In this document: positions 1-64,000 of the stretch, in pieces
Layout of the letters: every line of letters starts with the position of its first letter
Position numbering within the stretch: position 1 is the stretch's first letter
Assembly (NCBI GenBank): GCA_002269645.1
Contig: NIVC01001340.1
Location: 310,001 to 374,000, forward strand
Length of the DNA: 64,000 nt
Reading direction: 5' to 3'
From: Macrostomum lignano
Taxonomy: Eukaryota
The notes under the pieces: model-generated
The model's input: the letters and a program-made list of their open reading frames with translations, nothing else
The model's database searches: none
Told to the model about the DNA's origin: nothing
Translations under genes and position numbers: made by a program

Positions 1-579
1 AGAGTTATTTAAGAGTCGCCAGAGTCACTAGTGAGCTGTTTGCAGTGACTCTATCTGATAGCAATTCTTGTCACGGTAACGTTTTCAACGGGCTTATGCT
101 GTGTCATGCACTACTGTCAAGTCTGTAGTTCATGCATCTCGTATTTTAGGATTAGCTTTGGATTTTCGCTACTCAAAGTATGAATTTCTAAAAAAATCTC
201 ATTACCACAAAGGTAGATATTCACATGAATGATAGATATTCATTCAGAGATACTCTTTTGAGATCTTGGATCATTGTGGCCACATACATTGCAGATAAGT
301 AGTCCATAGTACTCCTTCATCCATAATGATAACGTTCGCAGGAAGGCTGCGGGCACCCTGGTGCAACGCCTTCGGCGATATTGTCCCACGAACTAGCGCT
401 GACGGCAATTCTTTGTGTGCCTTGGGGGTTGGGCCTCAACAAGCTGCTTTCGGCCTTAGATGATAAAAGTCAAATCAATCGGACCGCTCGCAGTTCCAAG
501 CTCTGCCACCCTCCCTCCCACAGACTGCAAGCCATTAAAATACAATCGATAAGAGAAGACTAATATTTTCGGTATTCAC

Positions 580-976
580 CTGGCTTAGACTCCGAGGCAG
601 CTTGCAAACACATCTGCACATCCTCCCAGATGTGGCCCTCGGACACGGCCAGGAAGTCTTCAATGTTGGTGATCTCGTCAACCGCCAGGGTCAGCAGGTC
701 GATGGCGTCGCGCCAGGCGCCGACAAACACTTCGAGATTCTCTTGGGCAACGCGCGACTGCGGACGGAGAGACAGGGACCGGGCGGCGTTGAGCACCTCG
801 GCGCTGATCAAGTCCACCTGACCGGCGGCTTTGCGGACGAGTTTCACCGAGTCCTCGCTGCTCATTGAGCAGGCGAGCTGGCCAACCTCCGTCAGCTTGG
901 TCACGTGCTCGTGGAACAAGATGGCCAGGGCTTCTACCTGTAGGTATGAGATGGGAGATGGAAGATGGGATATGTC

Positions 977-1019
<43 letters not shown>

Positions 1020-4000
1020 GCCTGTCTGTCGCAAGCCACTAACCTGGGCCTCCTTGCCCTCGCGCGCAGCACTGAGAATCATGTCCAGCGGGCCTTCAAC
1101 GCCCAGATAGTTGTCGGACACGTGATCCACAACGGCCTGCCGCAGCTCGTGCCGCAGCCGGTCGGTGCCGTTAAGCAAGCTGCGCACGGATTCGTTCAAA
1201 GCCTGCGATCTGTCCGGCCGGCCGGCGCTTCGGCCAAGCTCGGACAGCAGATCCTGCAGAGCCTGGCGCACCGACTGACACTGGCCGACAATCCGATCGC
1301 GCCTGTCCGGCCGGGTGCACGGGCTGTCGGCCAGCAGGGCGGCGCCGCTGATGATGTGCTCCAGTCGCTCCTCTAGGAATGGCCGGACCCGGCTTTCCAC
1401 GTATTCGTGCGGATCGATCAGCACCTGGGAGATGGAGAGGGTAGCTCTGCTGATCCTATTAACCCCAAGCTCAGAGTCCGACTAACCTCAATCTCAGATA
1501 AAACTAATCTTAAGCTCAGATCCCCAATAATCTGATGCTTAAATCTCCTTTAATCTGATGCTTAGATCCCCATTAATCTGATGCTCAGATCCTCATTAAT
1601 CTGATGCTCAGATCCTCATTAATCTGATGCTTAAATCTCCATTAATCTGATGCTCAGGTCTTCATTAATCTGATGCTCAGATCCTCATTAATCTGATGCT
1701 CAGATCCTCATTAATCTGATGCTCAGATCCTCATTAATCTGATGCTCAGATCCTCATTAGGCTAATGCTCAGGTCTTCATTAATCTGATGCTCAGATCCC
1801 CATTAATCTGATGCTCAGATCCTCATTAATCTGATGCTCAGATCCTCATTAGGCTAATGCTCAGATCCTCATTAATCTGATGCTCAGATCCTCATTAGGC
1901 TAATGCTCAGATCCTCATTAATCTGATGCTCAGATCCTCATTAATCTGATGCTCAGATCCTCATTAGGCTAATGCTTAAATCTCCATTAATCTGATGCTC
2001 AGATCCTCATTAGGCTAATGCTCAGGTCTTCATTAATCTGATGCTCAGATCCTCATTAATCTGATGCTCAGATCCTCATTAGGCTAATGCTTAAATCTCC
2101 ATTAATCTGATGCTCAGATCCTCATTAATCTGATGCTCAGATCCTCATTAATCTGATGCTCAGATCCTCATTAATCTGATGCTCAGATCCTCATTAGGCT
2201 AATGCTCAGGTCTTCATTAATCTGATGCTCAGATCCCCATTAATCTGATGCTCAGATCCTCATTAGGCTAATGCTCAGATCCTCATTAATCTGATGCTCA
2301 GATCCCCATTAATCTGATGCTCAGATCCTCATTAATCTGATGCTCAGATCCTCATTAGGCTAATGCTCAGATCCTCATTAATCTGATGCTCAGGTTCTCA
2401 TTAATCTGATGCTCAGGTCCTCATTAATCTGATGCTGAGATCCTTATTAATCTAATGCTCAGGTTCTCATTAATCTGATGCTCAGATCCTCATTAATCTA
2501 ATGCTCAGGTTCTCATTAATCTGATGCTCAGGTCCTCATTAATCTGATGCTGAGATCCTTATGAATCTAATGCTCAGGTCTTCAATAATCTGCTGCTCAC
2601 TCCCATTAACTCCAAGCTCAGATTTCCAATTATTCATATAATCATATCTCAAGCCCAGATCCTCATTATTCCTAACCTCAGATTCCTAGTAATCTCAATT
2701 TCAAGCTCAGATCCCCGTACCCCAATATCAGATCCTCATAAACCCCAATCTCAGATCCCCATTAACCCCAATCTCAGATCCCCATAAACCCCAATCTCAG
2801 ATCCCTAAAAACCCCAATCTCAGATCCCCATAAACCCCAATCTCAGATCCCTAAAAACCCCAATCTCATCCCCATAAACCTCAAGCTCAGATCCCGAATT
2901 AAACTCAATCAAACCTTTTTCTCGAATTCCTCCAACGCGGCTGCCAGCTCGCCAGGTCCCTCATACTCGAGCGGCTCCGAACTGCCAGTGGCCTGGGTGG
3001 CCCCGCTAATTATGTTGATTGCGTCGGCCACCTGTTGGAAAGCGAAGTCGCGATTCTCAACGGCCGAGCCAAGATCCGGGTGGCGGATGTACACCTGCAG
3101 TGACGGGCGTGGGGCTAAAGATCAGAACTATTAGTGATGATATCTAAAAATTAATTTTAAAGATCAGATCCCATGGCATCAATATCAGATCCCATAGCAT
3201 CAATATCAGATCCCATACCATCAATATCAGATCCCATACCATCAATATCAGATCCCAAAGCATCAATATCAGATCCCAAAGCTTGATTGTCAGATCCCAT
3301 AGCCTCAATACCAGATCCCATAGCCTCAATATCTGATCCCATAGCATCAATATCAGATCCCATAGCATCAATATCAGATCCCATAGCTTCAATATCAGAT
3401 CCCACAGGCCAATAACAGAGCAATCAACAAACCTTAGAAGCGGTCAGAAGCATGGGGTTGATGCGCATCAAGGTGGCCCTGGCGGCGGCGATCTCGTCGC
3501 GACGGCGCGGATCAATCAGATCAACCTGACGGCGACAGGCGCGTTCGTTCAATTCGACAGTGTGATCGCCGTAGCTCTCGAAGCAGCGAGTCAGGTCGCT
3601 CTGGTTAGATGTCTCGCGTAGGTGCTCCAGGTCCGTCTCCACCTGTGAGATAATTTGAAGATAAGCGACTGCTTGGTAAATAATTAAGCAAGTAAATAAA
3701 CAATTCCGTTGGTTCTAAACAACCCAGTCTAGTTTGGGCCGCTGGTCCTCAACAGCCAGTCTAGTTTTGGCCGCCGGTCCTCAACAACAGACTTGTTTAG
3801 GCCGTCCGTCATCAACAACCCAAACTTAGTTTATGCCGCCGGTCCTCAACAACCCAATGTAATTTAGTTTGGGCCGCCGCCGGTCCTCAACAACCCAATG
3901 TAATTTAGTTTGGGCCGCCGCCGGTCCTCAACAACAGACTTGTTTAGGCCGCCAATCCTCAACAACCCAACCTTAGTTTATGCCGCCGGTCCTCGACAAC

Positions 4001-4640
4001 CCCGTGTAATAATTTGGGCCGCCGGTCCTCAACAACCCCACGTTATAGTTTGGGCCTCTGGTCCTCAACAACACAGCATAGTTTGGACCACTAGTCTTCA
4101 ACAGCTCAGTGTAAATTGTTTTAGTGAACTAAAATAACCGAATTGGTGAACTAACAATCCTCAGACTGCGCAGCAACAGGTACACATCGACCATATCGGC
4201 CAGAATGAGCAGTCTCGTGACCGCACTGAGCAGGGCTCGAGCCGCTCGAACCATAGTGGCCCGTCGGCTAGCCGAGCAGGGCTCCCCGGCGAACTCGCTC
4301 GAGGCGGCGTACATGTCGTCGCCAGTTCGGCGAACATCTTCAATAGCGGTGAGCATTTCAGCCCGGACGTCCGGATTCTCGTCGGCAATCTCCTGGCCCT
4401 TGCGAATGAAGTCCTCCGTGGCCTGCTGCACCGCCGCCACCAGCACCATGGCCCGCTTGGACCGGCCTTTGCGCCGGTTGCTAGGGCGCGAAAATTAATT
4501 AGCGTAGTCACCTGGGTAACCAACGGTTCGAGGGTTCGTTCGACGCTTTTAGTACGAATTTCGAGATTTTTGGGGTCCCATTTAAGGTGACCGCTGGTAG
4601 TGGTCGATGTTATTGTTGAGGTGCGACTTTGCATAGTCAT
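580..4640 (-). CDS. CTNNA: Alpha-catenin, 5' five coding exons (gene continues beyond left window edge); 1-bp frameshift in exon 1
   Basis: Exons with GT-AG boundaries: 4640-4156, 3642-3433, 3094-2915, 1424-1044, 937-580. Translation contains KWDPKNLEIRTKSVERTLEPLVTQVTTL, MVRAARALLSAVTRLLILADM, LEERLEHIISGAALLADSPCTR and ITNIEDFLAVSEGHI, all recognisable alpha-catenin segments. The frame changes near 4487. Confidence 0.95.
976..1030. repeat. (TCTG)n microsatellite in alpha-catenin intron
   Basis: Direct reading of the tctg run. Confidence 0.95.
1525..2600. repeat. 23-bp minisatellite (atcctcattaatctgatgctcag) in alpha-catenin intron
   Basis: About 45 tandem units with variants; fills most of intron 1425-2914. 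Confidence 0.95.
2730..2900. repeat. ~20-bp tandem repeat (aaaccccaatctcagatccc)
   Basis: Several tandem copies sharing the tcagatcc core with the adjacent array. Confidence 0.85.
3160..3410. repeat. 21-bp minisatellite (atcaatatcagatcccatagc) filling alpha-catenin intron 2
   Basis: About 11 tandem copies; source of the spurious LWDLILM/GSDIDAM ORFs. Confidence 0.9.
3720..4110. repeat. Degenerate tandem repeat (tttgggccgccggtcctcaacaac core) in alpha-catenin intron 1
   Basis: About 10 imperfect copies. Confidence 0.85.
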
Positions 4641-5899
4641 TTTTGCAGCTTGGATTAATGCTTTAGAGCTGCAAACGGTGGAGACAATGCATATTATGGA
4701 ATTTTTATCAGGCGACACAATCACAGTGCCATTCAAAAACCTAGGATGCCAGATGGCATCGGCTGAAAAATACCAATGTCTCTATCAATTGGGGGCTGTA
4801 GCCTACTAGATACCCTTTGCACTGCTGAGCCTCTGGCTCACAGTAATAAAGCATTTGGAACTGATGCTTAAAAGGAAATGGAATTCAGCCTGAAAAAAAC
4901 TGGGTGCCAATTTGGGATCCTAGGTCAAAATACTCAGATTTTATCTTAACATTATATTCTAAATACATTTTAAATTGTAAACTGAGAATTGATCTCAATG
5001 TTAAATTCTATACACAGCTTACTTGACATATGTACATGCAATTGGCATTTACTTCATGCAATGGATGCAATAAAAACTCCGTGCAATCTACTTTGAAATA
5101 CATATTAGAGAACTTGATGATGTTCTTGAGTGTACAAGTAAAACTGCATGTGTTTCCAGTCACCTTTATAAAAAACAAATACTCATAAAAATGTATGAAT
5201 AATGGATAATGAAGTGAATGCTCTATATACACCATAGTCTGGAACACTATATACCCCACAAAAAAGATAACCAAATTTGATGTATGCTGAATGCATTTAC
5301 CTTACACAAAGCTCCAAATTGTCATTTTTGAAATGTTACCACTAGATGAGTGATTTTGATATTTAATTTCAATTAGACAAACTTGAAAAACTTAAAAAAA
5401 GATTATACTCCTATAATCTTTCACATATATAACAAACAAAAACAAAATCTCGTAAAAAATATAAAAGTCTGTTTTGCATTAAATAGTTATAAAATTTTAT
5501 TATATTAGCATTATATATGCATTGGCAACTATTGTGACTTATTAATAATATATATTTTTAATTTTTGGTATTTGTTATGTACCAAAATATTAAACATGTA
5601 CACTAAAAGCCCAAAATCACTTTTTGTACTCCAACATATATACCCAATTTCTTGAGCATACCCTGGAAATTTCTAATGTACATACCTTCTTCCTGACTAT
5701 GACATACACATATTTGGCACCAAAGTAGGGCCTAACCTGTTACCAAACTAGGACTTCTTTAAGTTTATATTGATAAATTAGTTGCAATTTTGAAAGGATC
5801 ATAATTAAGTCTCTTTAGAGGTTTTTGATAGTGCTGATTTCAAATTTGAGCTTCATTTTTTGGTAGCTTCAACCTAACTATATATAGCTTAAAACTCGG

Positions 5900-6315
5900 G
5901 CATGGGGAATAGGGGTTTTAGGGTGGGGAAATTCTTCATCGGGTTGATTTTATCAACATAAACTTGAGTAGAGGCATTGAGACCTATTCAAGATGGTGTT
6001 GATAAATTTCAGACTTGGGGGAGATGGGTAGACCCTAGGGCCTGTCAAAAGGTCAATGACCAAATACGGAGACATGAGGAATGGGGGGTTTTAGGGTGGG
6101 GATCCTTGATGGGGGTTGATTTTATTGACATAAACTTGAATAGAGGACTAGAGACCTATTCACAAAGGTGTTGATAAATTCTAGACTTAAAGGAAAAGGG
6201 GTGGACCTTACCAATAAGGTCAATGACCATCCATCAATGCATGGAAAAGGATGGGGGGTTTTTAAAGGGGGAGTCTTCATGGAGGTTGATTTTATCAATG
6301 CAAACTTGAATATTA
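5900..6315. repeat. ~175-bp diverged tandem duplication (~2.3 copies)
   Basis: gggttgattttatcaacataaacttga...gagacctattca...ggtgttgataaatt...aaggtcaatgacca recurs at ~5940, ~6113 and partly ~6283. Confidence 0.8.
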
Positions 6316-6734
6316 CAGACATTTTATTGTATGATTGATTATTTACATCAATAAATCATTTGGCAAGAGGTGTTAACATAGAACACAATAGCAAAGGTAG
6401 CAACATCAGAATGTAGGAGACAAGCAGTGCATCATGGATGTGCCAAATTTAAAAAAGAGGAAACCATAATATGGCAATTATTTTACATTGTAAAAAAACT
6501 CAATATCAAATTTGATGCAGTCATTTTTATGCATTGTATACTATAATTTAATGACTGTTAATATTACTTGTGATTTATTAATTTTATAATCATAAAACAC
6601 ATAAACTTCAGTTTTTATTTCAAAAATTGTTTATTTTTATTAAAATATAAAATTCATTGAAAGAATTTTTATTGAATTAATTGACACCAAAAGATTAATA
6701 TACCTAGGTTGCATCACAATTAAACATGCTTGGG

Positions 6735-6888
6735 CGCAACCTAGGAATTCACCCAGCCATTTCTATTGGCAACACACACATGTAAATTGCTATTGGACAA
6801 AATAGTAGTCACGTGACTACTCTCAGCCAATAGTGACTTACATGTATGTGTTGCCAATAGAAACCGCCGGGTGATTCCAAAGGTTGCG
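6735..6888. repeat. 154-bp imperfect inverted repeat (foldback / MITE-like)
   Basis: Arms cgcaacct..tttctattggcaacacacacatgtaa..ctattgg and its reverse complement surround the perfect palindrome agtagtcacgtgactact. Confidence 0.85.
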
Positions 6889-8383
6889 CATGTCTGCCAT
6901 TGAATATAGTTTTTTGGTGATTTTTTGCTTTTTATTATTTTGGGCATTCCTCCCATCAAGTATCTGATGAAAATTTTTTATCAGAAACTTAAGAAAAAAC
7001 ATAATTTTTGACCTAGATCTTATTTATTTGGCAAAAAGTTGTTGTCTATTATATTATGCTATAAAAAGTTAGGTCACTATATTATAAAATGTTGTTTTAT
7101 CTATTAGCAAACAAAAAAAATGGTAGACAAGATCACTAAACACAAAAAGTATACTATATATATAGTAAGGGCCTACACCATATGACTAGTTGAGCCTAGT
7201 TATATGGTGGCTAAAAGAAAATTTAAAAGTACATAGTCATTGGAATTAGTTTGGACAAAATTTAAAAGGTAAGAATTTGCCTTTGAGGGCTTTGAGTTTG
7301 AGGCTTTGACCTTGGCTTTGGCCTGTGCCTGTGGGTGAATTCATTTAATTTTCAACATAAACATTAGATAATTTATTTTTTGTTTATGGAATACGATTTT
7401 TTTATTTTTGAAGTTCAGGCGCATACCCCAGGTAGGCCTACAATTTTTTTCATTCATGCAGATTAACCTGTAGAAGTGTGAGTTATACCCTGTTTGGTCC
7501 CGCCTGCCTTAATATTATTAAAGCATTAGTTTAAGTATATTAAAAGTGGATCCATTCAAAATTAATGCACAGATCATAGTTGACGTAAGTAGCACAACAC
7601 GAAATCTTCAAGAGCAGGAATTAAAATTAGTAAGACAGCTAAACCATTATGTCAGAGTGAGGGACTCTCACAACGGGCCGCGGCCGCAGCCTGGTCAGCT
7701 CAGTAAACTTCCGCGAATTTGCTGAAAATGTGTATAAGAAGTAAATGTTTATTATTGTATAAAAGCTTTTTTTACTATATTATTACTGTTAAATTAAACT
7801 TACTTTATTTAGTTTTTACGTAAATTTGAAAACAGTAGCTATGTTTTGTTGTTTTTTTTGAAGTTTACGGTGTTTCAAACAGGCATCTTCAATGTGCAAC
7901 ATTACCTTTACTATAGTGGTCCTTTTTTACTAGAAAATTGAACAGCTTAAAGCTCATGTTGAGTTTTGGGTTTTGGATCTGAGGATGTCTGACAGTGATT
8001 TCAGGATTTCCAGGGATTATTGCAGATGTAGCAGTTTTTATATGCTACGAACATATTATTTGCAAAAAATCTTAATACAGCATAAAAACCAGCAAATTTA
8101 TTTTTTAATCAAACAATTTGGTCAAGGCCGGTAATAATTAAATCTTAATGCGAAATAATTTAAGGAAATTGTAAGGACCAGTGTGGTACTTTGAGCTAGG
8201 AAAGTTGGTTAGACAATTGTAGACCCGCGCTTGTACATACAAACATGAAAAGAAAGGATCGAAGGAGTTGAAGAAGAATTTTTCACACAGTCTAAATTAG
8301 CCTGCTGTCTCAGTAGTTTTCTTTTAGTGCCGAACAGCTTTAAACTTAACAGCCGTTTGCTTTTTGGATTGAATCCGTCATGG

Positions 8384-8611
8384 TGTAGCATGCGCAGGCA
8401 GGCAGTTCGGGCACCTAGTTTGCACTCCGTGACCCCCACCCAGCATATCCACTTCCCTCGGCTCGAGCACATACTAACGCGCACTCAATGAACCGGAAAT
8501 CTGTGACCAGACAATAAATATACAGGCACAGCCACATTCTATATTTCTCCACCTTTTTGAGTGGCTAACTAACACTCGCAATAAACCATGCAGCCAGAGT
8601 TGCTCGCTACA
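8384..8611 (+). repeat. 5' LTR of outer element
   Basis: Aligns to 17141-17366. Confidence 0.93.
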
Positions 8612-8633
8612 TTGGCGTTGTAAGCCAGAACCC

Positions 8634-11083
8634 AATGGCGCTACTACAGCTACAGCCGCCATCCGCATTCAGCATCAGTGCGGACCCCCAACCGTCAGCA
8701 AGCGCTGGACAGAGTGGGCCACCACACTAAAGCGATATTCCTGACAGCATCAGGAATCTCGGACGACGCCCAGAAGCAGGAAATCCTCCTGTACACCGCG
8801 GGAAAAGAGGTTGCAGACATCTTTAAAAAGATCTCAGAGTCGCGTCCCGCCACTGATCAGCCGGAGCAGCAAACGCTCGACTCACTCATAACGGCGCTAA
8901 CTCAGCACTTTCAAGGACGCGACAATGTGGTGTTCACCCGGTGCCAATCCGCCAGTGCACGCAGCTGGACGGGGAAGCCATCAACAGCTGGTACAATCGA
9001 CTGTGCAACGCGGCTGAGGCCTGCCAGTTCGGCGAGCTGCGTCAGTCCCGCATCCGCGACCAGATCGTCGCAGCTGCTGCCGCAGCGAATCCCTCCGAAA
9101 GCGGCTGCTCAACGTGCCCAACATCAGCCCCCCCGAGGCCCTACAGCTGGCGAGAACAAACGAAGCAGCCAGCCAGCAATCATGGAGCGCTAGGCAGCCG
9201 GACCAGCTGAAGAAGTGCATGCGGCTCGCGACAAGCGCCCCGCAAGGCGCCCGCCAGCCAGCCCGGCCGACAAATGCCTGAGGTGCGGAGAGGCAAGCGC
9301 TGCAGCAACTGCGGCAAGCTGCACCACCTGGCGAAGGCGTGCTTAAGCGGCCGCGCACGCATCAACATGGCAGAGCCTGAGCCAGAGGAACCAGAGTGAT
9401 GGGGCTCAGCGCTTGGAGTTCACGCATGGTGGTCGTTCCAAAGGCCTCGCCAGGCGAGATCCGCATCACGCAGGACCTGAGTGAGGGACGTCAATAAGTG
9501 CGTCATCCCAGAAAAACAGCCAATACTGACATTTGAAGAAGTCACCGACGAGATGGCCGGATCCATTTCTCCGAACAAGACGTTGCCAAGGCCTTCCACC
9601 AGATCGAGGTTAGCGAGGATTCCCGGCAGCTGCTCACTTTCTCAACGCCTCTGGGCCTGCTCCGCCCCAAGCGCCTTTGCATGGGATTTACCTCAGCATC
9701 GGAAATCCTACAGCGCGTCATGACATCTATCCTGAGCGGTTTGAGAGGCGTGCGGTGGGTCCACGACGACATCATTATCTTCGCCAGCACCATAAAGGAG
9801 CACAACGAGAGGCTGCGCAACTGCCTCGACAGGCTGCGCCAACACAACGTGCTCTGAACCCCCGCAAATTCCGCATTGCAACCCAGCAGGCCGACTTCCT
9901 GGCCATGCGCCTCTCGGCGGCCGGAATCCAACCGACCGAGGAAAAGCTGGAGGCTGTGGCCAACTTCAAGCGACCAGAAAATGCAACGGAGGTGCGGTCC
10001 TTGATCGGGCTCGTCACATTCGTAGCCCGCTTCATCCCAAACCTCGCCGACAAAGCGAGGCCACTTCGAGAGCTGACCAAGAAGAGCGTGAAATGGTCGT
10101 GGGGCCCACAGCAAGCCTCAGCCTTTCAGTCAATCAAGCAGTCGATCGCTCACAGCACGACGCTTGCCTTCTTCAACAAGAACTGCGAGACCAGGTTGAT
10201 CGTCGACGCCAGCCCGACCGGCCTCGGGCGATCCTCGCCCAGGTGCAACCTGGCGGCCTCACCAAGCCAATCGCCTATGCCAGCCGCAGCCTCAGTGACA
10301 CCGAGCAGCGCTACTCTCAGACAGAGAGGGAGCTAGGCGCTGGCCGTCAAATTCGGCTGCCTCAAGTTCCACCACTACCTTAGCGGCTGCCCAAAGTTCA
10401 AGGTCATCACCGACCACAAGCCGCTGCTCAGCCTGCTCAGCCCCGGCTCGCGGCCCCCGCCGCGGATCGAGCGCATGGCACTTCGGCTGCAGGATCTCCA
10501 CTTCGAAGTCACCTACCAGCTGGGCGCAGACAACCCGGCAGATGTCCTGAGCCGCCAGCCACGTCCAACACCGCCGAACAACGAGGGCGAGGACCTCGAC
10601 ACGGCCTACATCGCAATGACAGCACAGGCAGCAGCGCCGAACAGCATCAGCCTCGACACGATCAAGGTTTCCGTCGCAGGCGACAAGGCGATCCAAGCCG
10701 GTCCCATCGGTGGGAACTCGACAGCCACGAGACGCGCAGCCTGCACGGCTTGCGGCACGAGCTCTCACAACACGACGGACTCCTGCTCAAAGGGCACCAA
10801 ATCGTCGTTCCCGCCATTCTGCGCTACCGCTGCCTGCAGCTGGCGCACCAAGGCCACCTGGGTGTCCAGAAAACATTGGCACGCCGTCGAGAACTTTGTA
10901 AACTCCTGCCTCAGCTGCAAGGCCTGCACGAACACAGCCGAACTGAAGACACCCCGACTCCAGCCGACTGAGCTGCCGCAGGGGCCATGGCTAGAGCTGG
11001 GCCTGGACTTCCTGGGACCCATCAGAGGTCACATGCTGCTGGTGTGCACCGACTACTTTTCACGTTTCCCACTGGTACAGTAC
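8634..11083 (+). pseudogene. Outer element gag-pol, 5' part (gag, Zn knuckle, RT, RNase H, integrase start); multiple frameshifts; protease apparently deleted
   Basis: AQKQEILLYTAG, RIRDQIV, CSNCGKLHHLAKAC. The sequence jumps directly to RT (MVVVPK..GEIRITQD) near 9410, then LIVDASPTG, PIAYASRSL, ITDHKPLL, PWLELGLDFLGP and TDYFSRFP. Confidence 0.88.
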
Positions 11084-11248
11084 TGTAAGATGGTTTGCTT
11101 AGTTGATTGCGTGTGCGCACGTTCACTAGCTCTTATGTACATTTGCTCGCTGTACAATGATAATATATAAGTGAATGCCTTGGCGCCCTGGGCAGCCAAA
11201 AGTTGGTCTACACCTTAAGCCAATTTCTCGTTTTCGTTTGTTCTTACA
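11084..11248 (+). repeat. 5' LTR of inner element
   Basis: tgtaag...cttaca; matches 16255-16419. Confidence 0.97.
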
Positions 11249-11268
11249 TTGGTGGCAGCGGCGGCTAT

Positions 11269-12109
11269 GACTGAAAATGAAGGCAGTGCAGAGAGCCCTG
11301 CAGTGGCGGTGACTCAGCCCCAAGCTAGTTTTGTCAACATGTTTTTGCGGCCGCCTCAATACCAGCATGGACAAGACTTTGAACTTTGGCTGGCGCGATT
11401 CAACAATTTCGCATCATCTCTTCCTGTGGATCAGCGCAAGAATGCTCTGCTGTCATTCCTCGACGACAAATCATATCAAGCGGCCAGCAATTTGGATGCT
11501 GCCCTGTCCTACGACGACTTTGAGAAGGCTCTGAAAAATCGATTTCGGCCATCAACATCCTCTGCTGAGCTGCAGGCGCAGTTCTTCAATCTGACTCAAA
11601 AGGACGGTCAGTCGGTTGCAGACTATTCCGATGCCCTGATCGTTGCGGCAAAACGCGCTTTCCCGAGTCTGATGGAGACGAAAGCAAGTGCCGAGCAGGA
11701 GACGTCGGTGACAGCGAAGGACGAGCTTCTCAAAGGTCGGTTTCTATCCGGATTGAGGGACCCAGCTGTGCGAATGCAGACGCAGATGCAGCCAAAGGCG
11801 ACATTCGCTGATACAGTTGAAACAGCGCGATTCGTGGAATCGATACAGTCGCAAGGAGGCACTGCTACGGCTCTAGCTGCTGAGGTTCCGGAAGCCTTTG
11901 CAGTCGGAATTCAACGGTCCCTGAAGGAGCTGTCCAACAAGCTCAGCCGCTGGGAGTCAAAGGACCAGGATCATCGTCAGAGCGGCGACAGACGCAGAGT
12001 TGTGACATGCTGGAAGTGCGGTAAGCCGGGCCATGTTCAAAGATTTTGCACTCAGAAGTCGGGAAACTTCGATGGAGCGGCGACCGCCGGGGTGCCGTTC
12101 CGCAAGTGA
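11269..12109 (+). CDS. gag: Gag of inner element
   Basis: Open ORF with FELWLARF, LTQKDGQSVADYSDAL and the CCHC knuckle CWKCGKPGHVQRFC. Confidence 0.92.
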
Positions 12110-15100
12110 GAATCCCGGCGCAACCAATCGTAGAGGTGTCCTGCTCAGCCACTGGTGCCAACATGCTGGTAAACTGTCGCATCCTGCCAATGTGTATCCC
12201 TGCCAGCTGTCTAGTTGACACTGGGTGTTCCCAGTCTTTGATGTCAAGTTCCCTGTTTCGCAAGCTGAATGACAGGCTCCTGCCTTTGACGACTCCGGTG
12301 CAGTTGAAGCTAGCAGACGGTAACTATTTGGCTGCCTGTGGTTGGCAGGAAGTGCAGCTAAGTTTCGGTGTGGCAACGGTTCGACAAAGAGTTTTAGTTG
12401 TCGACAATCTGGCCAAGGATTTTTTGCTGGGTGCAGATTTCCTGGCAAACTGTGGCTGCGTCATCGACTGCAATCGCCAAACGCTCACTGTGTGCGGTCA
12501 GCAAGTAAAAATGGAGTCATTGGCAGCAAGTAGCTGTGTATTCGCCGTTGAGGTAGCAGACAGGACAACCGTGCCCGCTGGTCACGAAATCGTTTTCCCA
12601 GCGAGATTGGCAAGTGAGTCAGATGCAGCTGTTGATGGTGAGTGCGGCATCTTTGAGCCTGACAATTCGAAGGACATCTCCACGGTCATGTGTGGAGCGC
12701 GCAGCCTCTCGGTGTTGCGAGGAGGACTCATCGCCGTTCACTATGTCAATACGGACACCAAGCCGCATACATTTTACCCCGGAACAAGACTGGGGACTTT
12801 TGAGCCGATGTCAGATGGTGCCGATGCAGAGTTGTCAATGCAAGTCGAGACAGTGAAAGGTCAAATCGCCGAGTATGTACCAAATGTGCACATTGATGAG
12901 AAAAATCTTACAGCCAATCAAGTTCAGTGTGTCAAAGATCTTCTGCATCAGTACCAGGATGTGTTCTCGAAAAGTCCAAACGACCTGGGCTGCACTTCAC
13001 TCCTTGACCACAAAATTGACACCGGGTCGGCGAAACCTATCAGAGTGCCCCTCGTCGATTGTCGCCGCCGAACCAGCGAGCTGTGTCAGAGATGGTCGAG
13101 CAGATGGTGAGAGACGACATCGTAGAGCCTTCGAATTCTCCGTGGTCGAGCCCGGTCATTCTGGTGAAGAAGAAGGACGGCAGTTTGCGCTTCGTGAACG
13201 ACTTCAGACTGCTCAACTCCGTGACCGTCAAAGACAGTCATCCACTGCCTCACACCAGCGATCTGATCGATGCTCTCGCAGGATCCACAATGTTCTCAAC
13301 GCTCGACTTCACTAGCGGGTACACCCAGGTGATGCTGGACTCAGAGAGTCGCGCAAAAACAGCATTTCCTGCGCCACAAGGATTATTCCAGTACAAGAGA
13401 CTACCGCAAGGTGTGTGCAATGGTCCTGTCACGTTTTCAAGGCTGATGGAACTCGTTCTGAAGGGCCTCCGATGGGAAGTGTGCCTGTCATTTCTTGACG
13501 ACGTTGTCATCTTTTCGAAAGGATTCGAGGAGCATCTGCGGCGTCTTGAGCTTGTGTTGCAGAAATTCAGAACCGCTAACCTGAAGTTGAAGCCGACCAA
13601 GTGCCACTTGTGCTATCAGGAGATCTCATTTCTTGGCTTTCGAATCTCAAAAGATGGCGTGACCACTGACCCGGACAAGGCGAAAGCAGTGCAAGAGTGG
13701 CCAACGTCCGAAGATCGTTCAGAAGTGCGACAATTCCTGGGGTTATGTGGCTACTATCGTCATTTCGTTAAAAACTACAGTGAGATTGCTGAACCGCTGT
13801 ACAAGCTAACGCAAAAGGACGTGACCTTCAGCTGGACTCTCGAATGCTCAGCAGCATTTAATCGACTAAAGCAGTGCCTTACTTCCAGCCCAGTCCTCAT
13901 CATGCCGACATTCGCAGAAGACGCTGAGTTCGTGCTAGATACCGATGCTTCTGGCGTGGCCATCTCCGGAGTTCTTCAAGAGCGCCGTGGAGGCAGGACG
14001 CAGGTGGTGGCGTACGGCAGTCGCATTCTGTCCAAAGCAGAGAGAAATTACTGCACAACGAGGCGTGAGCTGCTGGCAATTGTGCACTTCGTCGGTCACT
14101 ATCGCAGCTACTTGTTAGGAAAAAGATTCACACTACGTACTGATCACGCCTCGCTGATCCATCTTCTGCGCTTTCGAGATCCCGATGGTCAGCTGGCACG
14201 GTGGCTGGATAAGCTAAGCGAATTCGACTACCAGACGGAGTATCGCAAGGGCGAGAAACATGGAAATGCAGACGCACTTAGTCGGCGACCGTGTCGAAAA
14301 GGACCTTGCCTGTGCAGTGGCTCTGCGCTCGCTGTCGAGTTCAATGACGACAGCGCGATTCGACGAGCACAGGCAGAGGATCGGTGCATGCAGAAGCTGG
14401 CGAACTGCTTGCGAGATGGTCAACCACCGGATAAGGCAGAGACGGATGGCTGGAGCAATCGGCAGCGGCAACTGCTGTCCGAGTTTAAGCGGCTGACACT
14501 GGTGAACGGACTGCTGTGCCGCCGATGGGAATCCGAAGATGGCAGCGCCTTTTGCCAGCAGCTGCTGGTGCCAGAGAGTCTACAGCGCGATGTTTTTGTC
14601 GAAGCTCATGCTGGAACGAGCGGCAGCCACTGCGGACCGCAGAAGACCATTGAAAAGATCAGGGCGCGACTCTACTGGCCTGGAATGACAGCAGATGTGA
14701 CTGACTGGTGTGCTGCGTGCCTCGAATGCGCGACGCTGAAAGATTCTGGCCAGCACAGGCGGGCACCTCTACAGAGCATGGCGGTCGACTGGAAATGGAC
14801 TTCATGGTGGGCCTGCCGAGGACCGATCGTGGAAATTCAGTCATCCTGGTAGTCATCGACACCTTCAGCAAGTGGACTGAGGCCTTTCCACTGCCGTCTC
14901 AAGACGCTGAGACCACAGCCCGGACGTTTGTCAACGAGTGGGTGGCTCGCTTTGGAGTCCCGCAGTCGGTGCACACCGACCAGGGTCGGAACTGGGAGTC
15001 ACAGCTGTTTCAAGAGACGATGCGGCTGCTGAAAATCGACAAGACTCGGACGACAGGCTACCACCCTGAAGGAGACGGCGGTTGCGAACGGATGAACCGG

Positions 15101-16069
15101 ACACTGGTACAGCTGTTGCGTGCATGGGTGAACGAGAATCAGCGAGACTGGGATCTTCATCTGCAGATTGCACTGATGGGCTACCGCACTTCAGTCCACA
15201 AGTCGACTGGTCAGACACCTTCGGCGATGCATTTCGGCCGGGAACTGCGACTACCACTGGACTTGGCATACGGAGGTCTGGCGCCGGATAGGCAACGTCC
15301 TTGTGAATGGGTGGCCGAGCTGCGGAGCCGGCTGCAGACATCGCACGAGAGGGCGCGACAAAACTTAGAGGCAGCGCAACTGCACCAGAAGGCAGCGTAC
15401 GACAGGAGGTGCCACGGCGAGGCATTCAGCGAGGACGATCTGGTCTGGCTGCACAATCCGGCGCTGAAGCGAGGCGAGAGCCGAAAATTTCATCGATGGT
15501 GGACTGGGCCATGGCGCGTTAAAAAGCAGATCTCAGACGTCACCTACCGCATTCAGCACGAGGCCAATGCACGACGGCGAAGGGTGGTGCATTTCAATCG
15601 CCTGAAGCCATGCAACACGGCCAGTCCAGCTGCAGCACCTCAATTGCAACCAGCGGCGCAACTGCACAATCCTGACGAGGACGACCTGAGATTTGACGGT
15701 GTCCCAGCCGGCGCCCCAGCCGGCGTCCCAGCCGGCGCCCCAGCCGGCGCCCCAGCCGGCGCCCCAGCCGGCGCCCCAGCCGGCGCCCCAGTCGGCGCCC
15801 CGGTCGGCGCCCCAGCCGGCGCCCTAGCCGGCGCCCCAGCCGGCGCCCCAGCCGGCGCCCCAGCCGGCGCCCCAGTCGGCGCCATAGCCGGCGCCCCAGT
15901 CGGCGCCCCGGTCGGCGCCCCAGCCGGCGCCCAATCGGCGCCCCGGTCGGCGCCCCTGCTGATGTTCCAGAGCATCCTGAGCAGCCTGTATTGCGCCGAA
16001 GTGAGAGGGCCCGTGCCCCGCCAGAATTTTTTGGTGAAGTGTATACTCATTGAATGCAGATTTTCTTAG
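12046..16069 (+). CDS. pol: Pol of inner element (protease-RT-RNase H-integrase), two apparent frameshifts (~13060, ~14790)
   Basis: CLVDTGCSQS protease; SPWSSPVILVKKKDG, SFLDDVVIF RT; LDTDASG, YCTTRRELLAIV RNase H; HHCC, HTDQGRNWES, GCERMNRTL, WTGPWRV integrase. Confidence 0.93.
12061..12101 (+). promoter_or_regulatory. Programmed -1 ribosomal frameshift signal (G GGA AAC + downstream hairpin)
   Basis: Heptamer GGGAAAC at 12061-12067 is in X XXY YYZ phase with gag. After a 6-nt spacer comes the stem ggagcggc...gccgttcc. The pol ORF is in the -1 frame. Confidence 0.8.
15697..15955 (+). repeat. 12-bp GC-rich tandem repeat (ggcgccccagcc) encoding (GAPA)n in integrase tail
   Basis: About 20 in-frame copies. 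Confidence 0.92.
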
Positions 16070-16254
16070 AAATTTTTTTTTTGAAACATTGACATTGCTT
16101 AAGTTTATTTTAATTTCCTCTTTTATTTCCCTCAAATACTTATTCGTTCAAATATTCGATCACAATTCGTCGAACTCATACTCGTTACTTTTTTTAACAC
16201 AACGAAAAATGCAGAAAGTGAGTGGAACACTTTTTTTTGAAAGAAGGAGAGCAT

Positions 16255-16419
16255 TGTAAGATGGTTTGCTTAGTTGATTGCGTGTGCGCACGTTCACTAG
16301 CTCTTATGTACATTTGCTCGCTGTACAATGATAATATATAAGTGAATGCCTTGGCGCCCTGGGCAGCCAAGAGTTGGTCTACGCCTTAAGCCAATTTCTC
16401 GTTTTCGTTTGTTCTTACA
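16255..16419 (+). repeat. 3' LTR of inner element
   Basis: Matches 11084-11248. Confidence 0.97.
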
Positions 16420-17140
16420 GTACGATGTCGGGGTCGACAGCGGCAGCACCGGTCATCCGAACCCTCCGCCAGTGGTTCAGCATTCTCATCGCCATTCTCA
16501 CCCGCCATTCTCGTCCGCATAACTCAACGCCTTCTTGCGCAGCCAGGGCGTCCACCACCATCGGACTACGTCGTTACATCCGAAAGCCAACGGACTCGTA
16601 GAGCAATGCAACCGAAGCCTCAATAAGGCAATCAGAGCGGCGATCCTGGAAGGCAGCGACTGGCAGGTGGCACTGGACGACTACCTGGCCGCATACCGGC
16701 GAACACCGCACGCATCAACCGGCATGGCCCCAGCCGACCTGCTATTCGGCCGACAGCTCAACGACACGATCCCAGGTTGCGCCACAACCGTCCCGTTGAT
16801 GAGTCTCCCAGGTAGCCGACGACGAGTGGCCGAGTGGCCCCGGGGAACGCGACAGCGGACAGAACAGCCGGCCGGATGAACCAAACGGCCTGCCGAGCCA
16901 ACCGTCAACCAGGCCGACGTCCCGCTCGCCAACGGGCCGCACCCCCGACAGGCCAAGAAGACGCCGAAACGCTACGAAGAGGGCGACCGGTGAAAGGCTC
17001 CGAACATCTGACAGCTGCGGAACAGCAGCAAGGACTGATCATTGACTCTAATGACTGACACTGAGTGCTCGATCGCGCGTAACATGAACCCAATGTTGTA
17101 ACCCAACCCCACCCCGGGTTCCAATCCACCAGACGAGGGA
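16420..17140 (+). pseudogene. Outer element integrase, 3' remainder
   Basis: TTSLHPKANGLVEQCNRSL and YLAAYRRTPHASTGMAPADLLFGR, frameshifted. Confidence 0.88.
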
Positions 17141-17366
17141 TGTAGCTAGATGCGCAGGCAGGCAGTTCGGGCACCTAGTTTGCACTCCGTGACCCCCACC
17201 CAGCCTATCCACTTCCATCTGCTCGAGCACATCCCAACGCGCACTCAATGAATCGGATATCTGTGACCAGACAATAAATATACAGGCACAGCCACATTCT
17301 ATATTTCTACACCTTTTTGAGTGGCTAACTAACACTCGCAATAACAAGCCAGAGTTGCTCGCTACA
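17141..17366 (+). repeat. 3' LTR of outer element
   Basis: Aligns to 8384-8611. Confidence 0.93.
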
Positions 17367-19454
17367 ATGTGCTGTTTCCATACATATTTATTCCTTTACA
17401 TTTCCTTTACATACGCTCCCATGCAAAGCTATGTACATTTATTGTAATCAAATCCTAGGATGCACATCTGTGGTCTTTGTTTTTGAGGATATAAATTATA
17501 TAGATGCAATTCCTTAACAATAGCACCATAGAAATTACTGAAGATGCAAACACCTGTATATGGTAATAACATGCACTTTGGTCAAAATTCCGATGAAATT
17601 TAAATTTCTCAAACTGCTGCAACTGGGTTCAATTATTTTTATACTGTGATCGTAACCCACATGGTATATGTGCGTACGCTATCATAAAGCAAAACATTTT
17701 TGCCTTCCTTAAACTAATTTTAACTGTAAGTATAATGCTCATTTGCAATAATAAGGTTGGTAAAATTCATTCTTGAACTGCGCTTGGTTTTTGAGCATTA
17801 GTTAATTTTTTTGTCTATCATTTCGTATTTTTAGCACGATGTTTGTGTATGGCGGCAATATAAATTTTAAAATAAATAGAAACGTTTTTAAGAGTTCGCG
17901 CGACAACCATTTTTTTCTTTGCTAAATCATTCTACTGTTTTTGAATTGCTAAATATTATATAAAGCCTGCTGCCTGCTGTATACAAATATTAAAAAATAA
18001 AGCCGAAATTATCTCATACTATATTTTATACATTGTGCAATATGGAAACATGTTTGGTCGTTTGACAGTCATGGGACTTCCAAAAACTTATTATAAAGGA
18101 CAATAAATTAAAAAAACAGTCAAACTAAATTTTATTTGAATATATTTTGTTTTGGTGTCTGAACACATAAAATACATCTATATTATCATATTTGAATATA
18201 TTTCAGATTATTAAATCTGAAAAATTAGATCTGAGTAGATCTAAGATTAGATCTGAAATTTCAGATTCAGATTATATCTGAATATTATTTTTATAATAAT
18301 TCAGATTCAGAAATATATCTGAATGCATTGTTGGCCCTGCGGGAGCTTTACTAAAATAATATTGGTGCTAGTTTTACAATTGCAACATTTAAATCCAACA
18401 AAATGCATACTTTTCTAGTTTTCTAGCAAAAAATCTATTGTTCAGCACCTAGGATGAAGTTCATCCTAAAAATAAATAATCAATAATGCATTCTATGCAT
18501 TATTTTTCTTTAACTCTAAGGCAGCTTTAGTAAATTAACATTCTCACTAGAGCTACCATTGCAACATTTCTTTTCAACACACTTTTCTGGCAAAAACATC
18601 TATTGTTCTATGTGCTTTTCTTGGTCAAAATTTTCTTGTTTTATGAATTTGATGTATAAAATACAGTGTACACCTTGGTTTGGCATACCTTTCTTCAAGT
18701 TTCTTTGTCAATTTTTGTTCTGTGCACTTGATGTATTTATAAAGTATACCTAAGGCCAAAAATATATTAGAAATAAAGGGCTAAAGCAATTAACTAGGTC
18801 TTAATAATTTATTTTTGATTCTAAGCTTGGCCTAATTAACTTAGGCTATTAATCAAAAGCTTTGAAAAATTAGCCCAATCAAGAATTTAACTATACAAGT
18901 CTTTTTTGCAATTAAAATAGTTGATTTTGTTGGCAATCTCCTAGTTTATTTCATTACTTTTTTTAGTTTTTTCATATAGAATAGATAGAATCCAAGTAGT
19001 AAGCATATTATTAATGTCAAATCCATTAACAATATTAATAATAGTGAGCTACCTAATAAAAGAAGTTTCCAAAGACCTTTCCTAGAAATAGGCATTGCCA
19101 TAGGCTCCCATGATTTCTAGACATATTTATTAAACCTGTGGCTCCTATAGGTAGATGTCAATATCCAAAAGCTTTGTGGTTGGTCTCATATCAGCTTCAG
19201 GGAGAATTGTGGCCAGTGCTCTAGGCCTTCTAGCCATTACAGAGTCAGCAAATTGGCTAGAAAGTTTGAAAAAGACTGAAAAATAATTTAATGCAATAAA
19301 TTAGGACATTGCCATTTTGTTTAATATATATTTATTTGTATTTTATATTTAAAGCTAAGTGGACTAGCTAGGTTTAATGTGTTTCCTCTTAGATGGCTGC
19401 CAACTCCAATATAAAACTTGTATCTATAAATGTAGAATTTTCCTACGCAACATA

Positions 19455-20590
19455 TGAGGGGTGATCAAAAAGTTCTGCAACTGACTTCACAACTCAGTGC
19501 TATAGCAGCCGAGGTGTCTAATCAGTGTCATATTCCCTCAAAGTACTTTCCACCACTATCTATGCATCGTCGCATGCGTGTGCACCATGTCTGAAAGCAG
19601 TCATGGTATTCCAATGTTGGTATACCCTGTAGAGCTGAATGTACTGCTTGGGCAAGGTCTTGCATGCGTGAAAACGGCCTCCCAGAAATGATGGATTCGA
19701 TCTTCGGGAACAGCCTAAAGTTGCACAGTGCTAGGTCTAGAGAGTAGGGTGGATGGGGCAGCAGCTGGACCCCCTGCTGCTCCAGGTAATCCATAGTTCA
19801 GGCCGCTCTATGCAGTGCCACATTGTCATGATGCAGCAGGAGTCGAGGTCCATGCCTGGTTCACACACATTCCTGTTGCTCCTGCAGCACGCCTGGCAGA
19901 ACAGTGTCTGTGTAGTACCTGGCAGTCACTGTGGCACCCACTGGAAGGATTTTCACTGCTACAACACCCTGAGAGTTGAAAAAATGGTGAACATCCACTT
20001 CCGACTGCGGAATCTGGTCTTCAGCACCCCAGGCCTTGGCTCATCTTCTGCTAGCCAGACCATGTTGGACTGCTTATCCTTCATGGTAAAAGAAGGAGAT
20101 CCAACATTTGTCTCCTGTGATGACATCCAAAAGTTGTCATGGGCCGTGGGGCTCAAACATTTGTAGCCACAAGCGACAGATGCGCACCCTCTCTGCTTGC
20201 TACTCCGGAGTAAGAAGATGGGATACCTATCGAGCGCAAGTCTTTGTGCAGCCTAGTTGCTCATGCATGATGTTATGAGCACTTCCATAGCTGACACCAA
20301 GCTCATAGGCAATGAATCTCAGCATAATGCTCCAATCCTCACAAATTATTGTATTCAGCATGGGCCATGACATCTTCTGTCACAGATGTCTGGGGTCTGC
20401 CAGACCTCGGTTCATCATTGAAGCTGTCCCAGCCTTCCAAGAAATGGCGCAGCCAGCGGGCAACTGTGTCAAATGATGGAGCAGAGTCAGCTAAAACATT
20501 CACCAGATTGGTGTAAATCTCAGTCACTTTGCAACCAAGTTGCATGCACATAAAGATATAGAAGCAAACGCTGTCTTTTGATATTTCCAT
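19455..20590 (-). mobile_element. Degenerate mariner (Tc1/mariner) transposase with one recognisable TIR
   Basis: DEPRSGRP HTH, CAR*VSHLLTPE (WVPHLL), ITGD, HHDN and HPPYSLDLALCNF (YSPDLAP.D) motifs with stops and frameshifts. TA plus tgaggggtgatcaaaaagtt TIR-like end at 19453; the partner TIR was not found. Confidence 0.9.
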
Positions 20591-20929
20591 CAGCTACTGA
20601 AAACACATGAAAAATATATGGCTATGAAATTTTACTGGAGCACATTTGGAAGCCAAAAATGCATATAAATATAGCAAACAGATATAGCCGCATATGTGTA
20701 AGTTTTCGCCTTTCGGCTTTAAATATAAAAACAAAAGCATAGCATTGAAGAAACAATTTCTATACTTTCAACTTTTTGCAAATATTGTAGTCATTTGGAG
20801 TCAGAGATAAAGTTGGAGGGTTGCATATGCACATTCAAGCCAGCTATCATTTGATTAATTTCAGTAATGGAAGAGATAGGTGACAAATTTCGATTGGTTT
20901 CATTATTGGTGCCTTTAGTCATTCAGATA

Positions 20930-21580
20930 AGAGAGAAAGGAGAAGAGAGGAGAGATGATATAAAAGAGAGTAGATATACAAGCTTACTTAGCAACATTGA
21001 TTGAAAAGTAGCCAATCTATATACCAGTGAGAAATTTCTCTTGGACTATTCTGAAACAAAAGATGTGAGAAAGAGACTTTACCTGCACTCTCAAAAGAGG
21101 TGATCATGGATGGAATCTTCTGTGATGGCAACTTTTCAATGTTGCTGAGTATATAAAAGAGGGGAGAGAAAAAAGGAAAGACAATAGAGTAGAGAGGAGA
21201 GACAAGAAAGAAGAGAGGAGATAGGATATGGTAGTGAGGAGAGAGGAAAGATGAGACATGAGAAAGGAGAGGGTAGAGAGAATATAGGAGATATGAAAAA
21301 TGAGAGCACAGAAGAGAGAGAGAAAAGAGAAAAGGGAGAGAGAGAGAGAGGACAGGGTAGAGGAGAGACAACATATAAGAGAGTAGGGATTAGAGATTAG
21401 AGATTAGAAGAGGAAAGTAAAGAGAGAGAGAGAGAGAGAGAGATAGAGGAAATAGAGAGGATAGGATAGAGGAGAGACAATAGATAAGAGAATAGAGATG
21501 AGATGACAGAGCAGAGAAGAGGGGAGAGATGAGAGTAGAGATGAGAGTGCAGAAAGGAGAGAGCAAATAAGTTTTAAAGG
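20930..21580. repeat. GA-rich low-complexity tract
   Basis: Purine-rich gagagagg/agataga runs. Confidence 0.85.
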
Positions 21581-22445
21581 ACCCAAGGGACATAGAGGCA
21601 GATGCCAGAAGCCAGAGTTTGCCAATGCCATGCTTTAGACAGGCATTGTCTGACAGACATTGGCAAGCTAGCCAAAGAGATCAATGCCTGCCTCAAATCT
21701 TTATTTAAGACGAATTTACTCCATTTTTATGTCTATCCTAACTATTAACAAGCTTTTGTTTGAAAATTATTTTATATTTTAGAGGATTTAGAAAATGGGA
21801 TTCAGCTGACTGATTTCAGTGAATTGAATTCTGTCGATAGAAGTTCTATCCCCTTTCTCCTCCAATGGAAGAGTTGGCCTTGTATATTATAAAGATTATC
21901 TAATATAGGTAATACATTGTACTATATGCCTTTAAGTTTTAGATAAATAAAACTTTAACTATTGTAAATGTAGTGTATAATATTTTGGATTCCAGTCACT
22001 TTGTCTGCCATCAACTTATCAATTTGCAGACAAGTCGACTCCATCTGAAAAGTAGAGAACACAAGTTGGTATATAGTTAACCTAATATTAGTAAAATTAT
22101 ACAAAAAGACGTGTATAGGTGATTGATGTTTCTTATTTATAGGGACTCTATATTTCATTTTAAGAGTTAATGATTTATAATCATTAGGATTATTGCCATT
22201 TAGAGTCCTTTATCAATTCTCAAATTTGATCAATTGTAAACACAGAGTCTGCAGACTTTTGAAACTTCTGTAGGTCAGAGAGTCAGCAGTGTAAAGGGCT
22301 GTTCTAACATTGACCAATATATTTATAATCTAGCAGTTATTATGCAACTTCACTGAGCCATATATTAATTATAAATGTCAAGAGTTCTATGCAATGTAAA
22401 TGCATTTTACATTCTTTCATGCCACAGAGTTGAAACTATTCAACA

Positions 22446-25400
22446 ATGGAAAACTGGGAAAGAGTTTCTTATGGAAAAAAGAAGGACAAGTTGAACAAGC
22501 ATGATAAGAAGAAAATTAACGAAAATATGCTTCGTGTGGAAGATCTTGGTAAGCTATTTGTTTATTAATTTAATGTTGATAAATTAATCAATCAATTATT
22601 ATTAAATTCATTAACACTTTGCCACTATTGCGTAGCGACTAAGTATTAGTTTAGTTGAATAGTACATGCATTGGACATATGGGTTCTTTTCTAAGCGTGT
22701 TTTCCTTTTATTTCTACTGTCAGTAGAGTATTAAACAAAAGTTTAGTATAATTTATAAGGTATTTTGGTTGTATGACTGTATTTTAATTAATTAATGAGC
22801 TATAGACAGCTCATGTATTTTCTTCTCAACTGCTAGTTATTCTAATTGTTGAATAATTATCCAGATCACGTGGCCAGATCGTCAATCTACCTGGCTGGAG
22901 GCGAAGGGCTAGACCTTGCTGCCTATGCCGAGGCCAATGGCGCCGGAGGTGCCAGTAGAAGCAATGGCGCCGGAAATCAAGGCTCACCTGCCAAAGCCAG
23001 GCAGCAGCAGCAGTCTTCTGGGAGCAAGACTCAAAGTAGCAATGGAGGCTCTGCTAAAAGACCACCGGCTAACAATACTGAAGCGCTGCAGGCTGTAAGT
23101 ATAAGATTAGACTAGAATGTATGTGTCAGGTAAACTCTGGCTGGATGCAGCTGAACTGTATATGTATCTTCAGGTCTTAGACAGATTATATGACAGTTAA
23201 CTGTCTAATACAATCCTGCTAGGCAGGGTCAGGTGTCTAATAGAATCCTGCTAGACAGGGTCAGGTGTCTAATAGTCCTGCTAGGCAGGGTCAGGTGTCT
23301 AATACAATCCTGCAAGGCAGGGTCAGGTGTCTAATACAATCCTGCTAGGCAGGGTCAGGTGTCTAATACAATCCTGCTAGGCAGGGTCAGGTGTCTAATA
23401 CAATCCTGCTAGGCAGGGTCAGGTGTCTAATACAATCCTGCTAGGCAGGGTCAGGTGTCTAATACAATCCTGCTAGGCAGGGTCAGGTGTCTAATACAAT
23501 CCTGCTAGGCAGGGTCAGGTGTCTAATACAATCCTGCTAGGCAGGGTCAGGTGTCTAATACAATCCTGCTAGACAGGGTCAGGTGTCTAATACAATCCTG
23601 CTAGACAGGGTCAGGTGTCTAATACAATCCTGCTAGGCAGGGTCAGGTGTCTAATACAATCCTGCTAGGCAGGGTCAGGTGTCTAATACAATCCTGCTAG
23701 GCAGGGTCAGGTGTCTAATACAATACTGCTAGACAGGGTCAGGTGTCTAATACAATCCTGCTAGACAGGGTCAGGTGTCTAATACAATCCTGCTAGGCAG
23801 GGTCAGGTGTCTAATACAATCCTGCTAGGCAGGGTCAGGTGTCTAATACAATCCTGCTAGACAGGGTCAGGTGTCTAATACAATCCTGCTAGGCAGGGTC
23901 AGGTGTCTAATACAATCCTGCTAGGCAGGGTCAGGTGTCTAATACAATCCTGCTAGACAGGGTCAGGTGTCTAATACAATCCTGCTAGGCAGGGTCAGGT
24001 GTCTAATACAATCCTGCTAGGCAGGGTCAGGTGTCTAATACAATCCTGCTAGGCAGGGTCAGGTGTCTAATACAATCCTGCTAGACAGGGTCAGGTGTCT
24101 AATACAATCCTGCTAGACAGGGTCAGGTGTCTAATACAATCCTGCTAGACAGGGTCAGGTGTCTAATACAATCCTGCTAGGCAGGGTCAGGTGTCTAATA
24201 CAATCCTGCTAGGCAGGGTCAGGTGTCTAATACAATCCTGCTAGGCAGGGTCAGGTGTCTAATACAATACTGCTAGACAGGGTCAGGTGTCTAATACAAT
24301 CCTGCTAGACAGGGTCAGGTGTCTAATACAATCCTGCTAGGCAGGGTCAGGTGTCTAATACAATCCTGCTAGGCAGGGTCAGGTGTCTAATACAATCCTG
24401 CTAGACAGGGTCAGGTGTCTAATACAATCCTGCTAGGCAGGGTCAGGTGTCTAATACAATCCTGCTAGGCAGGGTCAGGTGTCTAATACAATCCTGCTAG
24501 ACAGGGTCAGGTGTCTAATACAATCCTGCTAGGCAGGGTCAGGTGTCTAATACAATCCTGCTAGGCAGGGTCAGGTGTCTAATACAATCCTGCTAGACAG
24601 GGTCAGGTGTCTAATACAATCCTGCTAGGCAGGGTCAGGTGTCTAATACAATCCTGCTAGGCAGGGTCAGGTGTCTAATACAATCCTGCTAGACAGGGTC
24701 AGGTGTCTAACACAATCCTGCTAGGCAGGATCAGGTGTCTAATACAATCCTGCTAGACAGGGTCAGGTGTCTAATACAATCCTGCTAGACAGGGTCAGGT
24801 GTCTAATACAATCCTGCTAGACAGGGTCAGGTGTCTAATACAATCCTGCTAGGCAGGGTCAGGTGTCTAATACAATCCTGCTAGGCAGGGTCAGGTGTCT
24901 AATACAATCCTGCTAGGCAGGGTCAGGTGTCTAATACAATCCTGCTAGACAGGGTCAGGTGTCTAATACAATCCTGCTAGACAGGGTCAGGTGTCTAATA
25001 CAATCCTGCTAGACAGGGTCAGGTGTCTAATACAATCCTGCTAGACAGGGTCAGGTGTCTAATACAATCCTGCTAGGCAGGGTCAGGTGTCTAATACAAT
25101 CCTGCAAGGCAGGGTCAGGTGTCTAATACAATCCTGCAAGGCAGGGTCAGGTGTCTAATACAATCCTGCTAGACAGGGTCAGGTGTCTAATACAATCCTG
25201 CTAGGCAGGGTCAGGTGTCTAATACAATCCTGCAAGGCAGGGTCAGGTGTCTAATACAATCCTGCTAGGCAGGGTCAGGTGTCTAATACAATCCTGCTAG
25301 GCAGGGTCAGGTGTCTAATACAATCCTGCTAGACAGGGTCAGGTGTCTAATACAATCCTGCTAGACAGGGTCAGGTGTCTAATACAATCCTGCTAGACAG

Positions 25401-28400
25401 GGTCAGGTGTCTAATACAATCCTGCTAGGCAGGGTCAGGTGTCTAATACAATCCTGCTAGGCAGGGTCAGGTGTCTAATACAATCCTGCTAGGCAGGGTC
25501 AGGTGTCTAATACAATACTGCTAGACAGGGTCAGGTGTCTAATACAATCCTGCTAGACAGGGTCAGGTGTCTAATACAATCCTGCTAGGCAGGGTCAGGT
25601 GTCTAATACAATCCTGCTAGGCAGGGTCAGGTGTCTAATACAATCCTGCTAGACAGGGTCAGGTGTCTAATACAATCCTGCTAGGCAGGGTCAGGTGTCT
25701 AATACAATCCTGCTAGGCAGGGTCAGGTGTCTAATACAATCCTGCTAGACAGGGTCAGGTGTCTAATACAATCCTGCTAGGCAGGGTCAGGTGTCTAATA
25801 CAATCCTGCTAGGCAGGGTCAGGTGTCTAATACAATCCTGCTAGACAGGGTCAGGTGTCTAATACAATCCTGCTAGGCAGGGTCAGGTGTCTAATACAAT
25901 CCTGCTAGGCAGGGTCAGGTGTCTAATACAATCCTGCTAGACAGGGTCAGGTGTCTAACACAATCCTGCTAGGCAGGATCAGGTGTCTAATACAATCCTG
26001 CTAGACAGGGTCAGGTGTCTAATACAATCCTGCTAGACAGGGTCAGGTGTCTAATACAATCCTGCTAGACAGGGTCAGGTGTCTAATACAATCCTGCTAG
26101 GCAGGGTCAGGTGTCTAATACAATCCTGCTAGGCAGGGTCAGGTGTCTAATACAATCCTGCTAGACAGGGTCAGGTGTCTAATACAATCCTGCTAGACAG
26201 GGTCAGGTGTCTAATACAATCCTGCTAGACAGGGTCAGGTGTCTAATACAATCCTGCTAGGCAGGGTCAGGTGTCTAATACAATCCTGCTAGGCAGGGTC
26301 AGGTGTCTAATACAATCCTGCTAGGCAGGGTCAGGTGTCTAATACAATCCTGCAAGGCAGGGTCAGGTGTCTAATACAATCCTGCAAGGCAGGGTCAGGT
26401 GTCTAATACAATCCTGCTAGACAGGGTCAGGTGTCTAATACAATCCTGCTAGGCAGGGTCAGGTGTCTAATACAATCCTGCAAGGCAGGGTCAGGTGTCT
26501 AATACAATCCTGCTAGGCAGGGTCAGGTGTCTAATACAATACTGCTAGACAGGGTCAGGTGTCTAATACAATCCTGCTAGGCAGGGTCAGGTGTCTAACA
26601 CAATCCTGCTAGGCAGGATCAGGTGTCTAATACAATCCTGCTAGACAGGGTCAGGTGTCTAATACAATCCTGCTAGACAGGGTCAGGTGTCTAATACAAT
26701 CCTGCTAGACAGGGTCAGGTGTCTAATACAATCCTGCTAGACAGGGTCAGGTGTCTAATACAATCCTGCTAGGCAGGGTCAGGTGTCTAATACAATCCTG
26801 CTAGGCAGGGTCAGGTGTCTAATACAATCCTGCTAGGCAGGGTCAGGTGTCTAATACAATCCTGCTAGACAGGGTCAGGTGTCTAATACAATCCTGCTAG
26901 GCAGGGTCAGGTGTCTAATACAATCCTGCTAGGCAGGGTCAGGTGTCTAATACAATCCTGCTAGACAGGGTCAGGTGTCTAATACAATCCTGCTAGGCAG
27001 GGTCAGGTGTCTAATACAATCCTGCTAGACAGGGTCAGGTGTCTAATACAATCCTGCTAGGCAGGGTCAGGTGTCTAATACAATCCTGCTAGACAGGGTC
27101 AGGTGTCTAATACAATCCTGCTAGGCAGGGTCAGGAGTCTAACACAATCCTGCTAGGCAGGATCAGGTGTCTAATACAATCCTGCTAGACAGGGTCAGGT
27201 GTCTAATACAATCCTGCTAGACAGGGTCAGGTGTCTAATACAATCCTGCTAGACAGGGTCAGGTGTCTAATACAATCCTGCTAGGCAGGGTCAGGTGTCT
27301 AATACAATCCTGCTAGGCAGGGTCAGGTGTCTAATACAATCCTGCTAGACAGGGTCAGGTGTCTAATACAATCCTGCTAGGCAGGGTCAGGTGTCTAATA
27401 CAATCCTGCTAGGCAGGGTCAGGTGTCTAATACAATCCTGCTAGGCAGGGTCAGGTGTCTAATACAATCCTGCTAGGCAGGGTCAGGTGTCTAATACAAT
27501 CCTGCTAGGCAGGGTCAGGTGTCTAATACAATCCTGCTAGACAGGGTCAGGTGTCTAATACAATCCTGCTAGACAGGGTCAGGTGTCTAATACAATCCTG
27601 CTAGGCAGGGTCAGGTGTCTAATACAATCCTGGTAGCAACAATTTCATATTGAAACCGATCCGCTGTGCCTCGCAGGTCTCCCCAGCCAGACTTGAGCGG
27701 GCCCTGGAACAGTCTCGCAATACGATTCCTGATTCGCCACTGGCCTGGCTAGTTGACATCTGCGCTATTATCGATCTGGACATGGTCTACGATAAAAAAG
27801 AGGATTGGACTCGAACGGATCTTAGTGAGTTGCAGTTTTTTTAATAATATTTATCATACGCAAAATAAAAAAACTTCATATAAATTCAAGGTTTCTTTCC
27901 GAGAAAACCTCTTAAAATTCGCCTACTAATGATACGAGTATCAATGGCCCCTCTAGAGAGTCTAGACAGTCAACAATATCCCTCAAAATCGCCCCCTAAA
28001 CAGTCAACAATATCCCCCGAAATCGCCTTCTAAACAGTCAACAATATCCCCCGAAATCGCCCCCTAAACAGTCAACAATATCCCCCGAAATCGCCCCCTA
28101 AACAGTCAACAATATCCCCCGAAATCGGCTCTAAACAGTCAACAATATCCCCCGAAATCGCCCTCTAAACAGTCAACAATATCCCCCGAAATCGCCTTCT
28201 AAACAGTCAACAATATCCCCCGAAATCGCCTTCTAAACAGTCAACAATATCCCCCCGAAATCGCCCTTTTAACAGTCAACAATATCCCCCGAAATCGCCC
28301 TTTTAACAGTCAACAATATCCCCAAAATCGCCCTCTAGACAGTCAATAATATCCCCAAAATCGCCCTCAAAACAGTAAACAATTTCCAAAATCGCCCTCT

Positions 28401-31400
28401 AAATATTGGGGATCAACAATATCCCCAAAATCGCCCTTTAAACAGTCAACAATATCCCCAAAATCGCCCTCTAAACAGTCAACAAAATCCACCGAAATCG
28501 CCCTCTAAACAGTCAACAATATCCCCCGAAATCGCCCCCTAAACAGTCAACAATATCCCCCGAAATCGGCTCTAAACAGTCAACAATATCCCCCGAAATC
28601 GCCCTCTAAACAGTCAACAATATCCCCAAAATCGCCCTCTAGACAGTCAATAATATCCCCAAAATCGCCCTCAAAACAGTAAACAATTTCCAAAATCGCC
28701 CTCTAAATATTGGGGATCAACAATATCCCCAAAATCGCCCTCTAAACAGTCAACAATATCCCCAAAATCGCCCTCTAAACAGTCAACAATATCCCCCGAA
28801 ATCGCCTCTAAACAGTCAACAATATCCCCCGAAATCGCCCCCAAAACAGTCAACAATATCCCCCGAAATCGCCCCCTAAACAGTCAACAATATCCCCCGA
28901 AATCGCCCCCTAAACAGTCAAAAATATCCCCCGAAATCGGCTCTAAACAGTCAACAATATCCCCCGAAATCGCCTTCTAAACAGTCAACAATATCCCCCG
29001 AAATCGCCTTCTAAACAGTCAACAATATCCCCCGAAATCGCCCTTTTAACAGTCAACAATATCCCCCGAAATCGTCCTTTTAACAGTCAACAATATCCCC
29101 AAAATCGCCCTCTAGACAGTCAATAATATCCCCAAAATCGCCCTCAAAACAGTAAACAATTTCCAAAATCGCTCTCTAAATATTGGGGATCAACAATATC
29201 CCCAAAATCGCCCTCTAAACAGTCAACAATATCCCCAAAATCGCCCTCTAAACAGTCAACAATATCCCCAAAATCGCCCTCTAAACAGTCAATAATATCC
29301 CCAAAATCGCCCTCAAAACAGTTAACAATATCCAAAATCGCCCTCTAAATATTGGGGATCAACAATATCCCCAAAATCGCCCTCTAAACAGTCAACAATG
29401 TCCCCAAAATCGCCCTCTAAACAGTCAACAATATCCACCGAAATCGCCCTCTAAACAGTCAACAAAATCCACCGAAATCGCCCTCTAAACAGTCAACAAT
29501 ATCCACCGAAATCGCCCTCTAAACAGTCAACAATATCCACCGAAATCGCCCTCTAAGCAGTCTATAAAAACACCAAAACCCTCAAGGTGGCCAACAATAC
29601 ATATATTAATTGTTGTTCACCTCCCGCAGATTTCCCTAGCAACCATTTGCCCAACGCCAGCCGTCAGCTGCTCAACCGTCTACTTGAGTCAGTTTCGGAC
29701 GAAGTGAAGCGCCGTTTCTATCTGCACGCCTGCCAGCGTCTGGTGAAGCAGTCCGAGAAACAGGCCGGCGCTTTCGGCACCCGAGCCGTGCTGCAGCTGG
29801 CTGTCCGACTGCTGCCGCAGTTGCCGGGCCACGCTGATTGTCGCCAGCGAATGCGCGAACTGTTTGACTCGGCTAGGGGCACCAGGGCCGCCTTTGCCGC
29901 TCTGATGTGGGCGCTTGGCCAGACCGCCTATAAGTGAGATCTTATGGATTCTCTATTGGCTTCCTGAGATTCTTCTCATATTTAGTCTGTTTGTCTCCTA
30001 GATTCGTATGAGATTGTCCATTATATACTTAGAATCTTTCCACAGGTTGTCTGTTGAAATCCTAGAATCTTCCCATAGGTTGTCTGTTCGATTCCTAGAA
30101 TATTATTATAGGTTGTCTGTTGGATTCCTAGAATATTATTATAGGTTGTCTGTTCGATTCCTGGAATCTTCTCATGTGTTGTCTCTTGGATTCTAGAATC
30201 TTCCCATAGGTTGTCGGTTGGATTCCTAGAATATTATTATAGGTTGTCTGTTGGATTCCTAGAATATCATTATAGGTTGTCTGTTCGATTCCTGGAATCT
30301 TCTCATGTGTTGTCTCTTGGATTGTAGAATCTTCCCATAGGTTGTCGGTTGGATTCCTAGAATATTATTATAGGTTGTCTGTTGGATTCCTGGAATCTTC
30401 CCATAGGTTGTCGGTTTGGATTCCTAGAATATTATTATAGGTTGTCCTATTGGATTATTAGAAACTTAGAATTCCTATAACAAACAATGCTTAAATACCC
30501 CCCTTTAACAGGGACCGCGCCACCGGTCTCCAGGTGCTCATCGACTGCGCTCTGCCGGCCGGCGATGGCCAACTCCTGGCCACCAGGTGGGCCGCGCCCG
30601 ACCTGCTGGACACCCTGGACGAGCTCACTCGAGACCAGGCCGCCGCCTCCACCAAGCTGTCGCTGCGACACGCCGCCGGCCTGCTCGACGCCGCCGCCCT
30701 GGCCGGGCCCGGCCAGACCTGCGACCGCCTGCAGCGCTGCCTCGCCCGCCTCCGCCCGGCCTGGCAGCGCCTGGCCGCCTCCGCCAGCCCGGAGCCCGAC
30801 GCCTGCGCCCGCCTGCTGGCCGCCCTGCGCCGCTGGGACACCGCCGCTCCGCCAGGCGACCTGCCCTGGCAGTGCCTGATGGACAGCCTGCGTGCCGGCC
30901 CGCCTGACCTGCTGGCCAACCTGCCGTTCTCACCTGAGGCCGCCTCCGACCTGCGCTTGCTGCGCGAGGCTCTCGACACCAACTGCGGCAAGGACGGCGA
31001 AGGCGCGTTCGGCCGCGCGGCCCGGCTGTCCCTGTCTGTCCGGCTGGCCTCGCAGCCCACGAATTCGCCGCCGTTCCCGTCGGACATTGTCAAGATGGCC
31101 GCGGCCGGCGCTGCCGAAGCTGCCGCCGCCAGTCTGAGCAGTCGATCCGGTCGTCGGCGCGGTGGCAATGGGATTTGCGGTTTTGTTGGCCGAGTTCTGC
31201 TCCGGCTGATGCGGCTGGCCAGCCTGCTGCTGCTGGTTGCCATGGTTACTGCTAGCGTCCTTTGCGCCCTGGCGTTTGTGCCGCGCGGACAGATGCCGTC
31301 TTTTGGTGAGTTCCGGCTTCTGGGTTTCTCTCAAATTCTCGGACTGGCCACTGCCGTCCTCCCAGATTCTCAGGCTTAGCCTCTGGATTATACTCAGTTC

Positions 31401-33046
31401 CGCTCCCAGATCTTCAGGATTGATCTCAGGATTATCTCCTCACGATTATCACCTCACGATTATCCCCTCACGATTATCCCCTCACGATTATCCCCTCACG
31501 ATTATCACCTCACGATTATCCCCTCACGATTATCCCCTCACGATTATCACCTCACGATTATCCCCTCACGATTATCCCCTCACGATTATCCCCTCACGAT
31601 TATCCCCTCACGATTATTACCTCACGATTATCCCCTCACGATTATCCCCTCACGATTATCCCCTCACGGTTATCCCCTCACGATTATCCCCTCACGATTA
31701 TCCCCTCACGGTTATCCCCTCACGATTATCCCCTCATGGTTATCCCCTCACGATTATCCCCTCACGATTATCCCCTCACGATTATCCCCTCACGATTATC
31801 CCCTCACGGTTATCCCCTCACGATTATCCCCTAACGATTATCCCCTCACGATTATCCCCTCACGATTATCCCCTCACGGTTATCCCCTCACGATTATCCC
31901 CTCACGATTATCACCTCACGATTATCCCCTCACGATTATCACCTCACGATTATCCCCTCACGATTATCCCCTCACGATTATTACCTCACGATTATCCCCT
32001 CACGATTATCCCCTCACGGTTATCCCCTCACGATTATCCCCTCACGATTATCCCCTCAGGATTATCCTCATGATTATCCTCTCAGGAATCGTCAGAATTA
32101 TACTCAGGCTTAGCCTCTCTCCTAGTAAGTCAAGTAAGGCAAATAGCCTCTCTCCCAGATCCTTAGGATTATCCTCAGTCCCACTCCCAGATCCTCTGAG
32201 TTGCTATACACCGCATATCACTTCAACCACAGTGCACCCAGTCCGCGACTACCTGGAGGACCGGCTGGTGCTGTACCATGTCCGGCGTCTGCACTCAGAA
32301 TGCCGTATCTACTATGAGCGCAACATCTCGCCCGAGCTGCTCCGCCTGTGGGACCGCCTTGCTGACGTTTATCACGACTCGCTGCTGCCCAAGTGCCGCC
32401 AAGTTGGCCAGGCTTGGCGGGAGCACTCACAGCCCAGGCTGGCCGCCGCCTGGGCCGCCTGGTTGCACTTTTATCGGGAGCAGGCCCTGCCCTGGATGAC
32501 CGCCGTTTGGCTGACCGCTAGAAACGGAGTCGTGGACGCGTGGCAGTACGCTGAGGCTGAGGTGAGATCTTTATTGTTGGCATAGCTCTGTACTCGTGTT
32601 TTAAGTGGTGTCTGTCATCTTCATGTCTTCATCCTATTGATAATGAGATTTCTAACATTGATAATGGCATCTTTATCACCTTGATAATGGCATCTCTCAC
32701 ATTGATAATGGGATTTCTAACATTGATAATGGCATCTCTATCACATTGATAATGGCATCTCTATCACATTGATAATGGGATCTCTCATATTGAAAATGGC
32801 ATCTCTATCACATTGATAATGGCATCTCTCACATTGATAATGGCATCTCTCACATTGATAATGGCATCTCTCACATTGATAATGGCATCTCTCACATTGA
32901 TAATGGCATGTTTCCAGATGCGGCTCTACATGCCGAATGTTGTGGCCTGGTTGGGCAACGCTGTAGACTTCTGTATTCAGCGCACTACAGATGCCCTGCA
33001 CTATCTCGCTGCCCAGGTTAAATACCTGTACTCCCTGGCCATCTAG
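22446..33046 (+). CDS. TMEM214: Transmembrane protein 214 homologue, 7 exons
   Basis: Phase-consistent GT-AG exons 22446-22548, 22865-23094, 27677-27824, 29630-29933, 30512-31305, 32233-32561, 32918-33046. LERALEQSRNTIPDSPLAWLVDI, FPSNHLPNASRQLLNRLL, LMWALGQTAYKDRATGLQV and a TM segment LASLLLLVAMVTASVL correspond to human TMEM214 segments (e.g. IMWALGQAG). Confidence 0.85.
23210..27635. repeat. 32-bp satellite (aatacaatcctgctaggcagggtcaggtgtct), ~138 copies, TMEM214 intron 2
   Basis: Highly homogeneous head-to-tail array with no spacers. Confidence 0.98.
27955..29555. repeat. ~32-33-bp minisatellite (aaacagtcaacaatatccccgaaatcgccctct), TMEM214 intron 3
   Basis: About 48 imperfect copies. 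Confidence 0.95.
30010..30450. repeat. Degenerate minisatellite (attcctagaatattattataggttgtctgttgg), TMEM214 intron 4
   Basis: About 12 imperfect copies. Confidence 0.85.
31425..32065. repeat. 14-bp minisatellite (cacgattatcccct), TMEM214 intron 5
   Basis: About 45 copies. Confidence 0.95.
32635..32910. repeat. ~21-bp minisatellite (ctctcacattgataatggcat), TMEM214 intron 6
   Basis: About 12 copies. Confidence 0.9.
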
Positions 33047-33189
33047 ACTGCCTCAACTGCGCTTGGAACATGGATATTAATTAATGCTAACCTTGCTGAT
33101 TCATTTCATCCAATGCATTATCATCTATACTGCTTACATTGACTTTTGATTGGCGTGAACTGTGACTTTTAGCGATCGACGACTAATGC

Positions 33190-33510
33190 GATAATCGCCC
33201 TCAACCCCATAAAGAATCGCCCTCAACCCCATAGAGAATCACCCTCAACCCCATAGAGAATCGCCCTCAACCCCATAAAGAATCGCCCTCGACCCCAAAG
33301 AGAATGGCCCTCCAACCCCATCTAGAATGGCCCTCAACCCTATAGAGAATCGCCCTCAACCCCATAGAGAATCGCCCTCAACCCCATAAAGAATCGCCCT
33401 CGACCCCAAAGAGAATGGCCCTCCAACCCCATCTAGAATGGCCCTCAACCCTATAGAGAATCGCCCTCAACCCTATAGAGAATCGCCCTCAACCCCATAG
33501 AGAATCGCTC
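33190..33510. repeat. ~22-bp minisatellite (gaatcgccctcaaccccataga) downstream of TMEM214
   Basis: About 14 imperfect copies. Confidence 0.88.
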
Positions 33511-34409
33511 TCGTTTAGTTGCTAGGCAAACTCAAAGTGAACTTACAGCATTAGTCGTTGATTTAGCCATAATTTTATCCAGCTTTTCGGTAAATTTTGT
33601 TTTGCTGACTTATGTTCTCTTCAGGTGTTGACGTGAGCTGAAAAAACGGTTGATTTGACTTTTATAAAAAATGCTCGCCCTACTCACTTATAGTAGTATC
33701 GACCCCTAAATAGCTACCGTGCAATCTGTTCTGTTCAGAGCCGCCCCCTGTTTGCCATCGGATCATCAGATGTATTTAACTTTTTTTGTTTTAGCATGGT
33801 TTCTTTGCCGTTTGAATTCTATATACCAAAAAACATGTTTGGTTTTTTGACGTAATTTTATTTGTGATATTTAAGTCTGTCATTAAATTATATAAAATCA
33901 AAGACCATAAATTAATTTAAAAAGAGTCGCTAATCTTCATCTATCTATGTCTGTCTCAGTGTTCAGATTTTGTTCCTTTTCAACCCGGCATTCCTTTCAT
34001 TAAAAATTCTCTAAACAATAAATTAAACACTAAATATTGTGTCTTGTAAGTTTGGTATATGAACTCTCGCTGGGACCCAATTGACTTCTATGTCATCGTT
34101 AATTGTAAATGGTCAGTATTTCTGTGTTTGCACTAATTATTATGCTTTAAAACTAACTAATTTTATATATAAGTATGAATTATGAATTATGAATTATGAG
34201 CTGATAAAATTTCCAAAAAACTATTTAAAAGCTTTTTATTCATTAATTCATATAAATATATCCCAGTAAAGTTGATAGATCGCATAATCATGTTGTTTGT
34301 TTGTGTCAATTTATTTTTTTACTGTTTCTAATGTAATATTAACAGGATTAGTTATTCACTTTGAGTAAATATGAGAGGTTTTTGCCCGCATGACTTAAGA
34401 GAGATCCGA

Positions 34410-35460
34410 GGTTTTGATGGTGGAGTCAGAGGGTTGGATGGTGGAGTCTGAGGGTTGGATGGTGGAATCTGAGGGTTGGATGGTGGAATCTGAGGGTTGG
34501 ATGGTGGAATCTGAGGGTTGGATGGTGGAATCTGAGGGTTGGATGGTGGAATCTGAGGGTTGGATGGTGGAATCTGAGGGTTGGATGGTGGAATCTGAGG
34601 GTTGGATGGTGGAATCTGAGGGTTGGATGGTGGAGTCTGAGGGTTGGATGGTGGAATCTGAGGGTTGGATGGTGGAGTCTGAGGGTTGGATGGTGAAATC
34701 TGAGGGTTGGATGGTGGAGTCTGAGGGTTGGATGGTGGAGTCTGAGGGTTGGATGGTGGAGTCTGAGGGTTGGATGGTGGAATCTGAGGGTTGGATGGTG
34801 GAGTCTGAGGGTTGGATGGTGGAGTCTGAGGGTTGGATGGTGGAGTCTGAGGGTTGGATGGTGGAGTCTGAAGGGTTGGATGGTGGAGTCTGAAGGGTTG
34901 GATGGTGGAATCTGAGGGTTGGATGGTGGAATCTGAGGGTTGGATGGTGGAATCTGAGGGTTGGATGGTGGAATCTGAGGGTTGGATGGTGGAGTCTGAG
35001 GGTTGGATGGTGGAATCTGAGGGTTGGATGGTGGAATCTGAGGGTTGGATGGTGGAATCTGAGGGTTGGATGGTGGAATCTGAGGGTTGGATGGTGGAGT
35101 CTGAGGGTTGGATGGTGGAGTCTGAGGGTTGGATGGTGGAGTCTGAAGGGTTGGATGGTGGAGTCTGAGGGTTGAATGGTGGAGTCTGAGGGTTGGTGGC
35201 AGTCTGGGGGTTGGATGGTGGAGTCTGAGGGTTGGATGATGGAGTATGGGGGTTGGATGGTGGCAGTCTGGGGGTTGGATGGTGGAGTCTGAGGGTTGAA
35301 TGGTGGAGTCTGAGGGTTGGATGGTGGAGTCTGAGGGTTGGATGGTGGCAGTCTGGGGGTTGGATGGTGGCAGTCTGGGGGTTGGATGGTGGCAGTCTGG
35401 GGGTTGGATGGTGGAATGGTGGAGTCTTAAGGTTGGGTAGTAAGTACAGTCTGAAGGTAG
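34410..35460. repeat. 21-bp minisatellite A (gagggttggatggtggaatct)
   Basis: About 48 copies, degenerating toward 35460. Confidence 0.95.
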
Positions 35461-37315
35461 GGTGATGCAGCCTGAAGGTAGGGTGGTAAAGCCTGAAGGT
35501 AGGGTGATAAAGCCTGAAGGTAGGGTGGTAAAACCTGAAGGTATGGTGATAAAGCCTGAAGGTAGGGTGGTAAAGCCTGAAGGTAGGGTGATGCAGCCTG
35601 AAGGTAGGGTGGTAAAGCCTGAAGGTAGGGTGGTAAAGCCTGAAGGTAGGGTGATGCAGCCTGAAGGTAGGGTGGTAAAGCCTGAAGGTAGGGTGATGCA
35701 GCCTGAAGGTAGGGTGGTAAAACCTGAAGGTATGGTGATAAAGCCTGAAGGTAGGGTGGTAAAGCCTGAAGGTAGGGTGATGCAGCCTGAAGGTAGGGTG
35801 GTAAAGCCTGAAGGTAGGGTGGTAAAGCCTGAAGGTAGGGTGGTAAAGCCTGAAGGTAGGGTGGTAAAGCCTGAAGGTAGGGTGGTAAAGCCTGAAGGTA
35901 GGGTGGTAAAGCCTGAAGGTAGGGTGGTAAAGCCTGAAGGTAGGGTGGTAAAGCCTGAAGGTAGGGTGGTAAAGCCTGAAGGTAGGGTGGTAAAGCCTGA
36001 AGGTATGGTGGTAAAGCCTGAAGGTAGGGTGGTAAAGCCTGAAGGTAGGATGGTAAAGCCTGAAGGTAGGGTGATGCAGCCTGAAGGTAGGGTGGTAAAG
36101 CCTGAAGGTAGGGTGGTAAAGCCTGAAGGTATGGTGGTAAAGCCTGAAGGTAGGGTGGTAAAGCCTGAAGGTAGGATGGTAAAGCCTGAAGGTAGGGTGG
36201 TAAAGCCTGAAGGTAGGGTGGTGCAGCCTGAAGGTTGGGTGGTAAAGCCTGAAGGTTGGGTGGTAAAGCCTGAAGGTTGGGTGGTAAAGCCTGAAGGTTG
36301 GGTGGTAAAGCCTGAAGGTAGGGTGGTAAAGCCTGAAGGTTGGGTGGTAAAGCCTGAAGGTTGGGTGGTAAAGCCTGAAGGTAGGGTGGTAAAGCCTGAA
36401 GGTAGGGTGGTAAAGCCTGAAGGTAGGGTGGTAAAGCCTGAAGGTAGGGTGGTAAAGCCTGAAGGTATGGTGGTAAAGCCTGAAGGTAGGGTGGTAAAGC
36501 CTGAAGGTAGGATGGTAAAGCCTGAAGGTAGGGTGATGCAGCCTGAAGGTAGGGTGATGCAGCCTGAAGGTAGGGTGGTAAAGCCTGAAGGTAGGGTGGT
36601 AAAGCCTGAAGGTAGGGTGGTAAAGCCTGAAGGTAGGATGGTAAAGCCTGAAGGTAGGGTGATGCAGCCTGAAGGTAGGGTGGTAAAGCCTGAAGGTAGG
36701 GTGGTAAAGCCTGAAGGTAGGATGGTAAAGCCTGAAGGTAGGATGGTAAAGCCTGAAGGTAGGGTGGTAAAGCCTGAAGGTTGGGTGGTAAAGCCTGAAG
36801 GTTGGGTGGTAAAGCCTGAAGGTTGGGTGGTGCAGCCTGAAGGTTGGGTGGTAAAGCCTGAAGGTTGGGTGGTAAAGCCTGAAGGTTGGGTGGTAAAGCC
36901 TGAAGGTTGGGTGGTAAAGCCTGAAGGTTGGGTGGTAAAGCCTGAAGGTAGGATGGTAAAGCCTGAAGGTTGGGTGGTAAAGCCTGAAGGTAGGATGGTA
37001 AAGCCTGAAGGTAGGGTGGTAAAGCCTGAAGGTAGGATGGTAAAGCCTGAAGGTTGGGTGGTAAAGCCTGAAGGTTGGGTGGTAAAGCCTGAAGGTTGGG
37101 TGGTAAAGCCTGAAGGTTGGGTGGTAAAGCCTGAAGGTTGGGTGGTAAAGCCTGAAGGTAGGATGGTAAAGCCTGAAGGTTGGGTGGTAAAGCCTGAAGG
37201 TAGGATGGTAAAGCCTGAAGGTAGGGTGGTAAAGCCTGAAGGTAGGATGGTAAAGCCTGAAGGTTGGGTGGTAAAGCCTGAAGGTTGGGTGGTAAAGCCT
37301 GAAGGTTGGGTGGCC
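35460..37315. repeat. 21-bp minisatellite B (gcctgaaggtagggtggtaaa)
   Basis: About 88 copies; creates the 624-aa and 967-aa repeat ORFs. Confidence 0.97.
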
Positions 37316-37997
37316 CAGCTAGCTGGCAAAGCCTGAATTAGTTAGGTATTATAAGCAAGCCACTATTGAATAATTCATGCAGCCACGTTCTCAACGTGCC
37401 GAATGCGCTGAACTCAGAGCGATATTCTCTGCATCAAAACGTTTACTATCGGCACAGACTCTGCCGCTTTGAAATTATTGAATTTCACGCTGCCAGAGCT
37501 GCACTGCACAGTCTGAGCCTTGCGATTTCGGTGGCGCATGGATAGCTACTGGGAGAGTGAGTGCCGGGTTATTGCTAACAACCCCACTTTTCAGACCAGA
37601 GTTGCTAACTCCATCTTCCTTGTAGCATCTCGGCTGGGTTTTGATTGTTTAACTAGCAGAGACCAGTTAGGCTTGCTCAGATTCCCGACCAAATGGCAGC
37701 AAGTTTGAGTAGACAGGCAGACAGACACGGACAGACTTATGGACAGAAGTTATAAACAGACACTGACGGGTAAGTAAACAGACACTGACAGACAAGTAAA
37801 CAGACACTGACAGGCAAATGGACAGGCAGGTGTACAGACACTTATAGACAAGTATATAGATACATAGACAGGCAAGTGGACAGGCATTAATAAGCAAGTG
37901 GACAGACACTGACAGACGAAAGGACAGGCACACAGACAGGAATGCAGCGAAGCCCCTACCGCCCCTTGTAAATATCTGTTTACACTCCACCGCAGGC

Positions 37998-40900
37998 ATG
38001 GTCGAAGCCACAGGCAACAGCTACGAGAGCGGGGCCGGAGTTGAATACGACGATTTGCCGCTGTCAGACGAGCCGTTGTACTTGCTAGGTCACGCCTACA
38101 GCACTAAGCACGGTAGGTCATATTAATAAATCTGAATTTAAAAAATGCGCATCTTAGCTACTGTTAGTAGAAATAGAAAAATATTTCTCGTTAAATTTAA
38201 CCAAGATCGAGAAGACATCCGTCTGGACCATCTGTCCCGCCTATGGGTGACTTATCGGCGCGACTTCTCGCCAATCGGAGGCAGCGAAGGCCCCAAATCG
38301 GACAAAGGCTGGGGCTGCATGCTCCGCTGCGGCCAGATGATGCTAGCTGAAGCCATTGTCCGAGTGAAGCTGGGCCGAGCCTGGCGTTGGTCTGGCGAAA
38401 GTTTCGCTAACGACGCAACTTATCGAGACATACTGCGCCTGTTTGAGGACAACAAAGCCGCTCCCTTCTCTATTCACCAGATTGGTGAGTTGTCTTGACA
38501 GGACATCATAGCATTTCTTATCTATTTAGACTAGTAGTATTTATTGCGCAACTCCGCTCTACCGCAGCGTCCATGGGCGTGTCTGACGGCAAGCCGGTTG
38601 GCCAATGGTTCGGCCCGAACACCGTGGCGCAAGCGATACGCAAGCTGTCTGCGTTTGATCAGTTCGCTAATCTGCTGGTGCACGTGGCTCTGGATAATAC
38701 CGTTATTATTGACGATTTGAGTGAGTTGCGCCTTTGAGAATCGCCCATAGACAGTCCCCGAGAATCGCCCATAGACAGTCCTTGAGAATCGCCCATAGAC
38801 AGTCCCCGAGAATCGCCCATAGACAGTCCTTGAGAATCGCCCATATACAGTCACCCAGAATCGGCCATAGAAAGCCCCCGAGAATCGCCACCCATAGACA
38901 GTCACTCAGAATCGCCACCCATAGACAGTCACTCAGAATCGCCACTCATAGACAGTCACTCAGAATCGCCACCCATAGACAGTCACTCAGAATCGCCACT
39001 CATAGACAGTCACTCAGAATCGCCACTCATAGACAGTCACTCAGAATCGCCACCCATAGACAGTCACTCAGAATCGCCACCCATAGACAGTCACTCAGAA
39101 TCGCCACCCATAGACAGTCACTCAGAATCGCCACTCATAGACAGTCACTCAGAATCGCCACCCATAGACAGTCACTCAGAATCGCCACCCATAGACAGTC
39201 ACTCAGAATCGCCACTCATAGACAGTCACTCAGAATCGCCACTCATAGACAGTCACTCAGAATCGCCCATAGACAGTGACTCAGAATCGCCCATAGACAG
39301 TCCCCGAGAATTGCCATAAATTCCCCAGCAACAGCTCCTGCCCACTCGCACTCGCAGAGGCTCTACTCCGCAGCTCAGCTGACTCCAAAGCTCTGCTGTT
39401 ATTTGTGCCCCTTCGCCTGGGCCTGTCCGACCTCAACCAGCAGTACGTACCGGCTCTGAAGCGGTGCCTTGAAATGCCCCAAAGCCTGGGCATCATTGGC
39501 GGCAAGCCGAACCATGCTCATTATTTTATTGGCTACCAGGGCAACGAGCTCTATTATTTGGATCCGCACACAACTCAGGACTGCGCCGCTATTGGTCCTG
39601 CGGTGTCTGGCGTGGCTGCTGCTGCAGCAGCGTCTGGAAGTGTAAGTGTCTAGAATTCCTTTCTCTACATGTCTCTCCAAGTCTCTCCACTCACTGAACC
39701 CAGCCCTATGCTTGCAACATATTTGATCAGATTATCTGCGCATAAGACATCATGTCATGTTCGCATGTACCCATAGAACATCATCACATAATCACGTGTG
39801 CCCATCAAACATCTTGACATGATTACATGCGTCCATCGGACATCATGACAATATATATCCGCCCATCAGACATCATGACAAGATCGTATGCGCCAATCAG
39901 ACATCATGACATGATCATATGCGCCAATCAGACATTATGACATGATCACACCCGCAGCCGCCGCCCCCGGACGCCAGTTATCACTGTCCGAGCCTTCGCC
40001 GGATGCCGTTCGCCCGTCTTGACCCCAGCCTGGCCGTCGGGTTCGTCTGCGCCAACGAGGCCCAACTGGACGACCTGTGCGCCAGCCTGGTCCGCCGGAT
40101 GGTGCAGCAGTTCGATTTGCCGCTGTTCGAAGTCCACCAGACCCGGCCGAGCCACTGGCCGGCGTTTGAGCCGTACACACTGGCCAGCCAGATCAAATTC
40201 GGTGAGAGTCTGGCAGCAGCTCAGCTGAGCTGTGGGGAGATTTCATTTTCAGTAAATGGATTTTTACATGGAGTGAATTGGCACATAGTTTTCATTTTTA
40301 GTATAGTGGATGTTGGAGACCAATTTCTTGGATGTCTTGTTAGTACATTCATAGGCTGTGATGTCATGTTGATATGTCTTATTAGTACATCCATGGGCTG
40401 TGATGTCATGTCGATATGTCTTATTAGTACATCCATGGGCTGTGATGTCATGTCGATATGTCTTATTAGTACATTCATGGGCTGTGATGTAATGTCGATG
40501 TCTTATTAGTACATCCATGGGCTGTGATGTCATGTCGATATGTCTTATTAGTACATTCATGGGCTGTAATATTGTGTGTGGCGATGTCATTTAGGAAATT
40601 TGCGCTATATCATGTACTCGTAATGTTATTTTCTACAGAATATACTATACCGGTATATTATTGGGAATGATGTTGCGTTTGTAGGCAGTTAAGGAGACTC
40701 TTGGCAGAATTGTTAATAGCTTGTAGATGAAATTATTATTTCGTGAATTCTTTTCAATTAATTATATTATAAAAACTGTTACAGTATAGTTAATTGAAAA
40801 TTGCCAAAAATTTCCTGTTCGCACAGCTGCCTCTCGACTAAGATAAAGGCAAATTGATATTTTAACTATTTATATTAACAGTTTCCGCTACTGTAAGTAG

Positions 40901-41172
40901 CGATTATCGTTTATTTATTACTTTACTTATTAATTAAGTTATTTCAATTTTTCGCTCATTGGCTGTATGGGGCCTGCGGTTTAGCTTGCCATAAATTTGA
41001 TGGATTAAAATTAACTTATTCAGGCTATACATTACATGTGTGATGTTATTTTCAGTGTTAGCCACAACTTTTGTTAGCCACAGCTTTTGTTAGCCACAAT
41101 CTGTGTGTTTTAACACCTTCAATTGTAGATCAGCAAGAGGACGAGGAGGACGACAACTATGTACTTTTGTGA
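37998..41172 (+). CDS. ATG4: Cysteine protease ATG4 (autophagin), 6 coding exons
   Basis: Exons 37998-38112, 38206-38484, 38568-38720, 39358-39641, 39958-40201, 41129-41172. Motifs LWVTYRRDF, SDKGWGCMLRCGQMMLA (catalytic Cys), QWFGPNTVAQ, LGIIGGKPNHAHYFIG, YYLDPH (catalytic Asp/His), LDPSLAVGF; C-terminus DQQEDEEDDNYVLL*. The last exon assignment is less certain than the rest. Confidence 0.95.
38735..39310. repeat. 24/27-bp minisatellite (gaatcgccacccatagacagtcactca) filling ATG4 intron 3
   Basis: About 22 copies running almost from donor to acceptor. Confidence 0.95.
40350..40590. repeat. 42-bp tandem repeat in ATG4 intron 5
   Basis: atgtcgatatgtcttattagtacatccatgggctgtgatgtc, about 5 copies. 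Confidence 0.9.
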
Positions 41173-41964
41173 AGTCCGAGGTTCGAGCTCAACAGCAACT
41201 TGTGAACTACCTTTGTCAATAGTATAGATTCCTTTCATGGACTCGGATCTAAAGAGATTTTTATGGAGAACAATAATCGTGTCTCTTTTTTTGACTTGAT
41301 AATTTTTCTCAATGTTAATACGGTATGCTATCATACTAATAATATTAATACTGATAACATCTGTATCATAGAACTTCATTTTCTACATATAATATACGTA
41401 CATATGTTTGTCATTTGATCTTGTACTGTTTTAATATAATGAGAGTGGATTGTGTCATTGAATATATTGTCTTCTAAACACTGATTGCTGATGCTTGAGC
41501 GAAACAATTCAAATTCATATCTTCCGTTAATTAGTTGCCTTATTTGCGGGCCAAAACACAAACAAAGTTTTTGAAATTCGACTGTGTATGTGTATTTGAA
41601 TTTTATATATTTGCACTAAACTTAATGTAAGGCCACACTTGATAGGGCTTAAGAATGACACAAGAACTACAGAGAAATCAAACGGTTAATATGCCGATTA
41701 GAAAATATGGAAATAACTTGCTCTAATAGTAAAACATGCTGAAGTAACACAATGATAGATAATTGCTTTCTACATAAGCTCCGATGCTGGGTCAACCAGT
41801 GTATATGCGCACGTTTTGTTTAACTGCAGTAAATGATAAATACAATCAACTACAGCCCTAATGGCTATGAGTTACATGGGGGCGCCTTTGACTCGCGAAA
41901 AACAACGAAACGAAACAGCAGAACTACAGCTTACAGCATGAAAACATGCAATGCTTCTCTGAAA

Positions 41965-42410
41965 ACAGTCACTGAGTCACAGCCCCTGACAGTCACTGAG
42001 TCACAGCAGCTGACAGTCACTGAGTCACAGCAGCTGACAGTCACTGAGTCACAGCAGCTGACAGTCACTGAGTCACAGCCCCTGACAGTCACTGAGTCAC
42101 AGCAGCTGACAGTCACTGAGTCACAGCAGCTGACAGTCACTGAGTCACAGCAGCTGACAGTCACTGAGTCACAGCCCCTGACAGTCACTGAGTCACAGCA
42201 GCTGACAGTCACTGAGTCACAGCAGCTGACAGTCACTGAGTCACAGCAGCTGACAGTCACTGAGTCACAGCCCCTGACAGTCACTGAGTCACAGCAGCTG
42301 ACAGTCACTGAGTCACAACAGCTGACAGTCACTGAGTTACAACAGCTGACATTCACTGAGTCACAGCAGCTGACAGTCACTGAGTCACAGCACCTGACAG
42401 TCACTGAACC
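41965..42410. repeat. 24-bp minisatellite (tgacagtcactgagtcacagcagc)
   Basis: About 18 copies. Confidence 0.95.
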
Positions 42411-42538
42411 CTACTAAAGATCCGGTCAGACCAATGGGCTCACAATAACAAAAGTTTTGAATTTCGAACTCAGAGATATTATTTCAATAAACAAACTAAA
42501 CAGCAATAGTTTAAAACATGGATTGTCACTCAACCGCT

Positions 42539-43896
42539 TCACTCAGCCTTGCTTTGCGTGGCCTGCTTAGCCAACTCCTTGGCCTCCTTAACCAACGCCT
42601 TCACCTTCTCATATTTTGGCGCCTTCTGGTGCGCCGGCGCCATGGCCGTGTTGTAGATGGTGCCCAGCAGGATGCCGGCCAGGACGCCGCATAGGGCGCC
42701 GTTGATGCCGCCGACTGCGGCTCCGGCCGCGGTGCTGGCGATGCCGAACCGGTCCTGGCGGACCTGATTGAAGTTGTAGCGCAGGCGGTAGGCCCTGCGG
42801 CGACGGCGGCGAGGAGGTGCGTTTGAGTTCCATTTGTCAAAACTCACTGGCGGTTGCAAGGTCATTAGCTAAAGTCATCAGCTAAGATCACTGACTAAGG
42901 TCACTGGCTAAGGTCATCAGCTAAAGTCACTGGCTAAGGTGGGCTAAGGTCATCAGCTAAAGTCACTGGCTAAGGTCACTGGCTAAGGTCATCAGCTAAG
43001 GTCACTGGCTAAGGTCACTGGCTAAGGTCAACAGCTTAAGTCACTGGCTAAGGTCACTGGCTAAGGTCACTGGCTAAGGTCATCAGCTAAGGTCACTGGC
43101 TAAGGTCATCAGCTTAAGTCACTGGCTAAGGTCACTGGCTAAGGTCACTGGCTAAGGTCACTGGCTAAGGTCACTGGCTAAGGTCATCAGCTTAAGTCAC
43201 TGGCTAAGGTCACTGGCTAAGGTCATCAGCTAAGGTCACTGGCTAAGGTCACTGGCTAAGGTCACTGGCTAAGGTTATCAGCTGTCATTAGCTAAGGTCA
43301 CTGGCCAAGGTCATTAGCTAAGGTCACTGGCCAAGGTCATTAGCTAAGGTCACTGGCTAAGGTCATTAGCTAAGGTCACTGGCCAAGGTCATTAGCTAAG
43401 GTCACTGGCCAAGGTCATTAGCTAAGGTCACTGGATAAGGTCATTAGCTAAGGTCACTGGATAAGGTCATTAGCTAAGGTCACTGGATAAGGTCATTAGC
43501 CAAGGTCACCGCCTAATGTACAGTGCACCATTTTATACCATAGACAGCAGCTAAATAGGACACAACAAGCAGCACAATAATGACTCACCTATCGTACATG
43601 GCCACATCGGGGTCACCCCGGGTCATGCCGATGGTCATGGCGGGGCCCAGCGGCAGGCCGGCCAGGGCGCCCACCCGGCCGAACCGCAGCGCTCTGGCGG
43701 CCAAGCCGGAGAAATTCCGCGGCCCCCTGATCGCCGTGACAACCGGGGCGACCATCGCCATGCTGACGAAGATGCCGAACTGAACGCCACGGTAGGTGGT
43801 GTGGGTGTACAGCTCCAGGCTGGGGTGCGGGATGTTCTCCAGCTCCTCGTCTGACACAGTCAGGCCGATCGTGTTTTTCACGTAAGCCAGCGTCAT
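42539..43896 (-). CDS. Small Gly/Ala-rich putative membrane protein, paralogue B (resembles DUF1757-type proteins; family assignment from memory, unverified)
   Basis: Exons 43896-43589 and 42794-42539 (phase-2 GT-AG intron). MTLAYVKN..DEELENIPHPSLELYTHTT..YDRAYRLRYNFNQVRQDR, clearly homologous to 45790-48028. Confidence 0.85.
42865..43510. repeat. 13-bp minisatellite (ggctaaggtcact) filling intron of paralogue B
   Basis: About 48 copies. Confidence 0.93.
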
Positions 43897-43949
43897 GGCT
43901 GCAGCTGCTGCTGATGGTTGAATGCAAGCAATACTGGATCAGTTTGCAG

Positions 43950-45210
43950 TCCTAACTGTAACAGAAAGCCTGTTAGTCACTGTAACAGAAAGCCTGACAC
44001 TGTAACAGAAAGCCTGTCACTGTAACAGAAAGCCTGACACTGTAACAGAAACCCTGACACTGTAACAGAAAGCCTGTCACTGTAACAGAAAGCCTGTCAC
44101 TGTAACAGAAAGCCTGACACTGTAACAGAAAGCCTGACACTGTAACAGAAAGCCTGACACTGTAACAGAAAGCCTGACACTGTAACAGAAAGCCTGACAC
44201 TGTAACAGAAAGCCTGACACTGTAACAGAAAGCCTGTCACTGTAACAGAAAGCCTGACACTGTAACAGAAAGCCTGACACTGTAACAGAAAGCCTGACAC
44301 TGTAACAGAAACCCTGACACTGTAACAGAAAGCCTGTCACTGTAACAGAAAGCCTGACACTGTAACAGAAAGCCTGACACTGTAACAGAAAGCCTGACAC
44401 TGTAACAGAAAGCCTGACACTGTAACAGAAAGCCTGTCACTGTAACAGAAAGCCTGACACTGTAACAGAAAGCCTGACACTGTAACAGAAAGCCTGACAC
44501 TGTAACAGAAAGCCTGACACTGTAACAGAAAGCCTGACACTGTAACAGAAAGCCTGACACTGTAACAGCAACCCTGTCACTTTAACAGAAAGCCTGGCAC
44601 TGTAACAGAAAGCCTGACACTGTAACAGAAAGCCTGACACTGTAACAGCAACCCTGTCACTTTAACAGAAAGCCTGGCACTGTAACAGAAAGCCTGACAC
44701 TATAACAGAAAGCCTGACACTGTAACAGCAACCCTGTCAGTCACTGTAACAGAAAGCCTGACACTGTAACAGCAACCCTGTCACTGTAACAGAAAGCCTG
44801 ACACTGTAACAGCAACCCTGTCACTGTAACAGAAAGCCTGACACTGTAACAGCAACCCTGTCAGTCACTGTAACAGAAAGCCTGACACTGTAACAGCAAC
44901 CCTGTCACTGTAACAGAAAGCCTGACACTGTAACAGCAACCCTGTCACTGTAACAGAAAGCCTGACACTGTAACAGCAACCCTGTCACTGTAACAGCAAG
45001 CCTGACACTGTAACAGCAACCCTGTCACTGTAACAGAAAGCCTGACACTGCAACAGCAACCCTGTCAGTCACTGTAACAGAAAGCCTGGCACTGTAACAG
45101 CAACCCTTTCACTGTAACAGAAAGCCTGACACTGTAACAGCAACCCTGTCACTGTAACAGAAAGCCTGGCACTGTAACAGCAACCCTGTCACTGTAACAG
45201 AAAGCCTGTT
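43950..45210. repeat. 20-bp minisatellite (cactgtaacagaaagcctga)
   Basis: About 62 copies immediately 5' of paralogue B. Confidence 0.96.
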
Positions 45211-45789
45211 ATTCACTATAATAGAAATCCTTTCCCACTAACAGAAACCCTACTGAGCGGGAATTCCCAATTGAAAACAGTGTATAAAACAAACAAAAAT
45301 GGTATAAAAATATTTCTAATAGAAATTCACTACAACAATAATGAGTAAGTGGCCAGTATATTTTAAATAGAATTATTATACATTTTGCAGACGGAAATAA
45401 TATCATACCTTTTGTATGTATGCATATATATTGTTATAAAATTTAAATATGCACGAATGGTCAGCGCTGGCGAAAGATAAGTAAATAGAAAATTGTGGGA
45501 AAATTCCAAATTTTGAAAGACTACTACTGTAAGTAATAGTAGTGAAAAATATTTGGAAAATTTTTATATTATAACTACGATTTCTAAATTAAGATACTCT
45601 TCATCTCTACTATCAGTAGCGTATAAAATATATAGTTAAAATATGCATAAGGATTATGGATTGAATTTAAGCGATTTCCAAAACAGCGCTAAACAATTTA
45701 AAGAAGAAATTTCGAAAATATTTTCTTTGGCTGGTTAAAATTTGCTAAACGACGAAAATCAGAATTGAGAACCATCGGATTAATTTAGG

Positions 45790-48028
45790 CTACTGCTGAC
45801 GCTTAGCCGCCTGCACTTTAGACTTCAGCTGGTCGGTCAGCGGCGCTTCGCCTCTCTCCCTATTAGCCAGCAGGCTGTTGTAGGCTGTTGCCAAGGCGAT
45901 GCCGCCAAGGATGCCAACAAGGGCACCGGCCGGACCGTTGCTGGCGCCGCCGATGCTGGCGCCAATGAGGAAGTAGCGATCGTGGCGCACCTAGGGGCGA
46001 GCGATGGGTGTCGTTAATATAAGCCTCGTGAAGTCATTCTCGTTGTGTTAGCGCTTAACCTTCTACTAACTCAGTAGGCTAGTTAGAGTGCAATTAGAGT
46101 TAAATTGTGTTAGCGCTTAACTTTCTACTAACTCAGTAGGCTAGTTAGAGTGCAATTAGAGTTAAATTGTGTTAGCGCTTAACTTTCTACTAACTCAGTA
46201 GGCTAGTTAGAGTGCAATTAGAGTTAAATTGTGTGAGTTGTTTGCAATGACTCTTTGACGATTCTTGTCACGATAACGCTTTCAACAGGCTGTGTGAGCG
46301 CGTGTGAGTGTGAGCCTGCGTACAGTATTGGCGAGCTTGCATGTGCTCAGGAGTCAGTGGAATGAGCAGCATTGCATTGACACTGGTTGTGTAAAACGAT
46401 GTAACACCTGATTGGAGTGGTACCGCAGCCGGTACACCCTGTCATAGACGGCGATCTCCGGCTCCTTTCGCATTGCCGCATAAGTCACCAGCGGAGCGGC
46501 GACGGCCCCAACTCGAGCCCCGGTGACGCCGTAGCGAAGAGCCCGATCGGCGAGATCCGACAGGGTCCGGGGGCCGCCGATTGCCGTGACCAGGGGGGCT
46601 GCAACAAGGGAGCCCAGCACTGCGCCGGCCTGGGATGGTGCGGAGTAAGATGTTGGAATTGAGTCTGCATAGAATAACACACATTAACAACTGTACATAA
46701 CACACAACTGTACATAACACACAACTGTGCATAACACACATAACTGTCAGCAACTCAGTCTACCATAACCCACAGTCCAATCGCTCATAACCCAATGTCC
46801 AATCGCTCATAACCCAGTGTCCAATCGCTCCTAACCCACAGTCCAATCGCTCATAACCCAATGTCCAATCGCTCATAACCCACAGTCCAATCGCTCATAA
46901 CCCAGTGTCCAATCGCACATAACCCACAGTCCAATCGCTCATAACCCACAGTCCAATCGCTCATAACCCACAGTGTCCAATCGCTCATAACCCACAGTGT
47001 CCAATCGCTCATAACTCACAGTCCAATCGCTCATAACCCACAGTCCAATCGCTCATAACCCACAGTGTCCAATCGCTCATAACCCACAGCCCAATCGCTC
47101 ATAACCCACAGTCAAATCACTCATAACCCACAGTCCGATCGCTCATAACCCACAGTCCAATCGCTCATAACCCACAGTGTCCAATCGCTCATAACCCACA
47201 GTCCAATCGCTCATAACCCACAATCCAATCGCTCATAACCCACAGTGTCCAATCGCTCATAACCCACAGCCCAATCGCTCATAACCCACAGTCCAATCGC
47301 TCATAACCCACAGTCCAATCACTCATAACCCACAGTCCAATCGCTCATAACCCACAGTCCAATCGCTCATAACCCACAGTCCAATCACTCATAACCCACA
47401 GTCCAATCGCTCATAACCCACAGTCCAATCGCTCATAACCCACAGTCCAATCGCTCATAACTCACAGTCCAATCGCTTATAACCCACAGTTCAATCGCTC
47501 ATAACCCACAGTCCAATCGCTCATAACCCACAGTCCAATCGCTCATAACTCACAGTCCAATCGCTCATAACCCACAGTCCAATCGCTCATAACCCACAGT
47601 CCAATCGCTCATAACTCACAGTCCAATCGCTCATAACCCACAGTCCAATCGCTCATAACCCACAGTCCAATCGCTCATAACCCACAGTCCAATCGCTCAT
47701 AACCCACAGTCCAATCGCTCATAACCCACAGTGTCCAATCGCTCATAACCCACAGTCCAATCACTCATAACCCACAGTCCAATCGCTCATAACCCACAGT
47801 CCAATCGCTCATAACCCACAGTCCAATCACTCATAACCCACAGTCCAATCGCTCATAACCCACAGTCCAATCGCTCATAACCCACAGTTGAACACAGAAT
47901 GCATTATTCACCTGAATAAACCGAACAGTGGTGTGCAGCGTCAGTTCCACATTGGGATGCGGGATGTTCTCTAATTCCTCATCTGTCACAGGAACACCCA
48001 TCAGGTTTTTTAGGTAAGCGCTAGTCAT
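45790..48028 (-). CDS. Small Gly/Ala-rich putative membrane protein, paralogue A
   Basis: Exons 48028-47912, 46629-46408, 45990-45790 (phase-0 GT-AG introns). MTSAYLKN..DEELENIPHPNVELTLHTT..YDRVYRLRYHSNQVRHDR. Confidence 0.85.
46043..46230. repeat. 62-bp unit x3, followed by a dispersed repeat also present at ~30-95
   Basis: Period 62 (46043, 46105, 46167). gtgagttgtttgcaatgactct..attcttgtcacgataacgctttcaac resembles window positions 31-90. Confidence 0.85.
46765..47890. repeat. 22-bp minisatellite (cacagtccaatcgctcataacc) filling intron 1 of paralogue A
   Basis: About 50 copies. Confidence 0.96.
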
Positions 48029-48424
48029 GGTGGCTGTTAAATCAATTTGACAACAGAGCTGAAAATTGAAAAAAATATTTATAAATAGTGAGAATTTTAT
48101 CAAAATAAAATGAAAGTTTCACTAAATATACTTAAGTTGGACAGAGTCCGAAATATGAATAGGTTTTTAATCCATAAGGCAAACACGCGGAACCATGGTG
48201 TGAATATTATATCAGTTATTATTTATTCATTTATTATTCATAATTTATAAATTAAGGTTGCGCAATTACATTCAAATTCGAATATACCAACAGATTTTGT
48301 GCAGCACGCGCTACTAGTAAGTAGAGCGAACAGGAAAAAACGCAGAAAATGCTGAGAAGTACAATAAATAGACAAAAGAAAGTATTGGGTAAGCAAAGTG
48401 AAACACACCGATGTTGCTGAGTTC

Positions 48425-49745
48425 CAGATGCTTCAGTGCCCCCCCCCAGATGCTTCAGTGGCCCCCCCCCAGATGCTTCAGTGCCCCCCCCCAGATGCTT
48501 CAGTGCCCCCCCAGATGCTTCAGTGCCCCCCCCAGATGCTTCAGTGCCCCCCAGATGCTTCAGTGCCCCCCCAGATGCTTCAGTGCCCCCCCCAGATGCT
48601 TCAGTGCCCCCCCCAGATGCTTCAGTGCCCCCCCCAGATGCTTCAGTGCCCCCCAGATGCTTCAGTGCCCCCCCCAGATGCTTCAGTGCCCCCCCCAGAT
48701 GCTTCAGTGCCCCCCCCAGATGCTTCAGTGGCCGCTGCCCCCCTTGTTAGATGCTTCAGTGGCCGCTGCCCCCCTCCCAGATGCTTCAGTGGCCGCTGCC
48801 CCCCTTGTTAGATGCTTCAGTGGCCGCTGCCCCCCTTGTTAGATGCTTCAGTGGCCGCTGCCCCCCTCCCAGATGCTTCAGTGGCCGCTGCCCCCCTCCC
48901 AGATGCTTCAGTGGCCGCTGCCCCGCCTCCCAGATGCTTCAGTGGCCGCTGCCCCCCTTGTTAGATGCTTCAGTGGCCGCTGCCCCCCTTGTTAGATGCT
49001 TCAGTGGCCGCTGCCCCCCTCCCAGATGCTTCAGTGGCCGCTGCCCCCCTCCCAGATGCTTCAGTGGCCGCTGCCCCCCTCCCAGATGCTTCAGTGGCCG
49101 CTGCCCCGCCTCCCAGATGCTTCAGTGGCCGCTGCCCCTCTCAGATGCTTCAGTGGCCGCTGCCCCCCCTCAGATGCTGTAGTGGCCGCTGCCCCCTTGT
49201 CAGATGCTTCAGTGGCCGCTGCCCCCCCTCAGATGCTGTAGTGGCCGCTGCCCCTTGTCAGATGCTTCAGTGGCCGCTGCCCCCCCTCAGATGCTGTAGT
49301 GGCCGCTGCCCCCTTGTCAGATGCTTCAGTGGCCGCTGCCCCCCCTCAGATGCTGTAGTGGCCGCTGCCCCCTTGTCAGATGCTTCAGTGGCCGCTGCCC
49401 CCCCTCAGATGCTGTAGTGGCCGCTGCCCCCTTGTCAGATGCTTCAGTGGCCGCTGCCCCGCCTCCCAGATGTTTCAGTGGCCACTGCCCCGCCTCATAG
49501 ATGCTTCCCCTCAGATGCTTCAGTGGCCGCTGCCCCCCCCCTCAGATGCTGTAGTGGCCGCTGCCCCCCTTGTCAGATGCTTCAGTGGCCGCTGCCTCGC
49601 CTCCCAGATGCTTCAGTGGCCGCTGCCCGCCTCCCAGATCCTTCAGTGGCCGCTGCCCCCCCTCCCCAGATGCTTTAGTGGCCGCTGCCCCCCCCCTCCC
49701 CAGATGCTTCAGTGGCCGCTGCCCCCCCCCCAGATGATTCAGTGG
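48425..49745. repeat. C-rich compound minisatellite (agatgcttcagtg[gccgctg]cccccc)
   Basis: About 50 variable-length copies between CFDP1 and paralogue A. Confidence 0.93.
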
Positions 49746-49800
49746 ACCTCCGATCATCACCATGGAAACAAAGAGTCTCTCAGTTGGTCGCTGCTCAGCC

Positions 49801-50859
49801 TTAAGACTTTGCCCCGCCCTGCTGGCCGCCGCGGCCGCTGGCCAGCCGGGCATCTCTCTCCTGCTCGTAGCGCCTGTAGTCGGCCCGCTCCAAGAAGGCC
49901 TGCCGGTCCAAGTAGCCGGACTTGCCTCGGTTGTACGCGGCCAGATCTTCGCCGATGCCTTCGCTAGATTTGAAGGATTCCCAGTCTAGCCGGGACTTCT
50001 CCAGCGTTGACAATTTCGGCCGCTTAGTCAGCCGGTCAAGGAGGCTGGTCACGCCTTTGGGGGCGGCGGCTGCCGGGCGCTTCGTTGAACAGCCCGACGA
50101 CGGAGAAGCGATTGGAACGGCCACCGACTCGCCCGCGAATTCGAATATTTTGGTAGCTTGAGTAGCTGTAGCGCTTTTCGAGGCGTCAGTGGTCGCCTTA
50201 GTAACCAAATCTGTATTCTTAGCAACGTTGTCGGTCGCCTTAGCAACGGTATCTGTTACCTTAGCAACGGTGTCGGTTGCCTTAGCAACGGTATCGGTTG
50301 TCTTAGCAACGGTGTCGGTTGCCTTAGCAACGGTATCTGTTTCCTTAGCAACGGTATCTGTTTCCTTAGCAACGGTGTCGGTTGCCTTAGCAACGGACGA
50401 GGAAGCGGGCTTGGCAGGCCGAACGTCGGCCAAGAAGCTGGCCCAAAGAGCATCGGCTCGGCGTTTCTCCTGTTCATCTGCTACATCAGCCGCCGGCTCA
50501 TCAAGTCCAGCCGTTGTTAGTGATGAAGAGGGAGTCGGCTTAGCGGGCGCTTCATCTTCAGCCTCTCCCTCCAGTCGGATTCCACCCCGTCTAAATCTGT
50601 TAACCCGACCGGGAAGCTCCACCTTCTTAGCTTGAGTTTTTGACTTCTTTGTTGTTTGTTGCTTTTTACTGCTTGAATTATCACCGGCTCCATTTAATCC
50701 AGCTTCCTCGTTTGGATTCTCTTCATCATCATCTTCATCATCAACATCATCATCGTCATCAAGCTCCTTCTCGTCGGGCACGTACTCGGAATCGTCGCTC
50801 GAATCGTCGTCCTGATCTGAGTCCAACTGGCGCTTGTCAGCAAAGAATAACGCAGCCAT
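49801..50859 (-). CDS. CFDP1: Craniofacial development protein 1 / BCNT (Swc5) homologue, single exon
   Basis: Acidic N-terminus DSSDDSEYVPD, KIFEFAGESV and BCNT-C domain KLSTLEKSRLDWESFK..GKSGYLDRQAFLERADYRRYEQER. Confidence 0.93.
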   Translation of the reverse strand: MAALFFADKRQLDSDQDDDSSDDSEYVPDEKELDDDDDVDDEDDDEENPNEEAGLNGAGDNSSSKKQQTTKKSKTQAKKVELPGRVNRFRRGGIRLEGEAEDEAPAKPTPSSSLTTAGLDEPAADVADEQEKRRADALWASFLADVRPAKPASSSVAKATDTVAKETDTVAKETDTVAKATDTVAKTTDTVAKATDTVAKVTDTVAKATDNVAKNTDLVTKATTDASKSATATQATKIFEFAGESVAVPIASPSSGCSTKRPAAAAPKGVTSLLDRLTKRPKLSTLEKSRLDWESFKSSEGIGEDLAAYNRGKSGYLDRQAFLERADYRRYEQERDARLASGRGGQQGGAKS

Positions 50860-51879
50860 TATTGGTATTCACTGACGGGTTTCTCTGGATTCGCTGAAGT
50901 TGGCACATGCACAGATGACGGTTAGTATAACTGTGAGCAGTCAGTGGATTCGTCATCAAATCAAGAAAACAGCTGACCCGCAGTCAGCGAGAAGGCAAGC
51001 ACATAGCTACATGCCCATTCTGCTGACCCCTGAGCAATCATACACACGCTCACACAGGGTGTACAGCGGCCCAGACTTTCTAATCGTGAGGAATGTAGGC
51101 AACACAATTAGTAAAAAACTACTAATCAGATAACGAGGTAATTACGTATTTAATTAAAAGCAATAGTTACTCCCGCCGTTTACCTCTACTAGCCTAGACC
51201 ACAACAGTCATTTTAGTTAATTAATATTAAAGATAGGAAGGACTAAAGGACTAAATATAAGCTTTAACCAGACGCTTTGTAGGCAACTGCTGGCTAAAGG
51301 CAGTTGATAGATAGCTGGACCTCTAACTGACTGGACAGACAGAGAAAGAGAGAAAATCTTGTCAGTTTGTGTGCTCGAAAAGTGAGGAGAGTCAGAGAGG
51401 GGAGGGTGAGAGAGAGAGAGAGCACGATCATGCGCGAACTCAAACAGCATAGCATTTGGAAGCTTTTGGATTTAATCTGACTATTGCTAAGTGTTTACAC
51501 AATACCCTGTAGGGGTTAGCAGTGAATGGAGAAGCGGACAGGACTCTAGAGCTCATATGCGCGAGTGAATTATCTGCCTACCAAACTTATTTCGTAGGTT
51601 TCACGTAAAGTGCACGAGACTGTACAAAAATATAGTACAATAAAATAAAAAAACGTTCAAATAATCTCACATAAGAGACCATACAGTCTCATGGAAACAC
51701 TGTCTAATACAGTAGTATTAAATTAAATAGAATACCTAGCTAATTATAATAAATAGTGATAAGTTGAACTGGGCCACAACTTGATACAAAAACCTACAAT
51801 CAATACAATGCCATAAGCCCATAATGCTACTGCTACCTGACTACTAATTAAGTAGAGTGAATTAAGGTTTTTCGATGGG

Positions 51880-52260
51880 ACACTGCTATCTGACCTGACC
51901 TACAGGTCCTTCATTTGGGTCAACTGCTACCTAAACTACAGGTCCTTCATTTGGGTGTTGGGTCAACTGCTACCTGAACTACAGGTCCTTTATTTGGATC
52001 AAATTGCTACCTGAACTACAGGTCCTTCATTTGGGTGTTGGGTCAACTGCTACCTGAACTACAGGTCCTTCATTTGGATCAAATTGCTACCTGAACTACA
52101 GGTCCTTCATTTGGGTCAACTGCTACCTGACCTACAACTCCTTTATTTGGGTCAACTGCTACTTGACCTACAGGTCCTTCATTTCGGTCAACTGTTACCT
52201 ACCTGACCTACAGGTACTTCATTTGGGTAAACTGCTACTTGACTTATAGGTCTTTCATTT
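51880..52260. repeat. ~36-bp minisatellite (gggtcaactgctacctgaactacaggtccttcattt)
   Basis: About 10 imperfect copies. Confidence 0.88.
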
Positions 52261-53721
52261 TTTCAACTGCCATTTGACTTATAATTATAAATTCTTCATT
52301 TTTGGTCAATTTCTAATAGAAAGATAGGATTCCTAAAATCTTAAGAAAGATTCTGGTCTTTTATTTAGATCAACTATTACTTAGCTTTCGGGTCAGGTTT
52401 ATAATGATTGCTTATTCAAATAATAACTTATTTAAGACATTTTCTCCAAAAAACATTATATTTAATTATTTAATCCCAATAACAAATGGAATAAGATACA
52501 AGGCTATGTAACATAGCAATAAAGTAAATATTGATAAAAAATAATTATATTTGATATACATAATTATATGATTATTTTAATGATTATGAGGTTCTATTCT
52601 AAATAGATCTAGCTTTGAATTTTGAAATATGCTAAAAATTGAAATATTTTCAGATTTATATTTGATTTATATCTAAAAATATTATATAAAATTTAGAACT
52701 TGATATTAAACTGACTGAGTGACTCTAAGTAAGCTTTTCTATTATACATTTCTTCTATGTTTGTTTATATAAATATATTATAACAGTTATAGTTTTTGTT
52801 ATTATGGATATTCCTAGACCTAGGCCTAATAATATTAGTAATATATATATTTTATAATTTATAGTTATTTATATTAAAATTATGAAAATTTAGTTGTTGT
52901 AGTTCTACTATGGCTATATAGTAGAGGTTGGACAGTATTGAAATCTTTGGATAGGGCCTAAAATTGGGATTGGGAATAATTTATTCTCGGGATAGGGATT
53001 TGGGAATTGGGATCAAGTCTTTCAATGTATTGTCCATATAAACAAAATTGAGCAAAAAATTTCAAGATCAAAAAGTGAAACACAAAATTGATGCAAAGTT
53101 TTGTAACCAAAAAGTAATAACATAATGAGTACAAGTTAAAACAAAATACATTCAAGCAAGTAATCACAAGGCCTAATTAGATAAATTTTTAATCAGAAGA
53201 CCTGTTCCCAATTCTCATGTTTTTAGGGCCAGGATTCTGGTCCTGTGAGAATCCAATTTTCCTTGGGATCCCAAGATTTTGGGATTGGGATTAGGATCCT
53301 ATCTAATTTCTATTATGTAGAATAATTTATTTTATATTATAAATGAAGTTAAGTTTTAGTGTGTTTTACTAAGAAGGCCCCTAACTTATTTATTACTAGG
53401 CCTAAGCAAGATTTAATATTAGTAAGGGCCTAAGTTGGTAGGCCTAGGCTTAATGCTTATTACTATTATTATTAGACTATCCTAATTAATTAATTTAATA
53501 TAATAATAGTTTTGAATAATTAAAAATTTAACTAAGCTTTACTTAGTTATTATATAAAATAAATTATTCTTAATTTGCATTTTTGCCTAATAAATTTATA
53601 ATATTTAGTAGGCCTAGTACTGTCTATAGTAAAAAAGCCTAGGTAGTAGCCTGTCTTAGAAGAAACAATTCTTGTTAAAATGTTTTAATACAACTATTTC
53701 AATAACAATAACAACTATTCA

Positions 53722-54019
53722 CATACATGCGCAACAGTCGGCCGAGTCGGCCGATCCGGCCGACCGATTTGGCGGCCAATCAAGGAAGTCGCAAAAATGC
53801 CCACCCAAAAAATAACCTGAAGAGTAGTACTAAGTAGCTGACGAGGCATTTTAGGTTAATAAAACAGTCATAGTTACTCCTGCCGTTTACCCAAAGTTGC
53901 GTTAATTTTGCTTTCGGGTTTTTTTATATGTAAGTCGCATTTTTGGCCAAAAACTACGTCGCATTTTTGTTAAAACTAAGTCGCACGGCTGACCGAATTT
54001 TGGAGGTTGCACATGTATG
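53722..54019. mobile_element. hAT-type MITE (298 bp)
   Basis: TIR catacatgcgcaac / gttgcacatgtatg; perfect 8-bp TSD actattca (53714-53721, 54020-54027). Confidence 0.85.
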
Positions 54020-54382
54020 ACTATTCAATTTATAATTTATATAATTATACATCTTTTCTCTGAACCATCAGATTCAACATACATTTATAGATAGATAGAA
54101 TTAGGAATTTTAGTTTATTTCAGTTTTACACTTTTACTGATTAATTTTCTTCTTTTTATCTACTATCTATACTTTTAAAAAAAATTAATGGCATTATGAA
54201 AACATAATAAACAATAAATCAAATAAATTTTGGTTTTTAACATTACAAAAACATAAATCATAAAAGCATAGGGGGGGGGGCTATCTATAACTGTAGGAGG
54301 GCTTGGAGGTGTTGGAAGGAACAGACAGTGCTCTGACATGAGGAAAATCACTTTTAAATTATTCTCTGCTTGCGTTTGAATC

Positions 54383-54561
54383 CAGGGGTGGATTCAGAGG
54401 GGGGCAAGGGGGGCGGCCCCCCCTCAGCCGCGGCCAAAAAAATGTTGATCATACTTTTTGGCCCGCTACTATGCCAGGTCTATTTTCCAATATGGGGTTG
54501 CAGTGCTTGGTATAACTTGGCCGTTGGCCCCCTCCTCAAAAAATTTCTGGATCCGCGCCTG
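54383..54561. mobile_element. hAT-type MITE (179 bp)
   Basis: TIR caggggtggattcag / ctggatccgcgcctg (12/15 match); perfect 8-bp TSD tttgaatc (54375-54382, 54562-54569). Confidence 0.88.
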
Positions 54562-55624
54562 TTTGAATCAGTGCCAGAATTTCCGGGAGTCAAAGTCAAT
54601 TAGAACAAACTGCCGGTGCTATGGAAGCTCGGGCTGCTGACTTCATCAAGCTCAGTGTGAGGGTAGCTGTGGTCGTGGCGGAGTGGTTGAGTTTCATGTC
54701 CTTTTAAATGCCGGCCAGACAGGATTACTCAAAAGCTGAAGAGAAAACAAATGATTTATTCAATACTTAGTAGAATTTTCGGATGTGTTCCTTTTAGTAG
54801 GTCACTGCTTCCACCACGATAATTCGCGGGAAAATATCCTAAGACTTGCATGGTACGTTAGCTCGTACACTCGAACTAGTCTATATAAGAACTCTTCCTA
54901 ATTTAGATCGTTGAGATTGAAGTGCTTTCCGAGCTGCAGGGTCACGAATTGTATCTAGGACATTGATTTCAGTCGGCCCAACGAAAGCGCGCACATGTAT
55001 TTTACGGCTGAATTTATTGAAGTTATATCAACGTCACGGCAAGTTAAGATTATAATTGTAACATAATGGGCTGCAGTTGGAATTAAGGTGAAGCTAGCTG
55101 AAGTCGACCATGCAACAAGGATCAGATATAAATCAGGCTTATGTACATATTTATGCAGCTGTAACTGCATGTAACATGTTGGGGACCTCGGGAATCGGGA
55201 TATTAAGGAAAGGGGTGGTTCCACGATCGAGTCTGGCCAATAAGGCGGGCGAGCGCAGACTTTTTATAGACTTTCATGAGCCACCAGCAGGTGGGAAAAG
55301 GGTTTACACCTTGGTCATGGGATCTTTTTAGCGAGTGAAACGCGTGGGACCACCCAGAAGGGCCAATGAAAACAAAGGAGAAAACAAAATTGAAGGAGTG
55401 GATGCGCGCGCCTTGAGTGGAGAAAAGAATTTTCACTTGGAGAATTTTCACACGGAAGAAAAATTATTTGAATGGTAGGAGCGTAGTAGGTTACATATTT
55501 TACTACGCGTAAAATTTATCGTTACACACCGCGATCGTGTGGCAGAAGTTACACCCAGTGGGGGGGCCACAGCCTTGCACAGTATAAAGGGGCCTCGATC
55601 GTTTTATTCATTCAATTTTAATTC

Positions 55625-55790
55625 AGTCACTATAAATTTAAATGTGAAAGTATTTCCAAATACTAAAAATGGTCTGTCGGTAGGTATGTGGGTATATGGG
55701 TATGTGATCGATTTTAGCCAAAATGGCTGGACCGATTTTCTGTCCTATACTCGCACAATAATATTCGTATACTCGTAGATTAGAAAGAAA
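55625..55790 (+). mobile_element. Possible Helitron-like non-autonomous fragment
   Basis: tcactataaatttaaatgtgaaag...gtatgtg repeats...aaatggctggaccgattttc resembles Helitron/HINE 5' regions recalled from other animals; no 3' hairpin found. Confidence 0.3.
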
Positions 55791-56949
55791 ACTTAAGTAG
55801 AAACTTGTAAAACAAGACTGCTGGCTGCATTCTTTCGTAGTTACGAATGTGCATGCTCCTGAGTTGGAAGTATCATTATGCTGAGTCGAGCAGTAAAATG
55901 TCCTAGAATGCCAATGCAAATATGCCAATTCGCAGACAGGCAAACATGGACGACATGTATATATGTTCTAAAGTGTTTTGATACTCGTACTGTCTAAAAT
56001 TATTGAAAGAAATTATCCTATTTCTTGTAATGTCACATTACTGTATACCACCGGTACTCGTACAATTTACATGTATGCATACACATTGCATGCACAGTAT
56101 ACATACTGTATGGTACCGTGCATATGCAATTCTACCTTCAACCACAAAAGCACTTGCTCATATAATTTACCATTCATTGGTGAAACGGTCTCGTACAGTA
56201 CCAAGGACTACTAGACGAAGTGTTCCTAGTGGTCCTTGTACAGTACATGTAGGCTAATTGCATTATTGTGTATCCATGCACACTCTGTATACCTATATAA
56301 GCAGGTCAAGAAATCATAACCTGGTAGAGAGGCGAGAGAGAGAGAGAGAGAGAAGACAGAGAGAGAGAGAGAGAGAGAGATGGAGAGAGAGAGTTGAGAG
56401 TGTGTAGAGAGGCGAGAGTGGGCGAGAGGTGAGAGTCGACAATTCATACAATTTTTTAACGGTGGAGAGAGGCGACTGAACATGGGTAATACGTGGTAAT
56501 TAAAACACTGGGTCTAACCCCTGATAAGGACGAGTGGATGGGGTATATGATGGGTCATGGGTAAGGTTATCGTTATGGCTTTCTTACCATATATATAAAA
56601 GGAGAGTTAGATTCGGTTGATTCTCGTCATTGACAGAACCAGTACGCGACAGTTAAGTTTGGTTATCTAAAATTAATTTGTCTGTTTGTCGTACTCTGTC
56701 CTATCCGGTGGTAAGCAGTTTTTCTGTTCCAGTACCTGCTATTCGACTAAATCTGTATTAATGAAGTATTAAAAAAAATTCGAAAACCATCGACGACCTG
56801 GCGTCCTAGTAACTACGTAACGGTGCGAGCATGCTAGCACTAAACGAGCGAACTCAAGCGCAGCGTGTGCGAGAGACGACGAAGAGTTAAAACGGAGGAA
56901 AACGTTCTAGCAGGAGCGGGAGGCCCCTGCGGCGGGGCGGGAGAGGGCG

Positions 56950-57660
56950 CGCCACAGACGGCCTGTGGACACGACGGAACCGGACCGCCTCTTGACCGCT
57001 AGGATGAAGTCGGTCGACGCGAGAACCCTTCGGAAGACACAATCGCGTCCGGCGGGGGATCTAGAGGTCGACTGCCACTGGACGAGACGGCGATGTAGCG
57101 CGTGCGTGCGGACCATTCGTCCGAGGCCAGGAAGAGGTCGGAGGCTAGGATGCAGGTGCGGCAGAGCAAAGACGTGGTTCGGTGGCCGCGGGGGGAGGGT
57201 CGCTTCTGAAGCACGTCGACCGGGAGGCGCCTCGGTTTGCAGCTGAAGGATAGCGAGCGCCCGGACGGACAGCCGAAGTAGACCGACGACCTTCGACCGG
57301 GAAGGTTTCCGGTTGGTCAAGCCCAGCTACGGCGTACAGCAGGAAGACGGTGGACAAGCTTCTCAGTGGCGAGACGTGATCCACCAGAGTGGACGTGGAC
57401 AGTGGTCGGTCCCAACTCAGGGACCGACCACTGCGGCGAGAAACCGATGCGGCGCCTCCGCTCGAGAGTCGTTCCGTCAAGTAGTCGACGGAAACACGCA
57501 CAGACCGACGCACGCTGTAAGGTCGACGCCCAAAAAGGCCGGTTTCGTAGGCCGCACCCCCCCGTCGAAGACGGTAGTTTAGCCGAACAGTCTTAGACTG
57601 TAAGCCGGGGAACCTCCGACCTCTATCCTGCGACAAGAGACGATGAAAGATGGTCGAGAT
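56950..57660. pseudogene. Degenerate tyrosine recombinase (DIRS/Crypton-like), readable only in the unreversed complement
   Basis: Decoded fragments: RSYFSQLRSWEAFC, LLCRYIAHARL..SLRSYVHAVSFLH, FSGQSIRRGGAASA, GLSESDIRPLGGWR*DAVLCY; frameshifts and stop. Confidence 0.8.
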
Positions 57661-58258
57661 GGGACAGCGCGGCGGTCGCCGCGAGGTGAAGAAAATACCG
57701 AAGCGTCGACGTTCGACGTAGGTAGGTTAAGACGAAAGGTACGAAAATCAGGAAGAGGAAGGGAAGTAATCTCAACTCTAGGCGAAAGAGCCGGCGGCGG
57801 TCAAAAAGGCGTTGGTGAAACGAAACGAACCGAGGAAGGCCGCACAAATCGTATTTCAAAGCGGATTTGTGTAAATCTGTCCGTAAATGTGTTTAGCCTT
57901 CGCACGAAGCCTTCATAGCCTTCAGCTAGAGAAAACAATTATAAGTATCGATCGAAGATTTTTGCCGAGTAGTCTTTTTTATGAGCAAAACTGGTTTACT
58001 TTCACCGTGTTTCGTCTGTAAGGATGACGTCATTTGGTCGCAGTAATTTTGCTACATGTCGTCGAGTAATTCCTTGTCGGGAGGAAGATTTTTAAGACAT
58101 TGACGCGGTTTTGGAGTGAATAAAGTTAACCTGCCACCGTCGCGGCGGTTACCGTCTGTAACGTCTGTTAACACTGCGCTTACTCGATTTTATCTATTTA
58201 TGCTCATCGTCGTCTTACGCCGCGAGAGGCGTAAGGTGTCGTGGCTATGGCTCGGCTT

Positions 58259-59347
58259 TACCTTCGAGAAACCTCTTAGAATTGTCGCTAACGTCGTCAA
58301 GACTACGTCTTGAAGCCGGAACTACTTTGACTTGGCCTCTAGGACTCTCTGTAAGCCAAGCCTTTGTGTTCTTTTTAAAACGCTATGGATGTCTTAGGAA
58401 GATTGCAATTATCCGACAAGTCGTAGTTACTCTACCGTAAGAGTGGCGAAGTGAAACGTACACTTTACCCGTTTCAGTTTTAACAGTTTAACAAGTAAGT
58501 TTGGGCTCGACTGCAGCTCGTCATTGCTCGTCAGTTGCTTTGTGACCGCTCAGTGGAGATATATGACGTAGTGTAATACCGGTTGTGGTTTCAACACTCG
58601 TATGAGTAGTTTCGTGTTCGACTGTAGTTAGAAGTTCTTCAGCTACCGACGAGTGGAGATATGTAACGTAGTGTTTTACCAGTGGTGGTTCAACACTCGA
58701 ATGAGTAGTTTCGTGTTCGACTGCAGTTAGAAGTTCTTTTACAAGTACCGAGAAGTGAAGAGATGTAACGTAGTGTTTTACCAGTGGTAATTCAACACTC
58801 GAGTGAGTAGCTTCTTCTTCAACTGCAGTTAGAAGTTGCTTTGTGACCGCTCAGTGGAGAGATGTAACGTAGTGTAAAACCAGTGGTGGTTCAACATGCG
58901 CGTGAGTAGTTTCGTGTTCGACTGCAGTTAGAAGTTGCTTTGTGACCGCTCAGTGGAGAGATGTAACGTAGTGTTTTACCAGTGGTGGTTCAACACTCGA
59001 GTGAGTAGTTCCGTGTTCGACTGCAGTTAGAAGTTGCTTTGTGACCGCTCAGTGGAGAGATGTAACGTAGTGTAATACCGGTTGTGGTTCAACACTCGTA
59101 TGAGTAGTTTCGTGTTCGACTGCAGTTAGAAGTTCTTCAGCTACCGACGAGTGGAGAGATGTACCGTAGTGTATTACCGGTAATGGTTCAACACTCGAGT
59201 GAGTAATTTCGTGTTCGGATGCAGTTAGAAGTTCATTTGTGACCGCTCAGTGGAGAGATGTAACGTAATGTCTTACCAGTGGTGGTTCAACACTCGTGTG
59301 AGTAGTTTCGTGTCCGACTGCAGTTACAATGACCTCACGACGGGATT
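58259..59347. pseudogene. Ankyrin-repeat ORF (9 x 33 aa, 99-bp units) with stops and frameshift, readable only in the unreversed complement
   Basis: MEALWRILTAIAAVLMQNFG..SPLHFACEMG, then units such as DVNLQRNTGESPLYIASQNGHHQVVSSLIKAQA. Lesions near 58520-58590 and a TAA near 58790. Confidence 0.92.
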
Positions 59348-59419
59348 CGATGTATTTATTCAGTTAATTGGGAAGATCTTCACGTACAAAGATGGTTTGT
59401 TGACTGTAAATTCTACGTC

Positions 59420-61540
59420 AGGCTAGCTTAGTCTCGACTCGCTCGTCGACGTGAGTCGTGACCTCGTCAGTCCGAAGTGGCTTAGGGCTCGGCGTAACGT
59501 CTCGCGTCGACGACTACGGGACGTCGTCTAATATTCTTCACCTGGTTTGTTACTACTGAATTAAAAACAGCAGCCGTCGATGAGTCTTCCGACCCCGTTG
59601 TCGGACTGCTGTGACCTGCCGTCTTGACTGCGGTTAAGGCTGTAACTACACTACGTCAACTAAGGGCCGGCTCTTATGGTGGTCTCTCCGGACACGCTCA
59701 CGCTACCTCGAGGCCTCGTCGTTCTCAACCACTTGCCCGTGTAAGTCACGAATCCTAAGCCACTCAAGAGAAAACCCCTCACTCTACCAGACACAAGACA
59801 ATCAAGACAACACTAAAGATCTCTAAGACCGTCACATCTGCAAACGAAAGACACACGTTTCGTAACCACGTCTTTAATAGCGATTTACGTACCAGGGTAC
59901 GACATGCGAGTAATAAGTTGCGAAGCTTCAGTAATAAATTCCGATGATATTATGTAAGTACTCTGTTATACAGTTATACATCCAACTGTTACTAATTAAA
60001 AATACTCACCGCTTCGTGTGATGGTATTAACGGTTGGATGGTAACATTGTGCTATATTAGTACATAATTTAAGGTATCAGATACCGGTACAGAGTAGAGT
60101 GCATCTGTTACCTGTACCGGTATGTTTTTTGCCATATAATTTACATAAACATTGGCTTAGCAAAAATGTCGGAGGTTAGGACGAAAACGTTGTGGGCCTA
60201 AGTGTGACTCCGGTCGTGACCTGTTACAGAGGCGTACGGCAGAGACGGCGATGGGCGGGTAGCGCGGCGACGACGGTTTGGCGCAGAGGTTGTAGGGGGT
60301 AGGGCAGAACCTCCGGGAGGCCTTCCACGAGTGGAGGCGGAGTAACGGGACGGTGCACCACGTGCGTCGGAGAGGACTAGCTGTCCCACTTCTCGAGGCG
60401 CACTCGTGGTCGAAGGACCTCTTGGCCTACGACGCTTCAGAGAGATGGGACGTTCCAGTTGACAAGCAGTGTGAGTTCATGGACCAGTTCTTCCAGTAGA
60501 CAGTGTTCTTACCGAAGTTAGTCGTTCCGAACTTCAGGATGGTGCACTTCTGGTAGTGGAAGGCTTACCACCTGCTCTGCGGCCAGCTCGTCACCTTCTT
60601 CCTCTTGGAGCACTCAGAGTGCTCTGTCAGCGACGTCTACGACGAGCTGACACACCTCTTCTCGGCTCTCGTCCTGTCTGTTTGTGGACTGTGTGGACTG
60701 GCTAGAGCCCCAGCGTAGTACTTAGTAAAGAAAGAGTCGCTACACCGGTAGATGGAGTTCCCACGCCTGTTCCTCTCTCGCCTGGTCGTAAACCTGCCGT
60801 AGTACTCGTGTGACTCTTGTCATTAACTAGCCGACGGGGTCGACGACGTCGTCAAGTAGCCGTCAGAGTCTGGACACTCGCTGAGTCCGTGTAAGATGAA
60901 GGTGGGCAAGGTTTAGGCCGGCTTATACTCAGGCGACGGGGAGTGATTCAGGTCACGAGAGCTCATGATAGTCTAGATGCTGCACCACTCTCTCACAGAC
61001 CACGCAGAGAGAACGTCACTGACGTCGGGCGCTAGAGTCCTCAGCGAGTGTCTCGACTAACGGTCTGACGGTCTGACGCGGGAGAGTCGTGCCCTCCGAG
61101 AGTCTCGCGACCGAACGGACTTCAAGCCGCTGGCTCCTTGACGTCTCTCTCAGCACTCGAGCACGAGTTCAGTGAGCCACTCGTCTCCGTATCGAACCAG
61201 AGCACTCTTCAGCCGCTGACTTCGCTGACTCCTCAAGCACTACGCCGTAGACTCCTCGGCGCTGAGCCGCACCTTCAAAACGAAAGCCAACCTGGTCGCT
61301 GGCTTTGAGCTTAAGAACCGTCCTCGAGATTCCCGCACGAAAGGGGAGGCCAACAGTCCGTCATTGATAAAGATGTACTTGAAGCTGCGAGACGACACCC
61401 GAGACGCCGAGCTCGACGCCTGACTAGCTCTTCGAGCGCGAGTCCTGACCTAGGCCCTACACCGACTCTCTCTCCTGAGCCTACTCGTCCTCGACGTCCA
61501 ACGGCAAAAAATAAGAAGCTTAGGCCTCGTCAAAGACATT
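59420..61540. CDS. cGAS-like receptor / Mab-21 family nucleotidyltransferase, two exons, readable only in the unreversed complement
   Basis: Decoded exons ~59420-59760 and 60171-61540 (ttcg|gtgag ... ttttacag|cc, phase 1; second exon is 2 nt + 456 codons, open). NTase motif FVVGSYSEGWGNSL..DGRTDANSDIDVM; Mab-21 C-terminal LKSYHVKTITF..W and MNHFF. No in-frame ATG found at the start of the first exon. Confidence 0.88.
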
Positions 61541-63499
61541 TATAAATTCTTCGACCTCTACTTCTCTCGTTTAGAAGAGCTGACCGACTACTCCTCTGAA
61601 GCTTTTATAGTTCGTTTATTGGTGTCCTTAAAACACATTTTTTGCTTTCGAGAGAATGAACACTCGTCCATTAAATAAAAAAAAATTAAAATAGAATTTA
61701 ACAAATTGAACTAAAAATTCACGGCTCTTAATTGTGCTGACGGGTCTCACGTGATGTCCATTTGTTTTAGTAAATGGCTTTAAACGAGAGTTTAGATAAC
61801 TTCTTACTGATCGTCACGTCCTATAGTCGATAAGTTATGCTAAAAGTTATATGTCTGTTTCAGCTTTAGAGGCTCTTGAAATCGAGTATTCGCATAAGAT
61901 GAAAGTCAAAAAATAATTCTTAAATTTATTATTAATATTGTTATCGTCAGTAACATCAACTTAATCAACAGTTCGTTACGGAAAACGGGCCTAAATAACT
62001 TTATCACGTAAGAAACTTAAGCAGAGATAAATCATTACACTATCTTACCAATTTAATGACAAACGAAACGGTTTCTTTTTTTATTTTACACGACTTGAGC
62101 GGCATCCCTCGCACAAATCTCTCCGGCCGAGTTGGAGTTCGTCATCGATTAATAGCGATAAGAGTCCGGACGTGAAGTAAGACGGTCGGAAAGACGTCAG
62201 ATGTCCGCTCGCAACTCGTCGGAGACGCCAACGGCCCCTGTTACTTGTTACGACACGAGCCAGAACGACAAACTAACTTACGAAACTTACGACAAACTCA
62301 TCACTCGACCTAATCTCAAAGTTAGATCGGTCTGAGCGCCAAAATAACAGAGACTCCGTGTCGCGCGCCAACCCACTAAGTTCTCTGGTCACAACCCAAA
62401 CAACCGCTTGAGTTTCGTCAAAAGAGAATCGTGAGCGTCGCGCTATTAGGACGTCGACGAGAAGAAATCTACGTCACAGATGTCCTGTTTAAATTCTTCG
62501 ACCCCAAAGATATTTTGCGCAATGGGTAGTTTTAATCTCTACTACTTTACGTAGACGTCTGAGAATTCAATTATTTATAAGCGTGCTCCCGACGTGCGTG
62601 GGACCGCGTTGCGGAAGACGCTGTAGCACGGAGTCGGTCGCGACTGCCGCTAAGACGGGTAAGGCAACTGAGGACTCGTGTACGTTTGTAGAGTTATGAC
62701 ACTCGTCCGTGAGTGAGTATGTGTCCGAGTGTGTCCCACGGGACTTGAAAGATTAGCTGTCCGTACATGTGGGATACGTAAACCCCAACCCAGGTCATAC
62801 CACGTGAACATCCACGAGTCCTAGACCCGCACCGGTAGTTGTCGGTTAAAGTTATTAGCTTTAAAATTAGAACTCAGCTAGCTAAGAGAGTAATTCGGAC
62901 CAGGAGAGAGCGCGGAAGATGGAAGAAAAAATGAGAGAGGGGGTCAGAGTAGGTCTTCTCTTACTTTTATTCAAACCGAACACATTTTATAATAACGTCT
63001 CTCCGATGCGTTCTCTCGAATCACAGCGGCTTCGCCGTCGTTTTACGCTTTAGACTCCCGAGATATATAAAATATAGATAAGATAGATCCTGATATCTTA
63101 GGAAGTTAAGAGTTGTCGTCATATTGTTCCAAAGTAAAGGATAATAGAAGACGAATGTACTGTCTTTCTGAAAATTTGTGTTACCGGAGATTTTCGGGAT
63201 AACACTCACACTCCGTGTTACGTTTCGTTACCTACGAAACTTGGGGGAGGGGTTTCGTAAACGACGCTCAGAGAAGACACGGTGCGCAAGCGTCCGACGA
63301 CCGAGCCGGGAGTTTGAAGTCGAAGCAATAACAGGAAAAACCCGTAACTCCGGCCGACCAGACCTCGACCCGACGAACCTACCGACGCCAGCCCTGCTCA
63401 TCTCCACCGACGAAAAAGGCGAGGCCACACTCGACGCGAAGAGGTTAAGAAATTCGAACGTATAGACGAGGCTAAGGACAGTTAGTTGACGAGTGATCT

Positions 63500-63850
63500 G
63501 ACGAATGGTGAGAGACTTGACGAAGGCGAGAGACTTGACGAAGGTGAGAGACTTGACGAAGGTGAGAGATTTGACGAAGGTGAGAGACTTGACGAAGGTG
63601 AGAGACTTGACGAAGGTGAGAGACTTGACGAAGGCGAGAGACTTGACGAAGGCGAGAGACTTGACGAAGGTGAGAGACTTGACGAAGGTGAGAGATTTGA
63701 CGAAGGTGAGAGATTTGACGAAGGTGAGAGACTTGACGAAGGTGAGAGACTTGACGAAGGCGAGAGACTTGACGAAGGTGAGAGACTTGACGAAGGCGAG
63801 AGACTTGACGAAGGCGAGAGACTTGACGAAGGCGAGAGACTTGACGACAG
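63500..63850. repeat. 18-bp minisatellite (gagagacttgacgaaggt; decoded ctctctgaactgcttcca)
   Basis: About 19 copies within the mirror segment. Confidence 0.93.
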
Positions 63851-64000
63851 GTTTGTCCACTGTGACTAGGACTCGTGTGAATGTTCGCGCGGATACGACA
63901 ATAATGGTTTCAACTCGGATTTGTCTTTTAATAAACCGTATACTTTATTTTCGATGTATGAGAGATGTGTGATGAGAACATCTCTCCTCAAGTCATCCGT

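Follow-up and report, generated by a model that had tools for sequence, protein, structure and literature searches.

The last ~7.7 kb of the window (the whole 64,000-nt stretch of DNA analyzed here) was corrupted by computer; it is no feature of the organism's biology and holds no biological novelty. The letters are transformed from a point within 56,316–56,492 through to the window end, and the DNA underneath is recognizable as Macrostomum sequence. The block at about 56,321–64,000 is almost certainly an in silico artefact in which each base was exchanged for its complement with the order unchanged, and beneath it lies genuine contiguous Macrostomum DNA. The mirrored block (56,321–64,000; this and the features inside it are given without strand) was delimited using dinucleotide ratios, 4-mer scores and BLAST/tblastn comparisons of the sequence as given and complemented. 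The letters would have been swapped base by base in place; the outcome would be identical if a piece due for reverse-complementing had merely been reversed. The block as given would represent the true opposite strand written backwards, and complementing it in place would recover the true sequence. From left to right, the true order would be ~1.9 kb of intergenic DNA, then a gene whose ankyrin array is followed by the nucleotidyltransferase-core exon, the canonical intron and the Mab-21/cGAS-like exon of 456 codons, and lastly repeats. A software step is the probable cause of the corruption, since physical DNA cannot carry a parallel complement.

The first-pass annotation had stated that neither real strand of this region carries sensible genes, and this agrees with what was found. 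The longest stop-free frames on the two real strands of 56,320–64,000 comprise 238 and 193 codons. The as-given ORFs of 210 and 155 aa fall inside an 18-bp tandem repeat of ~20 copies (63,499–63,852, TRF), the source of long meaningless as-given ORFs, and those of 137 and 163 aa matched no Pfam family. A Pfam match of the 210-aa ORF to Med31 was rejected, since it stems from the low complexity of the 18-bp repeat and no single stretch passes by itself. Comparison of five Macrostomum proteins with the block as given, in six frames, using tblastn produced no match, and when the as-given block was compared on both strands with public M. lignano DNA, BLASTN returned microsatellite matches only. 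After complementing, the five proteins matched in forward frames with E = 0. Thus, the complemented form gives strong matches and the given form none, and the view that only the unreversed complement makes sense, which had been put forward with a proposal to BLAST the reversed segment, is upheld. Each call of an ORF, gene, repeat or motif made at 56.3–64.0 kb as given is therefore void, as the first-pass annotation had warned for any standard annotation of the block.

Statistics that are unchanged by reverse complementation yet altered by reversal reveal mirroring for that very reason. The (CA+TG)/(AC+GT) ratio falls from 1.34 upstream to the reciprocal 0.67 in the tail, CG/GC is 0.58 upstream and 1.70 in the tail, and TA/AT is 0.86 and 1.43, respectively. 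The sliding ratios that had been suggested as a means of locating the switch separated the two parts cleanly: (CA+TG)/(AC+GT) was at least 1.02 in all 2-kb windows ending by 56,000 and at most 0.75 in all those starting at or after 56,001. Word usage is flipped in the way described earlier, with GACGAC (0.30 per kb upstream vs. 1.17 in the tail) and GTCGTC (0.05 vs. 0.78) enriched, and CTGCTG (0.71 vs. 0.13) and CAGCAG (0.62 vs. 0.26) depleted. The 4-mer orientation score was +144/kb upstream versus −170/kb in the tail, where it was negative in seven of the seven 1-kb bins, in keeping with the claim that the segment runs to the window end. In the control, real M. lignano DNA, 2 of 43 bins were negative, never two in succession. 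As the E-values of homology for the complemented sequence are also effectively zero, chance is excluded as the origin of the tail pattern. The corruption can thus be detected from sequence alone by CG/GC, (CA+TG)/(AC+GT) and k-mer orientation scores, and the switch localized to ~100 bases.

Upstream, 1-kb bins with a negative score are located at 28–29, 31–32 and 47–48 kb, and each of them is a single satellite. Mirroring was considered for all three and rejected: the satellite at 47 kb can be aligned to M. lignano in its given form, and the ORF in which the 31-kb satellite lies continues as given into non-repetitive, protein-like sequence.

As for the junction, change points and orthology place the passage from normal to complemented letters in a zone at 56,316–56,492, and the switch lies most likely at 56,316–56,326. 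The 4-mer change point, obtained with a model trained only on public, independent M. lignano DNA, is 56,321. Other k-mer sizes and training sets gave change points in the range 56,182–56,451 (among them 56,316, 56,430 and 56,451), with 56,182 an outlier obtained at k = 3. Orthology confines the switch to positions beyond 54,864 and no later than 56,492. These positions fit the boundary proposed earlier near a (GA)n tract at ~56.3 kb, the tract itself being uninformative. This GA-rich, microsatellite-like tract (56,326–56,430, read from the sequence; (CT)n-rich in the true sequence) begins ~6 nt after the switch, and because it looks alike forwards and backwards, it hides the exact junction base. 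The three copies of AGAGAGGCGA (56,326, 56,406 and 56,466) share a single letter form, and local counts of junction motifs in real DNA are small, too few to choose the natural form. At the corresponding spot M. lignano has unrelated sequence, 514 bp vs. 1,628 bp in the window, and among the sequences compared there was no further copy of 54.8–56.6 kb.

The DNA preceding the block served as a control. According to BLASTN, positions 40,166–54,864 (strand −) are colinear as given with NIVC01000092.1 (21125->2440); these 15 kb of upstream sequence are untouched. This control includes a CFDP1/BCNT gene (49,801–50,859, strand −), which, read as given, is 88% identical to that of M. lignano. Complemented 56,492–58,479, which comprises intergenic/promoter DNA and a gene start, is the ortholog of NIVC01000092.1 1926->1 and directly continues the as-given upstream match on that contig in the same direction. 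The match (86% over 2,028 bp) was obtained by BLASTN with the complemented query only, and identity rises to ~97% over its last 380 bp, at the gene start. In addition, the complemented window matched NIVC01001460.1 with 91.5% identity over 1,535 bp in the region of the 456-codon exon. Synteny with the orthologous contig can be followed as far as 58,479, and colinearity at 59.3–62.9 kb rests on the paralogous contig NIVC01001460.1.

That the true sequence is the in-place complement follows from the complemented tail, which carries the upstream synteny on without a change of direction. DNA identity to M. lignano is 86–97% in the complemented tail and 85–90% upstream, which we regard as equal divergence; together with colinearity, this indicates that the tail is genuine neighbouring DNA with its letters swapped. 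At the protein level, the tail product and the upstream CFDP1 are both 88% identical to M. lignano, which argues that the two parts come from the same genome. Reversal in place as the operation was rejected: on the other strand, the true tail would then be the in-place complement with its order inverted, which would require an inversion in M. lignano with a breakpoint exactly at the junction. The colinearity of the complemented tail with the orthologous M. lignano locus agrees with the cause proposed earlier, namely an error made in processing or scaffolding, or else a segment transformed on purpose. A cause of this kind is also favoured because a biological inversion gives a reverse complement, which BLAST would detect.

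The gene underneath the block was identified, in complement reading, as a member of the Macrostomum ankyrin + Mab-21 (cGAS-like) family. The unreversed complement contains a 493-codon open frame and an ankyrin array. The start codon ATG (MEALWRILTAIAAV..., 58,259–58,261) corresponds to the initial Met of the gene that is annotated in M. lignano at NIVC01000092.1 1-248. The ankyrin-repeat array (58,442–59,326), recognized by Pfam, TRF and tblastn, has a 99-bp (33-codon) period, with TRF reporting period 99 and 8 copies. Ank_2 (E = 6.6e-60), Ank (E = 1.2e-39), Ank_4 and Ank_3 all score far above the Pfam cut-offs, and the ankyrin repeats are N-terminal. The array is followed by the nucleotidyltransferase-core exon (59,394–59,762, …FVVGSYSEGWGNS…SDIDVM…), which in tblastn is 80% identical to P0003 and 84% to P0002, both Macrostomum proteins. 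GSYSEGWG...SDIDVM can be read in this exon and is conserved in the paralogues; it is a candidate G-S ... D-x-D motif.

The first-pass annotation had also reported a canonical intron, a 456-codon open exon and protein-family motifs in the complement, and all three were recovered. The 407-nt intron (59,763–60,169) has its splice signals, GTGAGT...TTTTTACAG, in the complement only: the exon ends ...GGATTCG/GTGAGT at 59,762/59,763, and at 60,169/60,170 the acceptor reads TTTTTACAG/CC. As given, the intron reads CACTCA...AAAAATGTC, a splice signal on neither real strand. The spliced reading ...HIQCLGF/ASNPAF... agrees with the paralogue proteins across the junction. Counted from the acceptor (60,170) up to the TAA (61,538–61,540), the exon measures exactly 456 codons plus the stop. 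On the basis of length, Pfam and protein searches, this exon (60,170–61,540) encodes the HhH/H2TH-like C-terminal domain of Mab-21 as well as a long tail specific to the family. Its product shows 88% identity to M. lignano P0001 at 100% coverage (E = 4.7e-209). PF20266 Mab-21_C scored 25.7 bits against a cut-off of 24.1 (25.2 bits for the spliced product), and cGAS structures were matched weakly, in their C-terminal lobe (E ~0.03). The Pfam model of the N-terminal Mab-21 NTase had no match in the complement-read gene, and a homology search with its N-terminal exon, aimed at the 1,594-aa M. lignano orthologue, also gave none.

The reading frame of this gene is not intact. An in-frame stop and a frame change occur in the ankyrin array, the splice phase is ambiguous at 59.33–59.40 kb, and the TAA at 61,538 comes early, ~30 codons short of the paralogue ends. 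This copy may be a pseudogene or a carrier of indel errors. Its closest known counterparts are the M. lignano ankyrin + Mab-21 proteins (e.g., BOX15_Mlig022050g1, A0A1I8I2X0 and A0A1I8HGT1), distant relatives of cGAS and cGAS-like receptors. The complement-read gene has in common with them the ankyrin array, the candidate GS...DID nucleotidyltransferase-core motif and, at 84–88% identity, Mab-21_C and the long C-terminal tail, whereas the in-frame stop, the frame change and the TAA ~30 codons early set this copy apart. The biological importance of the region is nil: once corrected, it reads as ordinary Macrostomum DNA carrying a single member of an ankyrin + Mab-21 family that has expanded in the lineage.

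Readings other than a computational artefact have very little to recommend them. That the block is physically real DNA, i.e., a flatworm chromosome bearing a 7.7-kb parallel complement of the ancestral sequence, is a vanishingly improbable reading for which only the sequence string itself speaks; it would imply a new kind of process rewriting DNA base by base into its complement with the polarity unchanged. DNA strands are antiparallel, and their synthesis is template-directed. To our knowledge, all known types of inversion, transposition, repair and template switch yield a reverse complement and never a parallel complement, and the reading therefore conflicts with the antiparallel helix and with every rearrangement known. 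Moreover, the complemented block keeps 86–97% identity, exact exons, splice signals and synteny with M. lignano, which only an exchange of symbols in a sequence that already existed can give. An ordinary chromosomal inversion, or a gene on the opposite strand that was misread, can likewise be given next to no credence, although inversions are common and strands are easily confused when a sequence is read without tools. Such an inversion would also form a sharply bounded block with genes not in the expected direction, but it would keep strand-symmetric dinucleotide statistics and be detectable by BLAST, and neither is true of the block. CG/GC and (CA+TG)/(AC+GT), which reverse complementation leaves invariant, both flip; BLASTN and tblastn searches of the block as given, run on both strands, found no match; and the ORFs on both real strands are only repeat-derived or featureless. 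The first-pass annotation was consequently right in denying a real inversion, the reverse complement of which would have been found in these two-strand searches.

Least credible of all, and practically without probability, is the explanation that the tail is a compositional oddity, namely divergent, repeat-rich sequence with fortuitous open frames in its complement. The window is indeed very rich in satellites, and satellites give long stop-free frames in several frames simultaneously. The frames of the complement, however, match specific families as well as specific proteins and DNA of Macrostomum (E-values between 1e-60 and 0), and the satellites upstream either score as normally oriented or can, in their given form, be aligned to M. 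lignano.

Given the artefact, the question is whether it arose in the window or in the source record. We hold, though weakly, that the transformation was more likely applied to the window. The block begins at ~56,320, i.e., at 88.0% of the window length (0.88 × 64,000), and ends exactly at the window end (64,000) without an N gap, and for these reasons a window-level origin is favoured; the block could then be a decoy, a control made on purpose or the result of a slip in a pipeline. The other source to be considered is an error in the record, in which an assembler, scaffolder or submission script would have reversed a minus-oriented contig or component and left it uncomplemented; the block would then be an entire component reaching past the window. 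This is a possible origin, albeit a somewhat doubtful one. In its favour, a minus-oriented piece that was only reversed becomes the in-place complement that is seen, and the junction borders on a microsatellite-like tract, as assembly breakpoints typically do. Against it, the window has no N gap at all, and both the start and the stop of the block look window-defined. Colinearity cannot separate the two origins because a contig that was only reversed gives the same in-place complement. Look-ups of exact products, for the upstream CFDP1 ORF and for one tail ORF, both as given, returned no entry. Should the source record contain the block, that record needs correction, and the tool that wrote it may have corrupted further components.

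Two known kinds of sequence handling resemble what is seen in the window. Orientation-handling bugs, in which a minus component is written reversed-only or complemented-only, occur in assembly, scaffolding and submission; in the literature searched, no report of such an error in a deposited record was found. They likewise produce a sharply bounded in-place-complement block that, once complemented, is colinear with orthologues. The edges of such blocks are normally those of components and are often marked by N gaps, whereas here there is no gap and the far boundary lies outside the window. The other kind is the decoy. The Dfam paper documents decoys made from genomic sequence that is reversed but left uncomplemented, and its authors mention a k-mer discrepancy of the reversed sequence (PMC3531169). 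The block belongs to the same class of strings, since complement without reversal is the opposite strand of reversal without complement. As in the Dfam decoys, base composition, simple repeats and low complexity are kept, and homology, genes and splice signals are destroyed; the k-mer discrepancy shows itself here as reciprocal dinucleotide ratios. In contrast to those decoys, only the last 12% of an otherwise natural window was transformed, in place and unmarked.

Stop-free frames in the tail of the window (56,320–64,000) were compared between its two real strands and its unreversed complement, made in place and read left to right. As given, the longest such frames on the two real strands comprised 238 and 193 codons. 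Two of the as-given ORFs of at least 100 aa (137 and 163 aa) matched no Pfam family, and the remaining ones fall inside an 18-bp tandem repeat. In the complement, a clean ankyrin array begins at 58,793 and an open frame of 493 codons at 60,059. According to the Pfam analysis, the array matches Ank_2 (E = 6.6e-60), and the long frame scores 25.7 bits with Mab-21_C, above the curated cut-off of 24.1. The complement also contains a canonical intron with a donor at 59,763 (...GGATTCG followed by GTGAGT) and an acceptor at 60,169 (TTTTTACAG). As given, the same intron ends read CACTCA...AAAAATGTC, a splice signal on neither of the two real strands.

Analysis using tblastn with five Macrostomum proteins showed no matches in any of the six reading frames of the tail as given, and E = 0 matches in forward frames of the complemented tail; these matches defined the exons. 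The Mab-21 frame of the complement aligns along its entire length (100%) with Macrostomum lignano proteins at 88% identity (E = 4.7e-209), and a dozen more Macrostomum paralogues match it. In addition, the complemented window is 91.5% identical to M. lignano contig NIVC01001460.1 over 1,535 bp, with additional colinear pieces on this contig reaching 62.9 kb.

Word usage is flipped as well, GACGAC rising from 0.30 per kb upstream to 1.17 in the tail and CTGCTG falling from 0.71 to 0.13. The dinucleotide classes CA+TG, AC+GT, CG, GC, TA, and AT are invariant under reverse complementation and are swapped by reversal alone or complementation alone. The ratio (CA+TG)/(AC+GT) was at least 1.02 in all 2-kb windows ending by 56,000 and at most 0.75 in all those starting at or after 56,001. 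Upstream and tail values were near-reciprocal for all three ratios: 1.34 vs. 0.67 for (CA+TG)/(AC+GT), 0.58 vs. 1.70 for CG/GC, and 0.86 vs. 1.43 for TA/AT. Four-letter words were also scored for orientation, as the log ratio of each word's frequency to that of its letter-reversed form (strand-symmetric counts). With public M. lignano DNA as the sole training set, this 4-mer orientation score per kb was +144 upstream and −170 in the tail. It was negative in all seven 1-kb tail bins; in the control, real M. lignano DNA, it was negative in two of 43 bins, never consecutively.

The upstream part is normal as given. It carries a vinculin-family exon (open frame at 681–1,481, minus strand; PF01044, 2.7e-31), with a (CAGA)n-type coding repeat after it, and a gypsy-type LTR retroelement (9,614–16,066, plus strand) with a gag-like ORF, aspartyl protease, reverse transcriptase (RVT_1), RNase H, and integrase zinc-binding and core domains; a (CCCAGCCGGCGC)n repeat lies at its 3′ end. 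The single-exon CFDP1/BCNT gene (49,801–50,859, minus strand; Pfam BCNT, 1.6e-28) shares 88% identity with M. lignano BOX15_Mlig029546g1; within its coding sequence, a 21/42-bp repeat (KATDTVA...) spans 50,191–50,396. The same identity of this gene and of the Mab-21 frame to M. lignano shows that the upstream part and the tail share one genome. Long tandem arrays with 13–46-bp periods are unusually abundant in the window (23,202–27,636, 27,961–29,562, 34,408–37,313, 43,955–45,208, 46,764–47,888, and others), for example a 32-bp unit repeated 139 times (97% identity) and a 21-bp unit repeated 89 times. Some have extreme GC skew and lack CpG, and the arrays yield stop-free frames in several frames simultaneously.

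Synteny was assessed against the region of M. lignano that holds the CFDP1 orthologue (L002; NIVC01000092.1, 490,741–511,865). As given, window 40,166–54,864 aligns to L002 21,125–2,440; this 15-kb synteny has 85–90% identity, satellites included, and two DUF1757 genes and one Peptidase_C54 (ATG4-like) gene are annotated in M. lignano within it. The complemented window 56,492–58,479 aligns to L002 1,926–1, with direction unchanged and immediately adjacent to the upstream match, reaching ~97% identity over the last 380 bp, at the start of an annotated M. lignano gene. In-place complementing thus restores a contiguous, colinear locus with divergence equal to that of the flank, and the direction and adjacency indicate that it undoes the operation. 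On these alignments, the window is very close to, yet distinct from, the public M. lignano assembly, and could represent a sister species, a homeologue, or another assembly.

The cumulative maximum of the orientation score lies at 56,321; other k values and training sets gave change points at 56,182, 56,316, 56,430, and 56,451. The exact junction base is hidden because a GA-rich tract (56,326–56,430) reads alike forwards and backwards. Three copies of AGAGAGGCGA (56,326, 56,406, and 56,466), all in one letter form, argue for a switch before ~56,322 or after 56,475, and combined with the orientation scores they put it at 56,316–56,326. Window 54,864–56,492 comprises 1,628 bp without counterpart in the 514 bp of M. 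lignano there (L002 2,440–1,926), a lineage-specific indel in which the junction of the mirrored block lies.

A chromosomal inversion gives a reverse complement, which BLAST would have matched; the tail as given had no match, and an ordinary inversion is therefore ruled out. Since DNA strands are antiparallel, no polymerase, repair, or recombination process is known to make a parallel complement. A symbol-wise operation on existing sequence, turning the letters into their complements with order kept, is the sole explanation preserving 86–97% identity together with exon structure, splice signals, and synteny. Building decoy sequences by reversal without complementation is a documented practice (Dfam, PMC3531169). 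Colinearity does not tell which software step was faulty, because the same outcome is expected if a piece due for reverse-complementing was merely reversed. The first-pass annotation had described a mirror-image tail beginning near the GA-rich tract and most likely due to a processing or scaffolding error or a deliberate transformation; frames, domains, words, ratios, homology, and synteny bear it out as a whole, including its exon of 456 codons. The mirrored block is no biological feature, and, as that annotation also held, standard annotation of 56.3–64.0 kb as given should be discarded.

As to where the letters were changed, we lean slightly toward a transformation of this window alone. The block comprises 7,680 bases (12% of the window), starts at 56,320, exactly 88% of 64,000, and ends with the window, and an N gap is absent; the round figures suggest a boundary set relative to the window, not the genome. 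Corruption in the source record is somewhat less probable; in its favour, the junction borders a microsatellite-like tract.

In the complement reading, the underlying gene has an ATG at 58,259, an ankyrin array with a 99-bp period (58,442–59,326), an exon with GSYSEGWG...SDIDVM (59,394–59,762), the intron (59,763–60,169), and an exon of exactly 456 codons plus TAA (60,170–61,540). It is a member of an ankyrin + Mab-21 family that has expanded in Macrostomum. The ankyrin array is interrupted by a stop in frame and by a change of frame (58,400–59,400), and the TAA at 61,538 is early, as paralogues run on for ~30 codons; this copy may have become a pseudogene, or it may contain indel errors (of the assembly). 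A protein labelled as coming from a "Kangiellaceae bacterium" metagenome-assembled genome (P0011, 1,065-bp contig) covers 97% of the flatworm Mab-21 frame at 41% identity; the probable source is contamination of that bin with eukaryotic DNA. Among known systems, the C-terminal lobe of cGAS shows a weak link to the ankyrin + Mab-21 gene, at the sequence level only (E ~ 0.03).
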